Below the pieces are notes generated by a model. That model searched no databases. It worked only from the letters and a program-made list of their open reading frames with translations, and was not told the DNA's origin. A stretch of DNA of 64,000 nucleotides from Picochlorum sp. SENEW3 (taxonomy: Eukaryota). This document shows positions 1 to 64,000 of this stretch, one piece after another (positions within the stretch are counted from its first letter, which is position 1; every line of letters begins with the position of its first letter). A program made the position numbers and the translations under genes. The stretch spans positions 248,001 to 312,000 of the forward strand of contig CP120456.1 of assembly GCA_034226945.1 (NCBI GenBank). Direction: 5' to 3'.

Positions 1-405
1 TCGGAAATGAAGCCGCGTTACAGGAAGAAATCGTTGTGAACAATTCTCTGCAACCGAAACGAACAAATCACGATGGGTTGCTTTTAGAGCAATCACTAGA
101 CTTTAAATGAATTCCATGTGCGTTTTAAGGGATTGTCAGACGGGGATACGCGTGTTCTAGACCAGTTTGAATGCCATGGCAATTCCCTATTTGGATATTC
201 AAACTCAGAGGATATTTTCGAACGAAACGCTGCACCGGAGTTTATTTTAGTGGCAAATACTAAAAGTAATTGTGATAGTGATTTCAATTGAGCACTAGGC
301 CGACTGAAAGCAAAGGAGCGAGAGATTGCTCTTAATTTTACAAGTTCAATTGCATTTTGCTATTAAAACGGGATTCCTAGATATTTCTCTGCTGCATTTA
401 CGACG

Positions 406-2520
406 ATGGTAGCGATAGATATATATAATCGTCCTTCAGCAGAGGGGCAAGGGAAGCAGGAGCAGCAAGATGACGAGACAGTGTTGCAAGAGCTTGTGTC
501 TCATGCTGGGAGCCGGCAGCATCTTGAGCGAGAAAAGGCGCTGCGCGCATTAGACGGTATGGCAGATCATTTTGAAGGAAAGGACGAATCGTCTGTATTT
601 GCGGGAGTGGTGCGCAAGAGCGCGGAGAACATGTTTCGATCTGTGGAGTGGGAGGAAAGGTTGGGTGGACTCAAGGTCTCAGAGCTGTTGGTTCGGCGTG
701 GGTTGGTAGACGACGACTTTGCTTTGAAATTATGCAAAGTATATTGCATGGATCTTCTCGAGGATTCTGAAGTGAGAGTGCGTTGGGCAGTTGGAGAACT
801 GCTTGGGGAATTGAGCAAGGTGTGCCAGTCATCTGTGAGCAAGGGTAGCACGTTACACTGTCATGTGTGGGAGTTGACGGGGAATACGATTTTGAAAAGC
901 ATCGAGAGAAATTATAGTCGAGATGCAGAAGATGGGGGCGAACCGTCCAGTAAAATTGCGTCCAAGGAGCATCATGAGAGTGATCCGATTGCCTCCCTCT
1001 TGCAGCAGAGTTATCAAGTTGTTGAACCAGGTAAAGGAGATATGAGGCATGGAACGGAGGGATGGAAATGCTTGGAGACGTCTTTCAGGGCTTTGAATAA
1101 TATCATGAAGGGATCAGGGGACGAGTTTCGTCAATATTTAGATGATGAGATTTTGGCTCTCGTGTACAAATCCCTCAAACACCCCAACCGCTTCATTCGG
1201 GAGATATGCCAGTTCATGCTTGGAACCGTCTGTGAGATTCTAAATGAAGATGAACTGTTTGAAAAGCACGTGGAACTCTCTGGAAGATTAGGGTTTGGAC
1301 TGAGCGATAATTGGAGCCAGGTTCGATATGCCGCATCTGTGGCAACAAGAAAGTTTGTTCTCGCAACACCTCACTATAAGGACGAGATTCTCCCCTTATT
1401 GGTTCCTCATATGTGTTTGAATAGATATTATGTGGCGGAAGGAGTGAGAACATACTCACAGGAGACATGGAGGCTTGCTGTTGGTGATGAAGGCAAGGAC
1501 TGGGTGGCACGATGTATTCAAAATGTTGTGAGTTATTATGTAGAACAGAGCGGGGCGAACAATCACGCAGTACGAGAAGCTGCTTGTGCATGTATTGCAG
1601 AGCTCATGGTCAAGGTAGATAGATCTGCTGTCTCTCCACATGTGCCCCGCTTGCTCTCTTGCCTACTCACGTGCTTCAGGGATGCATCTTGGCCAGTAAG
1701 AGATGCTGCATGCTTGGCGACAGGTCGTTGCGTATTAGCATTCCCAGATGAGAGCAGAGATATTTTAGAAAAACTCTATAATCTTTGGTTTGCTCACTTA
1801 GAAGAAAATATCTTCAGTGTGAGGGAGGATTCTGCTGTAGCCTTGGCCAATGCTGCCCGAGCTTACGGGGATGAAGCAATCACAAGAATCACGCAAAAAT
1901 TGGACGAAATGTTGCTCAAAGCGAAGAACCAAGAATCAGACAGTAAATCTCTGTCAAAACTAGAAAATGTGACGACATTTGGGGTAGCTGCTGCAAGAGC
2001 AAAGATAGCAAATGATAAAGATTCTCACACTGACAAGACAATGTTCTCATGCGGAAGCTTGGCACCAAAACTGAAACGAGGGGCAGATTGCTGTGGGGAT
2101 TATGGAATCAATAGACCAGCAGAGCCATGGGAGTCGAGTGATGGGTCGATTTATATGGTGCGAGAACTTGCTGCTGTCTCTCCCGAGGCAGTTGTGCCAT
2201 TCATCCCAGCCCTAGCAGAGCTCAGCAATCTGTACCATTTCACTCATTACGTTACCTTGCATGAAACATTGTGGCACTGTCTTCCGGTCATAGCTGAGAG
2301 AGTTGGAAAGAAAGTGTTCAAGCAACACTTGGAACTCTTTTTAGATTCCATGCTCAAGGACCTACAGTGTGACCACAGGTTGTGCCAAGCAGCTGCTGCA
2401 ACATGTATTGCTAAAGTTCAAAAGCTGATAGGAAAAGGCATTTTCCTAGGTCGCCTAACAGAACAACAGCTGCAAGAATACGAAAGATCCATGACGGAAT
2501 TGGGCGCATACATGATATGA
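406..2520 (+). CDS. HEAT/ARM-repeat protein of unknown function (704 aa)
   Basis: Long intact ORF with repeated HEAT-like motifs (DSEVRVRWAVG, DNWSQVRYAAS, NHAVREAACAC, DASWPVRDAAC, NIFSVREDSA). Confidence 0.75.
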   Translation: MVAIDIYNRPSAEGQGKQEQQDDETVLQELVSHAGSRQHLEREKALRALDGMADHFEGKDESSVFAGVVRKSAENMFRSVEWEERLGGLKVSELLVRRGLVDDDFALKLCKVYCMDLLEDSEVRVRWAVGELLGELSKVCQSSVSKGSTLHCHVWELTGNTILKSIERNYSRDAEDGGEPSSKIASKEHHESDPIASLLQQSYQVVEPGKGDMRHGTEGWKCLETSFRALNNIMKGSGDEFRQYLDDEILALVYKSLKHPNRFIREICQFMLGTVCEILNEDELFEKHVELSGRLGFGLSDNWSQVRYAASVATRKFVLATPHYKDEILPLLVPHMCLNRYYVAEGVRTYSQETWRLAVGDEGKDWVARCIQNVVSYYVEQSGANNHAVREAACACIAELMVKVDRSAVSPHVPRLLSCLLTCFRDASWPVRDAACLATGRCVLAFPDESRDILEKLYNLWFAHLEENIFSVREDSAVALANAARAYGDEAITRITQKLDEMLLKAKNQESDSKSLSKLENVTTFGVAAARAKIANDKDSHTDKTMFSCGSLAPKLKRGADCCGDYGINRPAEPWESSDGSIYMVRELAAVSPEAVVPFIPALAELSNLYHFTHYVTLHETLWHCLPVIAERVGKKVFKQHLELFLDSMLKDLQCDHRLCQAAAATCIAKVQKLIGKGIFLGRLTEQQLQEYERSMTELGAYMI

Positions 2521-2568
2521 TAATGTGTCACTCACTCAAGCTATTTCTACTACTGGGTGATGGTTTGT

Positions 2569-3819
2569 TTACACTCGAAACTGAGACTGGTAAAAATCAA
2601 TCAACGCTTTATTAAATTCTATCGGACACTCCTCCATAGGAATATGGCCACAATTATCAAATACTTTACTCTCCGTCACACATCCACTGCGCTCTTCCAA
2701 TATCTCCACTAAACATTTCCCAGAAGGTGTCAAAGGATCTGTCTCCCCTAGAGCAACAAGAATAGGCTGCTGCACCTTTGAGTAATCATACTGCATCGGT
2801 ATAGTAAACGAGCGCAGATTTAACAATGCCCCCATATCCCAATTGGCAGTTTTTAACGGAAGAAAATACCCGTCGATTGCTTCCTGCAGTAACATTTCCT
2901 CACTCAGATTGCTCTCATCCAATTCTCCATATCGCGCCGATGTGGCAGGATGTGGCCTGTATCCCAGGCCATTTTCCAATATAGAATTCTTTTGCTTTGC
3001 AATCATTCTCCGCACGAAACGCAGACCAGGTTCATCCATACTCATTATTGCTCGGGACAACACTATTCTTAGTTGTGTCCCAAAAGTTGCCCTGTTTTGA
3101 AAACTATACTCTTTTCTCGACGGCAATGCTGGAGCAACAAACACCAGACCATCCACCAATGTTGGATCAATCTCAGAAAGAAACAATGCCGTCAATGCCC
3201 CCGCTGAATGGCCCACGAGAACGCATGTCTCCACTCCCACTCTCTCCAAAAATGCTCTAGCCAACCTTGCTGTCCCATCAATCTCGTACGGATTAAAAGG
3301 CAATTCACAACCATCCCCCCATTCTATGGGCCTATCACTGAGCCCAAAAGGCGGTCTATCAAAAGCAATCACACGGGCACCAGTAGCTTGAGCTATGTAC
3401 TCACAGGTACCTCTCCAAGAGAACAGACTTGCATTATACCCATGCAATTTCACAATCACTGGCAAAGAAGGATCCCAATTGTCAGGAATTACATCTCTAT
3501 AATGTATGCGGACACCGTATACTGTCTCAAAGCGACAGTCCCCACCATCCTCGACCAAACTCTCTGATGGAATGACTGGGTCACTGGGCACAAGACTAGC
3601 ATCCGACCCATTGAGGAAATCAGGCAGTATTGGAAGTACCAAATCCTGGACCCAAGGTAATGAATCTCTCCTTGTCTGTTCTAGGATGCGCTGAACTAGG
3701 TCAAATTCCTTCTCCCGCTTCGAGTGAACGACTACACCTGTGGTCCTAGGAGAAGGAGGAGACGTCAACAGAAGCCTCGGGTGATTTTGTTGACCCAAAC
3801 ATCGCCTCGACAATCTCAT
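2569..3819 (-). CDS. Alpha/beta hydrolase fold protein
   Basis: LHG oxyanion motif, DRPPFGLS, nucleophile elbow GHSAG, C-terminal CGHIPMEE histidine. Confidence 0.85.
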   Translation of the reverse strand: MRLSRRCLGQQNHPRLLLTSPPSPRTTGVVVHSKREKEFDLVQRILEQTRRDSLPWVQDLVLPILPDFLNGSDASLVPSDPVIPSESLVEDGGDCRFETVYGVRIHYRDVIPDNWDPSLPVIVKLHGYNASLFSWRGTCEYIAQATGARVIAFDRPPFGLSDRPIEWGDGCELPFNPYEIDGTARLARAFLERVGVETCVLVGHSAGALTALFLSEIDPTLVDGLVFVAPALPSRKEYSFQNRATFGTQLRIVLSRAIMSMDEPGLRFVRRMIAKQKNSILENGLGYRPHPATSARYGELDESNLSEEMLLQEAIDGYFLPLKTANWDMGALLNLRSFTIPMQYDYSKVQQPILVALGETDPLTPSGKCLVEILEERSGCVTESKVFDNCGHIPMEECPIEFNKALIDFYQSQFRV

Positions 3820-4129
3820 TTAATAACCATATATATGCTTTCGATTCTTTTTAAAGTGAATCTGGGTGAAACTATTTCAGATCAACATCAGTCCCATCGC
3901 TCGATGACCAATCGCTCGGAAAAACCCTACAACGCATGGCAAGGGTTTTGGAACTCCAGATCTCCAGATCTTACTGGAGATCTGATGTCGACGTGTTTCT
4001 AGAAGAAGACGGGGCTTCCATGGACCCTGTCACTTTGAAAATAGGTACATTGCCTCTTAACAGACTTCCAATACATTCATTTGCGTACTCTGTTAGTATT
4101 ATTATTGCGTGTTGAAGCACGAGGAGACG

Positions 4130-5107
4130 ATGACGAAATTGGACACTTGTGTCTCTGGTGACATGTCCAACCACAGAGACAAGGAGAAAAAAAACGATTC
4201 TGAACCACGTGAGGCTGATCTGACACAATCTCTGATGGAAATTTTACAGAAAAATGGTGCGAAAAGCCCTGTGAAGCACGGTCGCGATCCTCCTTCGTCC
4301 ACCCTCCATGAGAGGGTGCCCAGTGACATTGTGGCCATCACAAAGCCTATTGTCAAATACGACGGATTTGGTCATTCAAAGTATGCATGGACCAGTCAAC
4401 TGATGAAGTCCATTGACTCGTCTCTATTCAAGACTGTGCATGGGTTTACAGAGAAATCAGGGATTTACGTGTACAAGAGGCCAGTGCGAACTGGATCACC
4501 AGAGCTGCTGTCTCTGTTGGAGCAGGCCGGAAGTGTATTTCACCACGTTGCCGTGTACCTGCAATATGACAGTGATTCTCCTATATCAATGCTTGAATAT
4601 GGTCCGGATAATGACGATGATATAACATCTCACGCGAATGCTGAAGTACCCTGCGCTCCAGTGTTGAATACGGCACCACCAGAGCCAGAGAAGGAATGTC
4701 TTCCAATGCTGCACATCACCGTTGATCCGGTCGACTTGGATGCCGCGCATGTTCAAGCGGCGATTGAATTTGCCTCTCAGCAGAAATATCAGGCATTGCG
4801 AAGGAATTGCATTGCATTTGCAGATTTTATGATTAGGGTTTTGACCCACAACCACGTGAAGCATGCGCCTCTTGTCTTTGATGTCATGTGTGGGAAAGTG
4901 CCTCAGACTGACAGTCCTTTGCTTCATATGGTGTACTTGATGGAGCGATTGACTTGGTTTGATGTGTGTGATGGTGGGAGGTTGATGCGAGAATTCCTTG
5001 CGTCTGTTAGGAAGGAACATGTGGAGGAATTTTTGAGCAAGGCTCAGAAAGATGAGAAGAAGATTGTTGTTGATCTGCCTCCACTCAAAAAGAAGAGAAA
5101 GCCATGA
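4130..5107 (+). CDS. Uncharacterised protein with permuted papain-like (PPPDE/LRAT-like) domain
   Basis: FHHVAVYL...LEYGP...KYQALRRNCIAFADF places His before an NCxxF cysteine; basic C-terminus (LKKKRKP). First in-frame ATG at 4130. Confidence 0.55.
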   Translation: MTKLDTCVSGDMSNHRDKEKKNDSEPREADLTQSLMEILQKNGAKSPVKHGRDPPSSTLHERVPSDIVAITKPIVKYDGFGHSKYAWTSQLMKSIDSSLFKTVHGFTEKSGIYVYKRPVRTGSPELLSLLEQAGSVFHHVAVYLQYDSDSPISMLEYGPDNDDDITSHANAEVPCAPVLNTAPPEPEKECLPMLHITVDPVDLDAAHVQAAIEFASQQKYQALRRNCIAFADFMIRVLTHNHVKHAPLVFDVMCGKVPQTDSPLLHMVYLMERLTWFDVCDGGRLMREFLASVRKEHVEEFLSKAQKDEKKIVVDLPPLKKKRKP

Positions 5108-5208
5108 TGGCATTGATATTTGAATGTATTACTATTACTTCGCATTTCATTGAATAATAATGTAAAAACTGCATGGACACACGCATCAGTGAGAGGAAAA
5201 CACGGTGT

Positions 5209-7474
5209 CTATCTACGGTATCCTCTGCGCTGAAAATTGAAATAAAGCTGCAATATGCCGCGGTCAAATGTGCACTTGAAACCTCTATGTGGTTCACTTG
5301 CCCATCTTTTATTTACTATTCTGAAAGCAACATCTTCATATGGAGGCCCTCCTGAGAATCGTATGATACATGTTCCACCATCTGAGCTGTCAGGGTCCTT
5401 TTCAATGGTGTAGGTTGGCGTTTTGGCTGGGTCGATGAGGTCAGGATAAAATATGTTGAATTTGTATCCTTGGACGACTTTGGGCGGTGGATTTTCTCGA
5501 TCATAGTGTGCTTTATTGTACTTGTTCCACTCAAATGCTGTGTGGACACGGTTAAAGTACTTGGGCTTTCGTGGTTTGTATTTCTCATGCCACCAGTACA
5601 CCTGTGACTTGATGTCCACCTCGCCCCCGAAAGCTGTGTCTTCCTGATCGTTTCCCATGGAACTGGCTGCAATAGCTCGGAACTGTTTGTCTTGTAATGT
5701 GTCCGGATTCGAGCCCCCTGGCTCGGTTAGTCGCTGCGTAAGAGAACTAGACATGCCCAACAATGCACCGGCATCTTCCGGATTGGACATCATTTTCCTG
5801 TACAAGTCATCTGCGAATGAGCGAGCCGTGTACTCTTTTGACGCTTGATTTGCCGCATCAACAAGATTTTTGGATTTTTGTAGTAACGCTCGCTCTCTTG
5901 CAAGATTGATCATGTTTTGATCATCCTTTTCTGGAATGATATTCTGGCCCACTGTGAAGGCAGGATCTAATGGTCTGGGTGACGCACTGCCATCTCCAAG
6001 ACATGCACGCTGCTCTTCTTGAGTCATTTCATTCCATGTTAATGGTTCTCCTCTCTCAACGAGTTTTTGTCGTTGCTCGAGGGCATCATTTGTCGAAACA
6101 GTCACGTGTTGCTCTATGTCTGCCTCAGGCTGCTCATCCTCTTCTTCCAGTTTAATTTCGTCTGGATTCGTCTGAGCTCCCTCTTCCTTGACAGGAACTT
6201 CCTTTTCTTCTTCCTCCTCTTTCTTCACGGCGGCTTTTTCCGCTTCAGCCCTTGCTTGAGCAGCTCGCTCAAGTCCTCCCATGGCAGCTCTTGGAGCACC
6301 ATGTCTCAACTTCTCCAGTCCTTTTCCCATCAGAGACATGTGGAACTCTCTAAGAATCGCCTTTGATTTATACAAATCAAGTCGACGAAGCACTGACGAC
6401 CAATAATCCGGATCTGCTGCATTTCCAGAGTCCAATTCTGCCAGAATCCCAGACTCGAGGCTTTCTAACTCACCCAACGTCTTCCCATCCAGCATACCAG
6501 CTATATCACTCTCAAGACTAGGGTGCCAGCCAGCTTCTCTATGACGTACGTCCTCCGGAACAGGCAATCCCTTCAACTGTGCCTTGTCAATCTCCTCCTG
6601 CCGTCGCGCTCCCAACAATGTATGGCGTGTCACATCAGCCAGTGCCCTCCAGAACTCATCATGCTCTCTATTCGATGCATCTAATTCACTATACTCTTTA
6701 ATATGATCCAACAATTCTTCTAGCTGAAACAACGTCAGCCCACTGATGAACATATTTGGGTCCTGCGCAGTCTGATCAAACCCATCGAGCAAGAACAGAT
6801 TATTCGTAATAATATCAATAGCTTTCGGCCTCCCAGCGGCAAGCCGTTGCTTCGCCCTAACCTTGGCCTGTTCTAAATGAAATTCGTCTTCTTGTTTCTC
6901 CAACTCCACCGCTTCAGCCCTCGCCCTCTCTCTTTGAACAAGTTCCAACTCCTCTGCCATAGCAGCCCTCTCACGCTCACGCTGCTCACGGCGCTTCTGA
7001 ATCTTCTCAATCTCATTCATACGTTCATAATGTCTTTTAGAGTGCGCTGATGCCGTGAAATCTTTCACAGTAGCACCCCGAGCAATGTCCTTTTCAATCT
7101 TTTTTCCCCACACAAACCGTTCGTTTACTCTCGAGTCCCCAAAAGGATTATCCTCGTCCGTATACCCTGTCGGCATGTCCTGTGGACCATGTTTTCTCAA
7201 ATGCTTCTCAACTTTCTTCGCCTACAGACATAGACATAACGCAACAAAGTCGGGTAAGTCGAAATGCAATGGGATACCAATGCCACATGTGTCTAAAACA
7301 TACCAATGCTCGCTCCTTTCGCTCTTTCCTCCTGTCTTCATCATCTGAGGAATACTCATGATATTTTCGACTCCTTCTTTTGCGACGTCGTTCCGTATCC
7401 TCATCACGATATCTCTCAGAACGATCATGTCTTCGCCTTCGCCTGCTTCTGTCACGTTGCTCGTCGTCGCCCAT
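5209..7474 (-). CDS. CACTIN: Cactin (spliceosome-associated), 2 exons
   Basis: GYTDEDNPFGD..FVWGKK N-terminal motif, FHLEQAKVR, and C-terminal KYKPRKPKYFNRVHT...NPPPKVVQGYKFNIFYPDL...GPPYEDVAF; RS-rich exon 1 joined through a GT-AG intron at about 7222-7302. Confidence 0.93.
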
Positions 7475-7654
7475 TCCAAATAGAGCAACGATATTACTAT
7501 TGCTATGTATTACAATTTCGAATCAAATACGTATGACGCGATAGGAGGACAACAACAAGGTATTCTGTTCTTATTCTTTTTTTTGATGTTGCAACAATTC
7601 AGTGATGAATATTGCCCAATATTGGGAAAATAAAAATAACCTTGATCAATGCAT

Positions 7655-9229
7655 TTATGCAATACCATCATCAAAGAACGAGTCCCAATCTGTCGGTTTT
7701 CCTTCTTTATCGAGCAATCCTAAGCGTTTGAGTCGGCGATCACCATAGTACTCGAGTGACTCTAACAGTCCCATTCTGTCTTCAAAGAAGCGCAGCGTAG
7801 CCTCCAGCACTTCCTTTTCCTTCAATCTCAATGACACAGCTGCCTTTTCATTAGACATTCCTTCCATTCTATTCAATAAGGCAATGTCGTCATCAATCTT
7901 TGTAGGATATGTTTGCAACACCGCAGCGCAACCAGATATCATGGATTCATACACTGCCCTTTCATTTTCCTCACTGACTGGCAGATTCACATGCCCCCAT
8001 ACCTCATTCCTGAAAATTGATTCCAACAGAAACGCATCTGCGTTATCTAAATTAATCAGTCGAAGCATCGCCAGCATCGTTTCCGGAGGTGGAGCGCCAC
8101 TTTCCAGTACAAATTCAGTGGATGCCTGTAGTCCCTGAAGTTCCAGAATATCAATCTTATCGTCATAAAATCTATCAGTCTCTGGCAAGACTAGAGTGAT
8201 TGCAAACGTTCCTGGAGCATTCACATCAAATTTGCCGTGATTCAACAACACATGGCCCTCTGAGAAGCCTGGTGCATAGTCACAGGACACCTCCTCCCCT
8301 TGTCCAATAGCCTTGATAGCTTTCACAACAAGAGACTTTTCTCCACTAAACAATCCCCCAGATTGAACCGACAATTCACTATTACCTTGGCGTCTATGTA
8401 CCAGACAATCAATCCCCGGTACAAGAGCCAAATTCTCCCCTGTGAGAGGACCAACTCCCATGGCTCGAACAATACATGCTGCCCTCACAAATGCCTCCTC
8501 CGTATACACACCATCTCGAAATCGTTCATCCAACGACTGATACGTTTCAGAAAAGAAAGATCTATACGTACGCACAGACTCTTCTATCTGAGTCCCTTGC
8601 AACAAGGCCAGATCATCCTCCTTCCACAAGATTGGCGTCGAGGGTGGATACTCCATCCACGCAGCCACAACATCCGCCCACTGGGTCTCCTTCGCCTCAT
8701 TCTCATGAATCAAAAACAAAGACAATGCAGCCCACGTGTCTATATCGTTCACATATGGACCTATGCAATCCTCAACCACCCCCTCTCTCCTTATCCACAG
8801 ACTCTCTGGAATAGAAGCAACAGTCTCACCAAGAGCAACCCCTTTACTTGTCCGAGCCATTGAATCCTGAACCGATGTCATATGAAATTTCTTCAACGAT
8901 GAGCTATCATGAGACATACGCTCCAGCCATGCCACAGAATCGTCGCGGGACACAGCTTTCAATTTCATTCCAAGCAACTGCGAAGCAGATTTCTCCATGC
9001 GCCATGATGCCAAGCCATGCATTTTTTTAGACATATATGAGATATTGGTGTTAATTCTACACGCATTGCGTTGTGTCATGCCTAGATATGCTCTATTGGA
9101 GAGATTATTCTGTGGTTTGATTGATCCACCCAATCCATGGAGGTTTTGGCCCACCATACTGCCACTACAGTCCATACTGAATATATTTTTATGATTTATC
9201 TGAAGTAGCGACACATGTGTGTATGCCAC
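7655..9229 (-). CDS. LSMT: Rubisco LSMT-family SET-domain methyltransferase, plastid-type; start uncertain
   Basis: SET-like core followed by the substrate-binding domain DRFYDDKIDILE...DAFLLESIFRNEVWGH...PVSEENE...LEYYGDRRLKRLGL. Confidence 0.85.
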   Translation of the reverse strand: MAYTHVSLLQINHKNIFSMDCSGSMVGQNLHGLGGSIKPQNNLSNRAYLGMTQRNACRINTNISYMSKKMHGLASWRMEKSASQLLGMKLKAVSRDDSVAWLERMSHDSSSLKKFHMTSVQDSMARTSKGVALGETVASIPESLWIRREGVVEDCIGPYVNDIDTWAALSLFLIHENEAKETQWADVVAAWMEYPPSTPILWKEDDLALLQGTQIEESVRTYRSFFSETYQSLDERFRDGVYTEEAFVRAACIVRAMGVGPLTGENLALVPGIDCLVHRRQGNSELSVQSGGLFSGEKSLVVKAIKAIGQGEEVSCDYAPGFSEGHVLLNHGKFDVNAPGTFAITLVLPETDRFYDDKIDILELQGLQASTEFVLESGAPPPETMLAMLRLINLDNADAFLLESIFRNEVWGHVNLPVSEENERAVYESMISGCAAVLQTYPTKIDDDIALLNRMEGMSNEKAAVSLRLKEKEVLEATLRFFEDRMGLLESLEYYGDRRLKRLGLLDKEGKPTDWDSFFDDGIA

Positions 9230-9522
9230 TGTATCTTACTACCAAGAGATCTTTGTTCACAAGAGATCTGTTGGAGATCTCGGCGTCTCTCATCATCATG
9301 AAAAAAAGAGAAGACGCATTCTCCTCAAGGCTAGTACCAAAATTTAAATTAAAAAATACCTGTAAATTGCCATATACCAAGCAAGACCACGTGTTCTGTC
9401 GTAGTCCAGCTTTTCAAATTCCATGTTCCACATCTAGTCTTGGTAGTTCTGCACTCATTCGTCGATTTCATAGGCTCTATTGTAGACATTTCATGTACAT
9501 GAAATAGATATAAAGCAAAGAT

Positions 9523-10863
9523 ATGGTGGAGTCGGGCCGTAGTCGCCTCGTAGCCGGGTCAAAGGGGTGGGGCCAGTTGCTTCGAATTATTGCCAGAGTA
9601 TTCTATTCTGGGGAGATTCCTCCGAAAGAAGAAGAGGAGGAAACTGCCGGAGGAAAGAATGGGAACAAGTCGCATTGGCAGCGTGGGTCATATGAAGGCT
9701 TGGGTGTGCTGTTGTTGGACTTTTTGGCATCAGACAGTGTGGAGGGGTTTGTGGATGAGTCTGTGTTGGCTGCGGAGTTGCGGTTGTCACAAAAGTTTAT
9801 TAGGAAAACCTTGAGGTATTTAGAAAGTGAGCATTTACTCGTGTCTGAGAGTGTCAAGTTTGCGTTTCGGCGGACCAATGTAGAGCAGCCTGATGATGAG
9901 GAGATTGAAGTGAAGAAGCGGCATGAAACCCATGTGTTTTGGGCTGTTGATTATCCTAGGGTGTTGGACACCGTGCGGTTGAAGATTCGAGGGATTCAGG
10001 AGCTTCTCAAGAGGAATAGTGGGAATAGTGTGTCGATTGTGACGTACCAGTGTCCTTCCTGTGGGGCACGGTTTAGCAGTCTTGAAGCAGCGTCACTGAT
10101 TGATCCCATAGAGGGGGTGTTTCGGTGTGAAGAGTGTCACTCTGTGTTGGAAGAAAAAGGCGGTGAAGAGGTGGCTGGGCTGAGTGGGTCGAGCATGGCA
10201 TCGAAGAAGGAGCGACAGCATTTTTTCAAGGACTTGGCAGTCAGGTTTGAAGCACAAATCAAGCCTATTGTGCAGCAGATGGATGCACTCAGCGGTATGG
10301 ATCCTCCTGATCCAGGATCTCTTAAGGATTGGTACACGGCTCGTAAAAATGAAGCAACGAAGAGAGCACAACGTTTAGAGGAAGCACGAGCAAAGTTCAA
10401 ATCGTCAGGTGCTTCTGGTGCTATTGATATGACAGAAGAGCAGTTGTTGGAGTGGGCAGACAGAGCAGAGATGGTGATTGAGCTTGCAGGCACAAAGACG
10501 AGTGATGTTGTTGAAGAAGAGAGGAAAGAACTTCCGGCGTGGTTCAAAAAACAACACGAGGCATCAGATAGTGTGGCTCAAGAATCGCATCCTGCTGAGG
10601 AGCAAAAGCAGAAACAGTTGGAAATGGAATACTTGCAGCAATATTTGAGGACTGTTGAAGCTATGAAAGCAGGAGGGAGTGAGGATGTAAAAGAAGAAAA
10701 AGAAGAGATTGTTGCAAAGAAGGAAGAAGAAGCCGAAGAAGAACAAGTCGCCTTGCCACCACATGCCAAGAGGATCAAGGTAGAGGGACAGCCTGATGAG
10801 CAGCAGCAGCAGAATGGGGTTGATGAACAAGAAGAGGAGGAAGACGAATGGGAAGATGCATAA
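9523..10863 (+). CDS. GTF2E1: General transcription factor TFIIE alpha subunit
   Basis: N-terminal winged helix, zinc ribbon YQCPSC...FRCEEC, LPAWF motif and acidic EDEWEDA tail. Confidence 0.88.
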   Translation: MVESGRSRLVAGSKGWGQLLRIIARVFYSGEIPPKEEEEETAGGKNGNKSHWQRGSYEGLGVLLLDFLASDSVEGFVDESVLAAELRLSQKFIRKTLRYLESEHLLVSESVKFAFRRTNVEQPDDEEIEVKKRHETHVFWAVDYPRVLDTVRLKIRGIQELLKRNSGNSVSIVTYQCPSCGARFSSLEAASLIDPIEGVFRCEECHSVLEEKGGEEVAGLSGSSMASKKERQHFFKDLAVRFEAQIKPIVQQMDALSGMDPPDPGSLKDWYTARKNEATKRAQRLEEARAKFKSSGASGAIDMTEEQLLEWADRAEMVIELAGTKTSDVVEEERKELPAWFKKQHEASDSVAQESHPAEEQKQKQLEMEYLQQYLRTVEAMKAGGSEDVKEEKEEIVAKKEEEAEEEQVALPPHAKRIKVEGQPDEQQQQNGVDEQEEEEDEWEDA

Positions 10864-10902
10864 TAATTTATAATACCAAAATTTGTGAACAGTACCATAA
10901 TA

Positions 10903-11430
10903 ATGAATAGCTTTCTTTTTGCCGACTCGGCTGGGCCAAAAGTCCAACGTTTGTACCACCAGTCTCACTATGTCTTAGCAGGGCTGATTCCTGCTACCTT
11001 AGTATCAGAAAAATCAAGCATACCAGCAAAATTATCAGACATTGGATTGGCAGCAGCTATTCCTGTGCATAGCCACATTGCCATGAACTACGGTGCGGTT
11101 TTTATTCTCTGCAAACCGTATCTATGTGTACGGGTTTTGATGAATCTATGGCTGAATATACTATATATGTGCAGTTGTGAGTGATTATATCCCCAAATCT
11201 GCTCAGTTTCCTGTCCGAGCGGGTGTTGCTGGTTTGACAGGTGTCATGTTCTTAGGTCTACTCAAGACTGCCATCTTGGGTCCTGGTATTGGAGGTGTGT
11301 GAGGTTGATATATTTCAGATATATGCGTTAGATCAAGAAACGTTTGGGTGGATGTGACGTGTTTATATATTGTTCAATCATTACAGGTGCAATTAAGGAG
11401 CTTTGGAGCTCGTCTCCCTCGAAAAAGTAG
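10903..11430 (+). CDS. SDH4: Succinate dehydrogenase small membrane anchor subunit (CybS/SDH4), 3 exons
   Basis: Spliced product ...AAIPVHSHIAMNY-VVSDYIP...GPGIGG-AIKELW matches the CybS HxxxG/VxxDY pattern; introns 11093-11174 and about 11295-11386. Confidence 0.85.
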
Positions 11431-11532
11431 AGGAAAAAAAAAGAACCAAAGTAGTACAGGGGGTGCCCAATCCTACCTTGATACAAAGAGTAGTAGCCAA
11501 ATTATTTTGTAAATAATACACATCAGTATCAG

Positions 11533-12846
11533 TTAATCCTCCATGGCATCGCACACGGCCACAATGTTTGGAAAGTCTGGGTATGACTGAGCAAACATGA
11601 CACACTTTTGCAGAACAGTAAATGTGATCCCCACATCTCTCATGAATCGCAACATGTATTCAAGTTGCATATCAGCAGCAATTTTCTCGACAAACGCTCC
11701 AGAAGCATCGAAATACGACATATACTGCTGAGCAATATCATACATGCCACTACTACCGGCACTAGAATCATCATTCAGGTTTGGTTCAAATTTATCCTCC
11801 AATTGCCAATAATGCCGTGATACGTTTCTCAAACGATCTGCTTGTTGCTGCAAGAATTCTCGTCTTAATTCTCGTATCTTATATCGCTGTTCTTCGCTCA
11901 CATTCATGTCTTTCAATATATCGATGGTTTTCTGTTTCTGCTCTGCAAATTGGCTCTCTGTGACCTGTGGTAAGAGCTCAACGCAGAGTTTTGGGTGATG
12001 CTGCAATGCAATATTCACCACAACTAAATATTCCTCATATACTGGTAGCAAACGGGCCAAAGCAGCCTTCCTTGCTGGATCATATTCAGGCGTGTTGTCC
12101 TTGCACACAACACTCATAGGAAGATTGACAGCATCAAACACTCTGAGAATGTTCTTGGCAAGTTCCTTTGTGAATTTCATCAAATCTCCAGGTTTGAAAT
12201 CCTGAAATATGGCTGAACTTTCCTCTGTCTTTGGCATTGACTTGATCGCTACTCTCATCGCATCCAAGGCTTTTTCTACCTGGAGAAGATCCAAGTCTGA
12301 AGGATTTCCTGTCGACTCGAGAAGCTCTTGCCTCGCGAGCGCAGCATCCTTGACTTTGACAGCAATTTCTTTCACGCTCTTGATCATACCACCCACGCAT
12401 ATAGATGAACTGTCTTCTAATGGCGTATCAGCGTCATCAATGGTCCGGCTTGACGCCATGGTGCCAAGAACAGTGTCCCTGCTCCGTCTCGACGAGAAGG
12501 ATGATGAACGATTGGTCTCCAAGGCCTCCACCGCATCCCCTTTGAATTTTAAAATATTTTCCAATAACTGAAGTCGTAGTTTACGTGCATAATATTCTGA
12601 TTGTTCTTGACGAAGCTGCTCAACGGCTTGCTTGAGTTTCTTTTCCGTTTCCAAACGGAGTTGTTTCTTCTTCTCTCGGTATCGTTTCTGAATCACCTTG
12701 TTCTTCTCTCTCTTCTCTTCTTCAGAAACACGTTTTGGTGGTCCTCGTTTTCTAATGGCGAATGAGTCTTCGTCTGGGCTCACTCCTTGAGCAGCAGCAG
12801 ATTGTGCCAAGTCACTCTGCAGTCCACCGTCAGGATACTCCTCCAT
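11533..12846 (-). CDS. bZIP-like transcription factor
   Basis: Basic region KREKNKVIQKRYREKKK followed by a heptad coiled coil. Confidence 0.7.
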   Translation of the reverse strand: MEEYPDGGLQSDLAQSAAAQGVSPDEDSFAIRKRGPPKRVSEEEKREKNKVIQKRYREKKKQLRLETEKKLKQAVEQLRQEQSEYYARKLRLQLLENILKFKGDAVEALETNRSSSFSSRRSRDTVLGTMASSRTIDDADTPLEDSSSICVGGMIKSVKEIAVKVKDAALARQELLESTGNPSDLDLLQVEKALDAMRVAIKSMPKTEESSAIFQDFKPGDLMKFTKELAKNILRVFDAVNLPMSVVCKDNTPEYDPARKAALARLLPVYEEYLVVVNIALQHHPKLCVELLPQVTESQFAEQKQKTIDILKDMNVSEEQRYKIRELRREFLQQQADRLRNVSRHYWQLEDKFEPNLNDDSSAGSSGMYDIAQQYMSYFDASGAFVEKIAADMQLEYMLRFMRDVGITFTVLQKCVMFAQSYPDFPNIVAVCDAMED

Positions 12847-13191
12847 ATCTACCCCATGAATTCAGGAAAAAAGCAAAGTAGTTTTGTTTCTTCAATGCAT
12901 GCAAATTGAAGATATACAACTGGCATGGATTGCATTTGTCTAGGTAGATTTTGATATTCTGCTCCGCGGTAGTACCATACATGGTATGGGCATGCGGTTC
13001 ATCGCCGGCCTCGGTCACTGGCCAGTGCCAATGGGAAGTAAACTATGCCTCATGATGGCGCACGCCTCTCGCGTGTAACTTGGCTTAATTAGAACATTAA
13101 ACACAGTGTTTTTGAAGAGCGCGACTATGCAGGCAACAAAAGTCATGAAGAGACTGCATTGTGAATGTAAAACGTCTCGATCGTCGATTGA

Positions 13192-14457
13192 ATGATGGAG
13201 AAGCATGTAGTACGGTCTCTCCGACATGGAGACTACCACGTGACCATGCAGCCGCGCGATTCTGCAAGGTCACGTGCCCATGCGATCCGACAGTATGGAA
13301 AACATACAAAAACATGTGCTCAGAAGAACGACATTGAGGCATTGGCTGGGGGACAGCCGACAGCGTGGGACCCTGAAGGTTTGCTAGGGGACGTGACGGG
13401 TGATACCAACCATCTTGCAAAAACCAAGAGGGCATTCGCAGAGGTACCGACTGTGGCACCAGAAGAGCGTGGATTTGGGGCGCAAGTGGAGGCTGCGTTC
13501 TTGGACGTTTTTGCAGGAGTGAATGCATCACCAAGAGTGCTGGATAGCTTTCAGCGGCTCTGCAGAGGAGAAGAATATGTTCATCTTTGGCCTGGCAAAG
13601 GAGTTCAGCGGGCTGGGAGTTTTATGGAGGGGTTGACAGCTGAGCCGTTCCATGATATCGGGGAGAAGGGGTATGAGTGGTTGAAGGATGTGGAAAATCA
13701 TGCTGATGTGATTCGGAAAGAGTTTCAAGCAGCCATGAAAGATCCCGGGTCCATGCTGGTTGTTGGCAATAGAGTATGGGCAAAAGCGGCAAGAGATGAA
13801 GCAGTATCGTATGGTCCAAATTGGAGGACTCTTGTTTTGCAAGACAGGGGTGTGTGGGATGAATCAAACATCAAATTGTTCCCCAAAACACACAAATTAC
13901 TTTTGGATATTCAAGGTATGGATGGCTTGGATATTATTTTACTCGTGGATTCTACGAACTATTACCATATATTTCTTTCTGCAGCGCCAACATTGGAAGT
14001 CTTTTTCGCAAGGCAGGATGGAAAGACTGGGATCAAATCTCACACAGATAATGCAAACTTTATCCAAACAACCCATCTTGGTATTGATGTTCCAGAAGGA
14101 GAATGCTGGATTAAAGTCGGTGAGCATACACGCGAATGGATGAATGGTAAAATTATCATATGCGATACGAGTTTCATGCATGAGACGGAGAATGCGTCAG
14201 AGAATGACAGATATGTTCTCATCATGAGGCATTGGCATCCAGAGGTGACGGCGATTGAAAAGATTGCCAACGAATTTCTGTTCGCCGCATTAGACAATGG
14301 AACGGACACTGGTCTTGTCGCTGCTCAGAAGCATGCATTGCGAAAGATCAAAGGGCTCAGATCAGCCAGTTCTAGCGCGGCGTCGAATGGAGGTGGTGGT
14401 GGATTTGGTGGTGGCAGTTTGAAGAAAAAGCCAGGACAGAAGAAGAGAAGAAAGTAG
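13192..14457 (+). CDS. Aspartyl/asparaginyl beta-hydroxylase-domain (2OG-Fe) protein
   Basis: IKSHTD (HxD), HLGIDVP, DTSFMHE and DRYVLI..WHP motifs; contains an in-frame 69-nt intron at 13916-13984. Confidence 0.85.
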   Translation: MMEKHVVRSLRHGDYHVTMQPRDSARSRAHAIRQYGKHTKTCAQKNDIEALAGGQPTAWDPEGLLGDVTGDTNHLAKTKRAFAEVPTVAPEERGFGAQVEAAFLDVFAGVNASPRVLDSFQRLCRGEEYVHLWPGKGVQRAGSFMEGLTAEPFHDIGEKGYEWLKDVENHADVIRKEFQAAMKDPGSMLVVGNRVWAKAARDEAVSYGPNWRTLVLQDRGVWDESNIKLFPKTHKLLLDIQGMDGLDIILLVDSTNYYHIFLSAAPTLEVFFARQDGKTGIKSHTDNANFIQTTHLGIDVPEGECWIKVGEHTREWMNGKIIICDTSFMHETENASENDRYVLIMRHWHPEVTAIEKIANEFLFAALDNGTDTGLVAAQKHALRKIKGLRSASSSAASNGGGGGFGGGSLKKKPGQKKRRK

Positions 14458-14530
14458 TAGCATTATCCACATTCCTGTAATTTAATATATTTATTTTTTG
14501 AATTTTTATATCCAGCTGAGGATACGTGAG

Positions 14531-15067
14531 ATGATGTTGCCTGGGCAGGATGTTCAAATCGTACGAGTACAAACGCCTTCTCAGCTGGATGCGTTCAAGC
14601 GTCTTGCGGTTGCATATTTAGATTGGTTGAGTGAAGATTTACATTTCCAGGGAGTCGATGACGAAATGGCCACACTTCCAGGAGTATATGCAGAGGACAA
14701 TAAGGGGGTCATGTTGCTCGCAACCCTTCCTGAAGGAGGGACCAGCGTCGGTACAGCAGCCATTCGACCATTGCAGGGTAAACAGAGAAGCGGAATCGAA
14801 GAAATTAATGGCATTCCGGTGGCTGATATATGCGAATTGAAACGAGTGTTTGTGGACGTTGAGCACCAACGACATGGTATTGGAAAGCGTCTTGTGAAGG
14901 AGGCCATCTCGATAGCGGCGCAGTATGGCTACAAGGCAATGGTACTGGATACACTGGAACGATTAGAAGGAGCAAACCGAATGTATTACGCTCTAGGATT
15001 CGAGAACTGCATAGATTATAGTCATTGCCCACTGGAAGGGCCATTGTATTTTTTCCTCAGACTCTGA
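14531..15067 (+). CDS. GNAT acetyltransferase
   Basis: CELKRVFV..QRHGIGKRL acetyl-CoA motif A, LDTL...ANRMYYALGF. Confidence 0.88.
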   Translation: MMLPGQDVQIVRVQTPSQLDAFKRLAVAYLDWLSEDLHFQGVDDEMATLPGVYAEDNKGVMLLATLPEGGTSVGTAAIRPLQGKQRSGIEEINGIPVADICELKRVFVDVEHQRHGIGKRLVKEAISIAAQYGYKAMVLDTLERLEGANRMYYALGFENCIDYSHCPLEGPLYFFLRL

Positions 15068-15158
15068 ACATCAAGGTACATACGTCATCCATTGTCTGGG
15101 TGTATTGTTTCAAGTAGAGTATGTAGTCATGTACTAGTCAGTCAGTCTAAAAATGCGA

Positions 15159-16120
15159 TTATTTTTTTAGTAAAGATTCCCTGAATGCTCGTAAACTGTC
15201 AGCAGAGGCCTGTTTCACTGATGAATAATGAGACGCAATTTCCTTCTCCACATCTTTTTCTGCACACAACAATATCATCATCTATTATGATTTTCGTCAG
15301 ATTCAATCGCAATAACAATAATACGCACCATGTGCCTCACCCCCCTGAGCTAGGACATCAACCATCTTTGAATCCACCACATCATCCCCTGACACCCCCA
15401 CCAAGGAATGCAATCTTTCTAATTTCTGCTCTACATCAGACCCTTTCTGCACTATATACGCAACATCCTCTTCTAATCGTGTCGTCGACCCCACCACATT
15501 CGGCACAGACTCCAACTCTGCCATCTTCTTCTTCACATCCTCCATCAATGCATCAAGAAAGGCAATCGTCGATCTAATATCCCTAGATTTTTGTTTATCA
15601 TTCGCAATATCCACCTGTAACGCCTTCAGCTCCTCATCCACCCGTTTCTCCTCTTCCTCATCCACCTGCACAGCGTCTTCAGATGCTGTCCCAGCAGAAC
15701 TCGCCAACAACCCAGGAGGCACTTTGAATATCTCCGCCAACGCGTACTCTTCAAACACCTTCATCCTCTTTTTAATTTCCATACGCAAATCCTGGTACAA
15801 CCCAGCCGTTCCCTGAAGAAGAACAGTCAACTGCTCAGGAGTCAGTTCCTCAGCAAGGTCTTGCCGAAGAGCGCCATCTAATTCTTCAAAGCCAGTCGCG
15901 CAGTGCAGCTCCACCTGCAATATGTATATATACATATTGAACAAATAATCACCATACTATCGATAAAATAGGAGAAGAACAGGAGTTCAAAGTCGTTGTC
16001 ATTCCAACCAACAGTCCAACGCACCGCATTGTACACATCGTCCACAAAGGCTGTCGGATCAACATTAAGATTTATTTCAGGCGTATTGGATGTGCCATCA
16101 TCACCATTCCCCTCCGCCAT
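15159..16120 (-). CDS. MIS12: Kinetochore protein Mis12, 3 exons
   Basis: PTAFVDDVYNA-V and FEEYALAEIFKVP motifs plus coiled coil; intron 16024-15915 and a second intron near 15328-15261 giving a stop at 15159. Confidence 0.75.
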
Positions 16121-16325
16121 GGTGATTTCAGAGTCAACCACAACAGGTCGCACGTTGTTTCTCCCTACAGAACCAACCCTTGACCTTTATATTGGAAGAT
16201 GCGCCAATGATAAGACACGGAAAGATTGTTGTAATTCAAACTACCCGTCGTGTGGTTGGAATTCAGGCCATATGGCCTGATTCGTGTTGACTGTTGTGAC
16301 CATGACTGATCGACTGCATGTATCC

Positions 16326-16343
16326 CACTTACAGAAAGGATGG
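16326..16343 (+). repeat. Left terminal inverted repeat
   Basis: CACTTACAGAAAGGATGG; imperfect similarity to the right end continues about 12 bp further. Confidence 0.93.
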
Positions 16344-17242
16344 CAGTCCCCTTGATTTTGGGTCGCTGATTTCGTCGCGCACAGGGCGTTATATATTCCC
16401 GCTCGTATATATTATTGATCAGTATTACAAATAGAGTATCTCGTGAAAATTTGACGCCAAATGGTTCGCGCAATCGGGAGTTCGCCTCTCGGAGGGATGT
16501 GCAGATGCGCTTGAAACTGAGCGTCTAAAAGGTGTGCTCTCGGCGCAACAACGCCGTTCCCAGGACACAATATCAACTTTTAAGTATAAATGCAACTTTT
16601 TAGAGCGGTGGGGATGTATGAAACGGTCGCAGTACGGAGGATCGAGTCTTGATCATTTGGGTCTCTTTAAGTGCCTGCAGCGGATTTGCCCCAAATTTTC
16701 GCAGCCGGATTGTATTTAATATATCTAATTACGACAGATCGTTGCTCGCCCCCTCCGGGGCTGCTCGATTTTTTAATTCTTTTTTACACGATACTTTACA
16801 ATTCGATTGATTCATTGCTTTTCCACCAATGATCACCCCTTGTTGTGCCACTGTAGGCACTGGGGCGACCATTGGGGAAAAACCGTTAACCGTCTGTTGC
16901 CAGACGGCGAGTCCTCTCCATGCCACGTCTATTCACACCTGCACCACACATACTTGTCAGTTCTTACCTTTATTAATTGTTTGGCGACGTGATTGGAGGG
17001 ACTCTATACCTGCAGGCACATATACAAGGGTGGTCGTTAGTGATGGAAGGTCGTTGGTCACGCTGCGAGCGAGCCGCTCTGCTACGAATTTGGAACTTAC
17101 ATGAGAGTAAATTGTTCATTTATTGATATTGTATCATTCTGAGGCTGTATGGGCAGTGCTAAATATTTGCTTGGAAAAAACTATACCCGTCCAACCCAAC
17201 CGCCCGGCTCACTTGTGCATCTCCAGGGTGCCATGATGTGGG

Positions 17243-18464
17243 TCAATTCTCTTTGTCTTGTGCATCCTCGAGAGGCCTCCGTCGCCTGGATGTCCCTGTG
17301 ATGTATGTTTTAGCGTATTCGTTGCCGTAATCCTGCGTTCGTCGCTGCTTCACACCACGCTTTGCCCCTGGACGTCTGCTCTTCAGTTGCTCCACCTCCT
17401 TCTGGAGTTCGGCCATCTGTTTCTTGAGGATATCCCTTTCTGTCTTCGCATCCTCGTATAATTTGTCTTTCTTTTCCATTGATCGCTTTAGCTCATTGTA
17501 CTTTTCCTGGACATGTTTGACACTGTCCAGTGCTTGCTTGTGTATTTGTTCAGACATGAGAGCTTTAGCCTTCCCGTCGAATTCAGGATGTTCTTCTTTG
17601 ACTTTGTGCAGATCGTCGACGATGAGCGAATTTATCTCATTTCCAGAATTTTTCGTGGCCCCTGTAAAGATGAAGGAATACTTGTCCCGAGAATACCATG
17701 CAGGAGCTTTTGTAACACGAAGGGTCTCAGATGCTGCAAGTTCTCTTGGGTGGAAAACCTCTTGTCGCCTTCTGCCGCATGGTTCAGTCCATCTAGATAC
17801 TCTCCAATGCAATCGATAAGATATCTCCCAAATTGAAGGTACCAGTGACGATCTGCATCCATGTTTTTTCGGACACCGTCTCTGACATGTCTGTTGTGAT
17901 TATTCCGGTGATTTGGCTTCAGGTATGCCATGAGTTTATCCCCTGTGTATGATGCCGAAACCTTGGCCAGTTCTCCACATTCTAGCATGACTTTTTCTTT
18001 GCATACTTCAAAAGGAGTTCATGCGCTATGGGCATGCCTTTTTTCTGTGGCATGTATGCTTGGCATTGTTCAAAGTCACCATTGACAGGAGCCCTGGCCC
18101 AGTACTTCATGCAGGCCTCGCGGGCGTGCTTCTGTATATGCTTGTCCTCAACAAACAGAGACTCCGAGTTGTCATCGATTGAAATCTCGCTACTCTCGTC
18201 AATATCTACGGGAGAAGAGTTGGCAACTTCACCAGGAGGGTCTGCCTCGCACCAGTGTAAAAGATGTGTGACGTCGGGTTTCAGACAATGTGGGCTAACT
18301 CGTACTCCAAAATGCTCTATAATGATATCATTTCTAATGCCCTCTCGCTCTCTGAATGCAGTTGTCTGCTCATAGAGTTCATCGTCAGTCAACCCTGCTT
18401 CGGTGGCCTGGAGTTCCAAGCACGGCCCTTCCCCGGATTTATGCTTTATTCGTACTCTAGGCAT
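17243..18464 (-). pseudogene. Transposon accessory gene (about 407 aa if two -1 breaks are repaired), C-terminal coiled coil
   Basis: Three overlapping ORFs (18521-17982, 17988-17632, 17812-17243), each offset by -1; first ATG at 18464 (MPRVRIKH); lies inside the TIRs. Confidence 0.6.
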
Positions 18465-18664
18465 AAGTTTTCGAACACAATGTGCATTATACGACTGCAA
18501 AGACTGACTGTCAGCGTGCAATTGATAGACAATTGAAAGTCAGATTTTGAATTTCAAATTTTTGGCTTGCGAACAATTGCGACGGACGAGGGGCTCATAT
18601 GCTCTAAATTTTACTCTCACGATTACAAATCGTAATATAGTATATACATTTATGATATACCACA

Positions 18665-21600
18665 ATGGACGGTGTTGAAACGCAACGAAACCCCGAGCAA
18701 GGATCTCAAAGGTCAAAACGGAGGAGGGTAGCACGCAAGAAAATAACAGAGCTATGGAATGACTTTTACCAAGCGTGTCTTCGTCTCAAAGCCCCATATG
18801 GACCCATGGTAGACTCGTTGCATGCAGAAAGCGAGCAGAGACATTGCAGGGTATACTGTCCATACGGGGAGACGTGTGGATATTCTGGGAAGCCACTGTG
18901 CTTCGAAAATATGCTGTTCATGGACGTCACCGGAGATGTAGACAGGAGAAAAGTGCTTGATCACGTGCGTAACAAACATCCACATATTGCAGCGAGGTTT
19001 GGTGTGGAGAAGAAAGGGGAGGGCCACCCAAGGAGTCTTGAAGATGATGCCATAGTCCAACTAGATCCACATGTGTCCACTACTCTCCTCCCTTATGACC
19101 GAGACGAAGTTCTAACCATTCGCTCCTGTGAAGATTCTGATGAAGCAGTGGAATCATCCGATGAGGGCAGCGTGTGCACCGAGGTGAGGAGACACATGTC
19201 ATGCTTCCTGATTCTGGTTCTTGTTGTTCTGAAGAGTGAAAGCTATCTTCCTGCAGGACCTTGAGGACAGCGACGCTTCGAGTGATGAGCATGAGCCAAA
19301 TGTTGAGAATGCACCTGGTGAACGCTTTCGGTGCACTCAGGGGTCGCATTTCCAAACCTTTCTAATGGCAATGTTGGGTAAGGAACGTGGTGATGGGCTG
19401 GATCAGCCACAAGAAGATGAAGACGAGGAAGACGAGGCACCCTGCACTTTGCTTCAGCTCACATCTGCGCTCCTCGAAATAGAACTAAAGCATGCTGTAT
19501 CAAAAGAGCTCATGCAGGATATCTTGAGCGTAGTTCGGATGGGGAGGAGCAACCGTGACAGGATGATCATTCCACCATCCATCCACCTTCTGAGGAAGGC
19601 CATGGATGTTCCAGACCTTCAGGCTGTCGAATACCATAAGTGTCCCTGCGGATACATCTACAATAATGTCGTCCCGTTCAAAGATAGGGACATGGGTGAA
19701 GAATGTGGAGCAGGGTGTGGTAGGAAGAGGTTCACGGCAGACAGGGGTGGGAGCCCAAGACCCATGCAGCACTTTTATTACTTTGGGGTCCGAGACTGTA
19801 TGCAGAGTCTGTTCGCTTCGCGCAAATTTCGAGAATCAAGAAACAGAAGCATCGAAAGCGGTCGCGCAGGAAACACGGTGTACACATCCGAGTGGTTCAA
19901 ATGGATCAAGGAGAGGGAAAGCACAGCAGGCGGCGACACGACTAGTATCTGGTCGATCGGCGTGGATGGATCCCAGCCTTTTGGAAGGAAAGCACATTCT
20001 TGTACTCTGATTGTATTAAAGTGTGAAGATATGGTCCCTGAAGGCCGATATCTCAGCTGCAACACCAGATTATTGGGAATTATCCCAGGCCCAAAAGAAC
20101 CCAAAAACCTCAACCCCTTCTTATGTTTTATTGGTGAAGAGTTTGAGCGCCTCCGCTCATCTCCTATGGAATATCAATATGATGGAGTGGACGAAGATGG
20201 TCATGTGGTGAGACATTCTGGAGTTCATCGACCCATACTGGGATTCATTCATGCAGATGCTAAGGCCAGAGAAAAATCCACATGTGTGCTCCGGGGAACG
20301 CCATCAAAGGGTGCTACTTTTGCTGGCAGCGGGCCTCAGAAGCCATAACTAGCAGAAACGGCAAATCATACAAGAGAAGACTACTCACAGGCTACGAGGA
20401 GGAGGATCCTGTCACACATATCAATGGAATCACCAAGGAAGAGTTCCAGTTGTCCCGCTGTGACGATGATGCAATTCAGCAGCAGTCCGTGATTGGACAC
20501 GCTGACCTGGAAGATATATTGAATATTATGAAAACTGTGATGCCCCATGGCATATACGACGGATCGAGCACGCAAGAATGGCAGGATCGGCTTGGGATTC
20601 ATGACTATGCAAAAGTGTTTCATGCCGTGCCTACGTTGCACGTCAAGCACGGGATACCAGCTCCTCTATACCATCTGATTCTCTTAGGCATAACGAAAAA
20701 CTTTATCAAATACTTGTGGGATGGCCACGGCAACAAGAAAACCAGTGATCCCGATAGCAGGAGTATGAGAGTCTACAGCAAGAAGACCGTCAAGAAATTG
20801 GAGAGAGGAATTACTCTGAACAACTCGTTCAATCGTCCATACTCGCCATTAGAGCACTGCTACTCTTGGATTTGCGAAGAAGTCAAAGTTTTTGTAGAAG
20901 TACATTCATGTGCCCTGTTCAACGAGGAGGTGACCGGTGTTTCTGTGCTCACACCCAAGGCCATGGAAGCTTGGGCACATTTGAGGCAGTTTGTCATGCA
21001 TCACCTGAGCCACGCTGAAGCCGCCCGGCTCGAGCCATCTCAAGCCCTCTGGCATCTACACCAGTTCTCAAGGATATGTCAGGAAGAGAAGGCATACGAA
21101 TTGCTGACGCCCAACCTCCATACAGCCAACTGCCTCCTGCATCACCAGGAGGCCTTCGTGGGCCCACTGCACCAGTTGTCAGAGCTGTGGGTTGAACGGG
21201 CTATGCGGGCCGTCTCCTCGACGAGTTGTATTAATACGCCTGAGGCAACATTAGCAAAACGGTATCTTATCAGATCGGCATTGGAGAAAGCCAAGCACAA
21301 GATTGGGTCAGCCGACCAGAGTGCCATCCCAGTGTATGCCCCGAAGCAACACCGAAAGGCTGCGGGCACCATGTACGACGCCCATCCAAGCACCACGTAT
21401 GCTCTTCAAGGGAAAGGAGTAGAGCGGAGTACGACGAAATGCATCGAGCTAGAGATGCATCGAAGCAGCAGAGGGATAAGCTGAGGGAGTCCATCGAGAA
21501 GAAGAAGTTGAACCTCATCAGAGAGTTTCACACAAAGCACCAGGACGAGAGACCGAGGGAGCCGCAGAGAGATATCAAATTGTACAGTCATTTTTCTTGC

Positions 21601-22080
21601 AACGTCTTGGTAGATGGCAAAGGCTGTTGTGTGAAAACATTCTATGACAGGCGTGATACGAAGAGGCGGTCACACTTTGTCTTGCTGAGGGACAAGGATT
21701 CTGAGGCTCACCATGTTGGGGTGGTGTATGAATTTGTCCGCGTATTCAGTCCCCGGAATCCAGATGAAGTGGAACGATACGCGATTTGCGGGATATATGA
21801 GACAGAAAAAATGGATTACCATGGAACCACTGTGTACATGGTGAAGGAGTTCACAGGAGAGAGGCTGTGGAGGCATGACGAACGTGTGTTCAGCGTGCCG
21901 ATCGACGATATCGTCTGCCAAGTTTCTAGTTTTCAAATGTCAAAAGATGGTTGGGAGGGAGAATGGCCCCACTACAAGCTTGTGGAGGACGGCCACAAGA
22001 AAGAAATGGACAAAATGCTTGCCTTCTTCCCAACCCGAGGTTCCACCTTCGCAGCAGCGGACAGTATCGATATCGAATGA
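18665..22080 (+). pseudogene. Tnp2/Transposase_21-type DDE transposase (about 1,114 aa reconstructed; one intron, two -1 breaks)
   Basis: Phase-0 intron 19184-19256 joins exon 1 to the core; motifs YHKCPC..CGAGC, SIGVDGSQPF (D 19965), GIIPGPKEPKNLNPFL, HAD (D 20256), GCYFC, YHLILLG, PNLH, GPL..ELWVER (E 21194). Confidence 0.88.
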
Positions 22081-22379
22081 CAATAAACGTGTAAAGTATA
22101 AAAATTATCCAGGTAACAGCAGTGAATTGAGGCTACTGTGGAAGATCTGGTGCCTTGTGATCGACACCAAAAGTTCCTTAATTAGTACCATGGGCGGTCG
22201 ACCTGACTTCTCAAAATTTTCACACAAGCCATTTTACACAGGGCCCCATAACTTTTCGAATATCGCACCAAATTTCCCCATTTTTGTTTCAATAGACATA
22301 TTTTCTTACCCTCGTTTCGATGGCGTCGTCGAAATAATAAAATACGCCCCTCAGGAAAATTTGGGATTTAAGGAGGCCA

Positions 22380-22397
22380 CCATCCTTTCTGTAAGTG
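22380..22397 (-). repeat. Right terminal inverted repeat
   Basis: CCATCCTTTCTGTAAGTG is the exact reverse complement of 16326-16343. Confidence 0.93.
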
Positions 22398-22519
22398 TCC
22401 GGTCAACGGATATCTTTGATGGGCGTATCACAATGTATGTTTTATGTGGCATGATAAGGAGATATAGCAGGGCATCGTGACTATTCGGTGTGATAAAAAC
22501 AAGATAAAAATATATTGAA

Positions 22520-25500
22520 ATGAATGGGACATATTCTTTGCCCCCTCCTGAAGCGTGGGCATCGGATGGCCTTCATGGTGGTGGACGTCACATGGTCACT
22601 GTCCATTCCACCGTTGCTGGGAACGATTCTTCAGTTTTGGGAAGCGGAAGTTTCGATGTAGCCAATGATGCGTGGAAGCATTGTAAAGATGTGTCTCGAG
22701 ATGATGCTCGGCCACCTGATGTGTATGAATTATTGTCTCATAGTGTGGGAGAAACGCAGTATGCGTTTCCTCCGAAAGGGGTATGTGTGCTATGGTTCTT
22801 ATTTTGTATAGATGTTCGTAATTAATGGGGAGAATATGTGTGTTGCAGTGGCCTGCGCAGGTCCGCATGGTGTCTCCCATGGTAAATGAAATGCCAAAAA
22901 TGGTCATGGAGCGATATTCTGCGTGTCAGACTGTGGCGTTTTGCGGTGTATTTCCTGAGATTAAGCGAGCATGGGCTTCTGTTGATAATACCTTGTTTTT
23001 GTGGAGATATGATCGATGGCAGGACGTGCCAATTGAGTATCACATTGGTGATCAACCGATTGTTGCTGCTGGGATACTTGTGCCTAAAGCAAACGTGTTT
23101 CAGGCAGCTGTGCAGCATGTGTTGGTGCTGTGTACGACAACAGAAATATGCTTTATTGGTGTGTGTCATGAAGGGAACGATTTCGATGAGGTGACATTGC
23201 AACGATTGCCCCAGTATACAGTGTCGACTGACAATGTGTCCATGATCTCAGTGGCATCGACACAGGATGGGCGAGTGTTTCTTGGGGGGTCTGATGGAAA
23301 TGTGTATGAAATTGTTTATGCTGCAAAGGATACCTGGAGGACAAAGAGATGTGTGAAAGTGTGTCATACGAGGGGTATCAAGGCATACTTGCCATCATTT
23401 ATTCCTTCTAGTTTGCTTGGTTCAGTGCAGCCTATTGTTCAGATTGTTGTCGATGATGAGAGGCATATATTGTATACGAGATCGCAAAGTTCAGTTATAC
23501 ATGTGTTTGATTTAGGAGAGCAAGGGAAAGATGCGCCTTCAAAGGTGGCTGAAACTGTGGATTTTGCAGTGGATGCATCGCGGGCGTTGGGGGGTAGAGA
23601 AGTGTTTGGGCGTGGGGCTGGTGATAAGAAAGGAGGGAGGATTGTGTATATGGCGCCTGTGTCTACGAAGAGTAGTAGGAGGATTCAGTTGTTGACTGTT
23701 ACGGCTGATGGACGGCGGGTGTATTGGTCTGTCATGTCTTCTAGATCATCTGCGTCTCGTCCGGATCGTCTCAAGGCTGAGATTGCCAGGAGAGCAGTTC
23801 CTATTCCTACTGGAGGCAGGTCATATAGTAGCATGGGAAGATCGTTGGAAGTTCTTGCTGCGTGTGCTGTGTCTGATACATTGATTTTAGCAGAGTCTAA
23901 TGCCAGCGAGGGGAGGACATCGCTGTTTTTAATCACTAGAGATTCAACCATTCCTCCAGTTGGGACGGCGACTGGGGCTCTTTGCACGGTTCCAGGACTA
24001 CGAGAATCTGTTTCGCAATTGGAATTCCCTTTGCCGGGTGAAGCATGCGTCATTAGGGATATTCCAAGGGAGTCTGGCAAGGTGGTTGGAATGAATCATC
24101 CAGAATATGCAGTTTCTCAGAGGTTTGCAGTAGCGACCACTGCAGGGGTTGCAGAGGTAGAAATGCTGAGTCCTACTGATACGTTATCTCAGATTCTTGT
24201 AGAAGGAGACAAAGACGCCCTTGAAATGTTCTTCTCGTCGTATGGTGCAGTAGAAGCAGCTGCCATGTGCATCCATCTGGCATGTGGATCGTCATCATCG
24301 TCCAAATCTGTCTCTGGACTTGCAGAAGCTGCTCTTGATGATCCTCGATTATGCGGCCAACCAGAGATTGCACCTGCGCAGCAAAGTGATGGTACAAGAG
24401 GGGAAGAGCCAGCGGCACATCTTCCAAGTGGATTTGATATGGGCGCTGTTGTTCCCATTGCAGAGCCAGAGTGGTCTGCAGCCCACAAAGGGCTCTGTCT
24501 CGTCGTCTCTAGATTATTGCGTGGCGTGTGGGATGATCCGATGTTTAAATATTCTTCGTCTGCCCCAGGTTTATTGTCATGCACCATCAGTTTGGACGAA
24601 TTGGAGTCTATGTGTGAGACATTGCGAGATTTGGCCGAGTTTTTGTCCAGATACATTCATAGAAGGAAGAGCGGTCGCTCCAATGGCCTGGCCGAATATA
24701 TTAATGAGGCTCCAATCAACAAGAGACAAAAGCTAGAGGATGCTATTCGAGCTGAATTGAAGAGGACGGAGCAAGTGAAAGCTCTTGTTTCCAGGGTTGC
24801 AGATGGGTGCTTCTTGTTGATGGTCCTGTCAACCCATAATATTTCTCGTCTCGCAGCTCGAATGGAAAGTGGGGCGCGTCGCATTCTCAGATCCTTGCGG
24901 TTCAGGGATTGGATGTCACAGGAAGAGGGAGACATGGCAGCTTCACAATTGATTGCAGCCCTCATCTCAGAGCATCTGACAGACGCAGGGGAATTCTCCA
25001 GTGAGCTTGCTGTGACATTGCAGAGAGGATGTCCTTCATATTTCAAAGATGACGATCGCAAGTATTATGATGCTCGTAGTCTTTTGCGAAAAGCAGAAGG
25101 TGCAAACTCTCCTGTCGACAGAGAGAACATTATCAAAGAGGCCGTTGCACTCTTGATGCATGTTCCTCTATCCTCCGACTTGGCACAAGTTATACCGCAA
25201 TTAGCAATGCTAAGGGCGTTTGATTATATTGTTGAGCTAGCGGTCAAGGTATGTTGATCTATGTATGCATATATCCATCGATTCCACGATGTCCTCACAT
25301 GAGTTCCTCTGCCTTCTGCAGAAAGCAAGTGCTGTGGACCCCTCAAACCTAGCATTAGAGCAAGACCCCTCCGTGTCTCAACCGGCAAAGGCGAAAAGAT
25401 TGGAATCTTGTTATGTACATCTGTGCGACCTTATGAGAGTTTTGAAGGACACCTCAGGAAAAAAAGCCCCAGCATCCTTGGAAACTTTTGAGAAGAGTCT

Positions 25501-26776
25501 GAAAAGAGAAGAGAAGGCTGCACTTGCGTCGGTTCTAATTCGCCACACGGCAGCATCTGAGGATCCAATATTGCACGAAAGTGTATACGAAACTCTGATA
25601 CAGATAAATTGCATACAGGATCTACTTGGCATGGGAGGAGAGACGCTTGAAAACTACCTTTTCCAAAGCAGTGGGCTGACATCAGCAATGACAGGGCTCC
25701 CTGCAGAGCCATTGACGGCAGAACAGGTGCTACATGCAGAGGTTCTTGCAAAATATTATGTTAAAGTGAAAGAATATGCGGCAGCAGCAGGTGTTTATGA
25801 GCATCTAGCATTCCAAGTTGCAGATGTTATTGAGCCGCCTAGACCAACCTTGGAAAAGCGTGTCGAATACTTGGAATCTGCAGTTCTCCAAGCACGGTCT
25901 TGCGGTGACTCTGGCCTGGTTGATAGGTTAGCTACGAAGACTGAGCTCGGGCATATACAAATTAAGATTGAAAGTATGCTGAGAAGTAAGGGACTCTTGG
26001 GTCAAGATTCCGGGGAGGACTTGCACAAGGTACCGCGGACGCTGTTGTCCTTGGAAGAACTTTATAATGACATTGCTCGCAAACATAACCTTTGGAGAGA
26101 GTGCTTGGAACTAATCAATATTGCCTCGTTCAATGATACTGCCTATGTGAGGCAGCTCTGGGATCTGTACATGGAGCATGAATGGATGGAAGTATGGGGA
26201 AGGAGACCGGAAGAGGAACAGAGTTCTTTAGATGCCTTGGATGCCATGTGCTCAGCTGTGTCTTCATTAGGAAGATCTTTCTATCCAAATGAAAACAGCC
26301 TACCAATGGCATCGATTTTGTGTCGATTTGAGCAAGCAGCAGCTGGTCAGTGGCCAATTGATTCTGGGATCGCTCCTTCCGCAGGACCAAGCATCGTCCG
26401 TCAAAATCTTCTAAATCTCTGCTGTGACTCTTATGAAAATGCTATAAAATCTTACGATTCACTCATGACTGTGAGGAGCAGTGGACCCAATGGAGCTGAG
26501 TTACACAATCCTGATTTCAGGTTTAGAGTCTTATGTTCGATCAAAGATTTGGTTGATGATGCCTTGCAAGGTGGTTTGGATCAGTTCAGTAACATCGGTA
26601 GCCATTTGCATACTAAGCGAAGGCTTTTGGGAATCCTAGCTTCAGCATGCGAATCTTACGCTGCTGAGTCTAGACAGCTAGGACTGGTAGCAGGTGAGCA
26701 ACTTGGAAAAGAATTTGACACAACATCTGAGAAAATTGAAGCAAAGCTACGCAGTATCTCGTCCACCATCATTTGA
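22520..26776 (+). CDS. NUP155: Nucleoporin Nup155/Nup170, 3 exons
   Basis: GVFPEIKRAWASVDNTLFLWRY, GRVFLGGSDGNVYEIVY, YGAVEAAAMC, CPSYF and TLEKRVEYL motifs; introns near 22781-22860 and 25249-25321. Confidence 0.92.
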
Positions 26777-26849
26777 TAAATATAACAGATTCATGATTTA
26801 AAATGAATCAATACATGATTGAATGCATCATAGTGTGTAATAGAGCAGC

Positions 26850-29800
26850 CTATACTTTTCCAGCAAGCTTGTGATATGCGTCCCACATGGCTTGCACAGA
26901 ATCCTGAGTTGACACTCGCGAAGAAATATCTGTTGCAGCATGGTAGAATTTGAGACATTTTAGAAGCGTCATAATCACATCCCGGATCGCATTTACTGGC
27001 GAGTCCTCGTATTTGTGGATGGCATCCACTATTATTGGCTGAACATCAGTATACATGGAAGCACCATCCAAGGTCTTCTCTATACATCCCAACAGAACAA
27101 TCTTGGATGTGCCTGTTATGGTCCCACGATGAAATGGTTCTATATATGCCGATAAAAGATGTATCCAAAAGTCTTTGGGGGCGGATGCCGTAGCACTAGG
27201 ATCCACATGGTCTTGGGAGGACCTGGCACAAAGATCAACTGCACGCTTGCATACTGTCTCTACTTTTTGAGCGTATGTCTCTACATTTTCAGGGGTGCAC
27301 TCGAATAAGCGGTTGTTGGAGTTCTCTATTTCTTTCATGAATATTTCGAATGCTCCTTTGAAATCTCCTTTTCTCTCCAACAGAAATGCAGAGGCCTGAT
27401 GAAGATTGTATTCTGCGCAATATTCCAGACAGTCATCAATGTCATACGAGTCTGTTGTTCTCAAATACTCCATGACATTTTCAGGCTCAAATCTGCACAT
27501 TAATCGTAGATATAGACTTGCAGTCGACTGATCATTGATCAAATTGAACCATGCAGCATATTCAGGGTCCTGCAAAAAAGAACAAACATTCAGATCATGC
27601 ATGAACTCTGTCCACGAGCAGAACAGGTCTACAGGTTTATAAACTAAACATACCAGGGGCTTTTGCATGTCGATGCCTGAGGCTGAACTGGGAATCTGGT
27701 CTTTGAGTATTGATATAACAGACTGCAAAAAGTTGAACTGAAGATTTGAATCAGAATTCAAAGCTTCCAAAATCTCTTTCTGATTATTGCCTGAAAATTC
27801 TAGAGCAATCTCAGCACTAATATCAGGATCAATTTTGACCAATTCAGGGTACAATTTCAAGGATGCATCTCGAAACGTATCCCTCTTCTGCTTCGAGATA
27901 CTGTTATCGCTCAAAATGTCCCTGTAGAATTTGAGTGCACGTCTATTCTCGCGCTCATCCCTCAAAATGCACTCCATGGCTGCCATATATTGCCCTTTCA
28001 TGTACATAATCTGAGCCTCAGAGGAAGAAAACCGGGCTTTACGAGCCAACTCCAGAAGTCTATCATCAGACACATCCTTAGAGTTTGATACCACTTCCGT
28101 GAAGATCTTCTGACAAGCATCGAATGCCGTTTCATCAGTAAAATGCAAGCTAGAAACGTATTTGAGGACCGAGTATATTATATCCTTTGGTATCGAAGCC
28201 CTGTTCGATGATACATGATGTGCAATGAATTGCAATTTTGACTCAGTTCCCACTGGCATTTGATCAACAGACGTCGAAAGATCATCCTCATCAAGTAAGT
28301 CCACAACTCGATTAACAGCAGCCTGAGTCAGCGTTTGAAGTTCATGTGGTGAAGATTGTGCCCCTGAGGTATGTGCATCAGAGCCTTGTTGCTCCCATAT
28401 ATCCTTCTCAAGTGCATCCCATGATGACAACAACCTTTGTAGCATACCCAGAATTCTCTTCGCGTCCATCTCACATAAAAACGAAAGAACTGGTCGATGA
28501 GGATACACATGGTATATATCATCCCCAGACTTAGTGACTGCCAAATTTGCGACAGATTCCCATAACCGAACCACTTCCTGGATTTGATCCTTTGTGGAGT
28601 AAAGGACAAAATCCATCATTTGCAGTCTCATTTCCTGTTCTTGTTCAAAATCACTTTTCCCGGTACCTGGTGGATACTTGTTCCCAGATAAACACGTGTC
28701 AATATACACCAGAAGTTTTTGTGTCAATCCATTCCCCCTTCCTGACTTGTGCTCATCAACTGCAGCGGCAAATAAAAGCGCAGCGGGGCTCTTATAATCC
28801 TTCATCGCTCTTGAGAAAATGTACAAAACCACGGAGAAAAGTTGATGTTTGATACACAGCGGTATGAGCTGGTTCAGATCCAGAGATCCCACATCAAACC
28901 TCAAAATCACACGTTCTATTCTCTGAATTTCTAGTCGTGCCACAAAGTACTCTACCAAACTCTGAATTATCTGAGGGGGCAAATCACTTGAAACCCTCCG
29001 ATCCAGTATTGCACTTTCCAGGTTCTCTAAGAAGCAATGCCAGGAAGAAGGCTCTATTTTAAGAGTTTCAGAGACGTGTCCCTGGTCCTTCAACAGAGGA
29101 ACAATCTCATCATACAAAAAATCAAGTCGATCAGCCAACAAGCACACATCAATTGACAAAACGATTGCTTGTCTCATTCTATAAATATTACTATCCGTTC
29201 GATCACTCAATACCTGACTGAGAGCCTGTTGTATGTACATGACCATCAATGCTAAAAGCTGCTTCTTCAGTGTTGAACCTTCCCGAGGGAATGCCACGTT
29301 GGAAGGCCATGTACCCCTTTGCACGACTTCTGAACCTATTTCCAGACGATGGAAAAGTATGACAGTATGAGACAACGCATCCTCTGGAAGATTCTTTGCC
29401 ACCAATGCTCCAACCTTCTGCTGCCAGGTGAGCAGCTGTACAACTCGTACCCCATGCGATGTCAGAATCATAATATCAGGACCGCCCAGAACAGATCCAC
29501 TCCAAACAAGCTGCCCATCCAGTAAATCTTCAGAAGGCTGAGGTATGATCCAATCTTGAAAGCAGTTGCGCTCAATATTTGGAATATTCTTGCATACGAC
29601 ATCATCATCATTCCCCCCGAGATACTGTTCAGGAAGCAGCAATTGCACGCATGTCTTCTCCGTTTCCTGCTCATGATGGACTATTCCTAGCACGGCTAAT
29701 TCCGATAAAAATGCAACACCCTGAATCGTTGCCTCGCACTGTAAACTCTTTTGTTTTGTAACCTTCACTGTGGACATGCCTTTTTTCAACCCAGTCTCCA

Positions 29801-31022
29801 TCCGGCAAGAATACAAAGCTACACTGCTCCCTTGAGCAGCAGCTATACACACATCAGTATGCGAATCAATGCTACCCATATGCTTCCATGCAGCACACCA
29901 CGGCCCATCATCATCGCTCTGAGCTACTATGCGCATCACAGCAACTCTTCCAGTACTGTGCACTCGGGCAACAAGCACTCCTTTGGTTGTGGACACCAGT
30001 ACATATGGGCAATGATCTCCACACAAATCCATTGGTAGCCCTTCGATCCCTACAATATTGCCAACATCCTGCATCGAATCCGCCTTCAGAGTATTTAGGA
30101 ATGAGGGACCTGTAGCCTGGCCTGTCAGCTGCCTGCTAATCCCAGCCAACGCCTGAGCTGTAATACTCAAATACCGCTGTACATTATGAGTCATTAATCG
30201 TCCATGTGAATCAGAAGACATAATCCACGATACACTTCCAACATGAACAACACACAATGCTGTGATACGTGCAGCATGGCATCCAACTATATCCTTCCCA
30301 TGACTCCATCCGCTCTTTTGATGACCTACAAGTCCTCTATTCTCCCATATTCGAATCAAACCTGAGGCATAACCAACCACCAAGAGCATTGAATTTCCGT
30401 ATGGACAGATGTGCATTGCAGTCACTCCGCGAGCATTGTGAACCTCATCACCACGAGGGGCAACTGGTGTTTCCACTGATGACTCATACACCACCGCCAC
30501 GCTTCCATCCGAAGCACCAACAGCAATACATGTACCAAACCGAGCAATCACATTCATCACACTGGAATGCACCTTCTTCCCTCCAGGAGAATGCAAGAAT
30601 TCATTCGAATATTGTACAAAATTCCTGCTCACTGATAATGCCGACTCGGCATCCTCAGTTCTAGCAGCCAAGCCATCAAGCCGCGATACAATCCCAGCAA
30701 CCAATGTATCCCTATCACGATACGCATTCTCCACGGATGTCGAGACCTGCCCACTCACACCCAGCATTGCTTCTTCCTCCCTTTGACACTCCTCAAAACT
30801 CACCCATCGATACTGTCCAGCCTCGTGCGCATCCATAGAGGAAACAGCAGTTTCAGCATCATTGGCAGTGTGTATCAAACTCTGAAGACCAATGTCCATC
30901 CGATCAGAACCACCATCCACAGATGTTTCCACATCAGACAAACACTCTTGCTCCTCCTCCTCCTCCTCCTTCTCAACATCATTGGCGGTATCATCCATCA
31001 AACCCGTATCACCCTTATCCAT
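26850..31022 (-). CDS. VPS8: Vps8 (CORVET subunit): WD40 + Vps8 domain + clathrin-like repeat
   Basis: LPPQIIQSLVEYF...IERVILRFDVGSLDLNQLIPLCIKHQLF...DYKSP and YLRLMCRFEP..VMEYLR...AFLLERKGD; in-frame 84-nt intron 27653-27570. Confidence 0.85.
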   Translation of the reverse strand: MDKGDTGLMDDTANDVEKEEEEEEQECLSDVETSVDGGSDRMDIGLQSLIHTANDAETAVSSMDAHEAGQYRWVSFEECQREEEAMLGVSGQVSTSVENAYRDRDTLVAGIVSRLDGLAARTEDAESALSVSRNFVQYSNEFLHSPGGKKVHSSVMNVIARFGTCIAVGASDGSVAVVYESSVETPVAPRGDEVHNARGVTAMHICPYGNSMLLVVGYASGLIRIWENRGLVGHQKSGWSHGKDIVGCHAARITALCVVHVGSVSWIMSSDSHGRLMTHNVQRYLSITAQALAGISRQLTGQATGPSFLNTLKADSMQDVGNIVGIEGLPMDLCGDHCPYVLVSTTKGVLVARVHSTGRVAVMRIVAQSDDDGPWCAAWKHMGSIDSHTDVCIAAAQGSSVALYSCRMETGLKKGMSTVKVTKQKSLQCEATIQGVAFLSELAVLGIVHHEQETEKTCVQLLLPEQYLGGNDDDVVCKNIPNIERNCFQDWIIPQPSEDLLDGQLVWSGSVLGGPDIMILTSHGVRVVQLLTWQQKVGALVAKNLPEDALSHTVILFHRLEIGSEVVQRGTWPSNVAFPREGSTLKKQLLALMVMYIQQALSQVLSDRTDSNIYRMRQAIVLSIDVCLLADRLDFLYDEIVPLLKDQGHVSETLKIEPSSWHCFLENLESAILDRRVSSDLPPQIIQSLVEYFVARLEIQRIERVILRFDVGSLDLNQLIPLCIKHQLFSVVLYIFSRAMKDYKSPAALLFAAAVDEHKSGRGNGLTQKLLVYIDTCLSGNKYPPGTGKSDFEQEQEMRLQMMDFVLYSTKDQIQEVVRLWESVANLAVTKSGDDIYHVYPHRPVLSFLCEMDAKRILGMLQRLLSSWDALEKDIWEQQGSDAHTSGAQSSPHELQTLTQAAVNRVVDLLDEDDLSTSVDQMPVGTESKLQFIAHHVSSNRASIPKDIIYSVLKYVSSLHFTDETAFDACQKIFTEVVSNSKDVSDDRLLELARKARFSSSEAQIMYMKGQYMAAMECILRDERENRRALKFYRDILSDNSISKQKRDTFRDASLKLYPELVKIDPDISAEIALEFSGNNQKEILEALNSDSNLQFNFLQSVISILKDQIPSSASGIDMQKPLVCLVYKPVDLFCSWTEFMHDLNVCSFLQDPEYAAWFNLINDQSTASLYLRLMCRFEPENVMEYLRTTDSYDIDDCLEYCAEYNLHQASAFLLERKGDFKGAFEIFMKEIENSNNRLFECTPENVETYAQKVETVCKRAVDLCARSSQDHVDPSATASAPKDFWIHLLSAYIEPFHRGTITGTSKIVLLGCIEKTLDGASMYTDVQPIIVDAIHKYEDSPVNAIRDVIMTLLKCLKFYHAATDISSRVSTQDSVQAMWDAYHKLAGKV

Positions 31023-31606
31023 TACGAAGAACAAGAACTAATCACCATCTAACGGGGCATTCCAGACGATTTAAAATCCATGTTCTGACTCAAACGGAAG
31101 TGTATTACAAAATTGGACTCAAGGAATCGTACAGGACACAAACTCAATCGCCCCAATCCACGTATGAATCCTTATATAGGTTATGAAGGATTACAGTAAT
31201 TCTTTCCTGCAGCAAATATGAAATTCTATTCAATAAACAACTGGGCATGGTCCATGAACTACCCGGAATCCTGAATGACATGTGACCTCCCATCAAATAT
31301 GCTTCTGGAAGGGAGATTCAGATGTTCAACGAACGGGAACAAGTAGATGGCAAGCCATGGACAATCAGCAGTAGTATTCAACTATTTGTCCATTAGACGG
31401 ATATTAAGAGGATACAAGTGTATATTTTGGTCATCTGAGAGATCAAGGCGTGGTCTAGTGAGAGGGTGACTGATTGATTGCTTGATCCTACCAACAGGCA
31501 CTGATTTGGTGACGCTTTCTTCGTTCACACAGCCACAGACCTTGCTTTATTTGTTTATATAAATAGTTCACGGATATTGGTGAAGTAGATTTGACAACGG
31601 AGAAGA

Positions 31607-32953
31607 ATGTCTGGTAACGTTGTCGTGGACAGGTCCAAGGAGGTTGCCTTTCCAAGGTCGTATCAGCCATCTCAGGGGATTCCAGCGGATACAGATGTAA
31701 ATGAAGATTTATATACAAAGCTGAAAGCGCTGGAGAAACAGCTCGAGTTCCTGGAGATTCAGGTGAGTTTTCTTTTTCTTACTTGCTGGACACAATCAAC
31801 ATGCCGTCCTCTGCTGGTTGCCTGGCGTATCCGTTCATCAATGATAATGTGATTATATATGATGTAGGAGGAATATATTAAAGAAGAGCAGAAGAACCTG
31901 AAGAATGAATTGCTTCGGGCCCAGGAGGAAGTGAAGAGGATTCAAGCGGTGCCCATTGTGATTGGCCAGTTTTTAGAAATGGTTGATGAGCATCACGGGA
32001 TTGTGAGCAGTACGACGGGATCGAACTACTATGTGAGAATTTTGAGTACGCTGAATAGGGAGCTGTTGAAGCCGTCTGCGTCTGTTGCGCTTCATAGGCA
32101 TTCCAATGCATTGGTTGATGTATTGCCTCCAGAGGCAGATTCAACGATATCAGTCCTGGCGGATTCGGAGAGGCCCAATGTTACGTATCAGGATATTGGA
32201 GGAATGGACATGCAAAAGCAGGAGATTAAAGAGGCTGTGGAGCTTCCTTTGGTACAGGGTGACCTGTATGAGCAGATTGGTATTGATCCGCCGCGAGGAG
32301 TGTTGCTGTATGGGCCACCAGGAACAGGGAAGACAATGCTCGCCAAGGCTGTCGCGCATCACACAACGGCAGCATTTATCAGAGTTGTTGGATCAGAGTT
32401 CGTACAGAAGTATCTCGGAGAAGGGCCTCGAATGGTGAGAGATGTGTTCCGTCTGGCAAAGGAGAATGCACCATCAATCATCTTTGTTGATGAAGTGGAT
32501 GCCATTGCAACAGCCCGATTCGATGCACAGACAGGCGCGGATAGAGAGGTTCAGAGAATTCTCATGGAACTTTTGACCCAAATGGATGGGTTTGAGCAGA
32601 ATACGAATGTCAAGGTGATTATGGCAACGAATAGAGCAGACACGTTGGATCCAGCATTGCTCAGGCCTGGGCGCTTGGACAGAAAGATTGAATTCCCCTT
32701 GCCAGATAGACGTCAAAAGCGCCTGGTTTTCCAAGCATGCACGTCTAAAATGAATCTCTCTGATGAAGTGGATTTGGAAGACTACGTCGCTCGCCCAGAT
32801 AAGATTAATAATGCAGAAATTGCATCCATTTGTCAAGAAGCTGGCATGTTGGCAGTCCGAAAGAATAGATACGTTATTCTTCCAAAGGACTTTGAAGATG
32901 CGTATAAGAATATCATTAAGAAGGCGTCTGATTCATTTGAATTCTATCAATAA
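31607..32953 (+). CDS. RPT3: 26S proteasome AAA-ATPase subunit RPT3 (6B), 2 exons
   Basis: GPPGTGKT Walker [31 protein letters not shown]; intron about 31763-31867. Confidence 0.96.
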
Positions 32954-33420
32954 TGTAATATCGCTCATCATATGAGTAATACTAGTTGTCATGGAATATT
33001 GAGAGCAACCATGCATTACTTTCATGCAACCTGCCTGGTGCCCAACTGCCGATGCTGAGTATTTCGAGGCACATCGCCTCGGGGACGATGAGGCAAACTC
33101 ATCTTGTGCTTGTATTATTCCATCATATTTGCGTGTTGTATTAAAAAATAAATACGATATATACAGACATTGATGCATTCAAGGAGGAAATAGTACTTGA
33201 GTGCATGAATGGGCTTCCAAAGTACCCTTTAGAGTAGATGAATTTCATTCCCGGTAAACAGATAGTGCCCTCAATAGTATATTTTCATGGATGTAAATAA
33301 TATTATAAAGGAGGGAGATGTCACCGAGGACAGGAGAGTTCACGAAACGGTGCGAGAGTTACTCTGTACAGTTTTCTTGGGTGAGTCTGTGGTGACACGT
33401 GTTTTTTTATTCATGCGTCC

Positions 33421-34644
33421 ATGCAGGCCCCTGAGGGTAAGATTCAGAATCCTTCAAAGAGTGTAGATGGGCAAAATCACATCCATGTGAAGGCTGATTG
33501 TGCATCAGCAGTGGTGGATGATGGGGAAACTGATATTCTTGGACTGCAAGCTAAAATGATGGAGGCGCTCGGTTTTGTCGATATAACGGAAGATGAATTA
33601 GTAGTAGATGAGATGAATTCTAGCAAAACTAATGCCCAACATGTCAGTGTGCAATACAGGGTTCATACAGAGGGCGGGATCAAGCCTCGTTCACCAATGT
33701 ATGAACCAGGAGTACCAACAAGTCCTTGTATTGATCCCTCTTTCCGGGGACCACTGTCCGAAGACAGGAGAAATCGATTGAGGGTATTTGAATACTATAC
33801 TCCATATCTACAGGGACCAGGGTATCGTTTTTATCCGAGCTGCTTCAGGCAAACGGTTGCCACAACATCATCTCCATGCAGAGAGGTGTCATCGCATGAT
33901 GATGTTCGGCAGGCACCCAAGGAAACCTCTACTCCGGATGCATCACGAAAAAAAAGTGACATGAAATTTGTCCCGAATCCAATGGATATGCGAGAGATGA
34001 TGGAGGCGAAAGCTCGTGTAGAAGCAAGTCTTGCTGTATATCAGAAGGAGTGGCCACCTTTGCCAAACAGCATGGCAAATCCCACGGCTCCGAGCCATTT
34101 CTCGTCTGTTGACGATGATCAAGAGGCACAAGAATCTCTCACTGGTATTGATGGTAATTACCAACCATATTGCAACCAGATTATCACGCCAAAGCTGAAT
34201 GAAGCAGCATATGTGACCCTGGTCGAGCTGAAACGATTGCAGCAGTTGGCGGAATCAAGCCTGATCCATCATGAAACCGGACAGACCAAGGCATCGTTGC
34301 GAAAGAGATACTACTGTTCGTTAAAGGAAGTCTCAAAAGTGATTCGATCTTGCAAACTCATCATCATAGCTCCTGATGTGAGACCATCATCAACTGCGAA
34401 TATCAAACCAGTCAGGCTACTCATGTCTGTGATTGAAGAAGCAACAAAAGAAGGGACACCATATATATTCGCGCTGTCTCGAAAAGGAATCGGCCGAGTA
34501 TTTGGAAAGGATAAGAACATGTCAATCATGGCCATCATGTCTTTAGATGGAGTAGAGAGGGAATGTCAAATTATGATTGAGGAAGCACAGCGTGGCCGAG
34601 AGATCTACAGGCAATCACGCACCTCACCTTCCGGCACAATCTAA
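33421..34644 (+). CDS. SBP2: SECIS-binding protein 2-like (SID + L7Ae domain)
   Basis: YCNQIITPKLN...LVELKRLQ followed by L7Ae-like KRYYCSLKEVSK..KLIIIAPD...YIFALSRKGIG. Confidence 0.75.
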   Translation: MQAPEGKIQNPSKSVDGQNHIHVKADCASAVVDDGETDILGLQAKMMEALGFVDITEDELVVDEMNSSKTNAQHVSVQYRVHTEGGIKPRSPMYEPGVPTSPCIDPSFRGPLSEDRRNRLRVFEYYTPYLQGPGYRFYPSCFRQTVATTSSPCREVSSHDDVRQAPKETSTPDASRKKSDMKFVPNPMDMREMMEAKARVEASLAVYQKEWPPLPNSMANPTAPSHFSSVDDDQEAQESLTGIDGNYQPYCNQIITPKLNEAAYVTLVELKRLQQLAESSLIHHETGQTKASLRKRYYCSLKEVSKVIRSCKLIIIAPDVRPSSTANIKPVRLLMSVIEEATKEGTPYIFALSRKGIGRVFGKDKNMSIMAIMSLDGVERECQIMIEEAQRGREIYRQSRTSPSGTI

Positions 34645-34758
34645 GTACCATGAAGCGAGATCAGAAACATTTTTCAAGAATAATATCACATGTTCCAAAA
34701 GAATAAATGTATGTATTTGAATATAAACAAACTGTGTGTAAGAGAAAACAAGTGCATG

Positions 34759-35736
34759 CTACTTCCGCATGAAGACAGTTGCTGCTGCCCCATGAATACC
34801 TCGCGTGAGGAGACCAGATACTTTACGTAATCGTTGCGTTGCAAATCTTGACAGATCAGATATCAACGAAAGAGGAAATGCAATCGCCTGGACCATACCA
34901 TCAAGCCATGCAGATGACACTGTCCCCAACACATACAGAATAGACAGGTCAAATGCTTGCAGCGCAAATCCTATAACTTGGGGGACAATCAAGGCACCAA
35001 GTGCTAAAGGTTGAACAGATGGAGAGAGTTGGGACACATAATGTTCACCCACATGCCGAGCCGCTGCATCAAGAATCCAACCAAATCCATAAAAACTTAT
35101 ACTAACAAGATGCCTCCCAAAATTGAACGTTGACAAGCAGACCTCCATCAGCATACAAGACACTATATTCATTGTCATGGGCCTCAAAGCATGCAGATTT
35201 GTCCGCGCTGCGATGAGAATCTTGGGAAACCTGGGCACAGCTTGGATCAACTGTGCCACACTAAACAGGGAGCTATAGAGCCACATGGCATCATCAAAGA
35301 GCGCTAGAAACCGAAATGCAGGACTATTTGCCACTCTATTCTTCCACACAAGGAATCTGTAGCGCACCCATGCGCCTGTACCAATGTCTGTGCGAATATC
35401 AAGAGGCAGTTCTGTAAACGTTGCGTGACACAACTCGCATTTGTTCCAATTCTCTACGCCCTCCTCGTTTCGTTCCAATTTAACTTTCATCCAATTATCT
35501 AGACACCCTATATGGATATACTTTTGCGTCCCTGAGCAATTGCAAGGCGACACCATGGCTTCCTCTGTAAATTGAAAATTACACGGCATTGTCAGCCATA
35601 TTCACCATCAATAACAGACAGCGTCACACATACCAGATTCTGAGTATAAACCCCAGCATAAACGGCACATGGCATCCCTCGGGATGGTCAAGTCCGATAA
35701 TGGGTGCGATTCGACTCGCTTTCGCTTCGTCGCCAT
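34759..35736 (-). CDS. RING-variant (C4HC3, MARCH-like) membrane E3 ligase, 2 exons
   Basis: Spliced CRLCW...SPCNCSGTQKYIHIGCLDNW...CELC, followed by hydrophobic segments. Confidence 0.8.
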
Positions 35737-35834
35737 TGTATTATTCTAAACAAGGCGCGAGTGACGATATTATACCAATATCACAAGAATCTAAATATTT
35801 ATATAACAGGAATCCCATGGTCAAAAGTGTCCAT

Positions 35835-37545
35835 CTAGAAGACAAGCTGATCTGGACTCTCAATAATCTGCTTCAATGTCTGCAAAAATTCAGCAGCATG
35901 GGCACCGTACACGATTCTGTGATCGGCGGTGATATTGACAGTCATTTGCTTTTCAATTCCCATTCTTCCATTGGCATCCACGGACACAACTGGCTTGGAG
36001 CCACCAACGGCCAGAATAGCAGCAGTTCCTGGTGGCAAGATGGCATCAAAGTTGTCAACTCCAAACATTCCCAAGTTGGAGATTGTGAATGTACCTGTGG
36101 TGAATTCATCTGGAGCAAGCTGCTTGGCACGAGCACGCTTGACGAGGTCTGCCCAGTCTTTGCTCATGCTGTAAATGTCGGTTTCATTTGCATTCTTCAA
36201 TACTGGTGTGATCAGCCCTCCATCAGGCATTGCAACTGCCATTGCAATGTTGATATTCTCGCTGTAGGTGATGCCAGATCCATCTGGAGTGCAAGAGGCG
36301 TACAAAAGTGGATGAGATTCAAGAGCATTTCCACATGCCTTTGCAAGAAGGGCAGTCATGGTGACACCCTTTGGCTTCAATTTACGGTACAATGTATCAA
36401 GCTTGTCAGTTGAGATTGTCATAGACACTCTAAATTCTGGCACAGCGAGAGACTCAATCATGTTGCGGCTCACAGCCTGCTGCAGGGATGTGAATGGAAC
36501 TGTTGTTCCCTTCAAATCAGAAACGCTTGTGGCTTCTGGTGCTGCCACTGGAGCTGGAGCAGCTGGAGCAGCGGCTGCTGGGGCTGGAGTGGCAGCGGCT
36601 GCTGGAGCTGGGGCTGGAGCGCCTCCTTTGCCTGCATTTTCGACATCTGATGCTGTAATTCTTCCATTTGGTCCAGATCCTGCAATAGTGGCCAAATCAA
36701 CACCAAGCTTCTGAGCAAGCTTCTTGGCATATGGCGTGGCAATGATTCTGCCATCAGCTCTCTTCTGAGGAACTGGAGCTGGAGCAGCTGGGGCAGCTGG
36801 GGCTGGGGCAGCTGGGGCAGCCGGAGCAGGAGCAGCCGCAGCAGGAGCGGCTGGAGCTGGAGCCTCAGCAGCTGGAGCAGGAGCCTCTGGCTCAGCAGCT
36901 GGAGCTGCAGCTGGGGCTGGTGCAGCACCTATAGGCACACATATCACGCACTCGATTAGATCAGATCCATCGGTCGCGCTCTTATTGAACCAACAACATT
37001 CCTATAACACAAACATACCTCCACTTCCCTTTGACTTGGCTTCGGCCAAATCAGCCTCTGATTCCGCAATGTATGCAATCGCACTTCCCACATTTGCCAT
37101 TTCTCCCTCCTGGATCACAACAGAACCCAAGATTCCATCGCTGAAGGACTCCACATCCATATCAGCCTTATCTGCACGCAACGAAAACAACCAGCATACG
37201 TCAACCATCGAATCTTCGATCGGCTATCAACCGCATTATAAATCCGTCATATGGATTGATCGAACCCGTCTGCATCAACAATGCATTCCATCGACGTTAC
37301 GAATTGATCACACGCATCGCACCTGACTCGACGACGACGAGAGCCTCTCCTCTGGTCACCTTGTCTCCAGGAGATTTAAGCCAGCTTACAATCTTACCCT
37401 CTGTCATCGTAGATGACAATGCTGGCATGAAAACTTCCTTGACGGCATTCATAGGGGTGACCGGTCTTCTGCCTGACACCTTGGTGCCTCTGCTCTGTGG
37501 CACAAGGGAAGCCCCGATCTTGGATGTCATACTAGATGTGAACAT
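35835..37545 (-). CDS. DLA2: Plastid pyruvate dehydrogenase E2 (dihydrolipoamide acetyltransferase), 3 exons
   Basis: MPALSSTMTEGKIVSW lipoyl domain with VES-DKADMDVE, E3-binding ATPYAKKLA, Pro/Ala linkers and catalytic TADHRIVYG. Confidence 0.93.
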
Positions 37546-37751
37546 TTTGATCCGATTGATTAATTTATAAATGATGGGTGGGGGCGGAGGAGGAGGAATT
37601 ATAGGGCGATCGTGACTCTGGGGGTGTTGACGCGATCCGTCAGCAGTCTACACGAGTGCTCTGCAAGGGTCCGTTCGGGCCTCGCCTTGGATGGGAGGGC
37701 CCTAGCCACTACTGTGCACTACTGTTACAGGTATAATATCAGTTCTTCAAC

Positions 37752-40100
37752 TTATTGCAGAGGTCTTTTTAGAAAAGACCAGATCTCATTGCTCAAGGAG
37801 GATCCTCGTGGCTTGTCCTTCATGACAGAGCCCTTTGTTTGGAGCTTGAGGAGGACGTCTTTGCTTGTTGAAATACCCTGGCTCTCTGAGAGTTCAATCT
37901 TTCTCTTTTCTTGGGCGGCGTGGCGGCACATGTGCTTCATCGCCAGGTCTGCTAGCTCCGACGTTGCTCCGTCTCCCCCTGCAGATGTGGGGACTGGTCC
38001 GTAATAGAATTTGAAACGCTGCTGCAGTACAGATCTTCTCTTTTTGAATTCCTCCTCTTGAGGAAAGTTTCGAAGGTAATCCACTACTTCTCGAAGATCA
38101 TCTACGTGTACAACTTCCTGCTCTAATGTACTGTCATCAAGCGGCCAAAGGTGCGAAACCAGCCTGTTCTGCAAATGGTGTGAGGAGTTGGCATCAATCC
38201 AGTTGGAGTTTGTGACGTTAATAAATATACCCATGGATTTGTAATCTACATCCAACTCCAGAGGAAGAGAATGGAAAGGAGGCCCTATAAATACTGGTAT
38301 ACATCCTGACAGAATAACTTCGCTCAAGCGTCTACTTGACTGCGTGTTTGAGGGCAACACTGGACAGAAGCGGGACCTCCTGTATCCTTCCATGACTTGG
38401 TGATGAGGCGTATGGTTATCGCAAATATCGCAAGAGCATTGTACATCGATATCGTCTTCATTTCGCTCTGTTTCTATCATATGAACGAGATGATATCGCA
38501 GCATTTTACCAGCAGCAAACAGCCCTCGTACGGAGGGATGTGGGTGTCCACAGCCTCCTCTATAGTACAATAGCAGATCTCTCTCTACTTTCTCCAAGTC
38601 GTTCTCTAAATCAAGGTCGAGTGTTGCTACATACGGCATGATCAGTGATAAACCACGTGATGCCGAATCTGGAGTCCAAACACACAGTGATGAGCGCTCT
38701 GGAACCAAGTGGAATGCAGATGCTAAATCCTCACACATGGCCTCTTCTTTGAACAACCCTCTCATGATTGGACTGGGATGAACAAAGACAAAGTCACCAC
38801 CCTTGGATGCGGTGAATCTTTGGGATTTGACAATCTTGTCCAATGTCTTCCTCATGTAGGGCTCTGGGTCTGTTGTGTTTCTGTTTCCCAGCGGGTGGAT
38901 ATATGCCAACCAAGCCATATGGTAGCAAAACATGTCTACAAATATCAGGTCTGCTTTATCAGGATTTTCTTCGTACATTGAGCTGCTACGTATACTTTGA
39001 GCCAACCAGTATTCAGAAGCATACTGATAGTCCTCGGGAGCAAGGGTGCCGACGCCGTCGATTCCCCAGTTTCGTCGAGAGAATGGCCAGATTCTCTTGA
39101 AGTTGAGATTGCAATTTCTTGCCCGGACTTCTGGACCAATGTCTTTGTTGACGTCTACAACATGAATTTTGCATGATTCTGCTGCATTGCCACTATCAGC
39201 TGCCAGATCACTTCCAGCGACAGGAGGGTCTCTGGTGACTGCTCTACGAATTCTCCAAGACTTTCTCTTGGATTTACTTCCAGGAAGCCACCAAGATTTA
39301 TCGCGAGATAAATTCTGCCAGCCCTCCAAGTCTTCACTCTCCAGTCCATCACTCAGTGATTCTAAAAATGCTACTTTGCTGCTATCTACGGTAATCTCTC
39401 TAGAGCCACCCTTTACAAGAGGCTGGGATACTACGACCGTTTCTGGTCTATCAATGGCTGCAGCTATTGCTGCTTGTTTCATTGATGGGTCTTCCTTGAC
39501 AGCCTCATGCACCTCATCTGACAATACGCCAGTCTCTGAGGATGGTGGGTCGACAACCGTCCTTTCGTCAGGGTCTACATCATCGTTACTATTTAGGTCG
39601 CTGGAAGATTGAAAGTTCGCTCCTCCACCACTGAGCTGCCCGAACGAGTCTTGATTCACCAAGTGCTCTGTGTTGAGGGTATCTGCTATTTCGAGAGCCT
39701 CTCGTTGTCGTGCCTCGCTGTTCTCAATATTCCTCGGTCGATGGGGGTCATTATGTTTTCTACTTCCAATGTTGTCTTTTCCCAAATCGTCATGTCGAAC
39801 ATAGTCCTGGAATCCCACGTCGGGTCTGACAAAGAGCATGCCAAATAAGAAGAGCATGGAAACCATACCCATGTACACCATGGCGGGTCTACGAGGCCCT
39901 ATCTTGCTTTTACTGGGCGTATTTGGCTGGTCTTCATATCCAGATTCGATATTCCTGCAACAGCAAAGCATTTCACCGTCAATGCGTACCCTGACACACT
40001 CTTCTCCACCGAGAAAACCGTACCTGCCGGCTCGAATTCCCACCGCGTATCCTTTGGGCTTTTTAGCCACAGCCGTACCCCTGAAAAATTCTCTCATCAT
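37752..40100 (-). CDS. Exostosin-like glycosyltransferase (GT47), type II membrane protein
   Basis: N-terminal TM, PDKADLIFV, LLYYRGG, SRFCPVLP...RRLSEVILSGCIPVFI; probable in-frame 69-nt intron 40023-39955. Confidence 0.85.
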   Translation of the reverse strand: MMREFFRGTAVAKKPKGYAVGIRAGRYGFLGGEECVRVRIDGEMLCCCRNIESGYEDQPNTPSKSKIGPRRPAMVYMGMVSMLFLFGMLFVRPDVGFQDYVRHDDLGKDNIGSRKHNDPHRPRNIENSEARQREALEIADTLNTEHLVNQDSFGQLSGGGANFQSSSDLNSNDDVDPDERTVVDPPSSETGVLSDEVHEAVKEDPSMKQAAIAAAIDRPETVVVSQPLVKGGSREITVDSSKVAFLESLSDGLESEDLEGWQNLSRDKSWWLPGSKSKRKSWRIRRAVTRDPPVAGSDLAADSGNAAESCKIHVVDVNKDIGPEVRARNCNLNFKRIWPFSRRNWGIDGVGTLAPEDYQYASEYWLAQSIRSSSMYEENPDKADLIFVDMFCYHMAWLAYIHPLGNRNTTDPEPYMRKTLDKIVKSQRFTASKGGDFVFVHPSPIMRGLFKEEAMCEDLASAFHLVPERSSLCVWTPDSASRGLSLIMPYVATLDLDLENDLEKVERDLLLYYRGGCGHPHPSVRGLFAAGKMLRYHLVHMIETERNEDDIDVQCSCDICDNHTPHHQVMEGYRRSRFCPVLPSNTQSSRRLSEVILSGCIPVFIGPPFHSLPLELDVDYKSMGIFINVTNSNWIDANSSHHLQNRLVSHLWPLDDSTLEQEVVHVDDLREVVDYLRNFPQEEEFKKRRSVLQQRFKFYYGPVPTSAGGDGATSELADLAMKHMCRHAAQEKRKIELSESQGISTSKDVLLKLQTKGSVMKDKPRGSSLSNEIWSFLKRPLQ

Positions 40101-40651
40101 TCAAGATATGAAAGAGAATTCCTATGGAGAATGGTATCAATGGTGTCGCACACAATTTCCTGTTGTTCCCTCCACTGCCCTTTCGCCCACTGCTCAGCAG
40201 TCGATTTCTCACAACAGGCTCCAAAAGGTGCTCTCTTTCTCAATAATATATTTAGTTAGAACAATCTCTGAATTCTGTTGGTTAAACGTGAGCCAGGTTC
40301 GTCAATAGGCTGTTAGCACACTGCCAGATCTCGCTGTCGACCGAGTCCGGGAGGGCTTCTGTCCATCGATGAAACCATGAAATCTGATGCAGTATGCGTC
40401 CTATGATACAATTAATATCTATAAATGGAGTTGGCATCACGTTGATCTAGTCTGAGGAGGAGAAAGTCGGTTGCGTCAACAGCGATTTGGCCACTTCCTT
40501 GCTCCGCATGCATGGCCCCTTTGACGGGGAGGCTTCGCATGCTAGGAAAAGGGGGAAGAGTGAACCCCTTTTCATTTATTTAATGGCCGCACTGGCAATA
40601 AATAAATCAAAGTTTTCTGACAAAATATCCGAGAATTTTTCCAAAATAAAG

Positions 40652-41582
40652 ATGGCACGCGTATTGTCATTGCTCATTGTGCTGTATATGCTTTCAGGGC
40701 TGTGCTCACCTGGGCAAGCAAAGAGACTCCCTGGGGCAAATCCCGAAAAGATTTTGTACAAGAAGGTTAAAAATTATAAATTATACCTTCATGTGTTCTA
40801 TCCAAAGAAGAAATCCAACCGCCCAGTGCCAGCTGCAGTGTTTTTCCATGCCGGTGGTTGGAACAGTGGAGACCCAGAGCAGTTCTATTCTCAAGCAAAG
40901 CATTTGGCCGACAAAGGTCTTGTTGGTATCAGCGTGGAGTACCGAATAAAGAATAAGCACAAGTCACATCCATTTGATTCCGTCGAGGACGCGAAGAGCG
41001 CTATGCGCTTCATCAGAAAGAATGCCAAGAATAAGGGAGTGTTCAAAGTTCCCATCAGAAGAAATAAAATAGCAGCAGGAGGTGCGTCTGCAGGAGGACA
41101 TCTTGCCGCAGCAATGGCTACGTTATCAGGATTCAATGCGAAATCAGATGATACATCAATCTCGACCGTTCCAAATGCCCTGATCCTTTTCTGCCCTGGT
41201 AAGTTGTTAGACTAGCTTGATGCTCTTGTGCCCTGCTACGAGCCAATAATTCTCTTCATCATCTTTTTATGCAGTATATGATAACGGTCCTGGGGGATAT
41301 GCGTACGGGCGACCAGGGATTGCTGCGAATTACAGAAAATTCTCCCCACTCCACAATATTTCAAAGAAAATGCCCTCAACAATTGTATTCTTGGGCACAA
41401 AGGATGTCCTTACACCAGTACCCACCGCTAAAAAGTTTCAGCGATTGATGAAGAAAGAAGGTGTCACGTCGATACTTCGCTTGTACAAAGGTCAGGGACA
41501 TGGCTTTTTCAACTATGGAAAAGAGTATGACAAGACTCTGAAGCAGATGGATCAATTTTTGAAAAAGCGAAAGTATTTCTAA
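40652..41582 (+). CDS. Secreted, Lys-rich bacterial-type alpha/beta esterase, 2 exons
   Basis: Signal peptide, FHAGGW, GASAGGHLAA, intron 41199-41274 restoring CP-VYDNGPGGY, then SPLHNI, GTKD and GHGFFN. Confidence 0.82.
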
Positions 41583-41960
41583 GCAACTCAAAAAGTATAT
41601 GTTCTTTGTATTTTTACACGTGTATTCTTGCATACAAGCTAATCTCATTCATATTTAAATACTGCCTACACCATGATGCATTCCTCCATGTACGGCCTCT
41701 CGCCAGGAGTCGGCGAAGGCGCCACCAAACGCTGTCAACCCGATCACGGACGGAAGAGGGTTGACCGACACCCGTTGTTGAATGTCTTTGAATCCTACCG
41801 ATCTTCTTATACTCTCTAATCTGCGCAATATACATTGTGACACTAAAAATAATATCGTCAACCCATATTGAGTAGTAGTAGCCAATGAATGTTTATTGTC
41901 CATGGAGAATGTCCACAGTGAGCAAGGCTGACAAGGCTAAACCACGCAAGACTGAACAGC

Positions 41961-43910
41961 ATGGGCGATATTTTATTTTCACCGACAGAGGAGAAGAGTC
42001 TTCGAGAGACATATGCTATATCTTCAGTCATGGGAAATAACGTCCAAGATTTGATCACTTTTTCTTCTTCTTCATCATCAATATCGGATGAGGGACCTGA
42101 GGCATTGCCTCAAAGGACAGAGAGCCTAATCACACCTGAAGAGTCCGTTCTAGGCCGTCAAAATGTAGACTCAGGGAGTTCAGATGTTTCTAAACCACCA
42201 CAAGATTCTAGGCCAATGGACCTGAAACGAGCGGAATGTCGAGCTCAGTTTTGGGAGAACTATGCAAAGCAAATCTTGCGCATGTGCCATTTCGATCAAC
42301 GCCAGAATAACGTAGGTGAAATGCGTGATGACCATGAGAAACACCGAGATCAAGATAACCATTGCTCAGAGGAGCGATTGAATGAGATGGCGGTCCAAAT
42401 GCGCGAGCTTGGTGAAAGTCTGAATCAACTGAAAATGCATGGAGAGGAGGAGGAGAAACGGATACAGTGCCTGGAGGCAGAGTTAAAACGAACAGAGCGG
42501 ATTAAGAATAGCTATAAGAAAGAAATATCTTCCCTCAAATCTTTGCTAGAGGAGAATACGAAGCACGTTGTGGCGAGACCCGATAATGACGCAGCAGCAA
42601 TGCAGGTATCTTTTGTTATTGGTATTCAAGCACTGTACTGAATCCATGAGAATTGACTGTATCACAAAATCATGCAGAGCAAAATATCATCACTGAGAAT
42701 ACATGTGGAGAGCTTGAAGGGCAGAGTAGACAAGATCCAAGCTGAGAAGAATGTGCTTCAAGGAGACCATGAGGAATTGAAGGATAGGTGTTCTAGGAGG
42801 GAGGAAGCTCTTGAAAGAGCTCAGAAACGATGCAGAGATCTTGAGGTGCAAATTAAACAGTATGGAAAGGACAATGTATCACAGTATCAAGATATCCGCA
42901 ACTCTAACGAGACAACACCTCCCACAGACACTTGTACCACATCTGATCTTTCTTGTGAAGATGACGAGTGTTCTTTGTCACCAGCGGGCAGCGTTTCTCA
43001 GTCCAGTCCAATGCCTTCATCACATAGTAGCAGAGAAGAAATAGAATACATTGACGCAAGCACATCGATGGAAGAGACTGATAGCCTGCGCATCGGTCAT
43101 GAAGAGCACATAGTACCACCAGAGGCAATGCAGCTAGACAAGGAGGAGGAAAGAGCAACCCAGGAACAAGATGACGACGAGGAGGAACGGCAAACGTGTG
43201 ACTCCATGATACATGAGACACTCTATCGCAGCGTTTTTGGTGATGTGGATGTCTCGAATGTGGAAGCCGTGATTCTGAAAGCTGATGAAACCTTGGAGAG
43301 GTGCACATCCAGCATCAAACTGCTCCTGGAAAAGCTACAGGTAGCAGAGGACGAAGCAAACCAGCTACAGTCCTTGTGCGCCAACCAATACGATCAAATA
43401 TACTCGTATAAAAATACCTGCAGCCACCTCCATGCCAAAAAAGTGCATTTGGAAAATTACATTGCCAGACTTGAGCAGTCATCATCTGAATACCAAGGTC
43501 AGATGGAGCACCTTCTTGCCAATCAAAGACACGCTGCAGCACAGGAATCTCACCATCTACATCAAGAACTTCAGCTCATGTCAGAGGAGCAAGCTCGCCT
43601 TCTTGTCAAGCTACAGGCATCTGAGAATGACCTGGTCAAAGCACGTGCCTTGTGTCGGCAATTGAGTTCATCCACCAGAGGAGTGGAGCAGCCTGATGCA
43701 GAGGATGATCTGGGCCGGTCGATTCCATCTTCACCTGGAGACAATGGCTCCACAATTCCAACTGCGATCTACCCTGGTATTCAAAAGCAAATGACAGCAC
43801 ATGAGGACTCTTCTGGTCCAATGAATGTTGTTCAGAGATTAACAAGTATTGCACAAGGATTAAAAAACATTTCCTCCTCTGGTACAGTTGAACAAATCGA
43901 AATTATGTAG
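41961..43910 (+). CDS. Coiled-coil protein of unknown function, 2 exons
   Basis: Two ORFs joined by a GT-AG intron near 42606-42677; long heptad stretches. Confidence 0.65.
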
Positions 43911-45000
43911 ATGGATTTGATGGAATCCATGAAATATCGCAGAGATATACCCAAGCAGTCACGCTTTAGCCCAAATCTGGGCAAAGTCGTGTACGCTCTG
44001 TTGATTGGTGGGCCAGTTTTGAATGTCCATTCACTTCTCTACGCACTCCCATCATTCATTCAATTAGCATTAATTGCACTATTAGGTATAGGTTTACTCC
44101 GAATTCTAATACGGTTTAAGCGATGGAACGATGAGATGATTCATTTGAACAAGTTTGTTCGAGCAACGTTGACGCTCGTTGCTGTTGTACTCCTCGAAAA
44201 CTTTTGCACATGGTACGTCCATACGCGCTTTTCTGATGCAGTTCACTTACTGATGAACATCTACTATACCATATAGGGCCACCTCAGCGTCGGATGCTCG
44301 CAAGTATGACTACGAACCTCTTCAGGACAATGTGGAACTTGCCACCCTCTGGGTATTCTCAAAGTCTCCACTCCTTCGGACAATCATCATGGGGTGGCGT
44401 GTGGATATGCACTGGTTGTTGTACTCATTTGTTTGCTTATGCATCTCTGTTGCTTGGGATGCAGTTCCATACTCGGGTTTTGGAATCGCTGCGCGATTCA
44501 TGGACACCATTGCGTGGTCTCACCTGATCAGGACGTTTGCCTTTATGATTACAATCCTCCCCAACCCAAGACCAGGATGCTACAACGCTAATTTCCCACC
44601 AGTGCCATCGAGTATATGGGAGTTTATCAAGATTGGGTTTGGAGCGAAACGGGGAAGTGGATGCAACGATCTCGTCATCAGTGGGCATGGGGTGGTGTAT
44701 GCTGTTGTTCCCTTGGCCCTGCAGACCTTTTACAGACACCATGGTGCTACTGCCATTGCGTGGGCTGCCGTCATCAAGCTCTGTATTCAAGAGACAGTAG
44801 ATAAGACTCATTATAGCGTAGACATGTTCCTTGCAGTCGTCATTGCAGGCCTTGTATGGCACTGGAGACAGGACGTGTACTCGGCCTCTGCCACGTGGAA
44901 GACACGTCAAAGTCAGTCTGCAGATCCAGTCCCAAAGGGATTGGTCGCTCTCGTGATTGGTATTCTTATTGTTGTTTTTATCGGTGTCAAAGGAGTGTGA
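43911..45000 (+). CDS. Sphingomyelin/IPC synthase-family membrane protein (plant PLM-like), 2 exons
   Basis: TILPNPRPGC, GCNDLVISGH and HYSVD motifs; intron 44213-44276. Confidence 0.8.
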
Positions 45001-45004
45001 AAAT

Positions 45005-45586
45005 ATGATGATTGCCTCAAAACCTGTCCAGATGCGATGCATCCCACGCCATTCCCGGGGTGTGCTCAGACAGCATCAAAGATCTGCCATCAAAACCACG
45101 GCGCTGATGGTCCCAGATGCATACGGGTATGTTGATCGATGAATTAAATAGGCAATGATTCATAGTCATGCCTACTATGTGAATTCCAGGTATGTGATGG
45201 GGTCTATTGGGGTAGCAGCTCTTGTTGTTCAATGGATGAGCGTCAAAGTTGCGCTTGCCCGACGTACGTATGGGGTTTCGTATCCAGCGATGATGGCAGA
45301 AGGGGACGATGAAGGGTCAAAGACATTCAATTGCATACAACGAAGCCATCAGAACACGTTGGAGACTCTCCCTACAGCTGTCGCATTACAGATGCTCATG
45401 GGTTTGAAATTCCCCATCACAGCAGCATGTATGGGGTTCGCATGGTCCTTGGGCCGTATCGCATATGCTTTTGGGTATAGCACTGGTGATCCGGCAAAGA
45501 GAATGCCTGGAAGTGCAGTCAGTGGAATCATCTACTTGGCACTGATTGTTGGTACATTTGTGGCTGGATATCAAACAGTGTTTTAA
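45005..45586 (+). CDS. MAPEG-family microsomal glutathione S-transferase (MGST3-like) with N-terminal extension, 2 exons
   Basis: ARRTYGVSYP, FNCIQRSHQNTLE, GRIAYAFGYSTGDP.KR; intron 45127-45189. Confidence 0.88.
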
Positions 45587-45731
45587 GAATCAATGAATTA
45601 CACAGACACATGTAACAAGTATTATTACTAATATACACCTGCAACACACAAGAAGATTGAACATGTCACACTGTTTGTATACATCTGTCTCAGACAAAAA
45701 GAAGAAGGAGAAGAAAAAGTTGACTGCACAT

Positions 45732-45819
45732 GTGCGTCGGATGATAATAGAGTGTTCACATCAATGTTGTACACATCAGTGGGAATCCGACTATAACTCT
45801 TCGTATTCTTCACTCGCAC
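45732..45819 (-). ncRNA. Box C/D snoRNA; D' guide to LSU rRNA GGGAAUCCGACU
   Basis: Terminal stem GTGCG/CGCAC, box C variant GTGAAGA, D' CTGA preceded by a 12-nt antisense to conserved LSU rRNA (45781-45792), D variant CCGA. Confidence 0.7.
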
Positions 45820-45844
45820 GTATACGTAATCAGAATATACAATG

Positions 45845-45980
45845 CATAGAGTCTCAGACATCCAAGGAAGCTTGGAACCGCATCAGCTCTCAAGCCTGCG
45901 CAGGCGAAAGCTCTAGTTCGGGCACTGCGAATGTTTATGAGAAACGCCCTGAATTGGAAATGTCAATCCTTGACTCTATG
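45845..45980 (-). ncRNA. U14: U14 snoRNA
   Basis: Domain A CATTCGCAGT (antisense to 18S ACUGCGAAUG), plant-like Y domain GAGCTTTCGCC..AGGCTTGAGAGC, domain B CTTCCTTGGATGT directly before box D CTGA, 9-bp flanking stem CATAGAGTC/GACTCTATG. Confidence 0.93.
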
Positions 45981-46016
45981 ACATCATATCTGAACAAAAC
46001 ACAGTATCACGCATAT

Positions 46017-46105
46017 GACTGCTCAGGACAGCGGGGAAATGTGTCAGCACGACGTTTCTCAGTCCTGTTGAGTTTGATTTTTGTTGCGTCATCTTCATCG
46101 CAGTC
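46017..46105 (-). ncRNA. Box C/D snoRNA with two guides to adjacent LSU rRNA sites
   Basis: Stem GACTGC/GCAGTC, C GCGATGA, D' CTGA, C' GTGCTGA, D CTGA; guides antisense to CAGCGGGGAAA (46029-46039) and CCUGUUGAG(c)UUGA (46064-46077). Confidence 0.87.
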
Positions 46106-46134
46106 GTCACGGCATGATTCGCGCGTCTTACTCT

Positions 46135-46232
46135 TGGCATCAGATAGAGCTAATAGGTCAGCAGAAGAATACCGGCCTTTGGCACTCATCAGACAGGGAT
46201 AACTGTTGATACACAACTATCATCATCTGCCA
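46135..46232 (-). ncRNA. Box C/D snoRNA with an LSU (snR38-like) guide and an 18S guide
   Basis: Stem TGGCA/TGCCA, C ATGATGA, D' guide CAGTTATCCCTGT (antisense to LSU ACAGGGAUAACUG), D guide TATTAGCTCTA (antisense to 18S UAGAGCUAAUA). Confidence 0.9.
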
Positions 46233-46350
46233 CACGCAAGCAGATGCATAGCATATACACACCTTGTTCTTGTTCTTCTTGTTGATGGCTGCGAAGCAAG
46301 TCATACATCATCTGTCTACTACCTACTACTACTGTCATAGTCTTTTAGCA

Positions 46351-46749
46351 TCAAGGCGATTCAGCCGTCTCATTCGACGTCACGGAAGAAGAAGATCCAG
46401 CCTCCTCTGCCAGCCGAGCAATCTTGTACGATGTCGGCAACGCCTCCCCATCCTTCCGCCGCTTCAACACAGCCCACCGTATCACCCCTTCATCTAACCG
46501 CAACCCATGCTCCACCTCTGACACCACATCAGACCCAGACGCAAAGGTCATCTGCCACATGGACGCCGTCGCATACCGCTCCCCAGGACGACGAATCACA
46601 TACGCCAACCTCTGCTCCCCAAACGATTTCACATCAGTAATTATCCCACCTTTATCTAAAATAACTTTACCAGCACCCGCCATCAGCCGTTTCAATTCCA
46701 CCGGCGTCAGCCGTGATTTCGCCAAACAGAACAACTCGTACAAAGGCAT
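46351..46749 (-). CDS. Organellar (probably mitochondrial) ribosomal protein bS6
   Basis: MPLYELFCL...GGIITDVKSFGEQRLAY...LRLDEGVIRW matches bacterial-type S6. Confidence 0.85.
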   Translation of the reverse strand: MPLYELFCLAKSRLTPVELKRLMAGAGKVILDKGGIITDVKSFGEQRLAYVIRRPGERYATASMWQMTFASGSDVVSEVEHGLRLDEGVIRWAVLKRRKDGEALPTSYKIARLAEEAGSSSSVTSNETAESP

Positions 46750-47271
46750 CTGTCCTGATATATCACATATCTACTCCTATACTATACATGTAGCAATAAT
46801 AGTAAAAACATTCATTTCTGGTTTGATACAGTACAGGAGATCACGACGCACCTAGGAGGATCCAGGCTCTCTGAATCCATATATAAAACATTAAAAATTC
46901 CGAGGCCGAGTGTCTTGATTGTTCTTGTTTCAGTTGAAGAGGCCTCTATTCAATATTTATTACCTACTACCACCAAATACCATTGTTATCGTGTCTCGAT
47001 ACTTTACGTACATTTTCATGTTCCAAGAGCATACTGGTATTTGTTGAACAGCTCCATACGTTCTTCTTCTTCTTCTTCTTCTTCTTTGCAGAAGAAACAG
47101 GACACTGGTCGTATGCGGTTGAAAGGAAGAAAGGAAGAGCTCCAGTAGGTCGATACGACAGAGAACGTGTTTACACATAGATACTCTGTACACGCATTCG
47201 TGTACTCTTGGCAACGCTGCCAAGTACAATACAGACACTGTAGCACAGAGTATATAGAAGAAACAGCAGCA

Positions 47272-47643
47272 ATGAGCAGCAGCTATGGTCGGCAGGCCAC
47301 CCATATAGAGCCACAAATACTCTCTAGAGACTATCAACATACGGCGCAGGGAAGAGTCGCGGCAGAGCAAGATGCAGGGCCATCCCAAGTACCTCATGAT
47401 GGTGTATATCCCAGCGGGATTGAGGGCCACGCAGCTGGACATGATGGACATGATAGAAAGCGGCAGCGGCAAGATGATGATAAAGGTGGACAGATTGTAT
47501 CTCGACTGAAGCGAGTACATCTAGGGAATCCAAATCATCATCTAGATGATGAAACGAATACAATGTATGTTGTTGTGAATAGGATGCTCAAGGAGGCCCA
47601 TGAGGATATGATGCGTCGGAAATATGAATCCCATTCATCATGA
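47272..47643 (+). CDS. Small disordered protein with C-terminal YxxVNxxLxEAH helix (FAM104/VCF-like)
   Basis: RKRQR basic patch and C-terminal MYVVVNRMLKEAHEDMMRRK. Confidence 0.5.
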   Translation: MSSSYGRQATHIEPQILSRDYQHTAQGRVAAEQDAGPSQVPHDGVYPSGIEGHAAGHDGHDRKRQRQDDDKGGQIVSRLKRVHLGNPNHHLDDETNTMYVVVNRMLKEAHEDMMRRKYESHSS

Positions 47644-47784
47644 TACCTGAATAATTTTTTTAGTAAAAAGGTAATAGCAGAGTGTCATAGTAGTATATAT
47701 CGATACCGATACGAGGAGTCGTAATAAACATAAAATAAAACCAAGGTATCGGGCCAACCGCCCTGGGGGAGACGGTTGTCGAGA

Positions 47785-49230
47785 ATGAACTCTGAGAAAA
47801 GCAGAGCTGCATACAGCGGATTGACGAATGGGAATGAGTTGGAGCCAATCCATGCTGGACAGCCATCATCCTTTGAGATAGAAGACTTGAATGTGCACGA
47901 CATTGATCTTGGGGGACACGAGCCTCGAGGTGCGTCTGGGTGGTTGTATGGCCTTTCTGAATATACCTGTGATATATAATGTTCATGTGTATTTGCAGCA
48001 AAGTGGTATCATGCTGCGTTTCATTCGGTGTGTGCTGTTGTTGGGGCTGGAGTGTTGGGAATTCCATATGCTTTTAGTTATCTAGGATGGGCTGGTGGGC
48101 TGACGAGCCTGACGCTTCTGTTTCTGATATCATTTTACACGTCTTATTTATTGTCAGAGTTGCATGAAGATGGGAATGTTCGGTTGAATACGTATAGAGA
48201 GATTGGTCAGCATGTGTGGGGGGAGCGGCGAGGGTGGTGGGCAGTGGCACCTGTTCAATACACATTGATGGCTGGGTTGTGTATTACGTATGCTGTGACG
48301 GCGGGGCAGTCGATGAAGGGGATAGCGAGTTCTGATTGCTCGGGGGCGGATTGTCAGGAGGGGATTGCTCCGTGGATAATATTGTTTGGGATTACGCAGC
48401 TGTTTTTGAGTCAGGTGCCTGATTTTCATAGTTTGTGGTGGGTATCGTTGATGGGTGGCGTGATGAGCATAGGATATTGTTTGATTGCTGCTGGAGGTAG
48501 TATTGCGGCTGCTGTGAGTGGAGAGGAGACGTATTCGGCTGCGAGGGAGTCTGAATCTCAGGCTGATAAGGTGTTTGGTGTGATGAATGCGTTGGGATCT
48601 GTCGCATTCACGTTTGGGGGTCAGGCGGTGATTCCCGAGATTCAGGCCACGTTGGCGAGGCCTCCTCGATCGCCTTTTAGTATGATGAAAGCCATAGGAG
48701 TGTCGTATGTTGTTGTGTTTCTAACGTATTATTCTGTGGGGATCAGTGGGTTTGCTGCATTTGGAAAGAGTGTGGAGCCTGATGTGCTTTTATCTATTCG
48801 TCGACCGCAAGTGCTGGTGGATATCGCGGATGTCATGGTGGTGCTCCATGTTGCTGCTGGATATCAGGTTTTTGCGATGCCATTGTTTGATGTTTTCGAA
48901 GGCGTGGTGTTGAGGAGATTGTCAAAAGCACCCAGGCCAGTGATACTGCGCTTGGGTGTCCGAAGCCTGTTTGTGTTTGTCACCACATTCATTGCGGTTT
49001 TATTACCATTTTTCGACGATCTTATGGGGCTTATTGCTAGTATTGGTCTCATGCCTATTACATTCATTCTCCCATCACTGTTATGGATTAGTTCTCGGCG
49101 ACCTGAAGGATTCGAGTTGTGGGTGAATGTTGTTATTGCTGGGGGCAGTAGTCTCTTGGCGTTGGTCGCATTTGTTGGGAGCGTGCGGAATATAATCCAC
49201 GATGCTTCCGAATATGATGCATTTGATTGA
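47785..49230 (+). CDS. Amino acid transporter (AAAP/LHT-like), 2 exons
   Basis: AVVGAGVLGIPYAF..LGW, FTFGGQAVIPEIQATL, LPFFDDLMGLI; multiple TM segments. Confidence 0.9.
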
Positions 49231-49248
49231 GTATATATTATTATATTA

Positions 49249-50466
49249 TCAAACCCTTGGTGCTTTGATGATGTGAATAAAATCCTGAGCAAAGTCTGGC
49301 AAGTCATGCACATACTCTGATAATGTCCCCTTCTTCTTCTTTTGCCAACGAGTGGCGTAGTCTCCATGTCCTGCTTGGTTGTACAATAATAATCTAGCAT
49401 GTGATAAACCGCATGCATGCAGCATGGTGTAAAATTCATACGATTCTGTCCATGGTACAGTTGTATCTCCACAGGTGGATGCCATGAGGTATATTGGTGG
49501 AAGCCTGCCAACCTCTGATGCACTCATCCGTCTCAATTCATCGCCTTCATTCATATTTTCATCATATATGGTACTATATGTATCTATTTGAGGAGGTTGC
49601 AAACCAATTCTCTGTGGAATGCTGTCCCCATGCAGTTCCACGCCAAGTTCTGGTGGTGCCATGGGACATGTGGGGGAGGATGATCCCGCAACGAGTGTAG
49701 CTCGCCGAAGCAGCACCGTTGGGGAATTAGCATCAAATTTCTTCCTCCCACCCACAGCTCTCTCCATGGTTGACAAGCGATGCACACCTCGAGCCTTTTC
49801 ATATTCAAAGTGCCTGTGGATATGATAGACTCCTGCCATCCCAACAAATGCATCTGGCATCCTGGCCCCATCAATTGCCCGTTCTAGTATCGCAAGAGCA
49901 GATAAATGAGCCCCAGCTGAATGTCCAGCAAGCACAACATTGCCCCCATCATGCGTAGGGCACATGTCAAACACCGTGTCCAGTGCCTGGGACACCTCTT
50001 TGACCATGGCGCTCGTCTCACACGAAGGAAACAGTGAATATTCCATGACACATGTGACAATCCCTTCCTCTGCCAATCGTGTCGCAAGGGGTGAGTAATG
50101 CCACTTGGACCCAGTCGCCCACACCCCTCCATGGACAAACAGCACAACAGGGTGATTGTGGTGCTCCAAATTGCAACCAGCTGGCACATAAATATCCATC
50201 ACGTTCCTCGTGCTCTCTGTCCCATATTTTTTATCATGTACTATACTCACCTGAGAAGCCATATTCTCATGCCGTGTGGCCTCATACCGAGGCACAGAGT
50301 GATACAGGTATAAACTCTTACAGGCATATGGGACCATGGAAACCATGCCGACGACTTCTGATCCCAGTATCCTCGCATACGATTGAATACCTTGCATCTT
50401 CTCCCCCATTGTTCGCATCTGACGAACATCTGCGATCGCTCCTTTTAAAGCCTCGACGAAAGACAT
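49249..50466 (-). CDS. Isoprenylcysteine methylesterase-like alpha/beta hydrolase
   Basis: VLFVHGGVW..GSK, GHSAGAHL, GVYHI..HFEYE..RGV, DTTVP, GHGD. Confidence 0.8.
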   Translation of the reverse strand: MSFVEALKGAIADVRQMRTMGEKMQGIQSYARILGSEVVGMVSMVPYACKSLYLYHSVPRYEATRHENMASQVSIVHDKKYGTESTRNVMDIYVPAGCNLEHHNHPVVLFVHGGVWATGSKWHYSPLATRLAEEGIVTCVMEYSLFPSCETSAMVKEVSQALDTVFDMCPTHDGGNVVLAGHSAGAHLSALAILERAIDGARMPDAFVGMAGVYHIHRHFEYEKARGVHRLSTMERAVGGRKKFDANSPTVLLRRATLVAGSSSPTCPMAPPELGVELHGDSIPQRIGLQPPQIDTYSTIYDENMNEGDELRRMSASEVGRLPPIYLMASTCGDTTVPWTESYEFYTMLHACGLSHARLLLYNQAGHGDYATRWQKKKKGTLSEYVHDLPDFAQDFIHIIKAPRV

Positions 50467-50951
50467 GATGATTCGGGCTCAAGAACTCTTATGCTGTCTC
50501 CTATTGTTCCATACTTGTCTCTGGCGTGCAATTGTGTACAGTCATGATGCCGATCCGACTATTGCTTGTAACAATTGTTCTGTGATTGTTCAGTCATGCG
50601 TTGTTTCATTGAGTGCCATCGGTCACAATCAATGAATCGTCCTTTCCTTACGATTGATACCCTTCTTAAAAAGATCAATAAAACTGGAAGATCTCAGCAC
50701 AGGGCCATGACGTAAATCATAAGCAGCCTCCTCGACGTGGCAATTAATTCTTGTTCATACTTACTATGTTACATGTACACTAGAAATACAAAAAGCAGAA
50801 GATTTGTGATCGACTGTAGTACTGCTAGCAGAATGGGAATCGAAAACCCACTTGTGCGGAAGCAGCGCAGGGTTTGAGGGAGGTAGAATTGCCAAAATTG
50901 GTGACATGATATCAGAGAAAATGAATTTCTAAGACAGAATAAAGTATCACG

Positions 50952-53900
50952 ATGCCTCAGTTGCGGTTGTATAACAGGCGGTGGTATACAGCCACTGATA
51001 CTCAGCCACTGCTTGCCTCATTCATGATGGTATCCCATCTCATGTTGCTCATATCAACGGCCATCATAGCAGGGCTTTTAGCAAACGCACGATATTATTG
51101 TGATGAGAGAGTCAAATTGAGTGTAGATATCATCGGAGTCTTGGTGCTATTCGTATTACTGGTTACAAATGATTGTTTGATTATTGGGTTTGGATTTCGT
51201 GGAGGGCCATTTGAGGAGAAGAAACGAAAGCCCGTGATCATTTTTCTGTATGTTGAGAGTGCGTTGATTATTGCTCACTTTGCATTCACGATATATGGCA
51301 CGTACTTGGCGTATTCACCTAGCATATCTGATGGATGTTGGAATACCAATCCTTGTGCTGGAATCTCTGGAACAGTGCCAGCTGTGTGCCTACCAGATCA
51401 ATACAATTTGATTGGGCCAGTCACGTTGAGTGAGAATTGTACTTGGATCACAAATAATTATAAAGTTGTCGACAAATGCCTGTCGAATTGGATTGGTCTG
51501 GGAGTTGGGGTACGTACTGTTGATGATTGCATTTTGCTGTCTGAGGGGCATTCTGATTCCATGCGTGACAATCCGCTTCTATTGCATTATGCAGTGGCTC
51601 AATCAGGCATATGATCCAAACTTAACACCGCCGATCAATAAGAATATCACGCCGAATTGTCAGATGGAAGCATCCTTGGATCCACGACTCAACCTTCAAT
51701 CTGATCCAAATTCTCAGATTGAATACGTGTCACGAATCCCAGAGGCAAGCAGTTACCTTGTAGATAATTCTATGATACAGTTGATGAAGTCTGTGGGGCT
51801 TTTGAATCAGTCATATCCATGGGTCACTGCGCAGACATTTCTAGTTAATCCCAGACCTCTTTTCTTGAGTCCATGGGGAGAGTGTCCACAGTTGAGTCAA
51901 TGTATAAGAGCACTGGATAATGATTGTGGCGAGTGGAATATTCTTCTGAATCTTCCGGATGGACGTGATGAGAAGTGGCTGTTTCGAACTATTGTGTTTT
52001 TGTCATGGTTTAGTCTTGGTGTTACATTGATCTTGGACATACTCTTTTTCAATGCAAATCCAGATTATACGTCTTCTGAAAGTTGGATGAAGTCGCTAGA
52101 AGGGGTGGGATCGCTATTCGGTTTCCGCCAGACTCTTGTCAATTCGATAACAGAAGAAGGGTTCTCTGCATCAGAGGAGTTTGGTGTGTTGCTCGCTCGC
52201 CTGTTTGGAGGCATCGATATGGATCTGACAGACAAGATTTTAGGCATTTACTTGGCTGGTGAACGGACTCGATGGCGAAGGCTACGGCATGTCAACGCCA
52301 TCTTGTCTATTCATGGATATAGTCAGAAGCCTTATAAACGAGGCTGTATGAGCAGGCTGTGTGGTGGTATTGGTATCGATGGGGCTATGATTTTTGAGTT
52401 TCCCGACAGGACCGCAGCCGTGAGTGATGGAATTCAAAATGCAAAGCAAACTATTGTATCCATGCTTCCGAGTCCATTCTTGGCAAAAGTATCAGATTCG
52501 CCAAATTCTCAGGAACCGTCATCCGAAGGGCCCATGACTCCACCAGAAACTATTACGATTAGTCACAGCATTGTCCGGCTTGAAACTTCTGAAACTTTGA
52601 TGAGGAGCAGTACAGGAAGTAGAATTAAGAATCGAGAATCCGTTGCAAGCGTTGTGGGAGATAACAAGAACATTCGAGTGATGCTCCCAGTTGACATCAC
52701 CCCTCTCAGGCTGCAGCCTGATATTGATTCTCGCACGGCTGCTGCCCTCTATTTGGATACCTGCAATGGATATGTGGAATCGTCCGTTTTGGAAGAAGCT
52801 TTACATTATTCCTGGTTTGCGAAAGCTGCGTACGGTCTTCAAGATCGTCGCTGGAAAGCCGCTGCGTCAGGAAAGGTCCTCGATGATTGTGGAGATTACT
52901 GTCTGAGCAAGCAATGCTGCATGCCATTCAGTAAGCCTTTGGGCCTGAAACATCGATTCCGCAAGCGGAACTTTGATGCCATCATAAATTTCACGGGAAT
53001 ACCCCCCGAAGACTTTTTATATGTCTCGTATGCAAGCACAAGCTTTGGAGTCCTCCCATACCTCATCATGCTGGACAGAAAGCACCGCAAGGTGATTTTG
53101 TCTGTACGAGGGACAGTTGGCATCAACGATCTGATGACGGACCTGCTCAGCCAGCCAGTAGGAATCAATAGCTTTTTACCACCATCACTGCTCAACCAAG
53201 CTCCCAAAAAGCCTGATGGGACGCCAATTAAATTGTTTGGTCATGCAGGAATCATATCAAGTGCCAAGGCAATCTTGCAGAGCCTTGGGGACAATAAAAT
53301 TTTTACAACTTTGCGCGAGCAGCAGAATATTGACTTGTCAGATATCAGGCGTCAAAACACTATGCGTAGTAGAAAGTTCACGGAAAATCTTAGCAATTTA
53401 TCAAAGGACAATGAGGTCGAATTTCCTCTAGAGCGAGCAGCATCGGCCGTGTATGAAGCAACCAAACTCAACGACTGGGGCATCGTGGTCACCGGTCATT
53501 CTTTAGGCGCTGCAGTCGCATCTTTGGTGTCCATGAGCTTGAAAGAAACGTATCCGTCGTTGAAATGCTTTGCCTTCAACCCACCTGGAGGCCTAGTCAG
53601 CCCAGAGCTTTCCACCTTGGCCAGAGATTTCTGCACCTCCATCGTGGTAGGATACGATATGATCTCTCGACTTGGTATTTTGGGGGTGAAGAACTTGATT
53701 GACGACATTGTCCTGTCCTTGTGCCGCTGCAAGCGTCCAAAGCTGAAGATTCTGTGGGACATTATGCTAGGCCTTCGCAAAGACCCTCAGACTGCTCCCA
53801 AGACATATTGCTCCATCGATGACATGGATGACGAGATCAAGAATATTTTACAACAGTATATGCAGTACGCAGAGCTCCATGCGGAAGACCTGGACACGCA

Positions 53901-54117
53901 GATGCTGTGCCCTGCGGGTACCACTGTGTTTCTGAGACCATACGTAATGGATGACGCCTCAGAAGAATGGGACGCTGTATATGCAGATCCCACAGATATT
54001 GTCAGCGAAGGAATCATCGTTTCACGTTACTCCATGAAGCATCATCAAATCTCAGAGATGCAAAACGCCATCTCCTGTGCAATGTCAGATGCCCATCACG
54101 CCCTCGAGAATGTGTAA
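50952..54117 (+). CDS. sn1-diacylglycerol lipase-like (lipase class 3), copy 1
   Basis: N-terminal TM helices after LYNRRW, SVRGT, GHAGI, VTGHSLGAAVA, AFNPPGG, VGYDMISRL; intron 51510-51594. Confidence 0.88.
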
Positions 54118-54447
54118 TGGCAGCAGAGGCAATCATGCACACGGATCTTCATTGTAAGATCTTGCAAATGTTCGCCAATCAATTTTTCTGAATACCGATT
54201 TTAGAGGCTGTAACGTCACATTAGAATTTTACACATGTTGATAATTTTCTGAGGTCATCTCAGAAAGAGTTTTTCTGTAGTATTACAGCCTCGGAGCACA
54301 CAGGAGAGAAAGAGAGGCTTTTCCAGTCCTGACGAGCGAGAGTTCAGAATACCGACACAGACCCTGTCCAGCGAAGGTATATTTGAAGCTGAATACCTGA
54401 TACTGTTTTTTTTTGGTTTGCCATTGATATGTAAGTGATACAGCACC

Positions 54448-57400
54448 ATGCCTCAGTTGCGGTTGTATAACAGGCGGTGGTATACAACCACTGATACTCA
54501 GCCAGTCTTGGCAGCACTCATGCTCGTGCTCCACATTCTATTGCTCATTGCTACCGCCATCATAGCAGGGATTTTGGTGAATGCTCGGTATTATTGCGAA
54601 GACAACAATAAACTCAGTGCAGACCTCATTGGTGTCTTTGTCCTATTTGGATTGTTCTTGATAAATGATTGTGTGCTTATTTTCTTTGGATTACAAGGAG
54701 GTCCCTTTCAGGAGAGGAAAAGAAGGCCCGTTATTATAGCATTGTACATTGAGAATGCACTGATTGTCGCTCATCTCGGGTTCACAATATATGGAACATA
54801 TTTGGGATATGGAGATGGTTTTGCTGATGGTTGTTGGAACACCAACCCTTGTGCTGGCATCTCAGGGACCGAGTTAGCAATATGCCTGCCAGAACAATAC
54901 AATCTAGTTGGGCAGATTTCGTTGAGAGAAAACTGTACTTGGGTAACGAATAACTATAAACTTGTCAACAGGTGCCTCAATGCTTGGGTGGATCTTGGAA
55001 TTGGGGTATGTGATCTAGTGATGTAGTGGTATTGTGTGCTGTAGATGAAATGAATTGACTTGTCTGGCATATATTTAAATACAGTGGCTTAATCAAGCAT
55101 ATGATCCAAACCTCGCACCGCCTATAGATCGGAATACCACAGCAAATTGCCAGAGAGCAAAACTTGTGGGCCCAGGGTACAACTTTCAATTTGCTGATTT
55201 GAGTGCTCAGATCGATTTTGTTCCGCGTATTCCTGTTGCAGTCGCATATTTGGTGGATAATGCAATGATACAATTACTCAAGTATGTCGGTTACCTGAAT
55301 CAGTCGTATCCATGGGTCACAGCACAGAATCTGTACACGAACCCTCGGCCACTATCTATAACCCCATGGGGAAGCTGTCCACAATTGCGTGGATGTCGCA
55401 GGGCGCTTGATAGTGATTGTGGTGAATGGAATCTAATTCTGAGCCTTCCGGATGGACGTGATGAGAAGTGGCTTTTTCGAAGCATTGTTCTTGTATCATG
55501 GCTTAGCATTGCTCTCACTGTGATCCTGGACATTATCTTCTTCAATGCATATCCGGATTATTCCTCCTCTGAAAGCTGGATGAAGTGGTTAGAACGTATA
55601 TCTAAATTATTTGGTTTCCGTGAAACGCTAATGAACTCCATGACTGAAGAAGGGTTCACTGCAGCAGAAGAGTTTGGTGTCTTGCTTGCTCGTCTTTTTG
55701 GAGGGATTGACATGGACCTGACGGACAAACTTATAGGTGTCTATTTGGCGAGCGAACGTACGCAATGGAGGCGGCTAAGACATGTCAATGCAGCTTTGTC
55801 GACCCATGGATTCAGCCAGAAACCATTTAAACCAGGTTTTCTGAGCAGATTGTGTGGTGGTCTTGGTGTTGATGGCGATATGCATTCTGAACTCGCTACG
55901 CGACATACTGTACAATTGATTGAGAGTTCCGAAACGGACGACGAATCCCAGATTCCGAGTCCATTCGTGGCGAAAATATCAGAATCACAAAGTTCCCAGG
56001 GAACATCCTCTGACGCACCAGCAACTCAACCAGAAAATATTTCACTCAGTCGCAGCATTGTCCGGCTTGAAACATCACAAAGAATTGACACAGCGGATGA
56101 GCATGTGAAGAATCGAGAATCAGCTGCTGCAAGCGTCGTGGGAGATAGAAAGTGCATCCGAGTGATGATTCCAGTTGACATCACCCCTCTCAGGCTACAA
56201 CCTGATATTGATTCCCGCGCAGCTGCTGCCCTCTGTTTGGGTGCCTGTGATGGATATGTGAAGTCGACCGTTTTGGAAGAAGCTTTGCACTACTCATGGT
56301 TTGCAAAAGTTTCATATGGTCTGCGAGACCAACTATGGGAGGCTGCCAAAACAGACAAGGTCCTCGAGGACTGTGGAGATTATGTCCTGAGCAAGAAATG
56401 CTGCATGCCATTCAGCAAGCCTTTGGGCCTGAAACATCGATTCCGTAAGCGAAACTTTGATGCCATCATAAAGTTCACGGGAATACCCCCCGAAGACTTT
56501 TTATATGTCTCGTATGCAAGCACAAGCTTTGGGATCCTCCCATACCTCATCATGCTGGACAGGAAGCGGCGCAAGGTGATTTTGTCTGTACGAGGGACAG
56601 TCGGCATCAATGATCTGATGACAGACTTACTAAGTCAGCCAGTCGGGATTAATAACTTTTTGCCATCATCACTGCTCAACCAAGCTCCCAAAAATGTGGA
56701 TGGGACGGCAATAAAATTGTTTGGTCATGCAGGAATCATGTCGAGCGCCAAGGCCATCCTACAAAGCCTCGAAGACAACAACATATTCTGCAAGTTGGAA
56801 CAGCAAAACATCGATCTATCGGAGATAGAAAGGCAAAACACCATGCAGAGTCAACAATTCACAGACCACTTGAGCACATTATCACAGGACAGTGAAGTTG
56901 AGTTTTCCATGGAACGAGCAGCGTCTGCAGTGTATGAAGCAACCGAACTCAATGACTGGGGCATCATAGTCACTGGTCACTCTTTAGGCGCTGCAGTCGC
57001 ATCTGTGATATCCATGAGCCTGATAGATTCATATCCATCATTGAAATGCTTTGCCTTCAACCCACCTGGAGGCCTTGTCAGCCCAGAGCTTTCCACCTTG
57101 GCCAGAGATTTCGTCGCATCCATCGTAGTCGGCTATGATGCGATATCTAGACTGAGCATTTTGGGGGTAAAGAACTTGATTGACGACATTGTTCTGTCTC
57201 TTTGTCGCTGCAAGCGTCCAAAACTGAAAATCGTATGGGACCTTATACTGGGCCTTCGCAAAGACCCTCAGACTGCTCCTGAAACATACTGCTCCATCGA
57301 TGACATAGATGAAGAGGTGAAGGCTATCTTGCACAAGTACATGACACATGCACAGCTCCACACAGAAGACTTGGACACGCAGATGCTGTGCCCTGCAGGC

Positions 57401-57589
57401 ACCACTGTGTTTTTGAGACCATATGTGATGGATGACGCCTCAGAAGAATGGGACGCTGTGTATGCAGATCCCACAGATATTGTCAACGAAGGAATCATCG
57501 TCTCCAGACGAGCTATGAAGCATCATCGATTGATAGAACTGCAAAACGCCATCTCGTCAGCCATATCAAATGCCCGTGAAGATGTGTGA
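54448..57589 (+). CDS. sn1-diacylglycerol lipase-like (lipase class 3), copy 2
   Basis: Paralogous to 50952-54117 over its full length, with an intron at the same position (55006-55084). Confidence 0.88.
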
Positions 57590-57651
57590 AGATGATGATC
57601 ATCATCATCATTGTTGTCGTTGTTGGTCTATAGGAGTAGCATGGATACACC

Positions 57652-57655
<4 letters not shown>

Positions 57656-57698
<43 letters not shown>
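57656..57698. repeat. (AG)21 microsatellite
   Basis: Uninterrupted AG dinucleotide run of 43 nt. Confidence 0.97.
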
Positions 57699-57701
<3 letters not shown>

Positions 57702-58097
57702 GTATTTGGATCATGTGTGACATCTGGCAAGGGAGATCCCTCCTCCATGCATGCCATATTTATGGAGGGAATATTCTGTTCCCCAGACAGAGGAGGAGAA
57801 TCCGATGCCACCGACCAACATGAAGACTGTCACAGTAGGACTGTGAAACAATTGTCATTATTATTGCCAAGAAAAACTAGCAGCACTATTAAAAAATTAA
57901 TACGGACGTACAATTGTGCATAAAAAATTCACCATAAGAAAAAAACCCCAATCAAGCAGCAGGATTTTTCGTTGACGCCAAGGCGGTTCCAACAACAAAA
58001 CGCCTCATCTCGAGGCCAACACAGCCCTCTCTGGTCTAGAAAGGATTGCATATGCCTCTACTTTAGTGGCGTTGTCAAGGAGAAAGCAAGAAGATCC

Positions 58098-59075
58098 ATG
58101 GAGTTTGCGCTGGTCAAATCAAAACCCGTGGGAACGGTTGTTGTACCGAATGTGGGAGGGACACACGTCCGCAAGCATCATCATGGCGATCATTTGATTC
58201 ACCATATACATAGAAGGGCGTCTTCGCTCGTAGATACGCTATTCGGAGGAGCAGATGTGAAGCACCATGGTCTGACCGAACGAATTAATTCCAACTCAGA
58301 ATCAATGTCATATTGCGAGGATGGGTTTGATTTCAATCGAGATGGGTCTTCTACTTCTTTGTCATCAGAGAGGTCGTATGCGGATGAATCTGTTGAAGGA
58401 CTGAAGAATTGGATTGTACATGTGAGAGATCATATTCAACCTCAAGGGGATGTGGGGAATGATGATTCTCTGGATCAGAGGATTTTGAATGTTGTGACGT
58501 CTCTTCCATTTCTAGGACTGGGTGCGTACATGGTGAGGCGGCACACAAGTGCTGAGGGTAGAGCGTATGGGAAGAGTATGCTGTTGGTTGGAGCCTCTGC
58601 CACTGGGTATCATGCGACGTGGGGTGCCTTGCGGCGATTATGCCGCAAAATGGATTATTACTCGATTTCATTTGCGTCTGCCAAAATGGTGCGGGCGATT
58701 TGGCCCGAGTCCAAAGCGTTGAGAAGAGCTGTGGGGTGTAGCTGGCTGGCTGTGCCCTTCAAGCCATTCCTTATATCAACAGGGTATGCGCTTGCGATGC
58801 AGCGCGAGTTTTTCAAGCTTGGTATAAAGGATGATTCGTTAAAGCCTCATTTGATTGGGCATGCGATTACGGCGGGGGCGGGAGCGTTGGCTTTTACGCT
58901 TGAAGAGTCATTGTCAGATGCTGGTTTTAAACATACACACAGTCTGTGGCATTGCCTTTCAGCGTATGGTGTGTATACGACAAGCAAGCTGATTGAACAT
59001 AAGGAACACATGCGTGTTCGTAGGGTTCATGACAGTGCTCTCAGTTTGGTCGATTTTGTGGACAAGGCCAAATAA
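58098..59075 (+). CDS. CREST-superfamily (ceramidase/PAQR-like) membrane protein
   Basis: NVVTSLPF, SATGYHA, D and HSLWH motifs within hydrophobic segments. Confidence 0.7.
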   Translation: MEFALVKSKPVGTVVVPNVGGTHVRKHHHGDHLIHHIHRRASSLVDTLFGGADVKHHGLTERINSNSESMSYCEDGFDFNRDGSSTSLSSERSYADESVEGLKNWIVHVRDHIQPQGDVGNDDSLDQRILNVVTSLPFLGLGAYMVRRHTSAEGRAYGKSMLLVGASATGYHATWGALRRLCRKMDYYSISFASAKMVRAIWPESKALRRAVGCSWLAVPFKPFLISTGYALAMQREFFKLGIKDDSLKPHLIGHAITAGAGALAFTLEESLSDAGFKHTHSLWHCLSAYGVYTTSKLIEHKEHMRVRRVHDSALSLVDFVDKAK

Positions 59076-59156
59076 GTACCATACTTTTTGATGATATGTT
59101 CTTTTTGATGATACGTGACTGATGATTGCATTTTTGATAAATTATGAGTAATACTA

Positions 59157-60413
59157 TTACACTTGCAATGCCGCTGCTATGGGCTCGGCAAGGGATAAGA
59201 CTTCGAATGGATCTCTGTTTGTCACATGGATGACAGTGTTGGGGCAGGAGTCTGTAATCCAGAAATATCTGAACCCTTGCATCGCTCCTCCGTCGCCTTC
59301 AGGCATGAATCTCTTCCAAGACTCATTTGGAAAGACGCCGTGGGTAACATAGGCGGACACATGAGACGCCCCTTGGGTAGCAAGCAGTTTTTGACACTCT
59401 ATCAATGTGCCACCACTCTGGACCAAGTCGTCAACAATAACCACATGCCTCCCTTTGGGATCCCCTTCTTTCAGGCGTACAATTCTCTTATCTCCATCGC
59501 GTACCTTTGTACAGATGACTTCAGGGTAGTCGCCGAATTGGTAATGGAACCGCTTCCAAGCTCCTTCATCTGGGTATGCTATGGTGACATTTGCAGAATC
59601 CTCAAGTTGCCTCAACCTAGCCCTCAACAATGGAATACCAGACTCGAAGAGCGGCAAGACTTGATCACCGAAATAAAATCTCTCTTGTAAAGCATGGATG
59701 TCGAAAATAACGACAGAGGCTGGTCCTCCTCGTGCAAGAGGGATATTGGAGATGATTCTGGCCAATGTGAATGCTGTGGCAACATCTCCCTCTGCTTCTA
59801 CGCGTTCAGCAGTTCCAGTTGGGAAGTACGGAAGTACCAATGTAAATGATCCAACAAATAATCGTGGGAGCTGATAGATGATTGACATCTGCTCGAATAT
59901 GACCTCTGGATCCCTGAAGGATGCCAGAAATGCAACATGTCGATTTCTGATGCGAATAGCATCCCTCACATACAAGTTTGGAAAGCCATCGGCAAACCGC
60001 CTACACACCACCATCAATAATCAATACATGCACAATACCATCATCATCGACTCAATCGTTACATACTTCCAGGAGATTTCTGCCAGCTCCACATTTCCCC
60101 CACTGACAGCAGCAATCCTCTTTGCCAGCCCTTCACAATCTGGGTAGTAAAATAACAAGCACTCCTTCTTCATAAACGCAGACGTGTCGTCTAACATGAC
60201 ATTTGGCGGCGTGATCCGAAAATCCTCAGACGAATCCCCACGCCGACTCTGATTCAGAGCATCAGGTTTCAACGTAAAATGATTGCTCATCCTACCCTTG
60301 CCTCGTCTCCTGTATCCTGTGTGTACCACTGAAACCTTTAAAAACCTCCCAGATGACTCTGTAGTCTTCCGTGAACAAGGATGCCGGTCAATTTTCACGT
60401 ATTGCCCGAGCAT
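59157..60413 (-). CDS. PRS: Ribose-phosphate pyrophosphokinase, plant class II (PRS3/4-like); start uncertain
   Basis: [56 protein letters not shown]; intron 60066-60001. Confidence 0.93.
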
Positions 60414-60977
60414 ATGGCGTCCAAGCAACCAATCCAGGGCTCAGACCAACGACAGGACTACTCTAGTAGTACGATATTCTGCGCTTAAACCACCGCCACC
60501 ACCTGAGCAACACAGTATGAGTAAGAATATGCCACTATCGTAGCAATCTAATGCGAAATAGAAGCAGAATCGGACTAGAGAGTACGAAAATCTCAAGCAC
60601 CATGCATGACAATCACACACACCTCCTCAAATCACAATAAACACGATCTATTCCTCTCAAACACAAAGAGAGAAGACTATTTTCAGTTTATGCAGCAGAT
60701 CTCTGCGGAATAGGCCAAGACCACATCGAACCATCGCTGTTTCTCTCCTTGTTTAAATACTAAAAAAAGACTCGGACTCTCTCATGATCCTCGATCGCGA
60801 CCCTCACATAAGCAGCGATAGCTCCATCTATATCCTATTATTAAGACTCGAGCATCATCATATGAGCATAATGGTCGTGTGAGAGAATGCCCACACGCTC
60901 GAATAGACTCTTGGGCCCGACCAGTTGGTCTTCAGGAGGCTTGGATCTTTTCCTGTGCTTGCAAAAATCCAATCAGA

Positions 60978-61859
60978 ATGCATGTAAAAGATATTGAGCA
61001 ACAGAATCAGCACATACTTTACAGGGAGCCGAGAAAGCCGCGGTTACTGGTGTATTCGAGTGCTCCATGGAAATGGCTCAGGGCAATTGTACTGCTAGGA
61101 GCTCTGTACGGCGTGTTTCTATTGATTGTGCTGTGGTCTTTTGCACGATTACCTAAATTAGAACATTTAGCAGCTGCGAAAACGATAGGAGAAGACGATG
61201 CTCTCGATACTCACTTGGTCCTTAAAGTTCCCAACACTTTTGAAGAGTTGAACAAGGTGAAGGACACGTTGCGCATGTACAAGGATGAATTTGAGATGGA
61301 CTTGATGCTTTTTCTGTGTATTTCCTACGTCTTTTTGCAAACATTTATGATACCAGGGCCGGCCATTCTGAACATTTTGTTCGGGAGTTTGTACTCTGTA
61401 TCAAAGAGTCTCCTGATTGTCATGGCCATCTCGACAGTCGGGACGACGTTGAACTTTTTCGTGATTAAAGTAGCTCTGAAAGATGCGCTAACGTCGTTGT
61501 TACCGAAGAGGATAGGCGCGTTTCAGGCAGAGCTATCCAGGCATCAGGATTCCTTGCTGAGTTACATGCTCTTCGTTAGGCTAACTCCCATCCTTCCACA
61601 CTGGTTTGTTAGTATAGCGTCGCCTGTTGTCGGTATCCCGTATTATGTATTTGTCGCTGCTACTGTATTAGGACATGTGCCTATGAATCTGATTGCGATT
61701 CATGGTGGTGCAACGCTGTCAAGCTTGCACAGGATTCAGGATTTGTACACGTTCAAGAATGTGATGTTTTTGATTTGTGTTGCCATTATTGCTCTGATTC
61801 CGATATGCTGGAAGCGTATTTGGCCGTATATATCAAGGAAGAAAAAAGTGCTCTTGTGA
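60978..61859 (+). CDS. DedA/VTT-domain (TMEM41-like) membrane protein
   Basis: YVFLQTFMIPG...GSLY and YMLFVRLTPILPHWFV...SPVVGIP motifs. Confidence 0.87.
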   Translation: MHVKDIEQQNQHILYREPRKPRLLVYSSAPWKWLRAIVLLGALYGVFLLIVLWSFARLPKLEHLAAAKTIGEDDALDTHLVLKVPNTFEELNKVKDTLRMYKDEFEMDLMLFLCISYVFLQTFMIPGPAILNILFGSLYSVSKSLLIVMAISTVGTTLNFFVIKVALKDALTSLLPKRIGAFQAELSRHQDSLLSYMLFVRLTPILPHWFVSIASPVVGIPYYVFVAATVLGHVPMNLIAIHGGATLSSLHRIQDLYTFKNVMFLICVAIIALIPICWKRIWPYISRKKKVLL

Positions 61860-61901
61860 TCTAGTTCATATTTATATTTAATTTGACATTTCTGATCAGA
61901 T

Positions 61902-63489
61902 TCATGAATCATTTTGAATGTACAACATTTTATTTGGTGTTCCTTTCAAGAAGAGCGCTGGAGGAAAGTATTGCTCATTGATGGCATTTGGAGTAGCGCT
62001 TTCTGTGATGACTTCCATGACTTCGAGTGGCGCTGCATGTGGGTGTTTCTCCAAGTACGCTGCAGCAACTCCTGCAACAGAGGGTGCCGCCATAGACTGC
62101 ATAACATGAATGTTGCTGTCAGTGAGATGCACAGTTCATCGTTATTAATGTGTTGCCAATGTATACACGTACTGTTCCGGTTGCAAGAGTATATGCGCTA
62201 TCCGATAATCTATTACACCTCTTCTCCGAACCACATGCAGAGTAGACATCAACACCAGCAGCAAAAATGTCAACGCATGGGCCCAGGTTGCTCCAATAGT
62301 AAATGACATCCTCCTGTGTTGCATTCGAGTCGAATTTGTTGGGGATATCAGATGCCGCAACAGTGATTACTTCTGGAACATTTGCTGGGGTTACATAACA
62401 TGCATCTTGCTGTGTGTTTCCTGCACATGTCACATATATGTAGCAAACAGAATTTGTGGCAATCATGATTGCAAGCATAGACACAGTACCTGATGCCACG
62501 ACGGTCGTGATTCCATAGTTTCTCACCAAAGCTCTGGTTGCTTCCTCTAAAATCCTAGATCCAGACGAAGGTCCTTCGATTCCCAAGCTGAGCACAACAA
62601 CTGAAGGACCCTTTGCATGCTCTGCAACCCAGTCTAATGCAGCAACCGTGTCTGACACACTTCCATCTCCATTACAGTCCAAAATTCTAACAGCTACAAT
62701 GTCCGCATCTTTTGCGACTCCAACACCCTTTCCAGCTGCAGTCGCAGCAACATGTGTCCCATGACCATCACAATCGTCAGCTGATTCATCATCATCAATA
62801 AAGTCAAAGCCACTTCGAATCCTGCCTGAAAACTCTTGGTGGGTCATCCGCGCCCCAGAGTCTAATACATATATCGTCACTCCCTTGCCAGTCGATACAC
62901 TGTTATCATATTTGTATTGACGATCAAGAGGTAACTCACGCTGGTCTACCCGATCCAGGTGCCATTGAAGGGTCAACTCCTGATGTTTCTTCTCACCCTT
63001 GTCAAATCCTTGCACGATCTCGGGATTATCTTCTTTGAAGTAGTACTGCTGTGACATACCTGCAAAGCTACTTACGCCATCCCCATACGTCGATGTATTA
63101 CCCAACCAATACGGATTCGATCGATGCTTGCCCTCCAGCTTTTGCACCTTGGCATCCTCTTCCTCGTATAAAATTGCCCGAGGCAAGCATCGCTGCACTT
63201 TTGCTAAATCCTGTGCATCTAATGATCCAGAAAATCCAGAAAATAATTTACTATACACCCGTTTGCACATGTGGGGCATGTGGCAGTCATCATCCATGCC
63301 CAATGTGGCAGCTTTGATCTTGAACCCAGAAGTGGTGTACGCACACATTGCCCTCACCCTCAGCAGTGACTGGACGTCCTTCAAAATGATCATTACATTC
63401 TTCTTGTCTCCATTCGTTGGCGATGCGACGCTGTGGCCAGCCCCCAGAAGGACCAGCAATGCTAGAAAGCAGCTACCAAGTATGCACAT
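61902..63489 (-). CDS. Secreted subtilisin (S8A, proteinase K-like) serine protease, spliced
   Basis: Signal peptide, [21 protein letters not shown], and GT-SMAAP restored by an intron; in-frame intron 62489-62421. Confidence 0.92.
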
Positions 63490-64000
63490 GATGTCCCATG
63501 CAATAATCTCACAGCTACTCCTACTGAGAGCAGTACATTGACAGGTGTTCAACAAAAATGAGAGCAAATCGATATATGTGTGCGACAACGTATCGATTTT
63601 GGGAATGGAAAGGGCACGCGGCCATACATGCAGGAACGTGCCACCTGGGAATTGCACAAGTGTCCGAGGAGGACGCCATCCATGCCTGTCTCGGAAGGAT
63701 CCAAAATTCCTTACTTGATACATTAAAAAACCCTATTGATAAAAAGGCACATTAAAAAACAGACAAGATAGACACTTCTGATACGTTATGGATTCAATAC
63801 TTCAATATAGTAGCAAGATTTTATTACATAGGGAATCATACGCTCACAGCGATCATCATCATCTGCCCTCTGTTTGCTGCTGCTGAGTTTTTCCTGAATG
63901 ATTTGAAACTCAGCTCAAGTACAGAGAGAAAATGCGAGCAGAAGCGTTTGTAACAGGTCCTAAAATTGAAATTAGAAAATTAGATGAGGCAACGTGCGAG

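Follow-up and report, generated by a model that had tools for sequence, protein, structure and literature searches.

Positions 16326-22397 of the window (the whole 64,000-nucleotide stretch of Picochlorum sp. SENEW3 that was analyzed) very probably hold a cut-and-paste transposon from the CMC (CACTA/EnSpm-Mirage-Chapaev) group, a single representative of a family that exists in several copies and was mobile recently. It carries genes for a divergent DDE transposase of predicted RAG1 fold and for a coiled-coil protein. The element is 6072 bp long without the target site duplications (TSDs) and 6078 bp long with them. A Mis12-like gene and a nucleoporin gene flank the insertion, in which the trinucleotide TCC was duplicated.

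The left terminal inverted repeat (TIR) at 16326..16353 (+ strand) starts with CACTT and is paired with the right TIR at 22370..22397 (- strand). The sequence CACTTACAGAAAGGATGG at 16326-16343 (+) is identical at 18 out of 18 positions to 22380-22397 (-), and the pairing could be prolonged to 28 nt with 86% complementarity. When CACTTACAGAAAGGATGG was searched for in the 64-kb window with up to 3 mismatches, just these 2 matches were found, compared to 0.09 expected by chance; in the shuffle control, 2 matches were reached in 1 out of 100 shuffles. The termini have the form 5'-CAC...GTG-3' within the TIRs (CACTT..AAGTG), and the ends of related subfamilies in other metagenome runs likewise begin with CACTTAC(A/G)GAAA. 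Immediately outside the TIRs are the left TCC at 16323..16325 and its copy at 22398..22400 (neither assigned to a strand). Thus the perfect 18-bp CACTT repeat and the perfect 3-bp TSD of the original prediction were both borne out, the former as the sole such pair in the window and the latter by TCC on both sides and a single TCC at the empty site. The same prediction called the 6.07-kb element complete, which holds for the ends and the TSD but not for the two genes, whose frames are broken as assembled.

Related strains hold the unoccupied site. In two metagenome runs, X9 and X5, contigs fuse 16322 to 22398 with a single TCC, precisely the joint that had been predicted; three letters at this joint are compatible with either side. 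The X9 contig (7126 nt) has 15959-16322 and 22398-23400 contiguous, with 28 differences in 1367 nt, while one X5 contig has the same joint. The flanks in these contigs were ~98% identical to the window. In run X1 the site is occupied: flank contigs were equal to the window at 15400-16354 and 22370-23400, with 0 differences, the left one entering the left TIR by 29 nt and ending at 16354 and the right one beginning at 22370.

Evidence on copies came from summed contig depth in run X1, where flank bins had depths of 57.8-59.1 compared to 376.5-1047.7 for element bins, a ~6-18x excess that is a depth ratio and not a copy number. Three X1 contigs joined the left end at 16326 from dissimilar flanks. 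Over 4264 listed bases, comparison of the window copy with the collapsed element contigs from the same organism showed 5 substitutions and 4 one-base gaps. Judged from contigs, the element looks like a multi-copy, recently mobile family. The earlier claim of a recent insertion gains support both from the exact empty site in two runs and from the near-identity to the collapsed contigs.

We also observed in X9 a thin joint of 17255 to 22254 (depth 2.1, side 26), separated by 40 foreign letters, that might represent an internal-deletion derivative. In the RNA runs just 6-11% of the sampled sequence words were present. A frame change at 25241-25257 in the neighboring nucleoporin gene looks like an ordinary intron.

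In a second organism, B (run X11), the element was found at ~96-99% identity; neither host flank was covered at 90% identity or more, which is not evidence that the flanks are absent there. A bold reading of this similarity would be horizontal movement of the family between picoalgal lineages. A search of metagenome contigs gave 73 loci, all distant (best-segment identity 20-45%) and none a close relative, and a search of viral contigs found no relatives.

The two genes of the element are arranged head to head, whereas maize En/Spm makes alternatively spliced products from a single transcript. Their divergent start codons are separated by a 200-bp spacer (18465..18664, no strand), presumably a bidirectional promoter. 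Contigs of runs X1, X5 and X9 cover both start codons; therefore, the head-to-head order is shared by them.

The transposase gene has ~1114 codons and one 73-nt intron. Exon 1 (18665..19183, +, 173 codons) encodes a Cys/His-rich segment, CRVYCPYGETCGY...DHVRNKHPH, presumed to be a DNA-binding zinc finger. The GT..AG intron (19184..19256, +; GTGAGG...CCTGCAG) shifts the frame by +1 and is confirmed by the spliced protein P0003, which spans the junction with CTE on one side and DLEDSD on the other. Exon 2 (19257..22080, +, ~941 codons) carries the D/D/E residues, the C(2)C and H/C positions, and two frame breaks; its part at approximately 21391..21990 (+; residues ~677-874 of the relative P0001) encodes a beta-rich C-terminal domain.

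The second gene (17243..18464, -) is a single exon of ~410 codons in intact relatives and is split in the window copy into three frames, 18464-17982, 17988-17632 and 17557-17243. Its relatives P0157-P0162 are uninterrupted proteins of 289-412 aa. That this is a two-gene family, as had been claimed, is upheld by intact relatives of both genes, some of the proteins being labelled jgi/Picre1. The second protein is family-specific and helical, with a C-terminal coiled coil and a basic tail. The Pfam scan of window ORFs and of P0157-P0161 gave sub-threshold coiled-coil families only, the profile search against PDB gave coiled-coil noise (E 0.03-0.57), and the best ESM Atlas score, 0.76, was below the level of a lead; no similarity to known transposon accessory proteins was found by these three routes. 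The AlphaFold model (pLDDT 46) was too poor for a fold search.

The subterminal regions contain copies of the motif GRAAATTTGG, which was picked post hoc, after inspection of the sequence. In the left region (16445..16700, no strand) there are copies at 16445-16454 (+, 1 mismatch) and 16691-16700 (-, exact), and in the right region (22212..22364, no strand) at 22212-22221 (-), 22268-22277 (-) and 22355-22364 (+). Five of the 11 matches in the window, including all 3 exact ones, fall into these regions, and the copies may be binding sites of an element protein.

The frames of both genes are broken in the window, which the original prediction missed. In the transposase gene the breaks follow 20271 (A5 in the window, A6 elsewhere) and 21446; in the second gene they are 1-bp deletions, one after 18009 and the other at 17702-17704. 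A fifth length difference, T6/T5 at 16780, is noncoding. Both genes have relatives that are intact at the positions of the breaks. At each of the four coding breaks the extra base is present in the collapsed contigs of the same organism, and relatives as well as contigs of all four runs have it at 20271, at 18009, and at 21446 or 21447. Since the collapsed contigs do not have the deletions, the window copy is either decayed or mis-assembled. Two other explanations of the transposase breaks were rejected: a programmed frameshift at 20271 or 21446, because intact relatives and contigs read through with one more base, and short introns, because no GT..AG interval of plausible size fits.

We favor, with some reserve, the reading that the four frame breaks are homopolymer-length assembly errors inside a repeat. 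Each of the five indels sits in a short run of bases (A5/A6, A4/A5, T6/T5, GG/GGG or A/AA, and A/AA), and 4 gaps against just 5 substitutions make a high indel share for natural decay. Such a share is typical of unpolished long-read consensus in repeats, while the unique flanks had 0 gaps in 1986 bases. There is a substantial, if smaller, chance that the window copy is genuinely decayed and could be moved only by transposase from intact copies. By this account the four coding deletions and the difference at 16780 are real mutations, and the copy, unable to encode a functional protein, would be a dead or non-autonomous relic, moved at most by the transposase of other copies. Besides the broken frames and the extra bases elsewhere, this is consistent with substitutions private to the window (16424, 16953 and 19933), which are contradicted by 100% of the X1 depth and common to no run. 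Moreover, contigs omit rare variants, so the absence of a window variant from them does not prove an error. Against decay stand, along with the pattern of indels, the perfect TIRs and TSD. As for the predicted possible activity, the family looks intact, but the window copy is not coding-intact as assembled.

Catalytic-type residues of the transposase were located at 19965-19967 (D, in SIGVD), 20256-20258 (D, in FIHAD) and 21194-21196 (E, in LWVE). Across 154 aligned relatives, the first D was conserved in 95 of 98 filled positions, the second D in 114 of 117 and the E in 104 of 109. The first cysteine of the C(2)C motif at 20312-20323 was present in 110 of 117 filled positions and the second in 115 of 116. 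Further downstream, the H at 21119-21121 (100 of 106 filled positions) was followed four residues on by the C at 21131-21133 (94 of 103), which makes H(3)C. The motif described for the CMC group after C(2)C is H(3-4)H, and C(2)C itself is a zinc motif common to CMCT and RAG1 (PMC12730594). Compared to H(3-4)H, H(3)C may be a plausible exchange of a zinc ligand and not the literal motif.

Direct matches to Pfam models were scarce. Transposase_21 (PF02992) had no match in the window ORFs even at E<=10, nor in the five closest relatives at E<=1; Transposase_21, DUF4218, DUF4216 and Transpos_assoc were all undetected in the transposase. The failure of PF02992 to match is a limit of that one model, and a match to it does not define the group biologically. 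Transposase_21 (Tnp2) was the sole recurrent Pfam family in the best 148 relatives, found in 14 at E<=1e-3, with 4 above the curated cut-off. On the other hand, hhalign of the family profile against P0008, a protein with PF02992 and PF13960, gave a probability of 98.0% (E 1.6e-13, 439 columns). The clade comprises 1773 cluster representatives at E<=1e-3, and the transposase profile had 0 matches among PDB sequences. By profile comparison, the transposase is a remote Tnp2/CMC relative. The earlier label of a Tnp2-type transposase was right in that all D/D/E residues are present, yet the Tnp2 homology is remote and the Pfam model is silent.

The structure was modelled with AlphaFold from the relative P0001, 92% identical to the window over the compared part, and not from the broken window copy; the model had a pLDDT of 85.7. 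In the Foldseek search with this model all 43 matches at E<=1e-3 were to RAG1 or RAG-like proteins, then to Transib. Pairwise VIA-align scores were Z 16.2 to RAG1 (459 residues, rmsd 5.9), 11.7 to BbRAGL and 11.1 to HzTransib. The core of the transposase is thus predicted to have a RAG1/Transib-like fold.

For the C-terminal domain (P0001 residues 677-874, modelled within P0001 and not alone), a BAH-like fold is predicted. The best alignment was to the BAH domain of ORC1 (Z 10.0, rmsd 4.1, 119 aligned residues), followed by those of ZMET2, TNRC18, DNMT1 and MET1 (Z 8.3-9.5); all the BAH alignments together (Z 8.2-10.0) covered 103-130 residues. The Foldseek match to BAH had an E-value of 0.11 and a probability of 0.93, and the Pfam BAH model had no match in the window ORF at E<=10, nor in the 5 closest and 148 further relatives. 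The domain was present in 72 of the 78 relatives that reach far enough. We put forward, as a speculative proposal, that the family belongs to a large branch of RAG1-fold CMC transposases, nearly invisible to Pfam, whose own BAH-like reader domain would steer insertion to particular chromatin. If so, the insertion would have been steered here to a promoter region common to two divergent genes. A BAH-like domain in the same polypeptide would parallel the reliance of RAG1 on the PHD finger of RAG2.

With respect to the known superfamilies, the element is close to EnSpm/CACTA (maize En/Spm, Chlamydomonas Tcr3, Auxenochlorella 'EnSpm-Plavaka'), with which it has in common the CAC...GTG ends, the 3-bp TSD, a second protein encoded by the element and motifs repeated in the subterminal regions. 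It differs from them in the fifth base of the end, T (CACTT) and not A or G, in an H(3)C where they have H(3-4)H, in the BAH-like C-terminal domain, and in the missing direct Pfam match to Tnp2. The TnpA-type accessory protein of the maize En/Spm family corresponds to Pfam PF03004 (Transposase_24), a family absent from the Pfam scan of the second-protein relatives P0157-P0161. An accessory protein without Transposase_24 therefore suggests a two-protein, CACTA-like way of working, but not a member of the maize En/Spm family.

The likeness to RAG1, ProtoRAG (BbRAGL) and Transib lies in the predicted core fold. The sequence identity to them is just 9-13%. The element has no RAG2-like partner gene, its second gene encoding a coiled-coil protein, and its TSD is 3 bp long; the TSD of Transib and RAG is 5 bp. 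The 3-bp TSD also separates it from KDZ (Kyakuja-Dileera-Zisupton) elements, the TSD of Zisupton being 8 bp, and the relatives, 5 close and 148 more distant, showed no KDZ Pfam families. Plavaka, a fungal CMCT lineage related to EnSpm, has a 2-3 bp TSD and termini TGT..ACA (PlavakaA) or CATCA..TGATG (PlavakaB) (PMC12730594), unlike the CACTT..AAGTG ends seen here.

The criteria for EnSpm in PMC12730594 are CAC...GTG ends and a 3-bp TSD. These features, together with the Tnp2 homology, support the membership in CMC-EnSpm that was originally proposed. A different placement, which we regard as rather unlikely, is a separate CMCT lineage of a rank comparable to Plavaka, ESTA or Lanisha, outside EnSpm/CACTA proper, with the CAC ends and the 3-bp TSD as ancestral traits. 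It would accord with the silence of Transposase_21 on the window protein, on its 5 closest relatives and on 134 of the best 148, with the size of the clade, with the H(3)C that replaces H(3-4)H, with the conserved BAH-like domain, and with a second protein unrelated to TnpA-type Pfam families. Placement with EnSpm is argued for by the hhalign link to the PF02992+PF13960 protein across the whole core, by Tnp2 being the only Pfam family recovered among relatives, and by termini and TSD that agree with the published working criteria (PMC12730594). The idea that there is no transposon here, only two host genes flanked by a chance inverted repeat, has the missing direct Pfam match as its sole support and is practically discarded, being refuted by the empty site with its single TCC and opposed by the element-to-flank depth, the other flanks joined to the same terminus, the chance expectation for the TIR, and the predicted RAG1/Transib-like fold and Tnp2 homology of the transposase.

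For the CMC transposon that we favor, the following course of transposition may be proposed. The transposase would recognize the CACTTAC(A/G)GAAA termini, possibly assisted by the second protein bound to the subterminal GRAAATTTGG-like motifs. Excision would be carried out by the D-D-E site, backed by the C(2)C...H(3)C zinc site, and reinsertion would proceed via a staggered cut of 3 bp. Tethering of the transposase to chromatin may be the role of the C-terminal BAH-like domain.

This kind of element is already known, and the Picochlorum family is a well-documented new example of it. A search of the published literature yielded no paper linking Picochlorum with CACTA/EnSpm. The presence of the element in a gene-dense genome, put forward as notable, is less surprising, since active EnSpm-type elements have already been reported in green algae. 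For example, two papers describe Tcr3 as an active EnSpm element in Chlamydomonas (PMC9940879) and active EnSpm-type elements in streamlined trebouxiophyte genomes, with 'EnSpm-Plavaka' families polymorphic in Auxenochlorella (PMC12633428). In Picochlorum sp. SENEW3 itself, DNA transposons are given as 0.35% of the nuclear genome (PMC11092101).

Because the transposase escapes Pfam, automated annotation can be expected to label the genes of the element as hypothetical host genes; the database relatives of the element genes do carry 'hypothetical protein' or unnamed entries. A transposase that joins a predicted RAG1-like fold to a BAH-like domain makes a compact system in which to test how a cut-and-paste enzyme may read chromatin. 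Algae of the Picochlorum type have very compact genomes and are under development as production strains. A family whose ends are perfect, whose consensus genes are intact and which is polymorphic for presence or absence is likely still a source of insertional mutations and of differences between strains, and the element is a candidate tool for transposon tagging.

The element occupies positions 16326-22397 and is 6072 bp long without its target site duplications (TSDs). Its 18-nt left terminal inverted repeat (TIR), CACTTACAGAAAGGATGG, lies at 16326-16343 (+) and the reverse complement at 22380-22397, with the trinucleotide TCC on both sides, at 16323-16325 and 22398-22400; the TIR and TSD of the original prediction are thus present in the sequence. 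The TIR is longer than 18 nt, extending to 28 nt at 86% complementarity. A search of the whole 64-kb window with the 18-mer and up to three mismatches found the two ends only, compared to a chance expectation of 0.09 matches; two matches were reached in one of 100 shuffles. We also observed 11 occurrences of GRAAATTTGG (≤1 mismatch) in the window, five of which, including all three exact ones, were close to the element ends, at most a few hundred bases away, a lead rather than a test since the motif was picked after viewing the sequence. Loose ends in two public sequencing runs, X11 and X5, showed ends of sister subfamilies (compare 16326-16360), CACTTACAGAAAATGTGG... and (C)ACTTACGGAAAATGTGAG..., with TIR identity across subfamilies limited to the first ~12 bases.

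The insertion is located in the upstream region common to a Mis12-domain (kinetochore) gene at 15303-16120 (-) (PF05859, E 2.8e-12) and a Nup133/155-like nucleoporin gene at 22825-26776 (+) (PF08801, E 4.3e-58). On the left, the nearest upstream ORF starts ~205 bp away (16120), and on the right, the long ORF starts at a distance of ~425 bp (22825). A frame change in the nucleoporin gene, at 25241-25257, looks like an ordinary intron. Farther along the window, a tandem duplication at 50948-57097 (unit ~3.49 kb), in which six blocks of 115-300 nt match at 71-82% identity and a constant spacing of 3481-3496, probably represents two adjacent paralogous genes. The GC content of the window is 44-52%, compatible, like the Picre1 labels of protein relatives (see below), with a Picochlorum-like alga; PMC6141220 gives 44-46.5% for published Picochlorum genomes. 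The most GC-rich bin (0.517) contains, at 36517-36928, dense GCTGGAGC-type short repeats with 9-24 nt spacing, probably a low-complexity Ala/Gly/Pro-rich coding stretch.

Contigs from 4 of 20 public runs containing part of the stretch were aligned to 15400-23400. In X9, a marine metagenome, a 7126-nt contig joined 15959-16322 directly to 22398-23400 and had 28 differences from the window over 1367 nt; three letters at the joint were compatible with either side, and one X5 contig had the same 16322/22398 joint. Both contigs match exactly the empty site with a single TCC that had been predicted. The site is occupied in organism A, the source of run X1, where the flank contigs (15400-16354 and 22370-23400) showed 0 differences and 0 gaps from the window and ended ~29 nt within the TIRs, as happens at repeat borders in assembly graphs. 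The X1 depth was 57.8-59.1 in the flanks and 376.5-1047.7 in element bins (~6-18x the flanks), with peaks in the left 1.5 kb and final 0.3 kb of the element; because summed contig depth is not copy number, we take this to mean only several copies, with ends more numerous than middles. Three X1 contigs enter position 16326 from dissimilar flanks, i.e., from other insertion sites. X1 loose ends also indicated a possible second copy in organism A with TAA on both sides (left consensus ...CTAA, right T+AAACACTC); the consensus agreement was only 0.61, and the two ends are perhaps from separate insertions.

The four (+) strand ORFs of the element, in frames 2, 0, 2 and 1, make a single transposase gene. 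Exon 1 (18665-19183) is followed by a canonical intron of 73 nt (19184-19256, GTGAGG...CCTGCAG), across which the relative P0003 reads CTE|DLEDSD, and exon 2 begins at 19257 and ends with the stop codon at 22080. Introns were ruled out for the two later frame changes, which relatives read through (P0001 ...AKAREKIHMCAPGNAIKGCYFC..., ...STTKCIDARDAAKQQ...). The (-) strand carries three ORFs (18464-17982, 17988-17632 and 17557-17243) that match one protein, uninterrupted at 409-412 aa in the relatives P0157, P0158, P0159 and P0161. The divergent start codons of the two genes are 200 bp apart and are both covered by X1, X5 and X9 contigs, so the family as a whole shares the head-to-head arrangement.

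As assembled, the window copy is not intact. It is one base short compared to both the intact proteins and the contigs of all four runs after 20271 (A5 vs A6 elsewhere), at 21446 or 21447 and after 18009 (A4 vs A5 elsewhere), and it is also one base short at 17702-17704; at 16780 it has one T extra (T6 vs T5 elsewhere). The X1 contigs differ from the window at all five positions. The listed X1 pieces carried 5 substitutions and 4 gaps in 4264 bases of the element, compared to zero in 1986 bases of the flanks. On balance, assembly error is the probable source of the frame breaks: the indels fall only in short base runs, are near parity with substitutions and are confined to the repeat. Such a repeat-restricted pattern has the look of an unpolished long-read consensus. 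True decay of the window copy is a substantial possibility, if short of probable, and we retain it because contigs drop rare variants and the substitutions at 16424, 16953 and 19933 are private to the window. Under either reading, the consensus of the element family in organism A reads through all four coding breaks. Of a possibly active two-gene family, as originally predicted, the intact consensus genes uphold the family, and the window copy itself may be broken or mis-assembled.

In organism B, the source of X11, the element was ~96-99% identical to the window copy (e.g., 3 differences over 350 nt and 17 over 646 nt). No X11 contigs matched the host flanks 15400-16322 and 22401-23400 at ≥90% identity. 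This combination hints at possible horizontal transfer between algal lineages; the lack of host-flank matches could also come simply from missing or filtered contigs.

The Pfam searches found nothing at E≤10 in the window ORFs and nothing at E≤1 in the five closest database proteins. Three of these five carry the label jgi/Picre1, which we take to be the JGI code for Picochlorum renovo. A family profile run against a word-indexed library retrieved eight proteins, the weakest being P0008 (E 3e-4), which has the domains PF02992 (Transposase_21, Tnp2) and PF13960. In profile-profile comparison the family matched P0008 with 98.0% probability (E 1.6e-13, 439 columns), with aligned segments SIGVDGSQPF/LNVDWFQPF, IIPGPKEP/IMPGPKEA, HADAKAREK/ACDIPASRK and WVER/AFER. 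An exhaustive profile search of cluster representatives gave 1773 relatives at E≤1e-3, of which 484 reached E≤1e-10 and 112 E≤1e-30. Among the best 148, Transposase_21 was detected at E≤1e-3 in 14 (12/67 and 2/81), only four being above the Pfam cut-off; there was one weak DUF4218 match, two proteins had unrelated extra domains, and no other transposase family appeared in the Pfam scan. For the distant relative P0122, a fusion to a LysM domain and a papain-type peptidase is predicted; either a chimeric model or capture of a host gene is the probable cause.

Across 154 aligned sequences, filled positions showed conservation of the putative catalytic residues (D 95/98, D 114/117, E 104/109) and likewise of C(2)C (110/117 and 115/116). 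The predicted Tnp2-type D/D/E transposase is therefore upheld by the residues and the P0008 match, though not by a direct Pfam match in the window. While the recent classification in PMC12730594 gives an H(3-4)H motif for EnSpm, Mirage, Chapaev, Transib and RAG1, this position reads H(3)C in our family (H 100/106, C 94/103 filled positions). The AlphaFold model of P0001, built with 101 aligned sequences, was confident (pLDDT 85.7, pTM 0.88). All 43 Foldseek matches of the model at E≤1e-3 were RAG1 or RAG-like chains, with Helicoverpa Transib next; VIA-align gave Z 16.2 for RAG1 (459 aligned, rmsd 5.9), 11.7 for an amphioxus RAG-like protein and 11.1 for Transib. Remote Tnp2 homology, conserved residues and the RAG1-like model together point to a divergent Tnp2/CMC member with a predicted RAG1-type core. 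With its CAC...GTG ends and 3-bp TSD, such a transposase places the element in EnSpm by the working definition in PMC12730594.

Residues 677-874 of the P0001 model are outside the RAG1 match and appear BAH-like. VIA-align gave Z 10.0 against ORC1 BAH (rmsd 4.1, 119 aligned), 9.0-9.5 for ZMET2, 9.3 for TNRC18, 8.4-8.9 for DNMT1 and 8.3 for MET1; in Foldseek, ORC1 BAH had E 0.11 and probability 0.93. The predicted domain was found in 72 of 78 relatives reaching at least 200 residues beyond the catalytic E, with no Pfam BAH match in the window ORFs, the five closest or the best 148 relatives. A survey of chromatin-domain/transposon fusions (bioRxiv 10.1101/2021.11.30.470311) emphasises Chromo and PHD, its consulted part making no mention of BAH with transposases, and no published BAH-transposase fusion was apparent from titles and abstracts among the matches listed.

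Relatives of the second protein are 44-83% identical to P0157, with a conserved central region and a predicted long C-terminal helix (~residues 296-365) that leads into a basic tail. The Pfam scan of relatives assigned no family, PDB sequences contained no relative, the Atlas search gave no lead and the AlphaFold model was unusable (pLDDT 46). By analogy with two-protein CACTA elements, this protein may be a dimerising, end-binding accessory factor.

We found no publication linking Picochlorum and CACTA in the transposon sense, the content of PMC12907382 being outside this scope; one text match was to the word 'Cactaceae'. With regard to transposons or EnSpm, Picochlorum genome papers gave totals only: 0.35% DNA transposons in Picochlorum sp. 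SENEW3, assembled from Nanopore and Illumina reads (PMC11092101), and 61 genes in putative transposable elements of P. costavermella (PMC6141220). Here 'undescribed' means only not found in the literature covered. Active EnSpm-type elements are already known in green algae, according to two reports: Tcr3 is active in Chlamydomonas (PMC9940879), and 'EnSpm-Plavaka' families of the streamlined trebouxiophyte Auxenochlorella have insertions polymorphic between haplotypes (PMC12633428).

The element is a genuine CACTA/EnSpm (CMC) transposon. The evidence that it is mobile is unusually complete: the TIRs are perfect, a TSD flanks them, an empty site matches, the element exists in several copies, and the consensus genes are intact. 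The modest surprises are a whole branch of transposases nearly invisible to Pfam, its H(3)C variant and its predicted BAH-like tail.
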